Shown: positions 1-32,000 of the stretch, one piece after another | How the letters are laid out: every line of letters starts with the position of its first letter | How positions within the stretch are numbered: position 1 is the first letter of the stretch | NCBI RefSeq assembly: GCF_000341395.1 | Contig: NC_020304.1 | Location: forward strand, 2,250,001-2,282,000 | Length of the DNA stretch: 32,000 nt | Origin: Desulfocapsa sulfexigens DSM 10523 | GTDB lineage: Bacteria; Desulfobacterota; Desulfobulbia; Desulfobulbales; Desulfocapsaceae | Reading direction: 5' to 3' | Made by a program: the position numbers and the translations under genes | The notes under the pieces: generated by a model | Database searches by the model: none | What the model was told of the DNA's origin: nothing | The model's input: only the letters and a program-made list of their open reading frames with translations

Positions 1-2
1 AT

Positions 3-1556
3 GATAATGCCAGGGCTATTATTAGTAATTTCGGTGAAGATTTCTGGTTAGGACCTTTCACTGAAGTGCTGCTTGCGAAAGCTCCATTTTTTTCTATATT
101 TGTCGCATTATCAATAAGTAGCGGAATCCCACTTCGAGTATTGGAATTTTTGTTGTACGTGCCGTTACCATTCTTGTTTTTGTTTGCTCTTCGTCCTCTT
201 CAACTGCCTAAGTTTTTCCTCCTGTCTATCAGTATCGTGTGTTTACTGTTTATTCCTGCTGCTGGTTTGCAACTGAGGCTTGTCCGTACTACTGTATTTG
301 GTGCGATAGTGCTGTATACGCTAATTTTTATGACAGCCCTTATAGTTTATGTGGCGATGCGACAAAAAAGAATCTGGATTTGGGCTTTTTTGACGGGGGC
401 AGGTATAGGTTGTGCTGCAATGACCCGTGAAGAAGGAATCTGGCTTTTTTTTCCTGCATTAATTGCAATGACAGCAGTTTTTCTTTTCTCCAGGAAACAA
501 AAAAGAGTTATTGAAGTGATTGTACTTACACTTCTTTTAGTGGTTGGGTATCAGGTACCATTGGCTACTTTTTCTTTATTAAATTACCATTCATATGGTG
601 TGTTTTCCCCTTCTTTAAGGCAGAATCAGTCATATAAAAAATTGTACTCCACTTTAACGTCGATTGAGCCGGCTGAAAGGTCTAAGTATGTACCCTTTGC
701 TGCAAAGGCAAGACAAAGTACATATGAAATATCACCGTATTTCAGACAATTAAAACCATTTGTCGAGGGGGCGGCTGTGGACGATCTGGCAACTAATGCT
801 GAGCATCACAGGATAAGTGGCTGGGGGGAAAAACTGAATACGCGAGAGTTTTTTGTTTCGACGTTTGATTGGGCCTTGGCAAGAGCAATTTTTCTCAGTG
901 GGAGAACAACCGCCCGTGACTTTTTAGATTTCTGCGACAAGGCTACAGAGGAGATTCAATCTGCTATCCACTCGGGTGAACTCGTGGCTGGTAGTACAGG
1001 CCTGGGACTGTTACCTTCTTTGTCTGAAGGTGAAGTTTCTCAGGTCTTGTATGCTACCTACAGGTCAATACAGCTGCTGTTCTGGCCACAAGGAATTGTC
1101 CGAAAAAATAATCTCAGCACCAATCCAAATCCTGGAGTTGCTTCAAATTGGCATTCGTCACTCGGCACTTGGGCAGCTGATTCTCATGTCCTCGGCGAGC
1201 GTTTTTCAGATATTGTGTTTAATCGTTTTGTGGTCAATCTTTTTAAAGTGAGCTATGGAATAACCTTTGTACTCGGAATAATTGCTCTTGTATTTTTACT
1301 TCGCAAAGAGAAACGGCAAGGGGTGATACTTTTAGCAGTAATGACAGCTTCTGCAGGAGGAGTGATTGCTTTTAGTGTTGTTATGGGAGTTATGGATACT
1401 ATTGCCTGGTCTATATTAGAACAGGTTGGGAGTTACAATATTATAGGACAATTCCCACTACATTTTTTATTCTTGATTTCAGTTGTTGCCATCCTGCATT
1501 GTTTTGAGGTTTTTCGATCAGAAAAGCTTGTTACAGAGAAGGAAATATCTGTTTAG
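3..1556 (+). CDS. Polytopic membrane protein, possibly a GT-C-fold (ArnT/PMT-like) glycosyltransferase; the 5' end lies outside the window
   Basis: The frame is open from nt 3, with no stop before the GTG at 66 used by the ORF track (DNARAIISNFGEDFWLGPFTEV...), so the gene is cut by the window edge. It has about 6 hydrophobic helices, a hydrophilic domain of about 210 aa, then 3-4 C-terminal helices. It lies on the same strand as wzt, 170 nt upstream. The family call is from architecture only. Confidence 0.5.
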   Translation, partial: DNARAIISNFGEDFWLGPFTEVLLAKAPFFSIFVALSISSGIPLRVLEFLLYVPLPFLFLFALRPLQLPKFFLLSISIVCLLFIPAAGLQLRLVRTTVFGAIVLYTLIFMTALIVYVAMRQKRIWIWAFLTGAGIGCAAMTREEGIWLFFPALIAMTAVFLFSRKQKRVIEVIVLTLLLVVGYQVPLATFSLLNYHSYGVFSPSLRQNQSYKKLYSTLTSIEPAERSKYVPFAAKARQSTYEISPYFRQLKPFVEGAAVDDLATNAEHHRISGWGEKLNTREFFVSTFDWALARAIFLSGRTTARDFLDFCDKATEEIQSAIHSGELVAGSTGLGLLPSLSEGEVSQVLYATYRSIQLLFWPQGIVRKNNLSTNPNPGVASNWHSSLGTWAADSHVLGERFSDIVFNRFVVNLFKVSYGITFVLGIIALVFLLRKEKRQGVILLAVMTASAGGVIAFSVVMGVMDTIAWSILEQVGSYNIIGQFPLHFLFLISVVAILHCFEVFRSEKLVTEKEISV

Positions 1557-1728
1557 AAAGAGTTATTGTTTCTGCATACACCCACTGCCACTTTTGGCAG
1601 TCTGGGCGTTCCCCAGTGAGTTGTTTTATGATTCTTCGGATCAGAATATGAGATGAAAAACATTGGCAATATTCACGATTAAAAAAATCACCTTCCAGGG
1701 TGAAAGTGGATAATATAAAGGATTTTTG

Positions 1729-3117
1729 ATGTCTTTAAGTGATCTAGCAGTGATTGTAAATGATGTATCCAAGTGCTATCAAATTTATGAGCAGCCGGCT
1801 GATCGTCTGAAACAGATGCTGTTTCCCCCCTTGTATCAACACGTATTAAGAAAAGTATCTAAACAATATTTTTCAGAGTATTGGGCTTTGAAAAATGTCT
1901 CGTTTACTGTGGAGAAGGGTCAATCTGTAGGTATTGTGGGGAAGAATGGTGCGGGCAAGTCCACATTGTTACAGATTATATGCGGGGTTTTGTTTCCTAC
2001 CTTTGGCGGTGTTCAACTGAATGGCAGGATAGCAGCTCTTTTGGAACTCGGAACCGGTTTTAATCCTGAGTTCACAGGTGTTGAAAATATCTATCTTTAT
2101 GGTGCTATACTTGGTCTGGATAGAAATGAAATGGCTGACCGATTTGATAGGATTGCTGCATTTGCAGATATTGGTAATTATATCAACCAACCCATTAAAA
2201 CATTTTCCAGTGGTATGGTTGTGCGGCTCGCGTTTGCGGTAATTGCCCATGTAGATGCCGATATACTTGTTATTGATGAAGCTTTGGCTGTTGGGGATGC
2301 ATTCTTTCAACAAAAATGTATCCGGTTTCTTCGTTGCCATAAGGAAAAGGGTGGAACGAGTTTATTTGTAACCCACGATACATCCTCAGTAGTTACCTTA
2401 TGTGACAAGGCACTACTTCTTTTTCCGGGGAGTAGCAGAACTCCAATTTTTGGTGAGTCTGAAGATGTATGTAAACTCTATCTTGAAGATCTGTATAGTG
2501 ATCCAGAGCGAGAGAGAATCCTGCTACACCCTGATAAGTTTCAACGTAATTCCCAGGAAAAATCCCATACAAAAAAAACACTTTATGGTGATTTGACATC
2601 TTTTGATTCTATCTATGCAGTCTCCACCTTTAAGCATGGGGCAGAAGATTTTGGAAAAGGTGGGGCGGTAATTATTGATGCTGGTTTTTTTGATGATGAC
2701 GGGCATCGATTAAGTATGATTAAGGGCGAGGATACTGTTTCTTTTATTATCAAAGCAAAAATATATCGTCATATTATCTGGCCTGCTTTTGGGTTTATGC
2801 TGAAAAACAGTTTAGGTGAATATCTTTTTACAGAAGGCACAGACCAGCATTTTAGAAGCCATAAATTGGTGTTTGATGAGAATGATATTGTTGTAGCAAC
2901 ATTTTCCTTTACGATGCCGCACTTGTTTCGAGGACAATATATGATAAATGTTGCTCTTGCAGAAGGTATTGGTGATGAGCATATACAGCATCATTGGATT
3001 CATGATGCGGTACAAATAGATGTACTGTCAAGTCGCCTTATGCACGGCCACAGTGGAATGAATAATGTCAAAATGTCCATTGAAATACAGTCAGATAGTT
3101 TCAAAGGGACAATATGA
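1729..3117 (+). CDS. wzt: Polysaccharide ABC-exporter ATP-binding protein (Wzt/TagH type) with a C-terminal glycan-cap-binding-type extension
   Basis: Walker A GKNGAGKST, signature-like FSSGMVVRLAFA, Walker B ILVIDEALAVGD and H-loop FVTHD match the Wzt/TagH/KpsT pattern. A beta-rich C-terminal extension of about 190 aa (GGAVIIDAGFFDDDG...FRGQYMINVALAEG...) resembles the Wzt C-terminal carbohydrate-binding domain. I prefer the ATG at 1729 to the track's TTG at 1726; AAGGA lies about 9 nt upstream. The stop overlaps the next gene's start (ATGA at 3114-3117). Confidence 0.88.
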   Translation: MSLSDLAVIVNDVSKCYQIYEQPADRLKQMLFPPLYQHVLRKVSKQYFSEYWALKNVSFTVEKGQSVGIVGKNGAGKSTLLQIICGVLFPTFGGVQLNGRIAALLELGTGFNPEFTGVENIYLYGAILGLDRNEMADRFDRIAAFADIGNYINQPIKTFSSGMVVRLAFAVIAHVDADILVIDEALAVGDAFFQQKCIRFLRCHKEKGGTSLFVTHDTSSVVTLCDKALLLFPGSSRTPIFGESEDVCKLYLEDLYSDPERERILLHPDKFQRNSQEKSHTKKTLYGDLTSFDSIYAVSTFKHGAEDFGKGGAVIIDAGFFDDDGHRLSMIKGEDTVSFIIKAKIYRHIIWPAFGFMLKNSLGEYLFTEGTDQHFRSHKLVFDENDIVVATFSFTMPHLFRGQYMINVALAEGIGDEHIQHHWIHDAVQIDVLSSRLMHGHSGMNNVKMSIEIQSDSFKGTI

Positions 3118-6100
3118 TTATTGCATGTCGTTATGGTGATTTTGCAGTTCCTGGTGATAAGGATTTAATTGTTAACTCTTTGCGCCATTATGGAGAATGG
3201 GCTCAAGCCGAGATAGATGTTTTAGCCCACTTCATTACTGAAGGACATGTTGTCGTTGATGTTGGTGCTTTTGTTGGAACACATGCACGTGCATTCTCCA
3301 CAATGGTAGGATTGGAAGGAAAGGTACATGCTTTTGAGCCAAACACTGTCATTTATTCATTTCTTGAAGAGAATGCTGCAAATTCTTCATTCTCTAACAT
3401 CGCAGCATATCCTTTTGGGCTTAGTAGTAAAAATGAAAAAATGGCTAGTGTTAATACATGGGATGGTGCAAATCAGGGCGCATTTCGGCTAGAGAGAAAT
3501 GAAGGTGGAGATGTTGAACAAACCGTGGATGTTAAGTCATTGGATTCTTTGGGTCTGGGCGAGATTGATTTCATCAAGGCCGATGTGGAAGGCATGGAAC
3601 TTAGGGTGCTGATCGGTGGAGAAAAAACAATCGAAACATATAGGCCTGCCATTTTTATTGAAATAAATTCCCTGGAAGCGTCCTACGGTATTCTCAATTG
3701 GGCTAGGCAGCGGGATTATTTTATTTATGGGGTGATCACCTCGGCTTTTAATCCAGATAATTTTAATAGGGCTGAAAGTGATATATTTGAGCAGGCCAAA
3801 GAATGCGGTTTGTTGTTGATTCATTCTCAAAAACTCAATGAATATTGTGTTGATGTAGACCGATTGGCTTTGCCTGAAATCAAAACTGCTGATGACATAG
3901 CTCTTCTATTACTGCATAAGCCGCAGTATCCATATGAAATATTAGAGAAGCTAGCAACTGCTGAAAAATTGGGGATTGATTATCTGGCTCCGAGTCTGGT
4001 GAAAACGGTGAACGAGTTTACCCGTCGGATCACGAGCTTTGAGCAAACTTTAGGGGAGCGTGACATTCAGCTAGAAAATCTAAATAAAATTATCAGAGAA
4101 CGAGATGTTCAGCTAGAAAATATAAATAAAATTATCGGAGAGCGAGATATTCAGCTAGAAAATTTAAATAAAATTATCAGAGAACGAGATATTCAGATAG
4201 GAGATCTTGGCCAAGTTGTTGGAGAATGCAACAACCAAATAGCGAATCTTAATCAGGTTGTGAATGAATATGCCAAGCAGATGGGCAGTATAATATCATC
4301 AAAGTCCTGGATTCTTACAAAACCTCTGAGGTTTCTTGATCGCTTCGTGCGTGTGGGGGGGGGGGCATTGCCGACACTGCTCAGAAATAATCATGAACGA
4401 AAAACCAGTACATCCAGAGCTAATGATGAGGAGCGGCTACGTACTTCTGTAAAAGGGGTGTTTGATGTGTCGTTCTACCTGAAAACATATCCTGATATTG
4501 CTGCCTTGAGTGTAGATCCTCTGGATCATTTTTTAACAATAGGCTGGCAGGAAGGTCGTAATCCCAACCTGTACTTTGATACTAATTATTATCTATTGAA
4601 AAACCCTGATATTGCCATCGCTAATATCAATCCACTTCTGCATTATGTTGAGCATGGATGGCGGGAAGGGCGTAATCCAAGTAGATGTTTTGATACTAAG
4701 TATTATTTGTCTGATAATTCCGATGTCGCAGACGCTGATATCAATCCACTTCAACACTATATAGATCATGGCTCACGGGAAGGCCGTAGTTCGTATATGT
4801 TTTTTGATGAGAAATATTACCTCGAAAATAATCCAGATATTCGTTCGTCAGGAGTTAATCCTCTTATTCATTTTATGGAATTTGGTTGGCGGGAAGGGCG
4901 GTCTCCTGGGATCTATTTTGATATAAACTTTTATTTGTCCGAGAATCCAGACATTGCTGAAGCGGAAGTGAATCCTCTCATTCATTTTGTAGAATTTGGC
5001 TGGCTGGAAGGGCGCAACCCAAATCCATATTTCAACATTAATTACTATTTGTTAGAAAATTCAGCCGTAGCTGATTCAGGAATGAATCCACTGCTACATT
5101 TTATCAAACAGGGATGGCAGAATGGGTGCAACCCAAACCCCGATTTTGATGTCGATTATTATATTAATGCCTATCCAGATGCGGTTCGTTCCGGAGACAA
5201 TCCCTTACGTCACTATATTGAAACAGGTCGTTCATCTGGATATATGACATTTCCAGCGAAACAGAGAGTTAATGGTGTCGTGAAGGATACGTTTGTGAGT
5301 CATGAAAAACAAAAATATGTTTCAGAGATGATATACGATGATATCAAAAGGAGGATTAAACATTCCACGATACGAATAAAAAACACACCTCAATGTGTGA
5401 AAATCACGGAAGATACTATTGCAGACAGTATAGAGAACTTATCGTTTAATTCTTGGAGTAACCCGGAAGTTTCCATCATTATTCCAGTTTTTAACTGTTT
5501 GCAAATGTTGGTGGAATGTTTGGTTAGTATTAAAAAATATGTACGGATACCTTTTGAAATAATAATAGCTGATGATTGTTCCGACGATACAAGAATTGAA
5601 GCGATGTTTGAAAATCATCAGACAGTCAAATATATCAGGAATGAGGTTAATGTTGGTTTTTTGCGAAATGTGAACAATAGTATATCCTGTTGTTCCGGGG
5701 AGTTCATTTTCCTTCTAAACAGTGATGTACAGCTGCTGGATGATTGTGTTTCAGTATTGGTGAGTCACTTGCAAACTGATCCAGATGCCATGGTATCTGG
5801 ACCTAAAATTATCTACCCGAATGGAATTTTGCAGGAAGCTGGAGGATGTATACGTACTGATTGTTCCACCGTTATGACAGGGAATGGCCATAGTGCTGAG
5901 GACACGAGATATGGATTTAATCGTTATGTTGATTACATCTCCGGCGCATGCCTGTGTTTTGAAAAAGAGAATTTTATTTTGCTTGGTAAGTTTGACGAAA
6001 GTTACTCACCTGCTTATGCAGAGGATCTTGAGTTCTGTGCTCGTGTGATAAAAATGGGAAAAAAGGTTTTATATGTTGCTGAAACCACAATTGTTCATCG

Positions 6101-7277
6101 GCTAAGTGCATCCAGTGAGGCTGTGTCTGAAGATTTTAAAATTTATCAGTCTGCTGTCAATAAACAAAAGTTTAGAGAAGGATATAGTACGTTTTTCAAA
6201 AAAGAAAATCGGATCAAACCGATTGCTTTTTATTTGCCACAGTTTCACTCTATTAAAGAAAATAATTACTGGTGGGGGGAAGGATATACTGAATGGAGAG
6301 AAGTTGCGAACGCTCGGCCTCTTTTCCATCACCATTATCAGCCTCATATTCCTGCTGATCTCGGGTTCTATGATCTCGATACCCACAAAGGGATTTTTGA
6401 AAAACAAGCGGCACTGGCTAGACGGTATGGCATACATGGATTTTGTTTCTACTATTATAATTTTGGTAACTTTGAGTTACTTGAAAAACCACTTGAGCGT
6501 TTTCTTCGGTCAGAAGCTGATATACAATTCTGCCTTTGCTGGGCAAATGAAAATTGGACACGAACCTGGGATGGGAGAGAAAATGATATTTTGTGTAAGC
6601 AAAATGAAGATGCTGATGGGAATTTTTTGGGTGTTCTAAAGGGGATGGAGCGTTATGTTCACGATAGCCGATATGTTACGGTTGATAAGAAACCGCTTGT
6701 TCTTATTTATCGAGCAGAGCTGATTGGAAACATTAGGAATGTGACTCGGTCATGGCGTAAGTATTGGAAAGATAAATATAAAGGTGAACTGTATCTGTGC
6801 CTGGTTGACAGTATGGGACGTTCTTCAGGATCAAGTATCTCCCCGGAGGAGTTAGGGTTTGATGCTGCTGTGGAGTTTCCTGTACACCATGTCAATAACA
6901 CTTCAAAGCTTAAGATATCTGATGAACTGGAAAATGTTCGATTTGAAGGGATGTCGTACGATTATACTGATGCCGTTGTGGAAATATGTTCCAGGAAGCA
7001 CCCTGGTTATAAACGGTTTCCTGGAGTATTTCCTTCATGGGATAATACCCCTCGAAGAGGTAATACTTCAACCGTTTTTCGTAATGCTCATCCTAGCTCG
7101 TTCCAAGTGTTTCTTGAGAATAAATGTGAGGAGGCAAAGCTCTATAGTCGTGATGAACGACTTCTTTTTGTTAATGCCTGGAATGAGTGGGGGGAAGGTG
7201 CTCACCTGGAACCTGACATTGAATACGGTCACACCTGGTTACAGGTTATAGAAAAAGTAGTGAGAGAGAACCAATAA
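3114..7277 (+). CDS. 1387-aa multidomain glycan assembly protein: FkbM-family methyltransferase, coiled coil, 7 x 38-aa repeats, GT2 glycosyltransferase, WbsX-like domain
   Basis: The N-terminal part has VVDVGAFVGTHARAFS, FEPN and IDFIKADVEGMELRVLIGG (FkbM methyltransferase pattern). Residues ~296-400 are heptad-patterned (ERDIQLENLNKIIR x3 and following) and end in SKSWILTKPLRF. Residues 450-710 are seven NPLxH(Y/F)xxxGWxEGRxP repeats. Residues ~785-1010 carry VSIIIPVFN...IIIADDCSDD...LLNSDV (GT2). Residues ~1036-1387 carry IAFYLPQFHSIKENNYWWGEGYTEW (WbsX-like family). It is a single uninterrupted ORF, translationally coupled to wzt. Confidence 0.85.
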   Translation: MIIACRYGDFAVPGDKDLIVNSLRHYGEWAQAEIDVLAHFITEGHVVVDVGAFVGTHARAFSTMVGLEGKVHAFEPNTVIYSFLEENAANSSFSNIAAYPFGLSSKNEKMASVNTWDGANQGAFRLERNEGGDVEQTVDVKSLDSLGLGEIDFIKADVEGMELRVLIGGEKTIETYRPAIFIEINSLEASYGILNWARQRDYFIYGVITSAFNPDNFNRAESDIFEQAKECGLLLIHSQKLNEYCVDVDRLALPEIKTADDIALLLLHKPQYPYEILEKLATAEKLGIDYLAPSLVKTVNEFTRRITSFEQTLGERDIQLENLNKIIRERDVQLENINKIIGERDIQLENLNKIIRERDIQIGDLGQVVGECNNQIANLNQVVNEYAKQMGSIISSKSWILTKPLRFLDRFVRVGGGALPTLLRNNHERKTSTSRANDEERLRTSVKGVFDVSFYLKTYPDIAALSVDPLDHFLTIGWQEGRNPNLYFDTNYYLLKNPDIAIANINPLLHYVEHGWREGRNPSRCFDTKYYLSDNSDVADADINPLQHYIDHGSREGRSSYMFFDEKYYLENNPDIRSSGVNPLIHFMEFGWREGRSPGIYFDINFYLSENPDIAEAEVNPLIHFVEFGWLEGRNPNPYFNINYYLLENSAVADSGMNPLLHFIKQGWQNGCNPNPDFDVDYYINAYPDAVRSGDNPLRHYIETGRSSGYMTFPAKQRVNGVVKDTFVSHEKQKYVSEMIYDDIKRRIKHSTIRIKNTPQCVKITEDTIADSIENLSFNSWSNPEVSIIIPVFNCLQMLVECLVSIKKYVRIPFEIIIADDCSDDTRIEAMFENHQTVKYIRNEVNVGFLRNVNNSISCCSGEFIFLLNSDVQLLDDCVSVLVSHLQTDPDAMVSGPKIIYPNGILQEAGGCIRTDCSTVMTGNGHSAEDTRYGFNRYVDYISGACLCFEKENFILLGKFDESYSPAYAEDLEFCARVIKMGKKVLYVAETTIVHRLSASSEAVSEDFKIYQSAVNKQKFREGYSTFFKKENRIKPIAFYLPQFHSIKENNYWWGEGYTEWREVANARPLFHHHYQPHIPADLGFYDLDTHKGIFEKQAALARRYGIHGFCFYYYNFGNFELLEKPLERFLRSEADIQFCLCWANENWTRTWDGRENDILCKQNEDADGNFLGVLKGMERYVHDSRYVTVDKKPLVLIYRAELIGNIRNVTRSWRKYWKDKYKGELYLCLVDSMGRSSGSSISPEELGFDAAVEFPVHHVNNTSKLKISDELENVRFEGMSYDYTDAVVEICSRKHPGYKRFPGVFPSWDNTPRRGNTSTVFRNAHPSSFQVFLENKCEEAKLYSRDERLLFVNAWNEWGEGAHLEPDIEYGHTWLQVIEKVVRENQ
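4056..4265 (+). repeat. In-frame 42-bp (14-codon, two-heptad) tandem repeat: three near-identical units plus two degenerate units
   Basis: The units are 4056-4097, 4098-4139 and 4140-4181 (ERDIQLENLNKIIR / ERDVQLENINKIIG / ERDIQLENLNKIIR, differing at only a few nucleotides). Units 4182-4223 and 4224-4265 have decayed (ERDIQIGDLGQVVG, ECNNQIANLNQVVN). Read directly from the sequence. Confidence 0.92.
4355..4365 (+). repeat. G11 homopolymeric tract inside the coding sequence
   Basis: The sequence cgt gtg ggg ggg ggg gca (R V G G G A) gives eleven consecutive G. Other G runs I noticed in this window are 6 nt (near 820, 6274, 7189). Confidence 0.95.
4461..5243 (+). repeat. Seven tandem 114-bp (38-aa) coding repeats, the last one truncated to 33 aa
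   Basis: The unit consensus is FDxxYYLxxNPDIAxAxxNPLxH(Y/F)xxxGWxEGRNPxxY. The boundaries fall at an exact 38-aa period from F450. Confidence 0.9.
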
Positions 7278-8444
7278 ATGACAATTTGTGTATTTGGACA
7301 TCCTTATTCTTCTCTAGGTACAGGAGAACAGTTGGCATCATTCTCGCGCTCACTTGACGTTTGCCATGTCGAACATAAATTATTTGATATTTATGGTAGC
7401 AGCGCATGTGATAAGGGTATCATTCGTCCGTGGCTCAAGGAAAAAGAAACAAAGGATCCGGGGTACGGTGACATCCGAATATTTCATATAAATGGAGACG
7501 AAATAATACCATGTATGAAACATTTGGAAGACAAGGGGTTTGATTTTTCTGCAGGTAGCAAAAATATCATCATTCCTGCTTGGGAACTTCCGATATTTCC
7601 TGAAATATGGAGAGAAGGGATTAATCGATTTGATGAGGTCTGGGCACTCTCGCATTATATGGAAAAAATGCTTTCAGGCTGGACCAGTGGAGCCGTAAGG
7701 TATGTCGGACAATCAGCTGAGAGGCAAAATGGAATCCTCTATCCCCGAAAATACTTTGGTATTAAAAATTCTTCCCTTGTCTTTCTTTCCTTTTTTGATC
7801 AGTCATCATATGTCGGAAGAAAAAATCCGACAGCACTCTTGGATTTTTATAAAATATTAAGAAAAACCCATCCATTCAGTGATTTTCAACTGGTGATCAA
7901 GGCAAAGAATATTGATTCGAACAGTTCGCTTGAAATTGAAATAATCGATGAAAATGTTCTCTTGATAAATGGTAATTTAAGTTACCATGAAATGACATCA
8001 CTTCTTGATTCTTCAGATGTTTTTGTCTCTTTGCACCGTGCTGAAGGGTTTGGCAGAGGTGGAGCCGAGGCCGTTCTTCGTCAAAGGCGTGCCATTGTCA
8101 CAAACTATTCTGGTGTTGAAGATTATTCTGCTGACCCAGCTGTCTTGCCCGTTGGGTATGATTTGGTACCAGTTAAAGAAGGAGAGTATCCTTATCATGA
8201 GGGGCAGGTATGGGCTGAACCTCGAATGAGTGATGCCGTAAAACATGCCAGTAAACTCATTAATGACTATGAGCGAGGTTTTACAAACAGCTGTTTTTTT
8301 GACAAGGAGGAAAATGCAGGGGAAATTGTTCGTAGAGTGGCTTCTAGTTTTAGTGTTGGGGTGAATGTAATTAAAAACCTGAACAAGACTAAAGGTCCTG
8401 TATCTGGTTGTGCCAAGAGATATGCGCATTTGCATGACTCGTAA
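7278..8444 (+). CDS. GT4-family (GT-B fold) glycosyltransferase
   Basis: The C-terminal half has RKNP...VIKAK...SDVFVSLHRAEGFGRGGAEAVLRQRRAIVTNYSG, which includes an E-x7-E motif. The ATG directly follows the TAA of the upstream gene (TAAATG). Confidence 0.72.
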   Translation: MTICVFGHPYSSLGTGEQLASFSRSLDVCHVEHKLFDIYGSSACDKGIIRPWLKEKETKDPGYGDIRIFHINGDEIIPCMKHLEDKGFDFSAGSKNIIIPAWELPIFPEIWREGINRFDEVWALSHYMEKMLSGWTSGAVRYVGQSAERQNGILYPRKYFGIKNSSLVFLSFFDQSSYVGRKNPTALLDFYKILRKTHPFSDFQLVIKAKNIDSNSSLEIEIIDENVLLINGNLSYHEMTSLLDSSDVFVSLHRAEGFGRGGAEAVLRQRRAIVTNYSGVEDYSADPAVLPVGYDLVPVKEGEYPYHEGQVWAEPRMSDAVKHASKLINDYERGFTNSCFFDKEENAGEIVRRVASSFSVGVNVIKNLNKTKGPVSGCAKRYAHLHDS

Positions 8445-8546
8445 AGAGATAACATTCTCTATACTCTAAGGTTCGGGGCTGAGCGCATATTGCTTCAATG
8501 TGTGATACTTTTTGTTGTCTGGTAGAGACTGGTTTGGGGCTGATAG

Positions 8547-9740
8547 TTATGCTGATCTTGTTTCTAATGCCAGAATACTTTTAAAAAAAGCAGTAATTAC
8601 AATCTGAATGCCCACCGCTGTCATGGTAACAGCGGGGACAAGTATGCGCATCATTCTTTCTGGAGCTAAAGCACCGAATTGTACCTGACTCCACAGAAAG
8701 ATGGAATAAAGAACACATCCTGTCCCTGCTGCTATTGTGATAATTCCTACTATGAGTAATAATTCGAGAGACATATAGCGTTGCAGGCGTTCTATTGTTT
8801 TATCCTGTGGTAAAAGACCGGCATTTATAGCAAACTGTTTTGCAAGAAAGGCAAAACTGATGGATTGTGTTCCGGACAGGATTGCAGCACCTGACAGGAG
8901 TAATGTATGAATACCAATGGAAATATTACCAATTTGTAGTGGACCTTTTACCAGTAAAGCCATTCCCAGGATACCAAGAGAGACAAGGCAGATCCCGGGA
9001 TAGAGAAAAAGCCAGCGAGGGCTGAACATTAACAGAAAACGTAAATGCCTCCATCCGTCACGCCAACTCTTTAGGTGTGGTGACCGGGTACGTCCATCTG
9101 GATACAGAGTGACGGGCACCTCTGTAATGGATAGGTTGTGGAAACTTGCCTTCACCACCATTTCACTGGCAAATTCCATTCCCAATGTGCACAGGTGAAG
9201 GTTTAGGATGGCTATCCTGTTAAAACCGCGAAGTCCGCAATGGAAATCACGGATACCTGGATGAAAGAATAAGCGACCGATAAAACTCAGAACAGGATTC
9301 CCTAAATAGCGGTGCAGGGCAGGCATGGCACCCGGTTTGATGCTTCCGGAAAATCGATTTCCCATGACCAGGTCGTATCCTTTCCGAAGTTGTTCAAGAA
9401 TCGGCATCAAAGTGTAGAGATCGTAGCTGGCGTCGGCATCAGCCATTATTACATAGGTTCCTTTGGCCCGTGTGATTCCTCCCTGCAGGGCACTGCCATA
9501 TCCTCTGGTTTTTATAGAAACAACCTGGGCCCCCAGCTGCTTTGCAATAGACTGAGATCCATCTGTACTTCCATTGTCTGCAATGATAATCTCACCGGAT
9601 ACCTTGTTTTTACTTAAAAAAGCAAGGGCTTTTGATATGCAGGAGGCCAGGGTTTCTGCCTCATTGAGACAGGGCATGACAATGGATAACTCACAATCAT
9701 TGTGATCCTTTTCTACTGCAGTCACTGTCTCGGGTTTCAT
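8547..9740 (-). CDS. GT2 glycosyltransferase with about 4 C-terminal transmembrane helices (polyprenyl-phosphate sugar synthase-like, Dpm1/GtrB/ArnC type)
   Basis: Motifs LSIVMPCLNEAETL...IIIADNGSTDGS...VIMADADASYD (DxD) are followed by a hydrophobic C-terminal third of the protein. Confidence 0.82.
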   Translation of the reverse strand: MKPETVTAVEKDHNDCELSIVMPCLNEAETLASCISKALAFLSKNKVSGEIIIADNGSTDGSQSIAKQLGAQVVSIKTRGYGSALQGGITRAKGTYVIMADADASYDLYTLMPILEQLRKGYDLVMGNRFSGSIKPGAMPALHRYLGNPVLSFIGRLFFHPGIRDFHCGLRGFNRIAILNLHLCTLGMEFASEMVVKASFHNLSITEVPVTLYPDGRTRSPHLKSWRDGWRHLRFLLMFSPRWLFLYPGICLVSLGILGMALLVKGPLQIGNISIGIHTLLLSGAAILSGTQSISFAFLAKQFAINAGLLPQDKTIERLQRYMSLELLLIVGIITIAAGTGCVLYSIFLWSQVQFGALAPERMMRILVPAVTMTAVGIQIVITAFFKSILALETRSA

Positions 9741-9805
9741 TGCTTTATCTCTTTTCTATACTAAAAGAAGAATGGCGAAGACGCCTATGAAGAATAATCA
9801 AAGGT

Positions 9806-11110
9806 TCAGAGGCAATCAATATTTCTTTTAAGGAGTTGGTGGTATATTTTCTCTATTTCTCTTCCATTTTCCTCTATTGATTTAACCGCTGGAATTCCAT
9901 TGCGCAATTGATCAGGCAGAGTTTCTGATTCGATATATTTTATCATGACTTTTGTTAATTCTGTGGAATCACCAACAGCAAAAAGCAGCCCGTTCACACC
10001 GTCAGTCACCAGATCTGCCATACCACCAATATCTGAAGTGATGACAGGAACTCCCGCCATAAAGGCTTCATGAATGGTGAGTGGTGAGTTCTCGAACCAT
10101 ATTGATGGTACTACAAGAACATCAATTTCTGAAAGGATAGTGGCAACTTCATCGTTTGGAATTAGACCTTCAAAGAAAATGGCCGGAGACTTGACCATTT
10201 TACGGAGTCTACTGTTGTATTCAGGGAACCAGTCGAGATTTCCGTAAATATGCAGTTGTGCTTTATTTTCCGGTACCTGATTAAAGGCTTCAATGAGGAC
10301 ATGAACCCCTTTGTGTTCACACAGGGTTCCAATAAAACCAAAACGAACCAGTGAATCTTTTTTGTTTTTTTGCTTTTTAAAGTTTGTTGTATCAAAGCCA
10401 TTATCCGAGAAGATTATTTTGTCTTCAGGGATGCCATATTGTATGAATTCATTTCTCAGAAAAGGGGAAGGGGCAGTGAACAGATCTATATTTTCGATTG
10501 CAGCAAGGATATGACGGTTTCGCTCCTTTAATGAGTTGATTCTGGTTTCGGACGTCCTGGATCTGCTGATTTTCTGCCGGAAAAGATGGTAAAAGGACTG
10601 AAGGGAAAATCTGTTGGAATTTTCTGGTTTTTCATATAAACAATCTGCACATTTTGTCCAGTCAACGGTATGACAGATTTCAAGATTCCCCTGCAGTCGC
10701 TGTCCCCAGCGTGGGCATGTCAGCCAGTAGTCATGAAGGGTGAAAAGAACAGGAATATTATTGTGTTTTGCAATTTCAGGATACCTGAACGAGTGGTACA
10801 GGAGATGTTGTAAATGGATAATATCAGGTTTGAACTCATCAAGAACAGTTTGGAAAATAGTTTCCATTTTTGTATCATTATAGGGCTCTCCCAGCAGGTC
10901 AGTTTTAAATGGTCTGAAAACTTCGATGCATTGCAGGCCGTTAAAAGTTCGTTCCGTGACTTTATATGACAGAGTTAGAGAGGTGAATTCAGTAAAGAAC
11001 AAGCAGATTTCATGTTTTTTTGATAATTCTTTAGCAAGCCGATATGTATAAATTTCCGCTCCTGCCTGGTGGCTGGGCAGAAAATCATGTATGACAAATA
11101 AAATTTTCAT
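9806..11110 (-). CDS. GT4-family glycosyltransferase
   Basis: The N-terminus MKILFVIHDFLPSHQAGAEIYTYRLAKEL is typical of the family. The C-terminus has VVPSIWFENSPLTIHEAFMAGVPVITSDIGGMADLVTDGVNGLLF, including E-x7-E. Confidence 0.85.
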   Translation of the reverse strand: MKILFVIHDFLPSHQAGAEIYTYRLAKELSKKHEICLFFTEFTSLTLSYKVTERTFNGLQCIEVFRPFKTDLLGEPYNDTKMETIFQTVLDEFKPDIIHLQHLLYHSFRYPEIAKHNNIPVLFTLHDYWLTCPRWGQRLQGNLEICHTVDWTKCADCLYEKPENSNRFSLQSFYHLFRQKISRSRTSETRINSLKERNRHILAAIENIDLFTAPSPFLRNEFIQYGIPEDKIIFSDNGFDTTNFKKQKNKKDSLVRFGFIGTLCEHKGVHVLIEAFNQVPENKAQLHIYGNLDWFPEYNSRLRKMVKSPAIFFEGLIPNDEVATILSEIDVLVVPSIWFENSPLTIHEAFMAGVPVITSDIGGMADLVTDGVNGLLFAVGDSTELTKVMIKYIESETLPDQLRNGIPAVKSIEENGREIEKIYHQLLKRNIDCL

Positions 11111-11277
11111 TAAATCTTAAGTGTTAGCAAGAAAAAAGTTCTTATTGGGGTATGAGTACATTAAGATAATGACAAATACATTCTTTCACAAGGAATGCTT
11201 TGTCTTTTACTGTCCCCTAACCGTGTTTTCGCAGAGGAGAATCATCTGATACGTTCAGTTTGAGTGATGGATTTTGA
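11111..11277. promoter_or_regulatory. Divergent promoter region between the 9806-11110 (-) and 11278-12717 (+) genes
   Basis: This is the only non-coding gap (167 bp, AT-rich) between two divergently oriented genes, so it must carry both promoters. I could not pin down individual -35/-10 boxes with confidence. Confidence 0.4.
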
Positions 11278-12717
11278 ATGAATGACTGTATTTCAGTAAT
11301 TATTCCAACAAAGAATGCGGGTGAGTCGTTTCGGGAATCTCTTGATATGATTTTTTCTCAGGAGATTGCCTCTCAGTTGGAAGTTGTCATAATCGACTCT
11401 GGTTCGACTGATCAGACATTGCAAATATGTGCTGATTATCCTGTTAAGCTTATTCAAATACCCGCCTCCTCATTTAATCACAGCGCTACCCGGAATCTGG
11501 CAATTTCTGAATCCTGCGGTGATATTTGTGTACTGACGGTTCAGGATGCAATTCCTGTGGACAATAGATGGTTGACAACACTTGTTGAACCATTAGTAAG
11601 GGATGGCAGGGTTGCAGGCGTTTTTGGACAACAGGTAGCCAGGGATGATGCTTCCTTTTTCACAAGATACTGTCAACTTCTTTATTATCGGGAATGGAGG
11701 AGTGACTGGAAACAGGAGTACGAGCAGTTACCCATAGAGACGGACGACTGGGAAAAACTGTCACATGAGCAGCGGCGGGTTGTTTCCAGATTTGACAATA
11801 CAAACAGCTGTGTCAGGAGATCCGTCTGGAAGGAAATTCCTTTTCCTGTGGTCCCATTTGCTGAAGATGTTGCCTGGGCGATCGATGTGTTAACTGCCGG
11901 GTTTTCAATTTTCTGGAAACCGACAGCTCAGGTTTTTCATTCACATGAACGTCCATTATCGTATACCCTGAAGCGATCCTATGTTGATTCCAAAACCATT
12001 GCTGTCCTTTTGGGTGACAGTTCTTCATCTTCAATGACTCATCAAATGGCACGGTCTTTAATTAAATGGTTGTCAAAGGAGGCAGCCAGATACCTTCAAT
12101 CGATCTCCGGGCAACTGGAAGGAAAGATGCATAAGTCAGAGATTCTGGCGGAGGCTGACAGATGTTGGCAGTTGAAAGTCAGTGCCGGAAAATCATCTGA
12201 TAAAGATGGCACTATGGAATCTGGGTCACATCTGTTTCCTGGCGCAGTTTCTTTGAAAAACCGTATCTTTCGCCAATATTACAGGAGTGTTTCAGGGCCT
12301 CCCTGGTTCAGGAAGATGTGCCGCAATATTTTCCGGAATGGTCGATTACTGCGAAAAAAGTTTAAAGCCGGTGCTGGGGATAATCAGTCAATTACTTTGG
12401 AACTGCAGGCATGTCACCGTTATTTTTTGAATCTCCTTCTCTCTGTACATCTTGAGAATGCAGATAGAAGTGAGGACAGTGGCAGTTCTGTTCGATATGG
12501 CGCTGCTGTTATGGTAGCCGGGTCTTTTCTCGGGCAGAATATAAAAGCAGGTGATAGAACCGAGGAGCTGATCAGCATGGATGATGACCATGTGGACGTG
12601 AGGTTACCAGGTGACATTGAAGTGTGGAAACTCCTTAATGACTGGTATGAACAGGGGTTTGACCAGGAAGCCACTGCGATCTCCCGGTTGGATCAGATTT
12701 TGACAGATGGTGTCTGA
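11278..12717 (+). CDS. GT2-like glycosyltransferase (rhamnosyltransferase-like N-terminal domain) with a ~240-aa C-terminal extension of unknown function
   Basis: The N-terminal ~240 aa carry ISVIIPTKNAGESF...VVIIDSGSTDQT...LTVQDAIPVD. I recognise no motif in the remainder (SSSSSMTHQMARSLIKW...DQILTDGV). Confidence 0.72.
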   Translation: MNDCISVIIPTKNAGESFRESLDMIFSQEIASQLEVVIIDSGSTDQTLQICADYPVKLIQIPASSFNHSATRNLAISESCGDICVLTVQDAIPVDNRWLTTLVEPLVRDGRVAGVFGQQVARDDASFFTRYCQLLYYREWRSDWKQEYEQLPIETDDWEKLSHEQRRVVSRFDNTNSCVRRSVWKEIPFPVVPFAEDVAWAIDVLTAGFSIFWKPTAQVFHSHERPLSYTLKRSYVDSKTIAVLLGDSSSSSMTHQMARSLIKWLSKEAARYLQSISGQLEGKMHKSEILAEADRCWQLKVSAGKSSDKDGTMESGSHLFPGAVSLKNRIFRQYYRSVSGPPWFRKMCRNIFRNGRLLRKKFKAGAGDNQSITLELQACHRYFLNLLLSVHLENADRSEDSGSSVRYGAAVMVAGSFLGQNIKAGDRTEELISMDDDHVDVRLPGDIEVWKLLNDWYEQGFDQEATAISRLDQILTDGV

Positions 12718-12747
12718 AGTTGATAAGCAGAGGCTGGGTGAAAATTT

Positions 12748-13701
12748 TCACAGGTCTGTCTTGAAGGGTTGTTTGTAAAAACCCAGATGCCAGTTGACCA
12801 GAATAACCAGAGAGAGAAACAGAATGGTAACTGATTTTTTCGAAAAACCTTTTCTGCCCAGAAAAAATAAAAGTAAAGCAAGTAACACTAATGGTGAAAA
12901 GAACAGTAGTGAGGGCTTGTAAATTGACGCAATGATGATGCTGCACAATACAAAGGGCAGAAGACACGGTATGTAATGCAGAGGTCTGAAAAAACCATAT
13001 TTTCTGAGTAACAGATACGTTGCGCCTCCATAACGTTGCATCATGCTGCAGAGCCCGGAGAGTGATTGCGGACGGTAATGTCTGACAATTGCCTCCGGGT
13101 TACGGATTAAAGTGTAGCCATTTTGAATCAGCCGGTAGTCAAGATCCACATCCTCGCCTGGCCACAATGATTCGTTAAAGCCTCCGATGCTTTCAAAAAT
13201 ATGTTTTTGGTATGCAGAGTTACAACTAGGATTGTGCTGGGTCTCAGTCAGGCTGGTGTACGGCTTCATGTAGGATGTTGCAAAACCCAGGATGGCAAAA
13301 GTTTCCTGGACACTTTTGCCAAAAGCAGTCTCATTTGGGGGGCTGATCTGATTCCCTCCCACACCGGCGATTTTGTCGCCTGAAAACCCTTTCTGTAGTT
13401 CTTTTAGCCACTGACGATGGACGATGCAATCACCATCGGTGAAGGCCACGATCTCCCCTTTTGCCTTTTTAACTCCGATATTTCTGGCCCTGGATGGGCC
13501 TCCGTTGGGGATCTGAATCACCTTGACTCTTTTGTGCGATTGGCAGATCTTGGTGGTATTGTCCGTTGAGCCATCATCGACGATGATGATTTCATAGTCA
13601 GGATAATCCAGGTTTAGCAGTGATTCCAGGCAGTCGTGGATGGTTCTTTCACAATTGAACACGGGAACGATAATTGATATTTTAGGAGAGCGTTCTGTCA
13701 T
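12748..13701 (-). CDS. GT2 glycosyltransferase with C-terminal transmembrane helices
   Basis: Motifs ISIIVPVFNCERTIHDCLESLLNLDYPDYEIIIVDDGSTDNT...AFTDGDCIV, with a hydrophobic C-terminal ~80 aa. Its ATG directly follows the TAA of the upstream radical SAM gene (0-nt spacer). Confidence 0.85.
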   Translation of the reverse strand: MTERSPKISIIVPVFNCERTIHDCLESLLNLDYPDYEIIIVDDGSTDNTTKICQSHKRVKVIQIPNGGPSRARNIGVKKAKGEIVAFTDGDCIVHRQWLKELQKGFSGDKIAGVGGNQISPPNETAFGKSVQETFAILGFATSYMKPYTSLTETQHNPSCNSAYQKHIFESIGGFNESLWPGEDVDLDYRLIQNGYTLIRNPEAIVRHYRPQSLSGLCSMMQRYGGATYLLLRKYGFFRPLHYIPCLLPFVLCSIIIASIYKPSLLFFSPLVLLALLLFFLGRKGFSKKSVTILFLSLVILVNWHLGFYKQPFKTDL

Positions 13702-15141
13702 TTAGCTGTTTTTTTGACTAACAAGATAGGAAAGAAAATTTTTAGCACCTCGTAATTTACAATAGAGGTCTGTTTTACTTCTGGCTGAAAGGAGAAATTT
13801 TAATATGTATGAAGGTCGGAAATAAAATTTCTTTAATCCACGATCAGTGCTTTCCTGAATGAATTGACTACTCAAGCCAGGATACTCAATAACCGCCGAT
13901 TGTTCTCCGTCAGTTAGCCACTGGTCCCAGCTGGTCGCTTGGAGAAGACCGTTATCTTTGCATATTTGAAAAAATTGAGTTCCGGGAAATGGCACTGCCG
14001 CTGAAAACTGGACCGAATGTAACCCCAGGTTACAGGCAAAATCAAGGGTTGTGTTGATGCTATCCCTGGTTTCACCAGGGAGTCCAAGCACAAAGCAACC
14101 ATGTACATCCAGGCCGGTTTTATGGGCCAGGGACATGAAATGGCGAGCATTGGCAACTGATTCTCTTTTGTTCATGGTCGCCAGCATATCATCGCTTCCA
14201 GATTCAAAACCAACCAGGAGTTCTCGACAGCCAGCTTTTTTGAGTATCTGGAAAAGTTCTTTGTCTCCGGTGTCTGTTCTGGCATTTACTGAAAAGGTTA
14301 TTTTCAGTTTCCGGCGTAAGATTTCTTCACAGATTGCCATAGCATTAGCTTTGTTGATGGTAAATGTGTCATCTTCGAAAAAGAATTCACCGCCTTTGAC
14401 CACCTGTGGACAGATTTCAATGTCATGCTCAATCTCATCAACAACCTTTTCCGGCAATCTGAGACGAACCTGGTGGCCATGCATAACTTCCGGCCAAAGA
14501 CAGAAGATACATGTGTGTGGGCAGCCTCTACCTGAAAATATATCAATGTACGGATGCAGTTTCAGACCATCAAAATATTTCATCAGGTCAAGCTGATGCC
14601 ATGCCGGAAAGGGGAGAGAGTCCAGATCCTGGATGAGTTGCCTTTTTTCGGTTCTTTGCGGTGTACCATCTTTCAGATAACAGATACCGGCAATGTCATC
14701 GAGAATTGGATAATTTGCAATAACATCCCTAATTGTCAGATCATATTCACCAATGCATATGACATCTACGGCTCCATTACTCAGGAGAAGTGTTTCTTCG
14801 GGCAGAGCGGAGCAATGTGGTCCAACCATTAGAATTTTGGCATCACTTACTTCTTTACAGATTCTTGCACATTCAATATCAGAGAAAATTGAGGGAGTGG
14901 TGGAGTCCAGGACAATAAAATCAGGCTGGCCATTTTTTACCAGCAAGCGCAGATCGTCTTTTTGAAGGTTTTCTGCCGGAAAATCAAAAAGTTTTGCCGT
15001 AATTCCTTCTTGTTCAAGCACAGCAGTGCCGTAGGCAAGCCAGTCAGGTGCCCGTAAAACACGACCTCGTGTCCTGGCTGCCCAGCGTTGTGATCTGTTG
15101 AAATTTTTAACAAATGGTTCGTTGATGAGAAATACTTTCAT
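13702..15141 (-). CDS. B12-binding-domain radical SAM enzyme (class B)
   Basis: An N-terminal Rossmann-like B12-binding-type region (KVFLINEP...FIVLDSTTPS...KILMVGPHCSALPEE) is followed by the radical SAM cluster motif GRGCPHTCIFC (CxxxCxxC). Confidence 0.85.
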   Translation of the reverse strand: MKVFLINEPFVKNFNRSQRWAARTRGRVLRAPDWLAYGTAVLEQEGITAKLFDFPAENLQKDDLRLLVKNGQPDFIVLDSTTPSIFSDIECARICKEVSDAKILMVGPHCSALPEETLLLSNGAVDVICIGEYDLTIRDVIANYPILDDIAGICYLKDGTPQRTEKRQLIQDLDSLPFPAWHQLDLMKYFDGLKLHPYIDIFSGRGCPHTCIFCLWPEVMHGHQVRLRLPEKVVDEIEHDIEICPQVVKGGEFFFEDDTFTINKANAMAICEEILRRKLKITFSVNARTDTGDKELFQILKKAGCRELLVGFESGSDDMLATMNKRESVANARHFMSLAHKTGLDVHGCFVLGLPGETRDSINTTLDFACNLGLHSVQFSAAVPFPGTQFFQICKDNGLLQATSWDQWLTDGEQSAVIEYPGLSSQFIQESTDRGLKKFYFRPSYILKFLLSARSKTDLYCKLRGAKNFLSYLVSQKNS

Positions 15142-15199
15142 GTTGCCAGGGTCGTAGAGTTATATCGAATATTGTCGATTGACGTAAAGTACCACTTGT

Positions 15200-16330
15200 T
15201 TACGAATTAGTGTAGATTTCAGAGAGCGAGTTCCTCATATTCTCTATGCTAAAGAGCTCTTTATTCCTCCTGTAGAAGTTTTCTCCCATTGTTGTCCTCA
15301 ATGTTTTTGATTGAATGAGTTTACACAGCTTGTCCGCAAATTCCTGTTCATTCTTGACCAGAAAACCTGAAGTGCCGGTATTTATTAAGTCGGAATGTCC
15401 GGGAATGTCAGTGGCAACAATTGCTTTCTTGAAGAAACTTGCTTCTATTAGTGAATATGGCAATCCTTCCCAGCGTGAAGTTGAAGTTATAATGTCTACC
15501 GTTTTTGTCAGTTGATGGATGTTCTTCCGATATCCGAGGAGGGTGACATGGCTCATCATATTATCTCTTTTGATTTGTATTTCAAGCTTCTTACGAAGCG
15601 GTCCGTCACCGATGAAGAGAAAATGACTATTGTTACATCTTTTTGTTACTTCCTTGATTATGCGGAGAAGAGAAAGAGGATTCTTTTGCCGATCAAGTCG
15701 GCCTATCTGCATCACGATAACAGATGATGATGGGATGTTTAGCTCATTAACAATGTTAGAATGTGACTGGCTGCAGGTTTCAATTCTTGTTGTGTCGATA
15801 TGATTACGGATGAGCTGTATCTTGTGTGTGTGGGCAATTTTCCAGTGTTTAAATCGATTTTGTTGAGAAGATGAAACAGCAATAAAAAAGGCTGTGAATG
15901 GACTGAGCAATTTAAGAAGATATCGGCTCCCTTGATAGTTTGAATTCTCGCCAAAGGAATCGACATGTGGTGTGAAAATAATTTTTTTACATCGGGTAAA
16001 AAAGGTAGAGCCATACCCCCATATCGCCGATTGTAAATTATGGATATGAACCAGGTCGATATGGTTCTTTTGAATTATTTTTCGCGCTGTTACAAGACCT
16101 TCTAATGAGAAAAAACGACTTGGTTGTACCATTGTAAGGTGGTCTTTTGGCACAACATCAGCTAAAAAAGCTGGGATTTTTTGGTCATCGCTTGAGCAGA
16201 GTAACCAGAATTCAATATTTTCATCCTTTACAACCTGCAGGAGATAGCGAATGTGTCTACTGATACCACTCAAGAAGGGTTCATAGAACAGAATCAAAAT
16301 CTTACAGTGTTTTTTTGAGCCTAATGACAC
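15200..16330 (-). CDS. GT4-family glycosyltransferase
   Basis: Motif ITSTSRWEGLPYSLIEASFFKKAIVATDIPGHSDLINTGTSGFLV includes E-x7-E. The start at 16330 is a GTG and there is no nearby in-frame ATG. Confidence 0.8.
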   Translation of the reverse strand: MSLGSKKHCKILILFYEPFLSGISRHIRYLLQVVKDENIEFWLLCSSDDQKIPAFLADVVPKDHLTMVQPSRFFSLEGLVTARKIIQKNHIDLVHIHNLQSAIWGYGSTFFTRCKKIIFTPHVDSFGENSNYQGSRYLLKLLSPFTAFFIAVSSSQQNRFKHWKIAHTHKIQLIRNHIDTTRIETCSQSHSNIVNELNIPSSSVIVMQIGRLDRQKNPLSLLRIIKEVTKRCNNSHFLFIGDGPLRKKLEIQIKRDNMMSHVTLLGYRKNIHQLTKTVDIITSTSRWEGLPYSLIEASFFKKAIVATDIPGHSDLINTGTSGFLVKNEQEFADKLCKLIQSKTLRTTMGENFYRRNKELFSIENMRNSLSEIYTNS

Positions 16331-16370
16331 GGTTCGCTGTATTCCCTGGATGTGTTTTTTGGAGGTGGTA

Positions 16371-17144
16371 TCATTGGAATTTCATTGATTTCTTTTGGGG
16401 GGAAAAGATGTCAAATTTGACAAGGTTGCTTTTATGGAGCACATACTTGGCCAGGACTAGTAGCGTTTGAAGTCCGTATTTGACAGATCTTGGAAAATTA
16501 ATTGATGAAGCTTCAGAAAAGTATCGACAGGGAATGGGAATGTCACCAATTTTGAATTTGAAATAGGCTGCCTGGGCAAGGAATTCTGAGTCAAAAACAA
16601 AATCATCTGAGTTTTTCATATAGGGGATTTCGTGGATGACTTGTTTTGAGTAAGCTCTGAACCCAGAGTGGAAGTCTCCAAGGTTTTGCCCCAATATTAT
16701 ATTCTCTATAAACGTTAGAGACCTGTTGGCAATATACTTGTAAAACGGCATACCACTTTCCAACGCTTCGGCACGAGACCGCACCCTGCAGCCAATAATA
16801 ATGTCACAGATACCGGACTCAATAAACCCGACAGCGTAGGGGATTAATCGAGAATCATACTGGTAATCGGGGTGTATCATTATGATAATATCACAATCAA
16901 TTTTCATCGCTTCAGCGTAGCATCGTTTTTGATTTGCTCCGTACCCTTTGTTTTGATCCAGCCTGTGCACAGTTATCCCAAGACCCTCAGCAATTTCGAC
17001 AGTTCTGTCGGAGCTTGCATCATCGACAAGAATTATTTCATTAACACTTTTGTCCGGAATATCGTTGACTGTCATTTGCAGTGTTTTTTCCGCATTGTAG
17101 GCAGGCATAACAACGACAACTTTTTTTGAGGATGTTCGAGTCAT
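16371..17144 (-). CDS. Small soluble GT2 glycosyltransferase (Dpm1/GtrB-like catalytic domain)
   Basis: Motifs [14 protein letters not shown]...[13 protein letters not shown]...[11 protein letters not shown]. It is 257 aa with no obvious TM segment and sits immediately downstream of the GT-C gene in the operon. Confidence 0.83.
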
Positions 17145-17195
17145 CTTAGCGTTAACAGTTATGTTTACATGTGGTGATATTTTTTTTCATAGTGT

Positions 17196-18917
17196 TCAGT
17201 CCGGTCGAAGAATGTGGATGGAACCATCATTGCCGATAAAGCGTGAAAAGGGAAATTCTTTTACAACCTGATAGTGAGGGAGGGGACCAAGTGTTATGAG
17301 ATATTTTTCTTCGTTTACCCACCACCAGCTATGTTTTTTTCTATTGTAATCTATTGTATTGGTATCAGAACAGAAATAACCATTAAATTCAAATCCTCCA
17401 TCGATCTCGCATGGATTAACCTGGATGTCGTAAAGAAGATAAGCATGAGCTTGATGGAGACTGCGTTTTGCAGACATGAAATCCTTAACACCAAAAATAC
17501 TTGTTCCAGCAAGGAAGAGAAGAATTGCTGTGGAAAGAATGATTTGGAGAAATGTGGGCTTAGTTTTTGTGACAGTTATTTGTTTTGTGAACCAAATAAG
17601 TAATAAGGCACATAGTGGTATAAGATAGCGGTCATGAAATCCTGTCAACAGGATAATCCCTGCATATATAAAAGAACAGATTAAGGCGAAGGAAGAAGTA
17701 AAACAGGTGTCATGATTATGTTTCTCCCTATCAGTGGAAAATAAGCATTTAACTGATTTAAGAGAAAACAAGAGGAGGATCATGGCGGAAAGGAGTGCGA
17801 CGAAAGCTAAAAGAAAAAAGAACGGTTTGGGTAAGGATATAGTTCTTTGAATATCCAATAGATAGATGTCTTTTAGTAGGAGTGGCCCAATGCCAAAGTC
17901 ATAAATGACATTTCTATGGAAGTTTATGGGAGGGTTGATGAGTCCACCCATAAGACATACTTCAAAGAGTACAAAGGAGGATAGGAGTAAAATGAATATC
18001 CTTCGGTTCTTTTTCCAACCTAACAGCTTGTGGCGGTATAAAACAACAAGAGGCGATAGCAGAAACCCTGTGTACATGAGCACTATCCCTGCCTGAGAGA
18101 AAAGAAAGAAGAGATAGTCTGGAAATCCTTTGCTTTGGGGGGCAGAGAAAATTTTCTTAAACACTGAATGACTGGTGATGGGTGTAGAACCACTTTGCCA
18201 GAGAAATACTTCGTACAGAATCCATGGTATTATGGTAATGCCGAAGGTCAGCAGGAGCATCTTTTTCTTATTCAGGTGCTTGCCACTGGGGTGAAGAAGA
18301 CAGGTGATGAGAAAACCTAAGGGAATGACTATGCCGATTTGGCGGGTAAGAATTGAGAATAATGCGAAAAAAAGACCTGAAATAAGTAAAATATGGCTAT
18401 GTTCTTCAATGCCCATATGGAGCAACAGAAATGATGAAATGAGTAGGAAAAGAAACGTAATATCAGACATGAAGGTGAAGCTTTGCGAAAGAAACAGCGG
18501 GTTTAATATAAGTACGAGTGTAGCCAGGAGAGATAGCCACAGGGAATTTTTCATCTGTCGCAGCAGCAGAAGGAGAGCGAAAGAAGATCCAATTGCCAGA
18601 ACGAGAACAGATATTCTAAGTATTGTTACAGAAAAGCCAAAGCATGTGGAAAAAAGCAGACCCCATAGTACATGACATAAAACGGAAGGTCCACCGTCAC
18701 CCCAACCTGTCGCAGTTACATTTTTTCCATCCAGCAGTGTTTCAACGATGCGAACAAAGCACCAGTCATCGTTAACCATGAATTCACCGACCGGACTGAT
18801 AAAGAGTACAATGCCTCCCCAAAGGCTGAGGAGGATGGTAATAGCAACGAAGAACAGTTGTCTCTGGTTTGGAGTGTGATTTGCGAGTGATGAGTGACCA
18901 AGGTTTTTTTCAAGCAT
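17196..18917 (-). CDS. GT-C-fold polytopic membrane glycosyltransferase (ArnT/PMT/GT39-like)
   Basis: It has about 13 hydrophobic helices, an acidic motif in the first extracytoplasmic loop (EFMVNDDWCF) and a soluble C-terminal domain of ~100 aa. It is flanked by Dpm1-like GT2 genes. Confidence 0.68.
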   Translation of the reverse strand: MLEKNLGHSSLANHTPNQRQLFFVAITILLSLWGGIVLFISPVGEFMVNDDWCFVRIVETLLDGKNVTATGWGDGGPSVLCHVLWGLLFSTCFGFSVTILRISVLVLAIGSSFALLLLLRQMKNSLWLSLLATLVLILNPLFLSQSFTFMSDITFLFLLISSFLLLHMGIEEHSHILLISGLFFALFSILTRQIGIVIPLGFLITCLLHPSGKHLNKKKMLLLTFGITIIPWILYEVFLWQSGSTPITSHSVFKKIFSAPQSKGFPDYLFFLFSQAGIVLMYTGFLLSPLVVLYRHKLLGWKKNRRIFILLLSSFVLFEVCLMGGLINPPINFHRNVIYDFGIGPLLLKDIYLLDIQRTISLPKPFFFLLAFVALLSAMILLLFSLKSVKCLFSTDREKHNHDTCFTSSFALICSFIYAGIILLTGFHDRYLIPLCALLLIWFTKQITVTKTKPTFLQIILSTAILLFLAGTSIFGVKDFMSAKRSLHQAHAYLLYDIQVNPCEIDGGFEFNGYFCSDTNTIDYNRKKHSWWWVNEEKYLITLGPLPHYQVVKEFPFSRFIGNDGSIHILRPD

Positions 18918-18964
18918 TGCAATACAAACCTTTTGAGGTTGGAATCAATCTCATTTCTGCTGAC

Positions 18965-20338
18965 CTAAATACGTTTTATTTTGGTAAAGATTTTTTTTAG
19001 ACCATTTTTGTGGAGTAAAATTGAAACTTGCTGGAGGAGTCGTTGGGGCCTTGTGTAAAATTTGAGATAGGCTTGAGATTTCAACTGCTCAATTTTTCTG
19101 GGGAGGACATTCATATGTTCAGGAGAATAATTACAAGCACGATAATAATCAAAATCAGTAAATTGACCTGAAAGCAACTTTTTTTCACTTGCATAGAGAT
19201 GTGTTCCTGGGAAAGGAGTCAAAATACTGAAGGAGACATCATCTATGGGAAGCTTGCATGCAAAACGAATTGTCTCTTGTAAGTCGTCGAGCGTTTCAGA
19301 TGGATGTCCAAGGATAAAATATCCCTGTACCTTCAACTTGAGTTTTTTTGCAATATTCACAGCTTCTATGATCTGTTTGGTGCTGATTTTCTTATTATAG
19401 ACAGTGCCTAGTAATCTGTCGGAGGAAGATTCCATGCCGATGTTTATCTTTCTTAATCCAGCTGCATACATTTTTTCTAAAAGTGCAGCGTCTATATTGT
19501 CGGCTCGTAAATTACAGCACCATCTGAAGTTCATTTCACTCTCGATTAACAGTGAACAGATTCTTTCTGCCCAGACTTTATCTATCATGAATGTGTCATC
19601 TTCAAACATAAACGCATTTATGGAGTATCTCTTTTTTAATAAGTGTAGTTCTTCAATGATGTTCTCGGGCGCCCGCTTCCTGATTTTTTTGCCAAACAGG
19701 TTTGTTAATGTTGGCTGACAAAAACTGCAATTGTAGGGACATCCACGAGATATGATAAGGGATGTTCCTGTAAGGTTTGGAGACACGGTGTCCATACTGT
19801 TCCATATCTTAATATATTCCGACATATTAAAATGGGATCGGTCGGGTGCGGGGAGGCTGTCGATGTCAGTATAGGTCGACCTGCGTTCGTTGGAGATAAT
19901 CTGGCCATTCTCTCTGTATATTAAATTGGCTACTTTTGCAGGAGAATCCAGATTTATCAGTAATTCATAAAATGCCTCTTCACCTTCTCCCTGTATTACC
20001 ATGTCAACGTGAGGATCAGACATGCAGAGTTCTGGAAGAACTGTCGGGTGTGGTCCACCAAAGATGATTTTGGCTGATTGATCCTTTGATTTTATTAAGG
20101 CGGCCATTTCATGTGCATCACCCGCCATAGTTGTCATCACCGAAAAACCAATCAGAGTATATTGGGAGAAGTCATAGGAAGAAATATTTTTGTTGTTTTC
20201 TGTCTCAAAAGTGGCGTCATAGACATCAATAGAGAGATCGGGGAGCTTCATTTTCAGGAATGAAATAATGGATCCCAGTCCCAGAGGAGGCTGTCCTGAC
20301 GGATATTTAAAGCGTGGATAAATCAGGAGTATTTTCAT
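18965..20338 (-). CDS. B12-binding-domain radical SAM enzyme (class B)
   Basis: An N-terminal B12-binding-type region (MKILLIYPRF...LIGFSVMTT...KIIFGGPHPTVLPE) is followed by SRGCPYNCSFC (CxxxCxxC). I prefer the ATG at 20338 to the track's TTG at 20344. It lies 2 nt after the TGA of the upstream GT2 gene, or overlaps it by 4 nt if the TTG is used. Confidence 0.85.
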   Translation of the reverse strand: MKILLIYPRFKYPSGQPPLGLGSIISFLKMKLPDLSIDVYDATFETENNKNISSYDFSQYTLIGFSVMTTMAGDAHEMAALIKSKDQSAKIIFGGPHPTVLPELCMSDPHVDMVIQGEGEEAFYELLINLDSPAKVANLIYRENGQIISNERRSTYTDIDSLPAPDRSHFNMSEYIKIWNSMDTVSPNLTGTSLIISRGCPYNCSFCQPTLTNLFGKKIRKRAPENIIEELHLLKKRYSINAFMFEDDTFMIDKVWAERICSLLIESEMNFRWCCNLRADNIDAALLEKMYAAGLRKINIGMESSSDRLLGTVYNKKISTKQIIEAVNIAKKLKLKVQGYFILGHPSETLDDLQETIRFACKLPIDDVSFSILTPFPGTHLYASEKKLLSGQFTDFDYYRACNYSPEHMNVLPRKIEQLKSQAYLKFYTRPQRLLQQVSILLHKNGLKKIFTKIKRI

Positions 20339-20340
20339 GG

Positions 20341-21084
20341 TCAAGGCTTACGCAACAGGGACTTGATTTTGAACTTAAATAAATCAAACCCAACATTGAT
20401 CGGATCGCTTAGCGGGCGAAATTTTGAATCAAAATTGTTTTCCCAGGTTATGGGTACTTCTTTTATACGATACTTTCTCTTTTTTGCGATACAGAGGAGT
20501 TCTGGGTCAAAACCAAAACGGCATATTGTCAGTTCAGGAAATATTTGTTGGGCGCATTCTGCTGTAAAGGCCTTAAATCCACATTGGGAATCTTGAATAT
20601 CTGGCAACAGGAGCCATCTGACAATATATCCAAAGAGTTTGCCCATCCGGTCTCTGACAAAATTCTGTGGGATTGTTTTTTGAGAGTTGGCCAGTGCACG
20701 CGATCCAATTGCTATATCATAATCTTCTTTCAGAAGAGCTTGTGCCATCTTTTCATACTCATCTATAGGAGTAGACAGGTCTGCGTCAGTAAAGAGGCGT
20801 ATTTCTCCGTTTGCATGGAGCATTCCCCGTTTAATTGAATACCCTTTGCCCCTGTTTTTGCTGTTCTGAAGAATCGTAATGGGGACAGATTGTGAAGAGC
20901 ATTCTTTTTGCAGAATAGACAGCGTATTGTCTTTTGACCCATCATCAACGATGATGAGTTCAATCCTTATTGGGCGCTGGGAAAAATACGTGCTGATATC
21001 TTGAATGGTTTGTTGAATTCGATTTTGTTCATTGTATGTCGGGATGATCACGCTTAACAAGTAGTTGTCTTCTTTGATAAACAT
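20341..21084 (-). CDS. Small GT2 glycosyltransferase (polyprenyl/dolichyl-phosphate hexosyltransferase-like, Dpm1/Alg5 type)
   Basis: Motifs LLSVIIPTYNEQNRI...ELIIVDDGSKDNT...RLFTDADLSTP (DAD). It is the first gene of the 7-gene minus-strand operon. Confidence 0.85.
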   Translation of the reverse strand: MFIKEDNYLLSVIIPTYNEQNRIQQTIQDISTYFSQRPIRIELIIVDDGSKDNTLSILQKECSSQSVPITILQNSKNRGKGYSIKRGMLHANGEIRLFTDADLSTPIDEYEKMAQALLKEDYDIAIGSRALANSQKTIPQNFVRDRMGKLFGYIVRWLLLPDIQDSQCGFKAFTAECAQQIFPELTICRFGFDPELLCIAKKRKYRIKEVPITWENNFDSKFRPLSDPINVGFDLFKFKIKSLLRKP

Positions 21085-21450
21085 AAGTTTACTGTGGGCA
21101 CAGTGGCTCGCTCATTGTGTTTTCTTCTGATACTCTTATGTCTTGCCTGGTTGCTATTATGGCTGTGCTGTAAGGGGAAATGTGTACATAAAGTAGAAAG
21201 TTTATCCCACGTGAGAGGGGATTGCAAATATCATATGGTCTACACTGCCGAAACATTGGCAGAAAGTTGCTTCTGAAGTATGTTTTCATTGTCTGTATTT
21301 CTAACTTCAGCTTTCTTTACTGGTTGAATCTGGTATTTTTGTTTTTAGGTGATTGTTGATTAGTACTCTGAGTTTGCAGATGGTCAATATGCTAACTTTA
21401 TTCTCATTTTTTAGTCAAAGAATAGTATTCTTGGTCATAGATTATTTTTT
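21085..21450. promoter_or_regulatory. 366-bp divergent control region between the 7-gene minus-strand operon and the 3-gene plus-strand operon
   Basis: This is the only gap between the divergent operons. Two sigma70-like pairs lie on the minus strand: TTGACC (21387-21382) - 16 nt - TACTAA (21365-21360), and TTGCAA (21227-21222) - 17 nt - TAAACT (21204-21199). In AT-rich DNA such matches are weak evidence. Confidence 0.4.
21196..21304 (+). pseudogene. Short degraded remnant of an IS200/IS605-family (Y1) transposase N-terminus
   Basis: The translation ESLSHVRGDCKYHMVY matches the conserved IS200 TnpA N-terminal block (recalled as KSLAHTRWNCKYHIVF) at about 10 of 16 positions. After a 1-nt frame shift it continues PKHWQK, compared with PKYRRQ. 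The remaining ~110 aa of a tnpA gene are absent. Confidence 0.35.
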
Positions 21451-23184
21451 ATGGATGTAAGCACTAAACATAAAGTTTTGCTTCTGGTCATTATATTTCT
21501 TGTGTATCTTTCAGCACACTGGAGTGGTGTTCGTTCGCAATATGTAATCAATGATGATGTCAGACAACAGATTTATTGGATGCAGAAGTGGCAGGATCCT
21601 GATTTGTTTGAGAATCATTATCTAACCGAATACGCAAAACAGTATGTTCCGTGGGGGGTTAAAGTAATATACCGGGCAGCTTCTTATTTTATAAATCCCG
21701 TTCAATTCAGTAAAGTTCTGAGTGGACTACTTTTTTTAATGACGGCTGGCAGTCTCTTTCTTCTCGCTTCCCGGCTCGGTGATGAGTTGACTGGAGTTGT
21801 GACAGTTTGTGTTTTTTTGTATTTTGGGTTTTTCCTGGGTGCTGTTTCCGGTGGCCTTTCCAGAGGCTTTGTTTTTCCACTGCTTATTCTGTATCTCTTT
21901 TTTCTGTCCGGCAATGAAGTGTTTCGTGCTGGTATCGTTATAATGGTACAAGCATTGTTTAATCCCTACCTCTGTCTTTTATGTCTCGTCACACATAGCT
22001 TATTTCTACTTTGCACTCAGTGGTTCTGCCATTTTCCTAGATTGAGGGATGTGTCATGGTTAAACATAAGCAGCGACAGACGAGAACGGTCACAAATCCC
22101 CATAGGGCATTTACTGCTGTCCATAGGACCGGTATGTGTCGGAGTTGTACTCCTGGTCGTGAAATATCGTCTATTCACAGTACCAGATTTTGGGGAAATT
22201 GTTTCGTATGGGGAAATGGTCGGGAATATTGAATATACAGCCGCCGGAAGATATGAAATTATCCCAGTACCATCAATGTTTTTTGAGTGCGTTCGTCCGT
22301 TTATTCAGTTCCCCCCACTTGGAGTATTGAGTGTGATTGCGAGCGTCACAGGGACTCTAATACTTGCTTTTGTTGCTGTGTCAGGGTGGAATAACCAGGC
22401 TGTATACCAACAGATTCAGAGGCTGGAAATTTTTCTTTATCTTCTTTTTGCGTCAGTATTCTTATACTTCCTGGCACGCCTTGTCCTCATGGATCTGTTT
22501 CTGCCAAGTCGCTACATGGAATATTCCTTAACGGTTGTGTATTGTGTATTGACAGGAATGTTTGTTCGTTCAGGCATGGAATATAAGCAGGGAATAAAAA
22601 AGCATACAATCCTGTTGGTAATTTTACTTGTTCTTCTAGGAACGATACGGCTGAATGGTATAGGAATTTACGATTACACAAAGCAGTCATCCTTATATCA
22701 GTTCTTTTTGACAACTCCTAAGAATTGTACTATCGCCGGACACCCTGATATTATGGATAATATAATGACTTTTTCGAAACGAAGGGCTTTTGTCAGCTAT
22801 GAACTCTCTCATACGTGGTATGATCAATACTGGTCAACTATCAAGAGTAGGACATATCAATTCTTTAATGCGTATTATTCCGAAAATCCTGACGAACTAA
22901 GAGATTTTTGCCGAAAACATAAAATTGATTATATGGTGGTTAGAGAAAGCGATTTTCAAGAGAATGGTCTTGGTGGAACGGCCGATTACTTCGAGCCTTT
23001 TGGCACCTATATTCAAGGGCTTTTGAGGGGGAAATCTTCATTTGCCGTGTTTGATGAGACGAATTTCAGGCCAGTGTATTCTCAAGATGGGATTCGTGTG
23101 TTAGCATTTGGAACTGCTCAAGAGCAGGGTTACAATATGTTTGATTTGAGAACCACTGCAGAAAACGAACATCAGGGACTGTAA
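21451..23184 (+). CDS. Polytopic membrane protein with a C-terminal soluble domain, probably a GT-C-like glycosyltransferase
   Basis: It has about 11-12 hydrophobic helices, an acidic first-loop motif (YVINDDVRQQIYW) paralleling the one in the 17196-18917 protein, and a hydrophilic C-terminal domain of ~170 aa. The family call is architectural only. Confidence 0.55.
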   Translation: MDVSTKHKVLLLVIIFLVYLSAHWSGVRSQYVINDDVRQQIYWMQKWQDPDLFENHYLTEYAKQYVPWGVKVIYRAASYFINPVQFSKVLSGLLFLMTAGSLFLLASRLGDELTGVVTVCVFLYFGFFLGAVSGGLSRGFVFPLLILYLFFLSGNEVFRAGIVIMVQALFNPYLCLLCLVTHSLFLLCTQWFCHFPRLRDVSWLNISSDRRERSQIPIGHLLLSIGPVCVGVVLLVVKYRLFTVPDFGEIVSYGEMVGNIEYTAAGRYEIIPVPSMFFECVRPFIQFPPLGVLSVIASVTGTLILAFVAVSGWNNQAVYQQIQRLEIFLYLLFASVFLYFLARLVLMDLFLPSRYMEYSLTVVYCVLTGMFVRSGMEYKQGIKKHTILLVILLVLLGTIRLNGIGIYDYTKQSSLYQFFLTTPKNCTIAGHPDIMDNIMTFSKRRAFVSYELSHTWYDQYWSTIKSRTYQFFNAYYSENPDELRDFCRKHKIDYMVVRESDFQENGLGGTADYFEPFGTYIQGLLRGKSSFAVFDETNFRPVYSQDGIRVLAFGTAQEQGYNMFDLRTTAENEHQGL

Positions 23185-23188
23185 GTAT

Positions 23189-24457
23189 ATGTTGGAGTGG
23201 CTAGCCGAACTGAAAAGATCAGAAAAAGTTGTGTGGATTCTTTTTAGTTTTACATGCTTTCAGCTTGTGACAAAGTTTCCCAATATTACATTGATACCAG
23301 GAGAACGGGCAAAGGTCTTTTCTGGTATACTCTGCTTGATCACTTTCCTCTATCTCCTGCTAATAAAAAAAGATTCTCTTCATCTGGACCGGGAATGGGG
23401 TGTCTGTATTATTCTTGCATTGTTATGTGTTTGTAGCGGAATTGCCAGTGGGGAACCAACCTCTCCTTTGTGGCGAGGCTTGACTGTCCTTTCTTCAGGG
23501 ATTGGTGGCTTTTGGTGTGGAAGGCTGTTGCTAAATACCCCTTCTCGGATTTTCTTGTTTTCTAAACTATGTCTTATTCTTTTAACATTACTTCTTCTCT
23601 TGGGAATAGGTGGCTATTTTCTGTATGGAAATGTGTTGCACTTAGCAGATATTCATAAACATCCATTCAATAACCTGATTCTCCTGCTCTCTTTTGGTCC
23701 CCTGAGCTTATTGTTCAGAGATGATCGACGGGTGAAGATAATTGGAATCTTTTTTTTACTTGTGAGCTATTATGTCATGTCGCTCAGCTTTGACCCGATA
23801 ATCTGGTTTCCTCCTCTCTTGGTCGTAGGAGCAATGGTGTTTACCAATAAAAGAAGAAAAGGTACTGTCTTTTTTATTACGTTAGCCGTCTTTCTAGCGT
23901 CGACGATTCACTTGTACCAGGTGCCCGGTCTTTTTTTTAACAAAGAGGATATTTCAATTTGGTTTAGGGTGGAGAATTTCTTTTTCTCGACTCACATGGC
24001 ATTACAAAAGCCTCTTCTCGGTATTGGCTTGGTGGCTCCTCGTCTAGAATATCTGGAGGATTATGAGATTGTGTATCCCTATGTCACAAAAGAACAATTT
24101 GCCGAGGTTATTCCAGAAATCAACCGTTCTTCTGAAAATCAATTCTTGACGTTTATGTGTGATCTTGGATTCCCATTTGTTCTCCTCTATTCTTTTTCTG
24201 TTGTGATGTTGTATACAAGACTTTTAAGGTATCTGCGACAGGGGAAGTCTATAGGGATGATCCACCCAGTGGTTTTTTGGGTTCCAATAACTGGCACTCT
24301 CATTCATCTTCAGTTTTATGATGGATTACTTCAGCCTCAACCATGCTGGTTCTTTCATATTCTTCTGGGAATGATATCAGTTCAGAATGTAGCGCCGACA
24401 GGTCAGAATCTCTCTCCTGAAGACGAAAAACAAGGCTCTCCTACAGCCTATGTCTGA
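23189..24457 (+). CDS. O-antigen ligase / Wzy_C-family polytopic membrane protein (ligase, polymerase or O-oligosaccharyltransferase)
   Basis: It has about 10-12 TM helices. A large loop is followed by SSENQFLTFMCDLGFPFVLLY, which resembles the (H/N)NxxLxxxxExG block of WaaL/Wzy_C proteins. It starts 4 nt after the upstream stop. Confidence 0.58.
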   Translation: MLEWLAELKRSEKVVWILFSFTCFQLVTKFPNITLIPGERAKVFSGILCLITFLYLLLIKKDSLHLDREWGVCIILALLCVCSGIASGEPTSPLWRGLTVLSSGIGGFWCGRLLLNTPSRIFLFSKLCLILLTLLLLLGIGGYFLYGNVLHLADIHKHPFNNLILLLSFGPLSLLFRDDRRVKIIGIFFLLVSYYVMSLSFDPIIWFPPLLVVGAMVFTNKRRKGTVFFITLAVFLASTIHLYQVPGLFFNKEDISIWFRVENFFFSTHMALQKPLLGIGLVAPRLEYLEDYEIVYPYVTKEQFAEVIPEINRSSENQFLTFMCDLGFPFVLLYSFSVVMLYTRLLRYLRQGKSIGMIHPVVFWVPITGTLIHLQFYDGLLQPQPCWFFHILLGMISVQNVAPTGQNLSPEDEKQGSPTAYV

Positions 24458-24502
24458 GTAATGTGTTATCAGTGATACTTTAAAATAAACTGTGTGTATA
24501 CA

Positions 24503-25720
24503 ATGACGAAAAAAAGACGTGCGGCAGTATCACTGGACGCCATACTAAAGGGAGCGCAGATTCTGCTACCGCATCCTCGTATTGGATTGAAGCTGGCCAG
24601 GATTGAAGCGGAAAAGAAATTCTTTCCTTTTCTGAACCCTAAAAGAAAAAGTGGCTATGCACGAAAAATTCACCAGCTGTCTATACGGATAACGGATTTG
24701 TGCAACCTTCGCTGCCATACCTGCGGCCAATGGGGAGATAATGGTTTTCTCCATGGATGTAATCCGGGCGAGCTTAAAGGAAGAGAAGTTTCAGGAAAAA
24801 GATATCTTGAGATCTTTGATGATCTTGTGCATCATGGACACCGGCCAAATGTTTATATATGGGGAGGCGAACCCACCATGTACGTTTCACTTCTCGATAT
24901 CCTCTATGGTGCCACTGAAAGGAAAATGCCTGTATCCATTGTTTCAAACGGCCATAGGATTGCCAGTATGGCTGAGGAGTTGATTAAGAGCCGTTTATAT
25001 CTTCTGCAGCTGTCAATAGATGGCCACAATGGTGATGTGCACAATGGACTTCGGCCATCAGCTGGAAAAGGTGATGCATTTAATGATATCCTCAAGGGGC
25101 TGCAGGCAGTCTACGAATGTAGAAAAGGTCGTCCTGGTTTACCGATTGTGGCCTCACTCACGGTGATTTCCAAGCAGAACATGCATCATCTCGTAGATAT
25201 CTATCATCGTTTTAAGAAGTATGTGGATATTTTTGTCTTTTATCCTTCATGGTGGATTAACCATGAACAGGCGGAACGACATGAGACTGACTTTAGTGAA
25301 CGTTTTGGGTTTCAACCAAAACTTCACCGGGGATGGATAGGCAGTTGGAAACCTGATGAGTACCAAACCCTCGCAGAACAGATCAAGGAATTAAAATCAC
25401 TTTCTAAATCCTTGTCGGCACCCTCTGTGACCTTTATTCCCGATATCACGACCGTTGCAGATTTGGAAAAATATTACACAGATCATCAGGAAACATTTGG
25501 CTACGATGAGTGTGTCTCTATCTTTCAGGCAGTGGAGCTTGATTCCAATGGCGATATGTCACCCTGTCGAGATTACCATGATTATATCGTTGGTAATGTA
25601 AAAGAGAAAACTATTACAGAGTTGTGGAATTCAGAAAGGTATCGGGACTTCCGTGCAAGCCTTCAGAGGGATGGCCTTATGCCGGTATGCTGCCGTTGCT
25701 GCGGTTTGATGGGATATTAA
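24503..25720 (+). CDS. Radical SAM enzyme with a C-terminal SPASM/twitch-type Cys-rich domain
   Basis: The radical SAM motif is ITDLCNLRCHTCGQWG (CxxxCxxC). The C-terminus reads CVSIFQAVELDSNGDMSPCRDYHDYIVGNVKEKTITELWNS...PVCCRCCGLMGY, a typical SPASM pattern. I prefer the ATG at 24503 to the track's GTG at 24494. Confidence 0.8.
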   Translation: MTKKRRAAVSLDAILKGAQILLPHPRIGLKLARIEAEKKFFPFLNPKRKSGYARKIHQLSIRITDLCNLRCHTCGQWGDNGFLHGCNPGELKGREVSGKRYLEIFDDLVHHGHRPNVYIWGGEPTMYVSLLDILYGATERKMPVSIVSNGHRIASMAEELIKSRLYLLQLSIDGHNGDVHNGLRPSAGKGDAFNDILKGLQAVYECRKGRPGLPIVASLTVISKQNMHHLVDIYHRFKKYVDIFVFYPSWWINHEQAERHETDFSERFGFQPKLHRGWIGSWKPDEYQTLAEQIKELKSLSKSLSAPSVTFIPDITTVADLEKYYTDHQETFGYDECVSIFQAVELDSNGDMSPCRDYHDYIVGNVKEKTITELWNSERYRDFRASLQRDGLMPVCCRCCGLMGY

Positions 25721-25732
25721 GTTATTTTCTCA

Positions 25733-27157
25733 TTAAATATCGATGTCATTTTTTCTCTGTTTGAGGGTGAGTATATTCAATAGCAGCATGGCAATTGTCT
25801 TTGCCTCATGGACGACAAAGGCCATAAAATAATTTCTCAGAAAATAGTTGTTCCAGATCATTTTCAGGTTGAAGTAGGGCTTCAGACATTCAATTTTTTT
25901 TGCCTTGTAGAGTTCGTCACGGCTAAGATATTTAGTTCTTACTACACAGGAAAACCCATTGTACTGTGAGAAATCATCTTTGTTGACAACAAGATCTGCG
26001 GCAAGCATCTCCTCACGTAAAATGGTCTTTGGGTAGGGAGTTATATATTGGACATAAATGGAATCTGGCACCAGGCTGCGAATCTGCTGTAACTGCTTCT
26101 TGATCGACTCTTTGGTGTCGTTGGCGAACCCAACAATAGTACCGGCTATGATTGCCATGTTATGTTTTCTCAGGATGGCTGCTGCCTGCTGGTTGATTTT
26201 GGGGCTGGTTGGTTTTTTAATGGCGCGGAGTACATCTGGATCCATGGATTCAAAGCCGACGAAGATGATTCGGAAGTTCGCCTTATCCATCAGTTCCACA
26301 AGGTCGGGATTGTTGGCCATTCCGGCGGCAGTTACCTGGGTCATGTAGTGCATGTCGTTGAGATTGTTCTCAATTATTGCATTGCAGATGCTTTTGAAAT
26401 GGTCTATTGAGTGAGTGATGTTATCGTCAATGATAAAAACTGACCGTGTACCGTTAGCTTTGATACTTTTTAAATCGGCAACTACTCTTTCGATAGGAAA
26501 GGGGCGGAAGGAGTGACCGTACATATGGGTGATGCAGCAGAATTTGCAGTTGTTTGGGCATCCCCTCGATGTCTCGATAACATCCATTGATTTATCGAGA
26601 ATATTGAAGGAACTGTCCAGGCGACTGCTGCGGTCAGGAAGGGGGAGTTTGCTGATTTCTAAGAGATCTCTCTTGGGATTGTGCACCCAGGAGTCTTGAG
26701 ATCGGTAACTCAAGCCTTTGATAGACTGGAAGTCGGGAGAGGATTGTTCAAGCTCCTTTATTAATGCCGCAAAGGTTATTTCGCCCTCTCCGCGAACAAT
26801 AAAGTCGACGGGTAATCCCGCATCGTTCTCGGTGATCTCTTTGTACATCAAAGTTGCATGATAACCACCAATGACAATTTGTATGTCAGGGTGGGTAGAT
26901 TTTATGTATGCTGCGATTCGCAGGAGGGTATCAAACTGAAAAGTCATGGCACTGAGACCTATTACCTGAGGATTGTAGGTGTTGATTGTCTCGTTTATGG
27001 CTTTTTTTACGCCAGGTTTTTTTAGAATCAGATCCAGTATATGAACATCGTGGCCCTTTACGGAACCGGCGAGGGATGCGAGGGCCAGGTTGGGTAGACG
27101 GCCCACTGTTTCCAATATGTCAGAAGTATCAGGCATTGCAAAAAGAACTATTCTCAT
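25733..27157 (-). CDS. B12-binding-domain radical SAM enzyme (class B)
   Basis: An N-terminal B12-binding-type region (MRIVLFAMPD...VIGLSAMTFQ...QIVIGGYHATLM) is followed by SRGCPNNCKFC (CxxxCxxC). It lies 25 nt downstream of the alpha-oxoamine synthase gene on the same strand. Confidence 0.85.
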   Translation of the reverse strand: MRIVLFAMPDTSDILETVGRLPNLALASLAGSVKGHDVHILDLILKKPGVKKAINETINTYNPQVIGLSAMTFQFDTLLRIAAYIKSTHPDIQIVIGGYHATLMYKEITENDAGLPVDFIVRGEGEITFAALIKELEQSSPDFQSIKGLSYRSQDSWVHNPKRDLLEISKLPLPDRSSRLDSSFNILDKSMDVIETSRGCPNNCKFCCITHMYGHSFRPFPIERVVADLKSIKANGTRSVFIIDDNITHSIDHFKSICNAIIENNLNDMHYMTQVTAAGMANNPDLVELMDKANFRIIFVGFESMDPDVLRAIKKPTSPKINQQAAAILRKHNMAIIAGTIVGFANDTKESIKKQLQQIRSLVPDSIYVQYITPYPKTILREEMLAADLVVNKDDFSQYNGFSCVVRTKYLSRDELYKAKKIECLKPYFNLKMIWNNYFLRNYFMAFVVHEAKTIAMLLLNILTLKQRKNDIDI

Positions 27158-27182
27158 CTTGTTCTCCGGTTCGTGATTTGAA

Positions 27183-28424
27183 TTACATGTTAAATCCAGA
27201 CAGGTCTGGCATTTCCATATGTTCCAGCTCTGTTAATATGGCGGCAATCGTTTTGGCTGCCATGATAAGGTCTTCTTTTTTGTGACTGGCAGTGATTGAG
27301 GCCCGGAGTATTGCTTTACCTGCAGGAACGACGGGAGGAAAAACAGCATGAATGTAAAGTCCATGTTCGTGGCAGATCTTTGCTGCTACAGCAGCCTTCA
27401 TAGGATTACCAACAAAGATGGGAACAATAGAAGTGACCGATTTACCCGCAGGGATGTTTAAAGAATGCAGCGTCTCTTTGAAAATTTTGGTGTTGCTGTT
27501 AAGTCTGTTTACCAGCTTCTGGCGCTCAGTTTCAAATATTTCCAATCCTTTAAGAGCAGTGGCGGCCATGGTCGTTGAGAGTGCAATGGAGTAAATGAAG
27601 CCCCGGGATTCATGGCGCAGATAATTAATCATTTTAGCAGAAGAGACAACATACCCACCTGCGGCAGGAATGGATTTTGAGAGGGTCGCCATGGTGATAT
27701 CGATGTCATCCGGATTGATATTGTAATACTCGCAAATACCACCGCCTGTTTTCCCTAAAACAAACATGGAATGACATTCGTCAACCATAAGATATGCGTT
27801 ATATCTTTTGCAAAGTGCTATGATCTGGGGGAGGTCAGCTGGCTCACCAGACATGCTGAAAATGGCATCAATAATAACAAGTTTTCTTGATGAGTCGGGT
27901 ATGCCGGCCAGTATCTTCTGAAGTCGAGAAAGGTCATGGTGGGGATAGCGCATCAATTTGGCGCTGGAATATCTCCCGCCATCGATCATTGATGCGTGAT
28001 TCATCTTGTCGCAAATAATGTAATCATTTTTGCGCAGGAGACAGGCAATTGTCGAAACATTTGCCAGGTATCCGCTGGTGTAAACAATAGCTCCTTCTTT
28101 TTGGTGCAGTGCAGCAATCTTTGATTCAAGGCGAGAATGAATCTTTGTGCTCCCTGCCAAAAATCGCGAACCACTCATTCCTGTTCCAAATTTCTGGATG
28201 GTGTCTATTGCTGCCTGGTTGATCTGTTGGTGTTTGTTGAGGCCAAGGTAGGAATATCCTCCCAACATTAGCATCTTGTTGTTGTCGGATAGAACCCAGT
28301 CATTTTCAAGCTCTTCACTGATTTCTTTAAACCATGTATAGACGCCGGCAGCTTTTCCCCCTTCTACATCCCAGACTGTTTTGGGTGGGAAGGCTAGAGG
28401 GGAAGTGTTTCTTTTTTGATTCAT
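27183..28424 (-). CDS. PLP-dependent alpha-oxoamine synthase family enzyme (BioF/Kbl/serine palmitoyltransferase/CqsA family)
   Basis: Motifs GGYSYLGL, TSGYLAN, MVDECHS and the PLP-lysine context TMATLSKSIPAAGGY. At 413 aa the length is typical for the family. Confidence 0.85.
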   Translation of the reverse strand: MNQKRNTSPLAFPPKTVWDVEGGKAAGVYTWFKEISEELENDWVLSDNNKMLMLGGYSYLGLNKHQQINQAAIDTIQKFGTGMSGSRFLAGSTKIHSRLESKIAALHQKEGAIVYTSGYLANVSTIACLLRKNDYIICDKMNHASMIDGGRYSSAKLMRYPHHDLSRLQKILAGIPDSSRKLVIIDAIFSMSGEPADLPQIIALCKRYNAYLMVDECHSMFVLGKTGGGICEYYNINPDDIDITMATLSKSIPAAGGYVVSSAKMINYLRHESRGFIYSIALSTTMAATALKGLEIFETERQKLVNRLNSNTKIFKETLHSLNIPAGKSVTSIVPIFVGNPMKAAVAAKICHEHGLYIHAVFPPVVPAGKAILRASITASHKKEDLIMAAKTIAAILTELEHMEMPDLSGFNM

Positions 28425-28778
28425 TAAGTCAATATGTTGAGTTGTTGTGATAGGTTGAATACTGCTCTGTAGAAGACTGGAATAGATTCATTTGGGAAAA
28501 TTCTAACATGAAATCAAAAAAATCCTTAACTATTTTTTATAACAGAAGGGTATGAAGGGGTTTTGATTGGATACATTAATGCTGTGACATGGGTATATTA
28601 AAAGCTGTTAAAGCAGGAATGCCTAATTTTCGACTGACCTCATACAACGAGGATTGTATTGCTTTTTGGTCGAAATTGGAATACGAACACGACAATGATT
28701 TCTCTCTATTTAGTTTGAAACAGGTTGGAAGGGTTTGGAAAAAGAGAGTAATTGCTATGGACTGTGAAAGTGTAGGCC

Positions 28779-28820
28779 AAAAAAAAGGTCTTTATAAGTA
28801 TTGCCTACTTATAAAGACCT
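28779..28820 (-). terminator. Rho-independent terminator downstream of tRNA-Leu (potentially bidirectional)
   Basis: The minus strand reads AGGTCTTTATAAGTA-GGCAA-TACTTATAAAGACC followed by T8. That is a perfect 14-15 bp stem with a 5-nt loop, starting 8 nt after the tRNA CCA end. Confidence 0.75.
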
Positions 28821-28827
28821 TTAAATT

Positions 28828-28914
28828 TGGTGCCGAAGAGAAGACTCGAACTTCCACGAGAATACTCCCACTAGACCCTGAACCTAGCGCGTCTACCAAT
28901 TCCGCCACTTCGGC
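28828..28914 (-). tRNA. tRNA-Leu (anticodon CAG), type II with a long variable arm and an encoded CCA
   Basis: The reverse complement is GCCGAAGTGGCGGAATTGGTAGACGCGCTAGGTTCAGGGTCTAGTGGGAGTATTCTCGTGGAAGTTCGAGTCTTCTCTTCGGCACCA. The 7-bp acceptor stem is GCCGAAG/CTTCGGC, the anticodon stem is CTAGG/TCTAG with loop TTCAGGG, and a TTCGAGT T-loop is present. It is close to E. coli tRNA-Leu(CAG) as I recall it. Confidence 0.92.
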
Positions 28915-28924
28915 AACGCTGGTA

Positions 28925-28953
28925 AATATGCTTGTCCTGAAGGGATTTGTCAA
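28925..28953 (-). promoter_or_regulatory. Candidate sigma70 promoter for tRNA-Leu
   Basis: The minus strand carries TTGACA (28953-28948) - 17 nt - CATATT (28930-28925), about 10 nt upstream of the mature tRNA 5' end. Confidence 0.45.
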
Positions 28954-29015
28954 GACTTTCTTCATGGTGGTGTCAAAAAAGAACAGGTTTGATAATTGAA
29001 CAATACAATGGCGAA

Positions 29016-29987
29016 ATGAAGATATATAGAGAACTGAGTCAAATCAAAGAATCCTTTCCTCATGCATGTGTGACTATCGGTAACTTTGATGGTGTTCACC
29101 TGGGCCATCAACTTCTTTTTGGTGAAGTTGTCCAGAGGGCGTATCGCTGTAATGGGACAAGTGTGGCGGTGACATTCGACCCACATCCACTACAGGTCCT
29201 ACGCCCTCAGGGAATAAAGCTGATTTCCACCTGTGAGCAGAAGACGGAGCTTATAGAACATGCGGGGATTGACGTCCTCGTTATCATACCGTTTTCCATG
29301 CAATTTGCAGCTATTACAGCCCATCATTTCGTCGATGACATCCTCAGAAAAATCATTGGCGTAAAAGAGCTCGTTGTTGGATATGATTATGCTTTCGGGA
29401 AAGGCCGGGTAGGTAATATTGAATTTCTGAAAGAACAGGGCGCTGCAAAAGGATTTTCTGTGACCGTGGTGGATGCTCATTATGAACAGGATTTTCTGGT
29501 GAGTTCCACAAAGGTTCGGGAATTGGTGGCCGATGGTAGAATGGCGGACGCCAGGACACTCCTTGGAAGGTATTATCAGATCAGGGGGGAAGTCCAGCTG
29601 GGTCAGCAGCGTGGTGGAAAAGAAATAGGGTTTCCGACAGCAAATCTGAACATGGAAAAAGAGGATCTCATTCCTAAAATGGGTGTTTACGTCTGTCAGG
29701 TTATCTGTGGTGGAAGGTGTTATGGCGGTGTATTGAATATCGGAGTGAATCCTACTTTTGGGGAAAATCGTCTTGTTGCAGAAACGCATATATTTGATTT
29801 TAATCAGGATATTTATGGGAAGCCGATTAAAGTCAACCTGCTGCGTTTTTTGCGCAATGAAAAGAAATTTTCAGGGATAGAAGAGCTTTCAACTCAGATT
29901 GCAAAGGATGTGGTTCAGGCAAAAGCTATATTAGCGGAGCAGCAAAAAGAACTGACTCTCTCCTGTGAGGAGCGTTTCAACAGGTAG
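29016..29987 (+). CDS. ribF: Bifunctional riboflavin kinase / FMN adenylyltransferase
   Basis: Motifs IGNFDGVHLGHQ (FAD synthetase), GFPTANL (riboflavin kinase) and ETHIFDFNQDIYGK. I chose the internal ATG at 29016 (MKIYREL...), which puts ~22 aa before GNFDGVH as in known RibF proteins. The track's start at 28947 would run into the tRNA promoter region. Confidence 0.9.
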   Translation: MKIYRELSQIKESFPHACVTIGNFDGVHLGHQLLFGEVVQRAYRCNGTSVAVTFDPHPLQVLRPQGIKLISTCEQKTELIEHAGIDVLVIIPFSMQFAAITAHHFVDDILRKIIGVKELVVGYDYAFGKGRVGNIEFLKEQGAAKGFSVTVVDAHYEQDFLVSSTKVRELVADGRMADARTLLGRYYQIRGEVQLGQQRGGKEIGFPTANLNMEKEDLIPKMGVYVCQVICGGRCYGGVLNIGVNPTFGENRLVAETHIFDFNQDIYGKPIKVNLLRFLRNEKKFSGIEELSTQIAKDVVQAKAILAEQQKELTLSCEERFNR

Positions 29988-30164
29988 CATGAATGCCTCA
30001 GCTGTGGTCTGGCATTTTCTTCTTGCAAGTCAGCGGATGGTGTCTATAGTGTAGTCGATTTGGCTTTAAGAAGAACAAACAAGTCTTATATTTCCGGTAC
30101 GGTTCGCGCAACAATTTTACCTTAAAATGTAATGCTTTAAAACATACTGATTTAGAGGAATGTC

Positions 30165-30812
30165 ATGTCAGAAGAGAATGCTATTGAGAATTTGACTGAA
30201 GATCTACCAACAGTCATCGCAGAGTTGGAAAAAAAATGTAAACAGAATCCAGACAATGTTGTTACTTTGCATCACCTTGGGCTTGTTTATTTGAAATCCG
30301 GGAGGATCGACGAGGCTATAGAGTGTCTTGAAAAGTGTCTTGTGATTGATGAACAGGCTAATCAGCCTATGATTAATCTGGGAGCTATTTATTTCGGTCA
30401 GGGAAATCTGGATAAGGCTCAGGAGCTAAATGAAATGGCAATCAAGGTTCAGCCTGACACTTCAGCACAGGCCCACGCAAATCTTGGATTGATCTGGCAA
30501 CAGCGCAATGAGCTTGATAAGTCAATTGCCTCCTACGAGAAGGCCATTCAGTACGATCCCAAACTTGCAACCGTGTGGATGAATCTTACATCCGTGCTCA
30601 CCATGAAAGGTGAAGACGATCGTGCGTTAAAGGCAGCCACTAAGGCAACCCAACTTGAGCCCGATTCAGCTCTTGCGCAGAATAATCTTGCTGTCGCTCT
30701 CTTTTTCAGTGGTGATTATCCCAAAGCAAAGGTCCACATGGAAAAAGCCATAGAATTAGGGTATTCCGTTGATCCCAATTTTATTGCAGGCTTGGAAGAG
30801 AAGTTAGCATAG
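30165..30812 (+). CDS. Tetratricopeptide-repeat protein (~5 TPRs)
   Basis: The 34-aa pattern recurs (HHLGLVYLKSGRIDEAIECLEKCLVID, NLGAIYFGQGNLDKAQELNEMAIKVQP, NLGLIWQQRNELDKSIASYEKAIQYDP, ...). An AGAGGAA ribosome-binding site lies 6 nt upstream of the ATG. Confidence 0.85.
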   Translation: MSEENAIENLTEDLPTVIAELEKKCKQNPDNVVTLHHLGLVYLKSGRIDEAIECLEKCLVIDEQANQPMINLGAIYFGQGNLDKAQELNEMAIKVQPDTSAQAHANLGLIWQQRNELDKSIASYEKAIQYDPKLATVWMNLTSVLTMKGEDDRALKAATKATQLEPDSALAQNNLAVALFFSGDYPKAKVHMEKAIELGYSVDPNFIAGLEEKLA

Positions 30813-30816
30813 TATT

Positions 30817-31965
30817 ATGAAGAAACAAAAACTTACCACCGCCCCCTGGTGTCCGTTTTGTGGCCAGAAAGTTGGTCGGGCAACCGATGCCATTGAGCGG
30901 AAGATGCAGGAATTCCAGGTTGGTCGCTGTCAGTGTGGTGCTGTGTATACCTGTGACCCCACTGGTCACAATGTGGGCTCGGCAATGGTGGAGGCTCTTG
31001 TTTTTGCCTGCAATGATAACTGGGATTTCGCATGGGATCTGATGCCCGAGGATGATTATCTGACTGGGCGGGTAGAGGATTATGATGAGACCACCCATCA
31101 GGTAGTTAATACTCGAAACATTGATGGTCGTCCTGTTCGTGGCGTTCTTTATTTTGTCCGTCTCCATACTGAGATTGCTGAGATTGCCAAGCGGGTGAAA
31201 GAGAAGAAAGAGGCCTTGGCGCGAGAGACCATTACTCCGATACTGTCCGATGCTGTTGAAGCAATCCCGACTCCAGAACCACAGCTTGATCCGAAAAGAG
31301 TAAAACTCAAGTCTACGAAGAAAGGGGTTAAAGAGGCGAGAGACAGAGGAGATATCGATACTCTGGTCATGCTCTGTTTTGATAACAGGAAGACTCTTCG
31401 TCTTCTGCAGCGTCTTTTGTACGATGTCGACGAGGCCCGGCGTTGGGAAACGGCCTGGGTTATTGGTCAGGTCTGTTCCCGTGTTGCTACAAAAATGCCA
31501 GGCCAGGTGTCTGAGCTCGTTCACCGTCTCTTTGAAGCCTGTTCCGATTCGGCGGCGGCCCCCTGGGGAATGATTGAGGCTCTGGGCGAAGTTATTTCTG
31601 GCCGGCCAGATGTTTTTGGTGCTTTTACAAGGCATCTGCTGAACTATATGGGTGATGATTCCACTCAGGTTCAGGTCGTGTGGGCGCTTTCGAAAATTGC
31701 CGCTAAAAGGCCTGATCTTATTCGTGAGACGCCTTTTTTCAACCTGTTTCATTTTTTACAACATCCCAACCCTCAAATGCGCGGGCTTGTAGTGCAACTG
31801 CTGGGTCGGATAAGGGCAAAAGAAGTAAGCCTGCAGCTTATGGAGCTCAGTGATGATCAGGAAAAACTTGTTATATGGGAAAATAGAAAACCAGTAGAAT
31901 ATACAATTGCTGAACTGGTAACTGTTGCATTGAAACAGATCAGTGAAGGAGATATTAAAAAATGA
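30817..31965 (+). CDS. Uncharacterised protein: N-terminal Cys4 zinc-ribbon-like motif plus C-terminal HEAT/PBS-lyase-like repeats
   Basis: The N-terminus has CPFCGQK...(23 aa)...CQCG. The C-terminal ~190 aa show repeated helical hairpins of the W..A..LG type (RRWETAWVIGQV, PWGMIEALGEVI, VQVVWALSKIAA, MRGLVVQLLGRI). It starts 4 nt after the TPR gene's stop. I vaguely recall a 'DVU0298 family' label for similar Desulfovibrio-type proteins but cannot verify it. Confidence 0.7.
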   Translation: MKKQKLTTAPWCPFCGQKVGRATDAIERKMQEFQVGRCQCGAVYTCDPTGHNVGSAMVEALVFACNDNWDFAWDLMPEDDYLTGRVEDYDETTHQVVNTRNIDGRPVRGVLYFVRLHTEIAEIAKRVKEKKEALARETITPILSDAVEAIPTPEPQLDPKRVKLKSTKKGVKEARDRGDIDTLVMLCFDNRKTLRLLQRLLYDVDEARRWETAWVIGQVCSRVATKMPGQVSELVHRLFEACSDSAAAPWGMIEALGEVISGRPDVFGAFTRHLLNYMGDDSTQVQVVWALSKIAAKRPDLIRETPFFNLFHFLQHPNPQMRGLVVQLLGRIRAKEVSLQLMELSDDQEKLVIWENRKPVEYTIAELVTVALKQISEGDIKK

Positions 31966-32000
31966 TTAGTAACATACAGTCCATGGCTGACATAAAGAAG
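31962..32000 (+). CDS. Start of a further ORF (MISNIQSMADIKK...), truncated by the window end
   Basis: Its ATG overlaps the preceding stop (ATGA at 31962-31965), the same coupling seen elsewhere in the window. Only 13 codons are visible. Confidence 0.3.
   Translation, partial: MISNIQSMADIKK

What the first reader, a model, noticed from the sequence alone, without database searches (positions are those of the whole stretch)
3114..7277. All-in-one candidate terminator / molecular ruler / polymerase for an ABC-exported glycan, in an uncharacterised domain combination
One ORF encodes five parts in order: an FkbM-type SAM methyltransferase, ~100 aa of coiled coil ending in SKSWILTKPLRF, seven 38-aa repeats, a GT2 domain and a WbsX-like domain. 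It is translationally coupled (ATGA) to a Wzt. That Wzt's C-terminal extension is the kind that, in E. coli O8/O9a, recognises the methyl or phosphomethyl cap added by WbdD. Two precedents exist. In WbdD, a cap-adding terminator has a coiled coil that sets chain length. In WbbB (Raoultella terrigena / Klebsiella O12), terminator, coiled coil and polymerase sit in one polypeptide. This protein has the WbbB-style logic but differs in three ways: the terminator chemistry is an FkbM methyltransferase, the polymerase modules are GT2 + WbsX, and there is an additional repeat array. I am not aware of this architecture having been characterised.
Basis: partly seen in the sequence, partly recalled or inferred. 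Interest (0 to 1): 0.7.

Follow-up and report, generated by a model that had tools for sequence, protein, structure and literature searches.

The report
Methyl-capping ruler-polymerase for surface glycan
One 1387-residue Desulfocapsa protein, encoded right after a glycan-export ATPase, joins a sugar-capping methyltransferase, a rigid coiled-coil spacer, an unnamed helical repeat, a glycosyltransferase and a glycosidase-like domain. It is an untested variant of the known systems that build, measure, cap and export bacterial surface polysaccharides.

Summary
Window 3114-7277 (+) is one intact ORF, identical to Desulfocapsa sulfexigens WP_015404236.1. It holds five parts in order:
- an FkbM methyltransferase;
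- a ~103-residue coiled coil ending in SKSWILTKPLR;
- seven 38-aa repeats;
- a GT2 domain;
- a WbsX domain.
It overlaps (ATGA) an upstream Wzt that carries a Wzt_C domain.

Family-wide evidence favours a terminator/ruler:
- The N-terminal module occurs in at least 215 species genomes, often in the order wzm-wzt(CBD)-FkbM.
- Its spacer varies from 55 to 296 residues but is quantised in heptads.

Three corrections apply:
- WbsX is not a known glycosyltransferase fold. It is a GH99-like barrel with the GH99 Glu-x-x-Glu dyad conserved, so its polymerase role is unproven.
- No Wzm permease lies within about 40 kb.
- Fusions of a methyltransferase terminator to a polymerase are already characterised (Klebsiella O7 ORF6, Geobacillus WsaE).

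The protein fuses two recurrent cassettes, [FkbM-coil-SxSW] and [repeat-GT2-WbsX]. The fusion recurs in other phyla. The 38-aa repeat has no Pfam family and no PDB fold match.

Verdict: a new variant of a known kind, of moderate interest.

The parts
1729..3117 (+). wzt: ABC-transporter ATPase with a C-terminal carbohydrate-binding (Wzt_C) domain. In the 1726-start numbering, the NBD hit is aa 55-187 and Wzt_C is aa 307-443, about nt 2644-3054.
   Evidence: Pfam ABC_tran 2.3e-21 and Wzt_C 2.2e-30. Best PDB match is A. aeolicus Wzt 8dku, 5.7e-72 over the NBD. The CBD alone matches the A. aeolicus CBD only weakly (E 0.036), with the cap-lid Trp aligned. Walker A, signature and Walker B motifs are intact.
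3114..3117 (+). ATGA start/stop overlap between wzt and the big ORF. An AGGGA Shine-Dalgarno-like sequence lies 4 nt upstream.
   Evidence: Sequence read directly. The same 4-nt overlap of Wzt and FkbM gene coordinates is seen in L001 and Thiothrix nivea L006.
3114..3989 (+). N-terminal module (aa 1-292): FkbM-type SAM methyltransferase plus a conserved C-terminal extension that ends in LLLLHKPQYPYE. It is the candidate cap-adding terminator.
   Evidence: Pfam PF05050 and TIGR01444. PDB 2py6 'Methyltransferase FkbM' E 0.0035. The SAM-binding motif VVDVGAFVGTH is present. Mean column identity is 57% across 13 family members, with invariant K269-P-Q-Y272.
3990..4298 (+). Coiled-coil spacer (aa 293-395, about 103 residues). 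If it is a canonical coiled coil, its length is roughly 15 nm (inference).
   Evidence: Constant heptad register. Single AF2 helix with block-mean pLDDT mostly 86-93. The sequence is poorly conserved, and one orthologue has a 14-aa (two-heptad) indel. Spacer length across the family is quantised mod 7.
4065..4200 (+). 42-nt tandem repeat, 3.2 copies, 90% match. It encodes the 14-aa units (ERDIQLENLNKIIR) of the coiled coil.
   Evidence: Tandem Repeats Finder.
4299..4355 (+). Conserved SxSWxxTxP[LIV]R motif and cationic amphipathic helix (aa 396-414). Candidate membrane or partner anchor at the base of the coil.
   Evidence: The motif is found in 43 of 110 homologues, always after the coil. It is invariant in the orthologues. 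In stand-alone FkbM-coil proteins it lies 20-30 aa from the C-terminus. The helical hydrophobic moment is 0.67-0.68 with net charge +3, joint highest in the protein.
4356..4448 (+). Linker (aa 415-445). The model has low confidence here (pLDDT below 50 for aa 408-429; the rest is a helix of modest confidence).
   Evidence: AF2 pLDDT below 50 for model residues 129-150, which are aa 408-429.
4449..5246 (+). Seven 38-aa repeats (aa 446-711; consensus P...FD..YYL..NPDiA....NPL.Hf.e.GW.EGRn). An un-annotated helical repeat array.
   Evidence: AF2 block-mean pLDDT is 92-97, with three short helices per unit. No PDB fold match; best E 0.58. About 1000 homologous arrays, most listed hits carrying no Pfam domain, some fused to secreted-protein domains (trypsin, matrixin, RTX).
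5463..6185 (+). GT2 (GT-A fold) glycosyltransferase module (aa 784-1024). Motifs: D820-D821, N869-S-D871 (an NxD variant of DxD) and YAEDLEF.
   Evidence: Pfam PF00535 3.1e-23 and PF13641. PDB chondroitin synthase 2z87 4e-10. Motifs read.
6222..7250 (+). WbsX domain (aa 1037-1379): a GH99-like (beta/alpha) barrel. The candidate catalytic dyad is E1358/E1361 in NEWGEG (nt 7185-7196).
   Evidence: Pfam PF14307 2.4e-122. AF2 pLDDT 90.4, pTM 0.92. Foldseek top hits are OpGH99A 5ngw, human MANEA and Bacteroides GH99, E 7e-12 to 1e-9, TM about 0.6. The profile aligns NAWNEWxEGxxxEP with BxGH99 FNEWHEGSQIEP, which contains E333/E336. The dyad is invariant in 52 homologues.
7278..8444 (+). Downstream gene starting immediately after the stop codon (TAAATG). 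A weak GT1/GT4-like protein, probably in the same transcription unit.
   Evidence: Pfam Glycos_transf_1 3.7e-05, below cutoff. It is conserved downstream in L001 and L003. Terminator-like hairpins at 1602-1616 and 8484-8504 bracket the three genes.

Best explanation
The ORF encodes a soluble, membrane-peripheral assembly enzyme of an ABC-transporter-dependent cell-surface glycan, most likely an LPS O-antigen, in Desulfocapsa sulfexigens. Every step below is inferred, not shown.

1. The C-terminal half (38-aa repeat array, GT2, GH99-like WbsX) sits near the membrane. It extends the polyprenol-linked chain. GT2 makes one linkage, and WbsX provides a second glycosyl-transferring or chain-editing activity.
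2. The coiled coil of about 103 residues oligomerises. It holds the N-terminal FkbM-type methyltransferase about 15 nm away. Its base is fixed by the cationic amphipathic SxSWxxTxPLR helix.
3. Only chains long enough to reach the distal methyltransferase are O-methylated at the non-reducing end. Methylation blocks further extension.
4. The methyl cap is read by the Wzt_C domain of the translationally coupled Wzt, which licenses export.

The repeat array probably binds the polymer or a partner protein. The protein is a fusion of two cassettes that are separate genes in other bacteria.
For: - Domains, their order and the coupling to wzt are established.
- The N-terminal module defines a family present in at least 215 species genomes. 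In 22 of 80 sampled loci a Wzt with a CBD is nearby, and in 23 a Wzm is nearby. Typically the order is wzm-wzt(CBD)-FkbM with overlapping stops and starts.
- rml genes lie within 8 kb in at least 17 of the 80 loci. This parallels wzm-wzt-wsaE in Geobacillus, where WsaE adds the 2-O-methyl cap (PMC2943079).
- The spacer between the invariant KPQY and SW..T.PxR motifs ranges from 55 to 296 residues in 61 distinct members. Of these, 34 fall in one mod-7 class and 14 in the class four residues away (chi-square p 5e-19; 1e-4 on the 36 distinct lengths). This is the behaviour of a rigid heptad rod whose length is tuned while the phase at both ends is kept.
- The coil sequence is poorly conserved and the ends are invariant. 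One orthologue is exactly 14 aa shorter. A 42-nt tandem repeat encodes the 14-aa units.
- Stand-alone FkbM-coil proteins end just after the SxSW motif, as WbdD ends in its polymerase- and membrane-binding region (PMC3482155, PMC11231755).
- FkbM-coil genes lie next to separate (GT)-repeat-WbsX genes in Variovorax, Paraburkholderia and others. This is a fusion/fission relationship.
- In family members the C-terminal slot is filled by GT2+GT4, RgpF, GT9+WbsX or GT2+WbsX. That is consistent with interchangeable polymerase modules.
- V. cholerae RfbT, linked to Inaba-to-Ogawa conversion, is an FkbM-family enzyme. From general knowledge, the Ogawa determinant is a methyl group on the terminal sugar.
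- A methyl-cap-binding CBD is documented for A. aeolicus Wzt (PMC9445017), the closest solved relative of this Wzt.
Against: - There are no chemical data on the D. sulfexigens glycan. Neither a cap nor a modal chain length has been demonstrated.
- No Wzm gene lies in the window, in the 10 kb upstream (L003), or beside the orthologues in L001, L002 and L010.
- WbsX has a glycosidase-like fold with an intact GH99 dyad, not a known GT fold. The second 'polymerase' activity is therefore conjecture.
- The cluster holds at least eight other GT genes that could polymerise.
- The CBD's ligand cannot be read from its sequence; the match to the A. aeolicus CBD has E 0.036.
- Only 22-28 of 80 family loci show Wzt within 8 kb. 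This is a lower bound from home-made HMMs, but the Methylophaga locus has a Wzt without a CBD.
- The oligomeric state of the coil is unknown. The monomer AF2 model cannot show a coiled coil as such.
Confidence: 0.6

Rival explanations
1. The overall terminator-ruler logic holds, but the WbsX domain is a hydrolase or endo-glycanase (trimming, editing or release), not a transferase. The polypeptide then carries only one true GT. Polymerisation is shared with neighbouring GTs, for example the GT1-like gene at 7278-8444.
For: The WbsX model is a GH99-like barrel (E 7e-12 to 1e-9, TM about 0.6), followed by GH71. The GH99 catalytic dyad motif NEW(H/G)EG is conserved and invariant in 52 homologues. 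NCBI names family members 'glycoside hydrolase family 99-like'. No paper in the searchable library shows transferase activity for WbsX. From general knowledge, hydrolases are co-encoded with polysaccharide synthases in other systems (BcsZ, PslG, PelA).
Against: WbsX always accompanies exactly one conventional GT (GT2, GT9 or RgpF) in the position where dual-GT polymerases carry their second GT. A cytoplasmic endo-glycanase fused to the enzyme that builds the polymer would be futile unless tightly controlled. B. gladioli mutants in a large gene annotated wbsX are phage-resistant, with predicted aberrant or truncated O-antigen (PMC13391952), but this does not distinguish the two roles.
Confidence: 0.3
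2. The methyltransferase decorates internal residues, or a non-glycan substrate, and does not terminate chains. The coiled coil is only an oligomerisation or scaffold element with no length-measuring role.
For: FkbM-family enzymes methylate diverse acceptors; the family is named after the FK506 methyltransferase (general knowledge). [quoted passage not shown] No cap chemistry is known for this organism. Many family loci show no Wzt CBD within 8 kb.
Against: The methyltransferase always sits at the end of the coil distal to the GT modules. The spacer is heptad-quantised with phase kept at both ends over a five-fold length range, which is hard to explain for a mere oligomerisation tag. There is direct translational coupling to a CBD-bearing Wzt here and in 25 other loci. 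[quoted passage not shown]
Confidence: 0.15
3. The glycan is not exported by a Wzm/Wzt transporter. The Wzt here would be orphaned or re-purposed. The pathway could instead serve protein O-glycosylation or another polymer that uses the GT-C and Wzy_C-like proteins of the cluster.
For: No ABC2_membrane gene lies within about 10 kb upstream or 29 kb downstream. The cluster contains three GT-C-like membrane proteins and a Wzy_C-like protein scoring 27 bits, below the cutoff of 31.7. From general knowledge, Wzy_C-type proteins include protein O-oligosaccharyltransferases as well as WaaL.
Against: The ATPase motifs of Wzt are intact. The gene is conserved and coupled to the big ORF in all five related loci. 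The closest family relative outside this lineage (L009, Desulfobulbia) has the canonical wzm-wzt-FkbM order, so wzm was probably relocated rather than lost. A protein-linked glycan made by an ABC-dependent route, as in Geobacillus S-layer glycans, would still fit the main explanation.
Confidence: 0.12
4. The long ORF is an artefact: two or more genes joined by mis-assembly or sequencing error.
For: In one related MAG (L010, 56% identity) the equivalent reading frame is interrupted by an in-frame TAA.
Against: The ORF is identical in the finished genome and intact in three further independent assemblies at 99% identity. It is intact in two 58-61% orthologues. The same order occurs in an Acidobacteriaceae genome (L055) and in other cluster representatives. 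The L010 stop lies inside a repeat unit (FDSAFYL*ENPDV), in the same frame. It is therefore a nonsense change or MAG error, not a gene boundary.
Confidence: 0.01

Closest known systems
Klebsiella pneumoniae O7 ORF6 (1414 aa; J Biol Chem 2024, PMC11231755)
   Same: A single polypeptide with an N-terminal methyltransferase-containing terminator, an extended coiled coil and C-terminal polymerase GT modules. One of those is a GT2 with an NxD motif, as here. An extra non-catalytic domain (Ig-like CBM) sits in the terminator half. The system works with a CBD-bearing Wzt.
   Different: The O7 cap is methyl-phosphate and needs a 223-aa kinase domain, for which there is no room here: only about 100 aa separate the FkbM core from the coil. 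The O7 polymerase is GT2+GT2, not GT2+GH99-like WbsX. O7 ORF6 has no 38-aa repeat array.
WbbB of K. pneumoniae O12 / Raoultella terrigena
   Same: Terminator, coiled-coil ruler and two-module polymerase in one protein. Export requires recognition of the cap by the Wzt CBD (as summarised in PMC11231755).
   Different: The WbbB terminator is a beta-Kdo glycosyltransferase that adds a sugar cap, not a methyltransferase. No homologous domain is detected here.
WbdD of E. coli O8 / O9a (K. pneumoniae O5 / O3)
   Same: A methyl (O8) or methyl-phosphate (O9a) cap is added by an enzyme at the distal end of a coiled coil. The membrane-proximal end carries the membrane and polymerase-recruitment region. 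The stand-alone FkbM-coil-SxSW proteins found here have the same layout (PMC3482155).
   Different: WbdD is a separate protein from the polymerase WbdA. No sequence similarity between the N-terminal module here and any WbdD structure was detected at E up to 10. There is no kinase domain here.
WsaE of Geobacillus stearothermophilus NRS 2004/3a (S-layer glycan)
   Same: An N-terminal methyltransferase that adds the 2-O-methyl cap is fused to two chain-extending rhamnosyltransferase domains. The gene order is wzm-wzt-wsaE with overlapping stops and starts (PMC2943079, PMC3898925). This matches the most common family architecture found here, FkbM-coil-GT2-GT4 after wzm-wzt.
   Different: WsaE has GT modules only, with no WbsX and no repeat array. 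[quoted passage not shown] Homology of its methyltransferase to FkbM could not be tested because the sequence and the primary paper are not held.
MT-coiled-coil protein of the E. coli O101/O162 rfb locus (Sci Rep 2026, PMC13168486)
   Same: An N-terminal methyltransferase domain plus a C-terminal coiled coil, in an ABC-dependent O-antigen locus. An intact gene is required for O-methylation of the polymer.
   Different: It is a stand-alone protein without GT modules. Its family relationship to the FkbM module here was not tested.
GH99 endo-alpha-1,2-mannosidases/mannanases (Bacteroides GH99, human MANEA)
   Same: The WbsX domain has the same barrel fold (TM about 0.6) and the conserved N-E-W-x-E-G motif that contains the two catalytic glutamates.
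   Different: Identity is only 12-16% and profile E-values are 2e-4 to 6e-3. The domain is cytoplasmic, fused to a GT2, and embedded in a biosynthetic rather than degradative protein. No activity is known.

Membership tests
Coiled-coil terminator / ruler systems of ABC-transporter-dependent glycan assembly (WbdD, WbbB, O7 ORF6 type) | The Wzt nucleotide-binding protein carries a C-terminal carbohydrate-binding domain. | tested here: met
   Wzt_C 2.2e-30, 106 bits against a cutoff of 30.4.
Coiled-coil terminator / ruler systems of ABC-transporter-dependent glycan assembly (WbdD, WbbB, O7 ORF6 type) | An extended coiled coil has the terminating enzyme at the end distal to the polymerase and membrane end. 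| tested here: met
   FkbM at aa 1-292, a 103-residue helix at aa 293-395 with constant heptad register, then the GT modules. Heptad quantisation across the family. This is prediction only; oligomerisation was not tested.
Coiled-coil terminator / ruler systems of ABC-transporter-dependent glycan assembly (WbdD, WbbB, O7 ORF6 type) | Polymerase GT modules are in the same protein, or are recruited by its membrane-proximal end. | tested here: inconclusive
   The GT2 module is present with DD and NxD motifs. The second module, WbsX, is GH99-like and of unknown activity.
Coiled-coil terminator / ruler systems of ABC-transporter-dependent glycan assembly (WbdD, WbbB, O7 ORF6 type) | A Wzm permease is encoded with Wzt. 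| tested here: not met
   No ABC2_membrane hit in the window, in the 10 kb upstream in L003, or in L001, L002 and L010. It is present in relatives L006, L007 and L009.
Coiled-coil terminator / ruler systems of ABC-transporter-dependent glycan assembly (WbdD, WbbB, O7 ORF6 type) | There is a non-reducing-end cap, export depends on it, and chain length depends on coil length. | not testable with these tools
   This needs glycan chemistry and genetics.
FkbM methyltransferase family (PF05050 / TIGR01444) | A profile match above the curated cutoffs, and a SAM-binding glycine-rich motif. | tested here: met
   58 bits against 22.7 and 92 bits against 37.7. The motif DVGAFVGTH is at aa 49-57. PDB 2py6 FkbM E 0.0035.
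GT2 glycosyltransferases (GT-A fold) | A profile match above cutoff, and a DxD-type metal/nucleotide motif. | tested here: met
   PF00535 83 bits against 23.3. D820-D821 and N869-S-D871. An NxD variant is functional in the second GT2 of O7 ORF6 (PMC11231755).
Pfam Glyco_tran_WbsX (PF14307) | A profile match above cutoff. | tested here: met
   409 bits against 25.1, covering model positions 2-350 of 350.
CAZy GH99 glycoside hydrolases | The GH99 fold and the catalytic Glu-x-x-Glu dyad. | tested here: met
   Foldseek E 7e-12 to 1e-9, TM about 0.6. NEWGEG aligns with BxGH99 NEWHEG, E333/E336.
CAZy GH99 glycoside hydrolases | Significant sequence membership and endo-alpha-mannosidase activity. | tested here: inconclusive
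   Only profile-level similarity (E 1.7e-4 to OpGH99A, 2.4e-3 to BxGH99) and 12-16% identity. Activity is not testable. I file it as GH99-like, not as a GH99 member.
WbbB-type (GT99 beta-Kdo transferase) terminators | An N-terminal Kdo glycosyltransferase domain. | tested here: not met
   The N-terminus is an FkbM methyltransferase. No GT hit lies N-terminal to the coil.
WbdD-type terminators | A WbdD-like methyltransferase, with or without a kinase domain. | tested here: not met
   No WbdD chain appears among PDB sequence hits for aa 1-290 at E up to 10. There is no kinase domain, and no room for one between aa 189 and 292.

The most novel reading that the evidence does not exclude
The GH99-like WbsX barrel is a genuine cytoplasmic glycosyl-transferring polymerase module. 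That would make it a glycosyltransferase of a glycosidase fold, possibly using GH99-style neighbouring-group (1,2-anhydro sugar) chemistry on manno- or rhamno-configured sugars. It would work in tandem with a GT2. The 38-aa repeat would be a new polysaccharide-binding or docking solenoid, shared between assembly enzymes and secreted RTX or protease proteins. The FkbM-coil-SxSW module would then be the most widespread family of methyl-capping molecular rulers.
Probability: 0.3. Interest if true: 0.8.

Novelty: new variant of a known kind. Interest (0 to 1): 0.5.

Why it matters
The terminator-ruler-export checkpoint is the accepted model for how ABC-dependent surface glycans get a defined length. 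It rests on a handful of enterobacterial proteins. This locus and its relatives add four things:
- The logic extends to a large, phylogenetically broad FkbM-based family (at least 215 species genomes). Its spacer length varies five-fold in heptad steps, which is a natural experiment on ruler length.
- The GH99-like WbsX domain has thousands of homologues and is annotated either as a glycosyltransferase or as a glycoside hydrolase. Here it occupies the slot where a second polymerase GT is expected, so its activity becomes directly testable.
- The 38-aa helical repeat is confidently modelled, lacks a Pfam family and a solved homologue, and has about 1000 homologous arrays.
- Culturable organisms (Variovorax, Paraburkholderia tropica, Stenotrophomonas, Thiothrix nivea, Acidovorax temperans) carry split or alternative versions suited to experiments.

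Tried and rejected
- Exact look-up of the window protein in the contig index found nothing. The 99% variant P0001 was used instead.
- Literature searches for WbsX, PF14307 and 'GH99-like' returned filarial-antigen noise or passing annotations only. No biochemical study was found.
- The search 'FkbM + O-antigen' gave no characterised coiled-coil terminator.
- The primary WsaE paper (PMC3258933) is not held. I could therefore not test whether WsaE, O7 ORF6 or the E. coli O101 MT are FkbM-type. The E. coli collection does not offer protein search.
- Foldseek of the coil-plus-repeat model against the PDB gave no match; best E 0.58. Including the long helix in the query may have reduced sensitivity.
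- I first read L010 as a natural fission between the terminator and polymerase halves. Reading the DNA showed a single in-frame TAA inside a repeat unit. I withdrew that claim. The fusion/fission argument now rests on the Variovorax, Paraburkholderia and other loci, where the genes are in different frames or orientations.
- I tested the idea that the repeat array is the specific docking partner of the SxSW motif. The two do not strictly co-occur, and the repeat also occurs in secreted proteins. The idea is kept only as one option.
- The upstream membrane protein (1-1556) was considered as a divergent Wzm and rejected. It is over 560 aa long and weakly PMT_2/GT-C-like.
- Assembly artefact was rejected (see rivals).
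- Rfam found only a tRNA at 28831-28914.
- The promoter scan was no better than shuffled sequence.

Full report
1. What is there

Window 3114-7277 (+) is a single uninterrupted ORF of 1387 codons. It is identical to WP_015404236.1 / AGF78545.1 of Desulfocapsa sulfexigens DSM 10523, annotated only as 'FkbM family methyltransferase'.

Pfam and NCBIfam give three significant domains:
- FkbM/Methyltransf_21 at aa 49-188 (TIGR01444, 92 bits);
- GT2 at aa 784-1024;
- Glyco_tran_WbsX at aa 1037-1379 (2.4e-122).

Two further elements lie between the methyltransferase and the GT2, and no library model covers them.

The first is a heptad-periodic segment. Its register is constant from about aa 286 to 390. 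AlphaFold2 models it as one 103-residue helix, aa 293-395, with block-mean pLDDT mostly 86-93. It ends in SKSWILTKPLR at aa 396-406.

The second is a set of seven units with a strict 38-residue period, aa 446-711. They are 32-66% identical to each other, with consensus P...FD..YYL..NPDiA....NPL.Hf.e.GW.EGRn.

The ATG of the ORF overlaps the TGA of the upstream gene (ATGA, 3114-3117). That upstream gene (1729-3117) is a Wzt: an ABC ATPase with a Wzt_C domain (2.2e-30) and intact Walker and signature motifs. The next gene (7278-8444, weakly GT1-like) starts directly after the stop codon. Terminator-like hairpins at 1602-1616 and 8484-8504 bracket the three genes. These hairpins are consensus matches only. 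The observation as written is therefore correct in every particular.

2. It is not an artefact

The same ORF is intact at 99% identity in a MAG and in two Logan assemblies. Orthologues of 61% and 58% identity from a JGI metagenome and another Logan run have the same domain order. Each lies directly downstream of a Wzt with Wzt_C.

A Desulfocapsaceae MAG (L010) has the same order, interrupted by one in-frame TAA that falls inside a repeat unit (FDSAFYL*ENPDV). This is a nonsense change or MAG error, not a gene boundary.

3. The N-terminal half belongs to a large family with terminator/ruler behaviour

About 100 homologues share only the first 300-400 residues. Their C-terminal parts differ: GT2+GT4 (the commonest form, about 1130 aa; for example Thiothrix nivea, Acidovorax temperans and Methylophaga) or RgpF.

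The 292-residue N-terminal module is well conserved. Mean column identity is 57%, and the YGEWA and LLHKPQY motifs are invariant. A scan of one genome per species found it in 215 genomes from many phyla.

In T. nivea and A. temperans the order is wzm-wzt(Wzt_C)-FkbM protein. In T. nivea the wzt and FkbM coordinates overlap by 4 nt, as in the window. In A. temperans, rmlBDAC lies immediately upstream.

I built HMMs from session sequences and surveyed 80 genome loci, each with 8 kb of flank. These counts are lower bounds:
- 22 loci have a Wzt CBD and 23 have a Wzm;
- across the 85 loci surveyed, 26 have a Wzt NBD directly upstream on the same strand, 25 of them with a CBD;
- at least 17 of the 80 have rml genes.

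The most informative result concerns the spacer between the invariant KPQY motif and the SW..T.PxR motif. In 61 distinct family members it ranges from 55 to 296 residues. Of these, 34 fall in one residue class modulo 7, and 14 fall in the class four residues away. Chi-square p is 5e-19 for all members and 1e-4 using only the 36 distinct lengths. Relatedness inflates these p-values. Even so, the lengths span a five-fold range.

A spacer that changes length in heptad quanta, while keeping phase at both ends, behaves as a rigid coiled-coil rod. It does not behave as a linker.

Three further points agree with this:
- The coil is the least conserved part among the three orthologues, while its flanks are invariant.
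- One orthologue is exactly 14 residues (two heptads) shorter.
- A 42-nt tandem repeat (3.2 copies, 90% match, 4065-4200) encodes the 14-residue units.

The motif SxSWxxTxP[LIV]R follows the coil in 43 of 110 homologues. In stand-alone FkbM-coil proteins of about 400-600 aa it lies only 20-30 residues from the C-terminus. In the window protein, aa 398-417 have a helical hydrophobic moment of 0.67-0.68 and net charge +3, joint highest in the protein. By inference, this is a membrane or partner anchor at the base of the rod. It would be analogous to the C-terminal region of WbdD that recruits the polymerase to the membrane (PMC3482155; PMC11231755).

4. The C-terminal half is a second recurrent cassette with unproven chemistry

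WbsX is a very large family. At least 7997 hits have E at or below 1e-20. Sources name them variously 'lipopolysaccharide biosynthesis protein', 'glycosyltransferase WbsX family' or 'glycoside hydrolase family 99-like'. GT2-WbsX fusions of about 580-615 aa are common.

An AlphaFold2 model of aa 1030-1387, built on 52 sequences, is confident (pLDDT 90.4, pTM 0.92). Its best PDB matches are GH99 enzymes: OpGH99A 5ngw, human MANEA, and the Bacteroides endo-alpha-mannosidases/mannanases. E-values are 7e-12 to 1e-9 and TM is about 0.6. GH71 comes next. No GT fold appears.

A profile of the family aligns its invariant NAWNEWxEGxxxEP with BxGH99 FNEWHEGSQIEP. That stretch contains E333 and E336, the residues mutated in the deposited E333Q and E336Q variants. 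In the window protein the equivalent residues are E1358 and E1361.

WbsX is thus a GH99-like barrel with the catalytic dyad preserved. I found no experimental study of its activity. The nearest evidence is genetic. [quoted passage not shown] The authors predict aberrant or truncated O-antigen (PMC13391952).

The 38-aa repeat array is modelled with block-mean pLDDT 92-97, with three short helices per unit. It has no PDB fold match; the best E is 0.58. A search with the array alone finds about 1000 proteins, and most of the listed hits carry no Pfam domain. Many are secreted-type proteins carrying trypsin, matrixin, RTX/serralysin or cadherin domains.

An exhaustive phmmer search of aa 1-1200 against 1.84 billion cluster representatives gave 9391 hits at E at or below 1e-30. 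I classified the best 150:
- 41 are repeat-GT2-WbsX;
- 20 are repeat-WbsX;
- 7 are GT2-WbsX;
- 9 carry the FkbM module plus GT2-WbsX, three of them with repeats in between.

Pfam confirms several related architectures:
- FkbM / repeat x2 / GT2 / WbsX in an Acidobacteriaceae genome (L055);
- FkbM / GT9 / WbsX in Elusimicrobia (L026);
- FkbM / RgpF / WbsX / GT4 in an alphaproteobacterium (L084);
- repeat x10 / GT2 / WbsX in Variovorax (L038).

In Variovorax, Paraburkholderia tropica and several MAGs, a stand-alone FkbM-coil-SxSW gene lies next to a separate (GT)-repeat-WbsX gene, in a different frame or orientation.

The window protein is therefore a fusion of two cassettes that elsewhere are neighbouring genes. 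The repeat array travels with the GT/WbsX half.

5. Most likely mechanism

Shown:
- the domains, their order and the translational coupling to wzt;
- family synteny with wzm-wzt(CBD);
- heptad quantisation of the spacer;
- the GH99-like fold and dyad of WbsX.

Inferred:
- The protein is soluble; it has no TM-like segment. It works at the cytoplasmic face of the membrane.
- The C-terminal GT2, together with WbsX, extends a polyprenol-linked chain.
- The coil, roughly 15 nm if canonical, holds the FkbM module away from the membrane. Only chains of sufficient length become O-methylated at their non-reducing end.
- Methylation stops extension and creates the epitope bound by the Wzt CBD.

Precedents for each step are:
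- WbdD (PMC3482155);
- WbbB and K. pneumoniae O7 ORF6 (PMC11231755);
- WsaE (PMC2943079, PMC3898925);
- the MT-coiled-coil protein of E. coli O101/O162, needed for O-methylation (PMC13168486);
- the FkbM-family RfbT of V. cholerae;
- the methyl-cap-binding CBD of A. aeolicus Wzt (PMC9445017).

The A. aeolicus Wzt is the closest solved relative of this Wzt: 5.7e-72 over the NBD, but only E 0.036 for the CBD alone, with the cap-lid Trp aligned.

I put 0.6 on the overall logic. I put about 0.45 on WbsX being a transferase rather than a hydrolase or editing domain. I leave the role of the repeat array open, between polymer binding and docking.

6. What speaks against it

- There is no glycan chemistry for this organism.
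- No Wzm gene lies in the 32-kb window, in the 10 kb upstream in the 99%-identical MAG, or beside the orthologues. Relatives outside this lineage keep wzm next to wzt (L009, L006, L007).
- The cluster has at least eight other GT genes, three GT-C-like membrane proteins and a Wzy_C-like protein. Assigning polymerisation to this protein rests on positional analogy.
- The ligand of the CBD cannot be read from its sequence.

7. Comparison and novelty

The system works like the WbbB / O7 ORF6 / WsaE class of fused terminator-polymerases. It is not a member of the WbbB or WbdD protein families: it has no Kdo-transferase domain, no kinase domain, and no detectable similarity to WbdD.

It differs in three ways:
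- It uses an FkbM-type methyltransferase. I found no characterised coiled-coil terminator explicitly of this family.
- It has a GH99-like domain in the second catalytic slot.
- It has a repeat array with no Pfam family.

The combination recurs in several phyla, so it is a class rather than a curiosity. It remains uncharacterised. I rate it a new variant of a known kind, interest about 0.5. The most novel reading not excluded (probability about 0.3) is that WbsX is a transferase with a glycosidase fold and that the repeat is a new polysaccharide-binding solenoid.

Noticed in passing
window 1-32000; L003 1-10000; L001; L002; L010: The Wzt here has no Wzm (ABC2_membrane) partner in the whole window, in the 10 kb upstream in a 99%-identical MAG, or beside the orthologues. 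Family relatives outside this lineage (L009 Desulfobulbia, L006, L007) keep the order wzm-wzt-FkbM.
   Followed up: partly
window 13702-15141 (-), 18965-20344 (-), 25733-27157 (-), 24494-25720 (+): Three B12-binding radical SAM genes and one SPASM-domain radical SAM gene are interleaved with the glycosyltransferase genes. One B12-rSAM is conserved at the same position in L001 and L003. They may act in sugar modification (for example C-methylation), but this was not examined.
   Followed up: no
window 1-1556 (+, runs off the window start), 17196-18917 (-), 21451-23184 (+), 23189-24457 (+), 8547-9740 (-): The cluster holds three GT-C-like membrane proteins (PMT_2 or Dpy19-like, all weak hits) and a Wzy_C-like protein (27 bits, below cutoff). 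It also holds a GT2 whose homologue in L003 carries GT2_TM_C. Together these suggest periplasmic decoration and ligation steps, in addition to the cytoplasmic assembly line. L001 also has a GtrA-like gene.
   Followed up: partly
window 4065-4200: A 42-nt tandem repeat (3.2 copies, 90% match) encodes the 14-residue units of the coiled coil. Orthologue P0003 is exactly 14 residues shorter in this region. The ruler may therefore change length through repeat slippage.
   Followed up: partly
window 4449-5246; proteins P0231-P0350: The 38-aa repeat is a widespread module with about 1000 homologous arrays, and most listed hits carry no Pfam domain. It also occurs in secreted-type proteins with trypsin, matrixin, RTX/serralysin and cadherin domains, mainly from Alphaproteobacteria (Microvirga, Devosia). 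It is modelled at very high confidence and has no PDB fold match.
   Followed up: partly
family-wide (61 distinct spacers from P and L sequences): The KPQY-to-SW-motif spacer falls into two heptad phase classes four residues apart (34 and 14 members). This would fit a conserved stutter. The window protein (129 residues) is in the minority class.
   Followed up: partly
L010 9465-9467: A Desulfocapsaceae MAG carries the same gene order with a single in-frame TAA inside a repeat unit. This is either a pseudogene or a MAG error. It superficially looks like a two-gene split.
   Followed up: yes
window 28831-28914 (-): A tRNA gene (Rfam RF00005, 49 bits) lies at the far end of the glycan cluster, just before FAD synthetase/riboflavin kinase, TPR and HEAT-repeat genes. 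This may mark the cluster boundary.
   Followed up: no
L008 (Methylophaga pinxianii): A family member (FkbM-coil-repeat x2-GT2-GT4) lies in a locus with sulfotransferase genes. The Wzt there lacks a CBD, and the Wzm is fused to TPR repeats. Not all family members are coupled to a cap-reading transporter.
   Followed up: no

What the first reader, a model, noticed from the sequence alone, without database searches (positions are those of the whole stretch)
4355..4365. G11 homopolymer inside the megaprotein ORF: candidate slipped-strand phase-variation switch
An 11-nt G run in an AT-rich window stands out; the other G runs I noticed are 6 nt. It sits exactly between the methyltransferase/coiled-coil half and the repeat/GT2/WbsX half. 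By my reading, losing one G gives a stop about 28 codons later (TAA near 4449), and gaining one G gives a stop about 7 codons later (TAA near 4388). Either change would leave a truncated methyltransferase-coiled-coil protein and remove all glycosyltransferase modules. Poly-G tracts of this length in surface-glycan genes are the classic contingency loci of Campylobacter, Neisseria and Haemophilus. I am not aware of such switches being established in this kind of organism (one with DVU0298-like genes and many anaerobic radical SAM enzymes). The tract is also a hotspot for sequencing error, so the true length needs confirmation.
Basis: partly seen in the sequence, partly recalled or inferred. Interest (0 to 1): 0.65.

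Follow-up and report, generated by a model that had tools for sequence, protein, structure and literature searches.

The report
Poly-G run in glycan gene linker
A real run of eleven G's sits in the unconserved hinge of a giant O-polysaccharide assembly enzyme, where a one-base slip would cut off its sugar-adding half, but none of the sequences I could compare shows it being used as an on/off switch, so it is most likely an ordinary, recently arisen mutational hot spot.

Summary
The G11 run at 4355-4365 is real. It is the only G/C run longer than 6 nt in the window, and about 0.007 are expected by composition. It lies in frame (GTG GGG GGG GGG GCA = V-G-G-G-A, codons 414-418) in a 1387-aa ORF. 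That ORF reads FkbM methyltransferase, ~100-residue coiled coil, linker, ~38-aa repeats, GT2, WbsX, and is translationally coupled to wzt. This matches a terminator/ruler/polymerase protein of the ABC-transporter O-polysaccharide pathway. The frameshift predictions hold: -1G gives 445 aa, +1G gives 425 aa.

The switch interpretation is not supported by comparison:
- The closest relative (99% identical; one MAG and two Logan contigs read) has G9AA across the same 11 nt, in frame.
- The 58-61% orthologues are fused and full length, with no run and no Gly3.
- No truncated product exists among ~15 billion public proteins.
- No other long G/C tract occurs in this 32-kb glycan cluster.
- The tract sits 30% into the gene.

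The window is very probably from Desulfocapsa sulfexigens DSM 10523. That genome was sequenced by 454 without Illumina, so the exact run length is weakly determined, although frame and spacing support 11.

Best reading: an incidental, slippage-prone Gly3 hinge tract. An adaptive contingency locus remains possible (~0.12).

The parts
4355..4365 (+). G11 homopolymer. It covers the third base of Val414 (GTG), Gly415-417 (GGG GGG GGG) and the first base of Ala418 (GCA).
   Evidence: The 99% relative has GGGGGGGGGAA here.
3114..7277 (+). 1387-aa ORF: a multidomain protein with a chain-terminating methyltransferase, a coiled-coil ruler and polymerase glycosyltransferases.
   Evidence: Full-length fused orthologues are P0001, P0002 and P0003.
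3258..3677 (+). FkbM-type methyltransferase domain (aa 49-188).
   Evidence: PF05050, E = 1.6e-15.
3990..4298 (+). Predicted long single helix or coiled coil (aa 293-395).
   Evidence: AlphaFold2 helix. Block-mean pLDDT is 86-95 over about aa 306-385. 14-residue repeats are seen.
4065..4200 (+). 42-bp (14-aa) tandem repeat, 3.2 copies, inside the coiled coil.
   Evidence: TRF, 90% matches. P0003 lacks 14 aa here.
4299..4334 (+). Conserved post-coil motif SKSWILTKPLRF (aa 396-407).
   Evidence: Invariant S398, W399, T402, K403, P404, L405, R406 and F407 among the orthologues. An SW.xT.P.R-type motif occurs in 50 of the 112 retrieved proteins, window protein included.
4335..4457 (+). Poorly conserved interdomain linker (aa 408-448) that contains the tract.
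   Evidence: Few invariant columns. pLDDT below 50. The linker has the same length in four orthologues, but the sequence is free to vary.
4388..4390 (+). TAA stop reached after a +1G (or -2G) frameshift.
   Evidence: and the sequence.
4450..4452 (+). TAA stop reached after a -1G (or +2G) frameshift.
   Evidence: and the sequence.
4452..4469 (+). SD-like AAAGGGG followed by in-frame GTG codons at 4458 and 4467. These are possible re-initiation sites for the C-terminal half and are probably fortuitous.
   Evidence: The arrangement is not conserved in L006 or L007.
4458..5243 (+). Six or seven ~38-aa repeats (FDxxYYLxxNPD...NPLxHYxxxGWxEGRNP) with no Pfam match.
5463..6185 (+). GT2 glycosyltransferase module (aa 784-1024).
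   Evidence: PF00535 and PF13641.
6222..7250 (+). WbsX glycosyltransferase module (aa 1037-1379).
   Evidence: PF14307, E = 2.4e-122.
1729..3117 (+). wzt: ABC-transporter ATPase with a C-terminal Wzt_C carbohydrate-binding domain. Its stop overlaps the ORF start (ATGA).
7278..8444 (+). Downstream GT1-like gene. Its ATG directly abuts the TAA stop of the ORF.

Best explanation
**What it is.** The G11 run is a genuine but incidental coding homopolymer. It encodes a Gly-Gly-Gly hinge in the unconstrained linker that joins two modules of a single-polypeptide O-polysaccharide assembly enzyme. The first module is the terminator plus ruler (FkbM methyltransferase, ~100-residue coiled coil and the conserved SKSWxxTKPLRF motif). 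The second is the polymerase (repeats, GT2 and WbsX).

**How it arose.** It arose recently in the Desulfocapsa sulfexigens lineage, by base substitutions in linker DNA that was already G-rich. The orthologue L006 has CGT GGT GAG CGG at this place, the 99% relative has G9AA, and the window has G11. It persists because the linker sequence is not under selection.

**What it does.** Like any G11 run it must be a slippage hot spot, so +1/-1 mutants should arise more often than ordinary mutations do. These mutants would keep the methyltransferase and coiled coil and lose both glycosyltransferase modules. They would probably also lose the translationally coupled downstream gene through polarity. Such mutants would lack this polysaccharide.

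**Shown versus inferred.** Shown: the tract, its frame, the truncations, the domain architecture, and the lack of conservation and of length variation. Inferred: that slippage is elevated, and that OFF mutants are selected against rather than exploited.
For: **Tract and frame.**

**Architecture and operon context.**
- Pfam domains and a Wzt with its carbohydrate-binding domain.
- Overlapping or abutting stop and start codons at both gene junctions.
- The long-helix prediction, with a low-confidence linker after it.
- The same architecture is described for Klebsiella O12 WbbB and O7 ORF6 (PMC11231755).

**The reading frame is used across the tract.**
- Three orthologues are full length and colinear.
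- Between the window and L003, pN/pS downstream of the tract is 0.12, from 16 synonymous and 7 non-synonymous changes.

**Recent origin by substitution.**
- L003, L004 and L005 have G9AA in the same 11 nt. That gene differs from the window at 35 of 4164 positions and has no indel.
- L006 and L007 have no run.
- Gly3 after the conserved motif occurs in only 2 of 50 proteins carrying the motif, both from this lineage.

**No OFF alleles.** The exact truncated products are absent from the ~15-billion-protein collection, and no high-identity short hits appear.

**No other tracts.** No G/C run of 7 nt or more occurs elsewhere in the 32 kb.

**Composition alone.** About 0.85 such runs are predicted per 4-Mb genome.
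Against: - G/C runs are the most mutable and the most strongly avoided repeat type in prokaryotic coding DNA (PMC3315296). An 11-mer that survives in a 4-kb gene is therefore not entirely trivial.
- It lies in the class of gene (surface glycan synthesis) where contingency loci are typical.
- The relative's G9 is itself within the range that switches in Campylobacter, where the modal tract length is 9 (PMC3401435).
- Three consecutive GGG codons are unlikely under local codon usage. GGG is 19% of Gly codons, so 0.19^3 is about 0.7%.
- Only two independent lineages could be compared, and no read-level data were available.
Confidence: 0.62

Rival explanations
1. It is an adaptive contingency locus. 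Slipped-strand mispairing at G11 reversibly switches the enzyme, and so this O-polysaccharide, ON and OFF at high frequency. That would be bet-hedging against, for example, glycan-binding phages or grazers in marine sediment.
For: - Tract length and position give clean truncations in both shifted frames.
- The gene class fits.
- The tract is an outlier in the window.
- The closest relative also carries a long G9 run.
- Poly-G tracts in glycosyltransferase genes that are present in some strains and absent in others are known switches, for example pgtA (PMC2193922). In Campylobacter, lengthening a tract from G8 to G11 raises mutability ten-fold (PMC3401435).
Against: - There is no length polymorphism. 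The two lineages differ by substitutions within an identical 11-nt span, and both are ON.
- No OFF product appears in public data.
- The tract is not conserved in orthologues.
- It is the only tract in a 32-kb glycan cluster.
- It lies 30% into the ORF, whereas phase-variable species enrich repeats near N-termini (PMC3315296).
- A text search for Desulfocapsaceae together with phase variation returned nothing, and a search for Desulfovibrio with slipped-strand or homopolymer terms listed no paper that mentions Desulfovibrio.
Confidence: 0.12
2. It is a homopolymer length miscall. The deposited G11 is not the true length. The true tract could be another in-frame length (G8 or G14), or an out-of-frame length that 454 consensus calling happened to round to 11.
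For: - The window protein is identical to one carried on a 3,986,761-bp contig. That is the published chromosome size of Desulfocapsa sulfexigens SB164P1.
- That genome was sequenced with 454 GS FLX Titanium at 31x plus 1.1x Sanger, with no Illumina (PMC3739170).
- From general knowledge, pyrosequencing is least reliable at long homopolymers.
Against: - G11 gives an ORF colinear with three full-length orthologues.
- The tract occupies exactly the same number of bases as G9AA in the independently assembled relative.
- Independent Logan assemblies of the same strain match the window at 9038 of 9038 contig bases. These cover 6,180 window positions and include 18 homopolymers of 6-7 nt. They do not cover the tract itself.
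Confidence: 0.07
3. It is a dosage device rather than an ON/OFF switch. Slippage at the tract, at the DNA, RNA-polymerase or ribosome level, produces a fraction of free methyltransferase/coiled-coil terminator. In the -1 allele, re-initiation at GTG 4458 or 4467 would also give a separate polymerase. This would change the terminator:polymerase stoichiometry and so the polysaccharide chain length.
For: - The tract lies exactly at the junction of two modules that exist as separate proteins elsewhere. Alteromonas lipolytica has a stand-alone 902-aa repeat-GT2-WbsX protein whose residue 42 aligns with window residue 439.
- Relatives of the Klebsiella O7 terminator are described as sometimes ending after the coiled coil (PMC11231755).
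- The -1 stop (4450-4452) is followed by an SD-like AAAGGGG and in-frame GTG codons.
Against: - The SD/GTG arrangement follows from the codons for K-G-V and is not conserved in L006 or L007.
- No internal promoter signal exceeds chance.
- From general knowledge, transcriptional slippage is documented mainly for A/T runs.
- There are no data on the proteins themselves.
Confidence: 0.04

Closest known systems
Campylobacter jejuni polyG/C phase-variable glycan genes (for example cj1139, the capsule and LOS loci)
   Same: A G/C homopolymer of 8-11 nt sits inside a glycan-biosynthesis ORF, and +1/-1 slippage truncates the enzyme.
   Different: C. jejuni has a couple of dozen such tracts per 1.6-Mb genome, by my recollection, many of them in glycan loci. 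It shows length polymorphism between and within strains and has measured switching rates (PMC3401435). Here there is a single tract in 32 kb, no length variation, no conservation and no rate data. The organism is a free-living marine sulfur disproportionator.
Neisseria gonorrhoeae pgtA poly-G tract
   Same: A poly-G run in a glycosyltransferase gene is present in some strains, while others lack it and express the gene constitutively (PMC2193922). The window (G11) and the relative (G9AA) compare in a similar way.
   Different: Switching of pgtA and its clinical correlation were demonstrated experimentally. Here the relative's tract is only shortened (still G9), and no OFF allele is known.
Klebsiella pneumoniae O12 WbbB and O7 ORF6 (single-polypeptide terminator, coiled-coil ruler and polymerase)
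   Same: The architecture matches: an N-terminal terminating enzyme, an extended coiled coil, then C-terminal GT modules, next to a Wzt carrying a carbohydrate-binding domain (PMC11231755).
   Different: The terminator here is an FkbM-type methyltransferase with no recognised kinase. The polymerase half carries ~38-aa repeats plus GT2 and WbsX. No biochemistry exists. Homology to WbbB or ORF6 themselves was not tested.
E. coli O9a / K. pneumoniae O3 WbdD with WbdA
   Same: A methyltransferase terminator with a coiled-coil ruler. A frameshift at the tract would leave a WbdD-like stand-alone terminator.
   Different: In O9a the polymerase is a separate protein recruited to WbdD. Here the two are fused, and the fusion is conserved in the orthologues.
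Homopolymeric tracts as general gene-inactivation sites (the poly(A) tract of Listeria inlA; Orsi et al. 2010, PMC2831843)
   Same: A coding homopolymer gives frequent frameshift truncation.
   Different: Those tracts are A/T and lie near the 5' end. This one is G and lies mid-gene, at a domain junction.

Membership tests
SSR (homopolymer) contingency locus / localized-hypermutation phase variation | G/C homopolymer long enough to slip (about 8 nt or more) | tested here: met
   G11 at 4355-4365.
SSR (homopolymer) contingency locus / localized-hypermutation phase variation | A +1/-1 length change abolishes or alters expression of a defined product | tested here: met
   -1G gives 445 aa and +1G gives 425 aa. 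Both lack GT2 and WbsX.
SSR (homopolymer) contingency locus / localized-hypermutation phase variation | Tract-length polymorphism, including OFF alleles, among strains or within populations | tested here: not met
   The window has G11 and L003, L004 and L005 have G9AA, over the same 11-nt span, all in frame. The six predicted OFF products are absent from the ~15-billion-protein collection. The sample is small (two lineages).
SSR (homopolymer) contingency locus / localized-hypermutation phase variation | The repeat tract is conserved at the locus across related strains and species | tested here: not met
   It is present only in the 99% relative, in interrupted form. It is absent from the 58-61% orthologues, and no G run of 7 nt or more occurs in the 51% orthologue's gene.
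SSR (homopolymer) contingency locus / localized-hypermutation phase variation | Multiple such loci in the genome (a phasome) | tested here: inconclusive
   There is no other G/C run of 7 nt or more in the 32-kb window.
SSR (homopolymer) contingency locus / localized-hypermutation phase variation | Tract near the 5' end of the ORF or in the promoter | tested here: not met
   The tract is at codon 415 of 1387 (30%). See PMC3315296 for the N-terminal enrichment seen in phase-variable species.
SSR (homopolymer) contingency locus / localized-hypermutation phase variation | Measured high-frequency, reversible switching | not testable with these tools
   This needs read pile-ups, colony amplicons or reporter fusions.
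Coiled-coil terminator/polymerase proteins of ABC-transporter-dependent O-polysaccharide assembly (WbdD, WbbB, Kp O7 ORF6 type) | Terminating enzyme domain at the end of the protein distal to the polymerase | tested here: met
   The FkbM methyltransferase domain is at aa 49-188. Activity was not tested.
Coiled-coil terminator/polymerase proteins of ABC-transporter-dependent O-polysaccharide assembly (WbdD, WbbB, Kp O7 ORF6 type) | Extended coiled coil separating the terminator from the polymerase | tested here: met
   AlphaFold2 predicts a single helix over residues 293-395, with block-mean pLDDT 86-95 over about 306-385. 14-residue repeats are present. The oligomeric state was not tested.
Coiled-coil terminator/polymerase proteins of ABC-transporter-dependent O-polysaccharide assembly (WbdD, WbbB, Kp O7 ORF6 type) | Polymerising GT modules on the same protein or recruited to it | tested here: met
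   GT2 (784-1024) and WbsX (1037-1379) lie on the same polypeptide.
Coiled-coil terminator/polymerase proteins of ABC-transporter-dependent O-polysaccharide assembly (WbdD, WbbB, Kp O7 ORF6 type) | Cognate Wzm/Wzt exporter in which Wzt carries a terminus-recognising carbohydrate-binding module | tested here: inconclusive
   A Wzt with ABC_tran plus Wzt_C lies immediately upstream, with an overlapping stop and start. No Wzm permease was recognised, and the upstream 566-aa protein has no Pfam hit.

The most novel reading that the evidence does not exclude
The G11 run is a working contingency locus in a free-living, sulfur-disproportionating marine member of the Desulfobulbales. Slippage toggles a single-polypeptide O-polysaccharide terminator/ruler/polymerase between three states. 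In the fused state (G11) it is fully active. In the split state (G10) a stand-alone terminator is made and the polymerase is re-initiated at GTG 4458 or 4467. In the null state (G12) the polymerase is lost. Surface glycan presence or chain length would then vary stochastically, for example as a defence against phages.
Probability: 0.1. Interest if true: 0.55.

Novelty: new member of a known kind. Interest (0 to 1): 0.25.

Why it matters
If the tract did switch, it would extend homopolymer-driven phase variation of surface glycans from host-adapted pathogens to an environmental anaerobe. It would also provide a natural genetic toggle between the 'fused' and 'separate' layouts of terminator and polymerase that are currently compared only across species.

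As things stand, the main practical value is a caution. The length of this homopolymer rests on 454 data. The tract is a likely source of spontaneous rough (polysaccharide-less) variants in cultures of the strain. Annotators should not read a switch into a single tract without population data.

Tried and rejected
1. An exact look-up of the window protein and of Wzt in public assemblies found nothing on record for either. The window's own genome appears to be withheld.
2. The neighbouring gene led to Logan contigs of the same strain, SRR25712206 and SRR25712207. They are 100% identical to the window, but they start at 4981 and 5718, inside the repeat module, so they do not cover the tract.
I used exact cluster look-up instead, and all six were absent.
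4. A JGI metagenome scan for both flanks with a variable gap of 5-20 nt found no match.
5. A second metagenome scan, with an alignment of the N-terminal and linker region, found a best relative at only 43% identity. It gave no intermediate lineages with which to trace the tract.
6. The genome-contig scan gave a best hit in a Desulfocapsaceae MAG at 51% identity. The window genome itself was not returned.
7. Internal promoter or terminator near the tract: nothing above the shuffled expectation for promoters, and only one weak 5-bp-stem terminator-like site.
8. An internal restart (SD plus GTG) as a designed feature was rejected as probably fortuitous, because it is not conserved in L006 or L007.
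9. Gly3 as a conserved structural hinge of the family was rejected. Only this lineage has it, 2 of 50 motif-bearing proteins.
10. Literature searches for phase variation in Desulfocapsaceae or Desulfovibrio gave no relevant paper.
Full report
**Observation**

The window reads ...CGT GTG GGG GGG GGG GCA TTG... with eleven consecutive G's at 4355-4365. All other G or C runs of 6 nt or more are exactly 6 nt long (eight G6, two C6). The run-length spectrum falls about four- to five-fold per added base and then jumps to 11.

A first-order Markov model of the window predicts about 0.006 G runs of 11 or more, plus 0.0008 for C. In 100 dinucleotide-preserving shuffles, 2 matched the observed count of G9 words. 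The tract is therefore an outlier for the window. The same model predicts about 0.85 such runs in a 3.99-Mb chromosome of this local composition, so one tract per genome is not remarkable on composition alone.

**What the tract sits in**

It lies in frame in a 1387-aa ORF at 3114-7277. The parts of the protein are:
- Pfam finds an FkbM methyltransferase domain (aa 49-188), a GT2 module (784-1024) and a WbsX glycosyltransferase module (1037-1379).
- AlphaFold2, run on residues 196-470, predicts one continuous helix over residues 293-395. Block-mean pLDDT is 86-95 over about 306-385 and below 50 from 396 to 470.
- The helix contains a 42-bp (14-aa) tandem repeat.
- A conserved motif, SKSWILTKPLRF (396-407), follows the helix. 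An SW.xT.P.R-type motif is present in 50 of the 112 retrieved proteins.
- Next comes a poorly conserved linker (408-448) containing Gly415-417.
- Six or seven ~38-aa repeats follow.

The gene upstream encodes a Wzt ABC-transporter ATPase with the Wzt_C carbohydrate-binding domain, and its stop overlaps the ORF's start (ATGA). The next glycosyltransferase gene starts on the base after the ORF's stop. The rest of the window is a large glycan cluster of GT1, GT2 and GT4-type genes, B12/radical-SAM enzymes and an O-antigen-ligase-like protein.

This is the layout described for coiled-coil 'molecular ruler' proteins of ABC-transporter-dependent O-polysaccharide assembly. In particular it matches the single-polypeptide terminator-ruler-polymerase forms, Klebsiella O12 WbbB and O7 ORF6 (PMC11231755). 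That is an architectural match. I did not test homology to those proteins, and no Wzm permease was recognised.

**Frameshift consequences**

- Losing one G gives a 445-aa product that ends at TAA 4450-4452.
- Gaining one G gives a 425-aa product that ends at TAA 4388-4390.

Both products keep the methyltransferase and the coiled coil and lose every glycosyltransferase module.

The tract lies at a true module boundary. Alteromonas lipolytica encodes a stand-alone 902-aa repeat-GT2-WbsX protein whose residue 42 aligns with window residue 439. Many Alphaproteobacteria match only residues ~440-1386.

After the -1 stop there is an SD-like AAAGGGG and in-frame GTG codons at 4458 and 4467. This arrangement follows from the codons for K-G-V and is not conserved in the orthologues. 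I therefore treat re-initiation as speculative.

**Comparative evidence**

A search of 5.8 billion protein clusters found three full-length fused orthologues and no other close relative.
- P0001 is 99% identical. It occurs in NCBI MAG GCA_975001335.1 and in Logan assemblies of SRR27205363 and SRR27205365.
- Its gene differs from the window at 35 of 4164 positions and has no indel.
- At the tract it reads GTG GGG GGG GGA ACA, that is G9AA. This is the same 11-nt span, the same frame and the same Gly-Gly-Gly.
- P0002 (61% identical) and P0003 (58%) are fused and colinear. Their linker has the same length but no G run of 6 nt or more anywhere in the gene and no Gly3. L006 has CGT GGT GAG CGG CAA CCG here, and L007 has CTT GAC TGG AAG ATG GTA.

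So the run arose recently, in linker DNA that was already G-rich. The two known alleles differ by two adjacent substitutions at the run's 3' edge and not by slippage. From general knowledge, substitutions that convert the base next to a run into the run's base are the expected product of transient misalignment. I cannot tell which allele is ancestral.

Between the two close lineages, pN/pS is 0.12 downstream of the tract, from 16 synonymous and 7 non-synonymous changes. Frame 0 beyond the tract has therefore been under purifying selection.

I looked for OFF alleles in three ways.
- The exact products expected for G9, G10, G12 and G13 in the window strain, and for G8AA and G10AA in the relative, are not among ~15 billion public proteins.
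- No short, high-identity hit appeared.
- Two JGI metagenome scans found neither the flanks nor any close relative.

The power of all this is low, because there are only two lineages and all the data are consensus assemblies.

**Source and sequence quality**

The window protein is 100% identical to a database protein carried on a 3,986,761-bp contig. That is the published chromosome size of Desulfocapsa sulfexigens SB164P1 (DSM 10523) (PMC3739170). The nearest genome hit is a Desulfocapsaceae MAG.

That genome was finished from 454 GS FLX Titanium data at 31x plus 1.1x Sanger, without Illumina. The length of an 11-mer homopolymer is therefore its weakest kind of base call.

Three things argue against a miscall.
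- G11 gives an ORF colinear with all orthologues.
- It occupies exactly as many bases as G9AA in the independently assembled relative.
- Two Logan contigs of the same strain match the window without a single mismatch over 9,038 contig bases. These cover 6,180 window positions and include 18 homopolymers of 6-7 nt. They do not reach the tract.

**Interpretation**

The tract meets the structural criteria for a slipped-strand switch: its length, its position inside an ORF, clean truncation in both shifted frames, and the gene class. It fails or cannot be scored on the criteria that separate an evolved contingency locus from an accidental homopolymer.
- There is no length polymorphism.
- The tract is not conserved.
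- There is no companion tract in a 32-kb glycan cluster.
- It is mid-gene rather than 5'-proximal.
- There are no rate data.

Surveys show three relevant things. Indel variability rises steeply with run length. G/C runs are the most mutable and the most avoided repeat type. Species that use phase variation enrich repeats near N-termini (PMC3315296). In Campylobacter the modal tract length is 9, and going from G8 to G11 raises mutability ten-fold (PMC3401435).

I therefore conclude that the tract is very probably a real mutational hot spot, and that it will throw off polysaccharide-negative frameshift variants. Its most likely status is an incidental Gly3-hinge homopolymer tolerated in an unconstrained linker (confidence about 0.62). 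The rivals are:
- an adaptive ON/OFF contingency locus (about 0.12);
- a homopolymer miscall (about 0.07);
- a stoichiometry or 'fused versus split' device (about 0.04).

The remainder is unassigned.

**Verdict**

The feature is a previously undescribed instance of a well-known kind, a hypermutable coding homopolymer in a glycan gene, and it has modest interest (0.25). Read-level analysis of existing SRA runs of the same strain would settle the question cheaply.

Noticed in passing
window 4065-4200: A 42-bp (14-aa, two heptads) tandem repeat, 3.2 copies at 90% identity, lies inside the predicted coiled-coil 'ruler'. The orthologue P0003 lacks exactly 14 aa here. In-frame gain or loss of copies could change the ruler length, and so the polysaccharide chain length.
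   Followed up: partly
window ~4458-5243: Six or seven ~38-aa repeats (FDxxYYLxxNPD..NPLxHYxxxGWxEGRNP) lie between the linker and the GT2 module, with no Pfam match. The window and P0001 carry one more copy (38 aa) than P0002 and P0003. Both Logan contigs of the same strain begin inside this region, at 4981 and 5718.
   Followed up: partly
L008:11465-11467 (codon 489 of the orthologue at L008:10001-14038): The Desulfocapsaceae MAG orthologue (51% identical) has a single in-frame TAA in the repeat module but is otherwise one continuous frame. This could be a pseudogene, a natural split or a MAG error.
   Followed up: no
L007:18294-18302: A G9 run lies inside a 196-aa ORF (17831-18421) that has only marginal LpoB and TolB_N Pfam hits, in the genome that carries orthologue P0003. 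It is a second long G run among the roughly 100 kb of related DNA examined.
   Followed up: partly
window 66-1556 and L003:6743-8443: The gene directly upstream of wzt encodes a 566-aa protein with no Pfam hit. No recognisable Wzm (ABC-2 permease) partner for Wzt was found in the window.
   Followed up: partly
window 13702-15141, 18965-20344, 25733-27157 (all on the minus strand) and 24494-25720 (+): Three B12-binding radical-SAM enzymes and one SPASM radical-SAM enzyme are interspersed with glycosyltransferases. This suggests unusual (for example C-methylated) sugar modifications in this glycan.
   Followed up: no
window 3114-3117 and 7275-7280: There is an ATGA stop/start overlap between wzt and the large ORF, and TAA directly abuts ATG at the junction with the next GT gene. 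The three genes are probably translationally coupled, so a frameshift at the tract would probably be polar on the downstream gene.
   Followed up: partly

What the first reader, a model, noticed from the sequence alone, without database searches (positions are those of the whole stretch)
12748..21084. Seven-gene operon in which two B12-radical-SAM genes almost abut Dpm1/GtrB-like GT2 genes next to a GT-C transferase: candidate radical tailoring of lipid-linked sugars
The transcription order is GT2 (20341-21084), B12-rSAM (18965-20338), GT-C (17196-18917), GT2 (16371-17144), GT4 (15200-16330), B12-rSAM (13702-15141), then GT2 with TM helices (12748-13701). The spacers are 2, 46, 51, 40, 58 and 0 nt, so both radical SAM genes have almost no gap to a small GT2 gene. 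A Dpm1/GtrB/ArnC-type GT2 paired with a GT-C enzyme is the established route for periplasmic glycosylation: the GT2 makes a polyprenyl-phosphate sugar, which is flipped and then transferred by the GT-C. Characterised class B radical SAM enzymes mostly methylate unactivated carbon or phosphorus (Fom3, GenK, hopanoid HpnP/HpnR) or remodel membrane lipids (archaeal tetraether enzymes). My hypothesis is that these enzymes modify the polyprenyl-phosphate-linked sugar, or the lipid itself, before GT-C transfer. C-methylation is one example. To my knowledge no such step has been described in Gtr/Arn-type pathways. With the two other radical SAM genes at 24503-27157, that makes four radical SAM enzymes in 15 kb of a glycan locus.
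Basis: inference. Interest (0 to 1): 0.75.

Follow-up and report, generated by a model that had tools for sequence, protein, structure and literature searches.

The report
Radical SAM enzymes paired with lipid-sugar glycosyltransferases
A seven-gene cluster in the sulfur bacterium Desulfocapsa sulfexigens holds two different cobalamin-type radical SAM enzymes, each coupled to a glycosyltransferase that builds lipid-linked sugars; both pairings recur with membrane GT-C transferases across many bacterial and archaeal lineages, which points to an undescribed radical modification of lipid-linked sugars whose closest known relative is the hopanoid enzyme HpnJ.

Summary
Seven co-directional minus-strand genes lie at 12748-21084, in the order GT2a, B12-rSAM-A, GT-C, GT2b, GT4, B12-rSAM-B, GT2c. 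The spacers are 2, 47, 51, 40, 58 and 0 nt. The source is Desulfocapsa sulfexigens DSM 10523. rSAM-B belongs to a family that is 60-82% identical across phyla. A GT2c ortholog lies directly downstream in 46 of 68 loci (median gap -4 nt). An AglJ-like GT2 or a PMT_2/STT3 GT-C usually lies upstream. GT2a orthologs abut rSAM-A orthologs in Elusimicrobia and Woesearchaeota, and GT-C-type genes lie nearby in all 8 contexts examined. The GT-C fold is supported by an AlphaFold model plus Foldseek. Three corrections apply. GT2c is a glycan-extending GT2, not Dpm1/GtrB-like. rSAM-B is the sister family of hopanoid HpnJ (34% identity, 94% bootstrap), a proposed ring-contractase of a lipid-linked glucosamine, so a precedent for radical chemistry on lipid-linked sugars exists (HpnJ, Cds, MoeK5). 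The chemistry could be ring contraction, C-methylation or deoxygenation. No paper describing this GT2/B12-rSAM/GT-C module was found. Substrate and reaction remain inferred.

The parts
20341..21084 (-). GT2a: soluble 247-aa Dpm1/DPMS/ArnC-like GT2, the predicted polyprenyl-phosphate sugar synthase of module 1
   Evidence: Pfam GT2 at 106 bits. The best PDB relatives are P. furiosus DPMS (70.8 bits), ArnC and GtrB. The best NCBIfam hits are PgfS, AglJ, Dol-P-hexose transferase, ArnC and PpgS, all below cutoff. It has no TM helix. Orthologs scoring 184-275 bits lie directly upstream of rSAM-A orthologs in L005, L006 and L009.
18965..20338 (-). rSAM-A: class B (B12-binding domain) radical SAM enzyme, an orphan family
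   Evidence: B12-binding 63.6 bits plus Radical_SAM 85.8 bits, with a CPYNCSFC motif. No NCBIfam equivalog cutoff is met; the best is HpnJ at 172 bits against a 577.6 cutoff. It is 100% identical to a D. sulfexigens DSM 10523 protein. The ortholog clade has 194/200 bootstrap support.
17196..18917 (-). GT-C glycosyltransferase (PMT_2 / GT39-like), about 14 TM, with a small C-terminal beta domain
   Evidence: PMT_2 scores 24.5 bits (cutoff 26.1). Most homologs carry PF13231 and are named 'glycosyltransferase family 39'. An N49-D50-D51-W52 motif after TM1 is invariant. The AF2 model has pLDDT 86.3 and pTM 0.89. The top 28 Foldseek hits are all GT-C enzymes, including Pmt4, STT3, ArnT, ALG9, AftB, PglB and EmbB.
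16371..17144 (-). GT2b: a second soluble Dpm1-like GT2 (257 aa)
   Evidence: Pfam GT2 at 80 bits. NCBIfam best hits are AglJ (72), Dol-P-hexose transferase (65) and PpgS (54). PDB best hits are DPMS (45.9 bits) and then ArnC.
15200..16330 (-). GT4 (GT-B fold) glycosyltransferase
   Evidence: Glycos_transf_1 at 95.6 bits and Glyco_transf_4 at 59.7 bits. GT4 genes recur within 3 genes of rSAM-B orthologs in 9 of 36 loci.
13702..15141 (-). rSAM-B: class B radical SAM enzyme, sister family of hopanoid HpnJ
   Evidence: Full-length match to TIGR03471 HpnJ at 378 bits (cutoff 577.6; next best BchE at 150). It is 33-35% identical to annotated HpnJ but 60-82% identical to its own orthologs across phyla. 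The rSAM-B + Lawsonia/L055 + HpnJ clade has 188/200 support.
12748..13701 (-). GT2c: TM-anchored glycan-extending GT2, the conserved and translationally coupled partner of rSAM-B
   Evidence: Pfam GT2 at 130 bits. NCBIfam best hits are MftF (157), EpsD (111), PgaC (101) and AglG (61). PDB best hits are chondroitin synthase (87) and GalT1 (81), against GtrB/DPMS at about 27. It has 2-3 C-terminal TM helices. An ortholog lies directly downstream of rSAM-B orthologs in 46 of 68 loci, median gap -4 nt.
8547..9740 (-). AglJ-like GT2 with C-terminal TM domain: the third member of the conserved rSAM-B cassette, displaced about 4 kb in this genome
   Evidence: AglJ model at 129 bits over nearly the whole profile, with TM helices at 243-393. 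Orthologs scoring 250-355 bits lie directly upstream of rSAM-B orthologs in 30 of 63 loci and within 3 genes in 26 of 36. The D. tiedjei, Elusimicrobiota and Sumerlaeota versions carry PF26629 GT2_TM_C.
21085..21450 (.). 366-nt divergent intergenic region upstream of GT2a; the likely promoter region of the seven-gene run
   Evidence: A promoter-like site lies at 21418-21389 on the minus strand, though site counts are not above shuffles. There is no riboswitch.

Best explanation
The seven-gene run combines two separately conserved modules in which a class B radical SAM enzyme works on a sugar that a neighbouring GT2 has attached to a membrane lipid carrier. GT-C transferases then use the product outside the cytoplasmic membrane. 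Module 1 is GT2a, rSAM-A and GT-C. GT2a, a soluble Dpm1/DPMS/ArnC-like enzyme, loads a hexose or HexNAc onto polyprenyl phosphate at the cytoplasmic face. rSAM-A uses the 5'-deoxyadenosyl radical to abstract a hydrogen from the lipid-linked sugar. It then alters the sugar in a way that keeps the phospho-acetal intact, for example C-methylation via methylcobalamin, deoxygenation or epimerisation. The product is flipped, and the GT-C (PMT_2/GT39-like) transfers it to a periplasmic acceptor. Module 2 is the AglJ-like GT2 at 8547-9740, rSAM-B and GT2c, possibly with the GT4. The AglJ-like enzyme primes polyprenyl phosphate with a hexose. GT2c and the GT4 extend it, as AglJ/AglG do in haloarchaeal N-glycosylation. 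rSAM-B, the sister family of HpnJ, performs an HpnJ-type radical rearrangement of one sugar, with ring contraction to a carbocycle as the leading candidate. Shown here: the gene content, domain and fold assignments, conservation of the pairings, and the phylogenetic position next to HpnJ. Inferred: the lipid carrier, the order of steps, the reaction type and the final acceptor.
For: Gene anatomy. GT2a and GT2b have polyprenyl-phosphate sugar synthases as their closest solved and curated relatives. GT-C fold: invariant NDDW loop-1 motif and a high-confidence model whose top 28 structural matches are all lipid-linked-donor GT-C enzymes. Conservation of rSAM-B partners: the 3-gene cassette AglJ-like GT2, rSAM-B, GT2c occurs in Desulfomonile, Elusimicrobiota and Sumerlaeota. 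Across 83 loci, a GT2c ortholog is directly downstream in 46 of 68 (median gap -4 nt). Directly upstream is an AglJ-like GT2 in 30 of 63 and a polytopic protein in 19 of 63. Sampled polytopic neighbours are PMT_2 or STT3. Some GT2 lies within 3 genes in 35 of 36 loci. Conservation of rSAM-A partners: GT2a orthologs abut rSAM-A orthologs in Elusimicrobia and two Woesearchaeota. PMT_2, PTPS_related or STT3 genes lie within a few genes in all 8 contexts examined. Relation to HpnJ: 378-bit full-length match, 34% identity, and 188/200 bootstrap for a clade with HpnJ. HpnJ sits next to the GT2 HpnI and acts on lipid-linked glucosamine. Other GT2-adjacent B12-rSAMs branch just outside this clade. One locus (L008) has GT2, an HpnK-like YdjC and a B12-rSAM beside PMT_2 genes. 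A GT-C homolog in L091 sits instead beside UbiA/FAD_binding_4/adh_short genes, the DprE1/E2-type lipid-sugar donor set, which is consistent with swappable donor-synthesis cassettes.
Against: There is no biochemical or genetic evidence for any step. No GtrA/ArnE/F-type flippase is present in the window. GT2c is not a lipid-phosphate sugar synthase, so the 0-nt pair does not itself fit the Dpm1-to-rSAM logic. GT2c is not HpnI-like (22% identity), and no HpnK/YdjC occurs in the 83 rSAM-B loci, so the HpnIJK analogy is only partial. An HpnJ-type ring contraction of the first sugar on a polyprenyl phosphate would destroy its ability to act as a glycosyl donor (chemical inference), so the two modules may differ in logic. 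The rSAM-A context is variable: there is no GT2 near the Spirochaete ortholog L093, and GT-C homologs occur without any rSAM. rSAM-A scores similarly on peptide-modifying families (ApyD 140 bits, MCR glutamine C-methyltransferase 131 bits). No rSAM-GT2 fusion was found. The phylogeny lacks other characterised class B enzymes such as Fom3 and MoeK5, which co-cluster with HpnJ in published networks.
Confidence: 0.5

Rival explanations
1. The radical SAM enzymes tailor soluble nucleotide sugars before any glycosyl transfer. The GT2s then simply use the modified NDP-sugar, and the adjacency reflects a shared pathway, not action on a lipid-linked intermediate.
For: Most bacterial sugar tailoring happens at the NDP-sugar level (established knowledge). 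rSAM-B also matches AprD4, a radical SAM diol-dehydratase acting on a soluble aminoglycoside sugar, at 118 bits. NAD-dependent epimerase/dehydratase genes occur in some rSAM-B loci, for example L160. No flippase was found in the window.
Against: The closest characterised relative, HpnJ, is proposed to act after glycosyl transfer, on the lipid-bound sugar. The window's seven-gene run has no nucleotide-sugar synthase, dehydratase or epimerase. The D. tiedjei cassette consists only of two membrane GT2s plus the rSAM.
Confidence: 0.2
2. One or both radical SAM enzymes modify the acceptor, not the donor: a protein or peptide that the PMT_2/STT3-type GT-C enzymes then glycosylate, or an already glycosylated protein.
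For: rSAM-A scores 140 bits on the RiPP enzyme ApyD and 131 bits on the MCR glutamine C-methyltransferase, close to its HpnJ score of 172. PMT-type and STT3 enzymes are protein glycosyltransferases. rSAM-A orthologs in L005 and L093 are flanked by large TPR proteins or TPR-fused polytopic proteins, which fits protein recognition. L093 has a GT-C but no GT2.
Against: No precursor-peptide-like small ORF lies in the run. A specific GT2a ortholog is co-inherited with rSAM-A from bacteria to archaea. rSAM-B clusters with HpnJ, not with peptide-modifying enzymes.
Confidence: 0.12
3. The radical SAM enzymes modify a membrane lipid itself, either the carrier or an end-product glycolipid such as a hopanoid, ether lipid or amino lipid. 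rSAM-B plus GT2c would then make a stable glycolipid head group, with no donor for GT-C transfer involved.
For: HpnJ and Cds make end-product lipid head groups. In D. tiedjei the rSAM-B cassette stands alone, without a GT-C or a glycan locus. rSAM-B also scores 116 bits on the ladderane-lipid family and 90 bits on HpnR. SHC is common in Desulfobacterota. A serine-palmitoyltransferase-like gene lies next to rSAM-C in the window. A ring-contracted first sugar could not serve as a donor (chemical inference).
Against: rSAM-B does not reach the HpnJ cutoff. No HpnI, HpnK or other hpn gene occurs in the 83 rSAM-B loci. The upstream partner is AglJ-like, meaning the polyprenyl-phosphate acceptor type. 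GT-C-type genes lie within 3 genes in 20 of 36 loci.
Confidence: 0.18

Closest known systems
HpnI / HpnK / HpnJ branch of hopanoid biosynthesis (bacteriohopanetetrol cyclitol ether formation)
   Same: A GT2 attaches a sugar to a membrane lipid, and an adjacent B12-binding radical SAM enzyme then remodels the lipid-bound sugar. rSAM-B aligns end to end with the HpnJ model (378 bits), is 34% identical to annotated HpnJ, and forms a 94%-supported clade with it. The gene order of rSAM followed by GT2 is also seen at hpnJ-hpnI. A related locus, L008, even has the GT2/YdjC/rSAM triad.
   Different: rSAM-B is below the HpnJ equivalog cutoff. Its GT2 partner is not HpnI-like (22% identity, no HpnI model hit). 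There is no HpnK/YdjC and no hpn or shc gene in any of the 83 loci. Its partners are an AglJ-like polyprenyl-phosphate-type GT2 and GT-C enzymes. The family occurs in Elusimicrobiota, Sumerlaeota and many uncultured lineages.
Three-component periplasmic glycosylation systems: GtrA/GtrB/GtrV, ArnC/ArnD/ArnE-F/ArnT, and mycobacterial PpgS/Rv3779
   Same: A Dpm1-like GT2 makes a polyprenyl-phosphate monosaccharide and a GT-C enzyme transfers it outside the membrane. ArnD shows that the lipid-linked sugar can be tailored (deformylated) before transfer (established knowledge). GT2a and GT2b have DPMS, ArnC and GtrB as their closest solved relatives, and the 573-aa protein has the ArnT/PMT fold.
   Different: No small flippase gene is present in the window. 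The tailoring enzyme would be a cobalamin-type radical SAM, which has not been described for these systems. GT2a and GT2b lack the C-terminal TM helices of GtrB and ArnC. All NCBIfam equivalog cutoffs are missed by a wide margin.
Decaprenyl-phosphate-ribose to arabinose epimerisation (DprE1/DprE2) feeding GT-C arabinosyltransferases (Emb, Aft)
   Same: It gives a precedent for redox tailoring of a polyprenyl-phosphate sugar before GT-C transfer (established knowledge). A homolog of the window's GT-C sits beside a UbiA/FAD_binding_4/adh_short set of this type in Syntrophobacteraceae.
   Different: It uses flavin/NADH chemistry, not radical SAM. That gene set is absent from the window.
Calditol synthase Cds (Sulfolobus) and MoeK5 (moenomycin)
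   Same: Both are radical SAM enzymes acting on sugars already attached to a lipid. Cds ring-contracts a lipid-linked glucose to calditol, and MoeK5 is a class B C-methylase in moenomycin biosynthesis. MoeK5 and Fom3 co-cluster with HpnJ at stringent network thresholds.
   Different: Their products are an end-product membrane lipid and an antibiotic, not a donor for GT-C transfer.
Haloarchaeal Agl N-glycosylation (AglJ, AglG, AglI, AglE, AglB)
   Same: AglJ primes dolichyl phosphate with a hexose, further GT2s extend the phosphate-linked glycan, and the STT3-type AglB transfers it. The cassette's first gene is AglJ-like (122-129 bits), GT2c has an AglG match (61 bits), and STT3 genes flank some rSAM-B loci.
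   Different: All scores are far below the equivalog cutoffs. No radical SAM enzyme is part of the described Agl pathway. The window itself has a PMT_2-type GT-C, not an STT3-type one.

Membership tests
HpnJ (TIGR03471, hopanoid-associated radical SAM) - for rSAM-B | Score at or above the curated equivalog cutoff (577.6 bits) | tested here: not met
   378.1 bits, aligned full length over 2-477 of the protein and 2-471 of 472 profile positions. rSAM-A scores 172 bits and rSAM-C 118 bits.
HpnJ (TIGR03471, hopanoid-associated radical SAM) - for rSAM-B | Genomic association with hpnI, hpnK and other hopanoid genes | tested here: not met
   True hpnJ loci show hpnI and hpnK next door. GT2c versus HpnI is 22% identical at E 6e-5, with no HpnI model hit. 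No HpnK/YdjC hit and only weak HpnI hits (20 bits or less) occur in the 83 rSAM-B loci. Whether D. sulfexigens has shc elsewhere was not testable.
HpnJ (TIGR03471, hopanoid-associated radical SAM) - for rSAM-B | Phylogenetic grouping with bona fide HpnJ | tested here: met
   rSAM-B orthologs + Lawsonia/L055 + three annotated HpnJ form a clade in 188 of 200 NJ bootstraps. rSAM-B orthologs (200/200) and HpnJ (200/200) are separate subclades, so the relationship is sister family, not membership. Other characterised class B enzymes were not in the tree.
HpnJ (TIGR03471, hopanoid-associated radical SAM) - for rSAM-B | Catalyses ring contraction of lipid-linked glucosamine to a cyclitol ether | not testable with these tools
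   Even for HpnJ this rests on knockout phenotypes, and the mechanism is unexplored.
Class B (cobalamin-dependent) radical SAM enzymes - rSAM-A, rSAM-B, rSAM-C | N-terminal B12-binding (Rossmann) domain plus a radical SAM core with a CxxxCxxC cluster motif | tested here: met
   PF02310 and PF04055 are both above cutoff in all three proteins. The motifs are CPYNCSFC, CPHTCIFC and CPNNCKFC.
Class B (cobalamin-dependent) radical SAM enzymes - rSAM-A, rSAM-B, rSAM-C | Actually binds and uses cobalamin; methylase versus non-methylase | not testable with these tools
   Reviews state that the role of cobalamin is unclear in non-methylating members such as OxsB, BchE and HpnJ. No sequence signature separates the two classes.
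Dpm1 / GtrB / ArnC-type polyprenyl-phosphate sugar synthases - GT2a, GT2b, GT2c | GT-A fold GT2 domain most similar to known polyprenyl-phosphate sugar synthases | tested here: met
   Met for GT2a (DPMS 70.8, ArnC 53, GtrB 52 bits), for GT2b (DPMS 45.9, ArnC 29) and for 8547-9740 (AglJ 129 bits). NOT met for GT2c: chondroitin synthase 87 and GalT1 81 bits against GtrB/DPMS at about 27 bits.
Dpm1 / GtrB / ArnC-type polyprenyl-phosphate sugar synthases - GT2a, GT2b, GT2c | Passes a curated equivalog model of a characterised member | tested here: not met
   The best scores, 54-72 bits, are far below cutoffs of 325-529 bits.
Dpm1 / GtrB / ArnC-type polyprenyl-phosphate sugar synthases - GT2a, GT2b, GT2c | Transfers a sugar to polyprenyl phosphate | not testable with these tools
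   This needs an enzyme assay with Und-P or Dol-P and nucleotide sugars.
GT-C fold glycosyltransferases (PMT_2 / GT39 / GT83-like) - 17196-18917 | Polytopic membrane protein with the GT-C fold | tested here: met
   About 14 hydrophobic segments. The AF2 model has pLDDT 86.3 and pTM 0.89. The top 28 Foldseek PDB hits are all GT-C enzymes, with probability 0.96-1.00 and TM-score 0.31-0.47.
GT-C fold glycosyltransferases (PMT_2 / GT39 / GT83-like) - 17196-18917 | Conserved acidic motif in the first extracytoplasmic loop | tested here: met
   N49, D50, D51 and W52 are invariant in 35 homologs, directly after TM1.
GT-C fold glycosyltransferases (PMT_2 / GT39 / GT83-like) - 17196-18917 | Pfam PMT_2 at or above the gathering score | tested here: inconclusive
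   The window protein scores 24.5 bits against a 26.1 cutoff, but most homologs carry a precomputed PF13231 hit. There was no sequence or profile hit to the PDB.
Gtr/Arn-type three-component system (GT2 + flippase + GT-C) | Small multi-TM flippase (GtrA or ArnE/F type) encoded with the GT2 and GT-C | tested here: not met
   The window has no free-standing ORF of 50 aa or more with at least 3 hydrophobic segments. Small 4-TM ORFs do occur in the archaeal loci L006 and L009.

The most novel reading that the evidence does not exclude
Two families of cobalamin-type radical SAM enzymes, widespread in anaerobic bacteria and DPANN/other archaea, convert polyprenyl-phosphate-linked hexoses into non-canonical sugar donors or head groups: C-methylated, deoxygenated or carbocyclic. 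PMT_2/STT3-type GT-C enzymes then install these on periplasmic proteins or glycans. This would be a previously unrecognised, ancient layer of cell-surface glycan chemistry, of which the hopanoid enzyme HpnJ is a specialised offshoot.
Probability: 0.35. Interest if true: 0.8.

Novelty: new variant of a known kind. Interest (0 to 1): 0.66.

Why it matters
Class B radical SAM enzymes number more than 220,000 sequences, and very few have known substrates. This analysis gives two large, unnamed families a concrete and testable substrate class, lipid-linked sugars, based on conserved gene context and kinship with HpnJ. If confirmed, it would add a radical tailoring step to the textbook GT2, flippase, GT-C route of extracytoplasmic glycosylation. 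It would predict unusual surface sugars, such as C-branched sugars or carbasugars, in anaerobes and in poorly known archaea. It would also place HpnJ, whose mechanism is unexplored, within a broader enzyme clade that may be easier to study. The cassette in the cultured species Desulfomonile tiedjei is only three genes long, which makes it a compact target for heterologous reconstitution.

Tried and rejected
(1) GT2c as an HpnI paralog, which would make rSAM-B/GT2c a duplicated HpnJ/HpnI pair: rejected, at 22% identity with no HpnI model hit. (2) rSAM-B as a true HpnJ: rejected, because it is below cutoff, has no hpn neighbours and forms a separate subclade. (3) Sequence and profile searches of the GT-C against the PDB found nothing; only fold comparison worked. 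(4) The genome-contig scan with the rSAM-A family alignment returned mostly 27-34% identical generic B12-rSAMs, because one search pattern was the generic cluster motif. Only L009 and L010 were near-orthologs, so the rSAM-A statistics rest on 8-9 contexts. A local search of all fetched loci found no ORF hitting both a B12-rSAM and a GT2. (6) Riboswitch search: no cobalamin or SAM riboswitch anywhere in the window. (7) The promoter/terminator scan was uninformative, with counts within shuffle expectation. (8) Three literature searches for a described radical SAM step on undecaprenyl/polyprenyl-phosphate sugars or with AglJ or GT-C found nothing relevant. The library holds only open-access papers. 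(9) Excluding a hopanoid substrate by lineage failed, because SHC is reported as common in Desulfobacterota. (10) My greedy ORF caller misses some genes in high-GC loci such as L010, so the neighbour counts are lower bounds.

Full report
OBSERVATION. The ORF scan and Pfam scan confirm seven co-directional minus-strand genes:

- GT2a, 20341-21084, 247 aa, Glycos_transf_2.
- rSAM-A, 18965-20338, B12-binding + Radical_SAM.
- A 573-aa polytopic protein, 17196-18917, PMT_2 at 24.5 bits against a 26.1 cutoff.
- GT2b, 16371-17144.
- A GT4, 15200-16330.
- rSAM-B, 13702-15141, B12-binding + Radical_SAM.
- GT2c, 12748-13701, with 2-3 C-terminal TM helices.

I read both tight junctions directly. GT2a's TGA stop is followed by 'cc' and then the ATG of rSAM-A. 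rSAM-B's TAA stop is followed immediately by the ATG of GT2c.

All three B12-rSAMs in the window have an intact CxxxCxxC motif. The two extra radical SAM genes are real: a SPASM type at 24494-25720 and a third B12 type at 25733-27157.

Opposite-strand genes bound the run on both sides. No minus-strand terminator-like site lies in any spacer, but the promoter/terminator scan is no better than shuffles, so 'operon' is plausible and unproven.

The window is Desulfocapsa sulfexigens DSM 10523 or a near-identical strain. rSAM-A is 100% identical to a protein of that genome, and an 11.5-kb public contig has the same gene order.

SURROUNDINGS. The locus is a large surface-glycan region:

- A Wzt-type ABC ATPase with a Wzt_C domain, and a 1387-aa FkbM-methyltransferase/GT2/WbsX fusion.
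- Further GT2 and GT4 genes at 7278-12717, and a Wzy_C-like protein.
- A 13-TM protein with no family match.

There is no riboswitch. The window has no small multi-TM ORF that could be a GtrA/ArnE-F-type flippase.

WHAT THE GLYCOSYLTRANSFERASES ARE.

GT2a's closest solved relatives are all polyprenyl-phosphate sugar synthases: Pyrococcus DPMS (70.8 bits), three ArnC structures and GtrB. The same holds for GT2b, with DPMS at 45.9 bits followed by ArnC. Curated models agree in kind (AglJ, Dol-P-hexose transferase, PpgS, ArnC), but every score is far below its cutoff. Both proteins lack TM helices. 'Dpm1-like' is therefore a fair description of GT2a and GT2b, though not proven membership.

GT2c is different. 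Its best matches are glycan-extending GT2s: MftF at 157 bits, EpsD at 111 and PgaC at 101, then chondroitin synthase at 87 and GalT1 at 81, against about 27 bits for GtrB and DPMS.

The 573-aa protein is a GT-C. Its homologs mostly carry PMT_2 and are named GT39 by NCBI. An N-D-D-W motif right after TM1 is invariant in 35 homologs. A confident AlphaFold model (pLDDT 86.3, pTM 0.89) has only GT-C enzymes as its top 28 structural matches: Pmt4, STT3/PglB, ArnT, ALG9/12/3, AftB and EmbB. Sequence and profile searches of the PDB found nothing.

WHAT THE RADICAL SAM ENZYMES ARE.

None of the three reaches the cutoff of any curated family.

rSAM-B stands out. It aligns end to end with the HpnJ model at 378 bits (cutoff 577.6), and the next family, BchE, scores 150. 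Annotated HpnJ proteins from Burkholderia, Mycetohabitans and Paraburkholderia are 33-35% identical to it over the full length. Within its own family, rSAM-B is 60-82% identical across Desulfomonile, Elusimicrobiota, Sumerlaeota and many metagenomic lineages.

I built a neighbour-joining tree of 56 B12-rSAMs. Bootstrap support out of 200:

- rSAM-B orthologs: 200.
- HpnJ: 200.
- The two together with a Lawsonia plasmid protein and L055: 188.
- rSAM-A orthologs, as a separate clade: 194.

rSAM-C lies elsewhere. So rSAM-B is a sister family of HpnJ, not HpnJ itself. rSAM-A is an orphan: HpnJ 172, BchE 147, ApyD 140 and MCR glutamine C-methyltransferase 131 bits.

The tree does not contain other characterised class B enzymes. 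Published similarity networks place Fom3 and MoeK5 close to HpnJ.

IS THE PAIRING CONSERVED?

For rSAM-B:

- Three distant genomes show the same cassette: a TM-anchored AglJ-like GT2, then the rSAM, then a GT2c-type GT2. In Desulfomonile tiedjei these three genes stand alone.
- A metagenome scan gave 80 more orthologs.
- Of 68 loci with enough downstream sequence, 46 have a GT2c ortholog (214-401 bits) as the next gene on the same strand, with a median gap of -4 nt.
- Of 63 loci with enough upstream sequence, 30 have the AglJ-like GT2 directly upstream and 19 have a polytopic protein.
- The sampled polytopic proteins are PMT_2 or STT3.
- In the 36 loci with at least 3 kb on both sides, 35 have a GT2 within three genes. 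Of these 36, 27 have the GT2c ortholog, 26 the AglJ-like GT2 and 20 a polytopic protein.
- The AglJ-like partner does exist in the window, at 8547-9740 (129 bits on AglJ, compared with 122 for the D. tiedjei gene). It is displaced by about 4 kb.

For rSAM-A:

- Orthologs (40-52% identical) occur in Elusimicrobia, Fibrobacterota, Spirochaetes, Woesearchaeota and Nanoarchaeota.
- In Elusimicrobia and two Woesearchaeota, the gene directly upstream is a specific GT2a ortholog. It scores 184-275 bits on GT2a against 32-78 on the window's other GT2s, with gaps of -4, 32 and 4 nt.
- All eight contexts examined have a PMT_2, PTPS_related, STT3 or unassigned polytopic gene within a few genes.
- The Spirochaete locus has a GT-C but no GT2.

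Among more distant B12-rSAMs, the triad of GT2, rSAM and polytopic protein recurs in many phyla. The branches just outside the HpnJ/rSAM-B clade are mostly GT2-adjacent. No rSAM-GT2 fusion was found.

GT-C homologs are not tied to rSAMs. One stands alone. Another sits beside UbiA, FAD_binding_4 and adh_short genes, the domain set of the decaprenyl-phosphate-ribose/arabinose donor pathway. This fits the idea that different donor-synthesis cassettes can be placed next to this GT-C, but it is a single case.

HOW IT MOST LIKELY WORKS.

Radical SAM enzymes work in the cytoplasm. Dpm1-type GT2s make their lipid-phosphate sugars on the cytoplasmic face, and GT-C enzymes use such donors on the outer face (established knowledge). 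The only place the three activities meet is the lipid-linked sugar before it is flipped.

The nearest characterised relative, HpnJ, is proposed from knockout data to ring-contract a glucosamine that the GT2 HpnI has attached to a hopanoid and HpnK has deacetylated. The true hpnJ loci I fetched show hpnI and hpnK next door. Calditol synthase does the same to a lipid-linked glucose, and MoeK5 is a class B C-methylase in moenomycin biosynthesis.

I therefore propose two modules.

- Module 1: GT2a loads polyprenyl phosphate, rSAM-A alters the sugar, and the GT-C transfers it.
- Module 2: the AglJ-like GT2 primes the lipid, GT2c (and perhaps the GT4) extend it, and rSAM-B performs an HpnJ-type rearrangement.

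One chemical point constrains this, and it is inference. A ring contraction of the first sugar on a phosphate would turn the acetal into a plain phosphoester and destroy donor ability. So for module 1, a change that keeps the acetal (C-methylation, deoxygenation or epimerisation) is more likely. For module 2, the target is either a distal sugar or an end-product glycolipid.

None of this is shown. Substrate, reaction type, order of steps and acceptor are all inferred. I put 0.5 on the general statement that these enzymes act on lipid-linked sugars.

RIVALS.

- Tailoring at the nucleotide-sugar level (0.2). This is the common route, and rSAM-B has an AprD4 match. However, no nucleotide-sugar enzymes are in the run, and HpnJ acts after transfer.
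- Modification of a protein or peptide acceptor (0.12). rSAM-A scores nearly as well on ApyD and the MCR methylase, and TPR proteins flank some orthologs. However, a GT2a ortholog is co-inherited with it.
- Modification of an end-product membrane lipid, including hopanoids (0.18). The D. tiedjei cassette stands alone, and SHC is common in Desulfobacterota. However, no hpn genes occur in the 83 loci, and the upstream partner is of the polyprenyl-phosphate type.

COMPARISON WITH WHAT IS KNOWN.

The system works like a hybrid of two known things. One is the Gtr/Arn/PpgS logic of GT2 plus GT-C, which includes the ArnD and DprE1/E2 precedents for tailoring the lipid-linked sugar. The other is the HpnI/K/J logic of a GT2 plus a radical SAM on a lipid-bound sugar.

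It is not a member of HpnJ: the cutoff and the context tests both fail. It is not a member of any characterised GT2 equivalog. It also lacks the flippase that defines Gtr/Arn systems.

Three full-text searches found no paper linking radical SAM enzymes to undecaprenyl- or polyprenyl-phosphate sugars, AglJ or GT-C enzymes. Two recent reviews of class B and lipid-modifying radical SAM enzymes do not mention such a system. The library covers open-access papers only.

VERDICT.

The conserved association of Dpm1/AglJ-like GT2s, class B radical SAM enzymes and GT-C transferases is real and apparently undescribed.

I rate this a new variant of a known kind, with interest 0.66.

Noticed in passing
window 27183-28424 (-) and 25733-27157 (-): The 'aminotransferase' is an alpha-oxoamine synthase. 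Its best matches are serine palmitoyltransferase (358 bits) and BioF (352 bits), both below cutoff. It lies 25 nt upstream of the third B12-rSAM, whose best matches are BchE (182) and HpnR (136). The pair could be a separate unit that tailors an amino lipid or sphingoid lipid.
   Followed up: partly
window 28831-28914 (-) and 28589-28999 (+): Rfam finds a tRNA at 49 bits. The 136-aa plus-strand ORF that overlaps it has no family match and is probably not a gene.
   Followed up: partly
window 21451-23184 (+) and 23189-24457 (+); L091 9086-12675: A 577-aa, roughly 13-TM protein with no Pfam or NCBIfam match sits next to a Wzy_C-like protein. The same pair (575 aa with no Pfam hit, plus Wzy_C) follows a homolog of the window's GT-C in a Syntrophobacteraceae genome. 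There it lies beside UbiA/FAD_binding_4/adh_short genes that resemble the decaprenyl-phosphate-arabinose donor pathway.
   Followed up: partly
L008 8479-11575: The gene order is GT2 (261 aa, ArnC/AglJ-like), YdjC deacetylase (HpnK model 128 bits, below cutoff), then a B12-rSAM (HpnJ model 142 bits). They lie directly after an rSAM-A ortholog and two PMT_2 genes. This is the same domain triad as HpnI/HpnK/HpnJ, in a GT-C context with no hopanoid genes in view.
   Followed up: partly
L015 1-10319: One 11-kb metagenome-assembled contig carries seven B12-rSAM paralogs in tandem on one strand. Similar runs of three to five occur in L022, L018 and L034.
   Followed up: no
L090 (Lawsonia intracellularis plasmid 1, NC_008012.1) 2621-15368: Roughly half of this 27-kb plasmid of an obligate intracellular pathogen is a glycan locus. 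It holds an rSAM-B/HpnJ-clade radical SAM (37.7% identity), a second radical SAM, five or six class I methyltransferases, GT2s, two DUF2304 proteins and a DUF2142 membrane protein.
   Followed up: no
window 3114-7277 (+) and 1726-3117 (+): A 1387-aa fusion of FkbM methyltransferase, GT2 and WbsX domains follows a Wzt ABC ATPase that has a Wzt_C carbohydrate-binding domain. This is the signature of an ABC-transporter-dependent polysaccharide with a methylated chain terminator.
   Followed up: no
L005 8419-12108 and L093 8410-12314: rSAM-A orthologs in Elusimicrobia and Spirochaetes are followed by very large TPR-containing proteins. In L005 it is a 1229-aa protein with about 19 TM segments plus TPR repeats, reminiscent of TMTC-type GT-C enzymes.
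   Followed up: no
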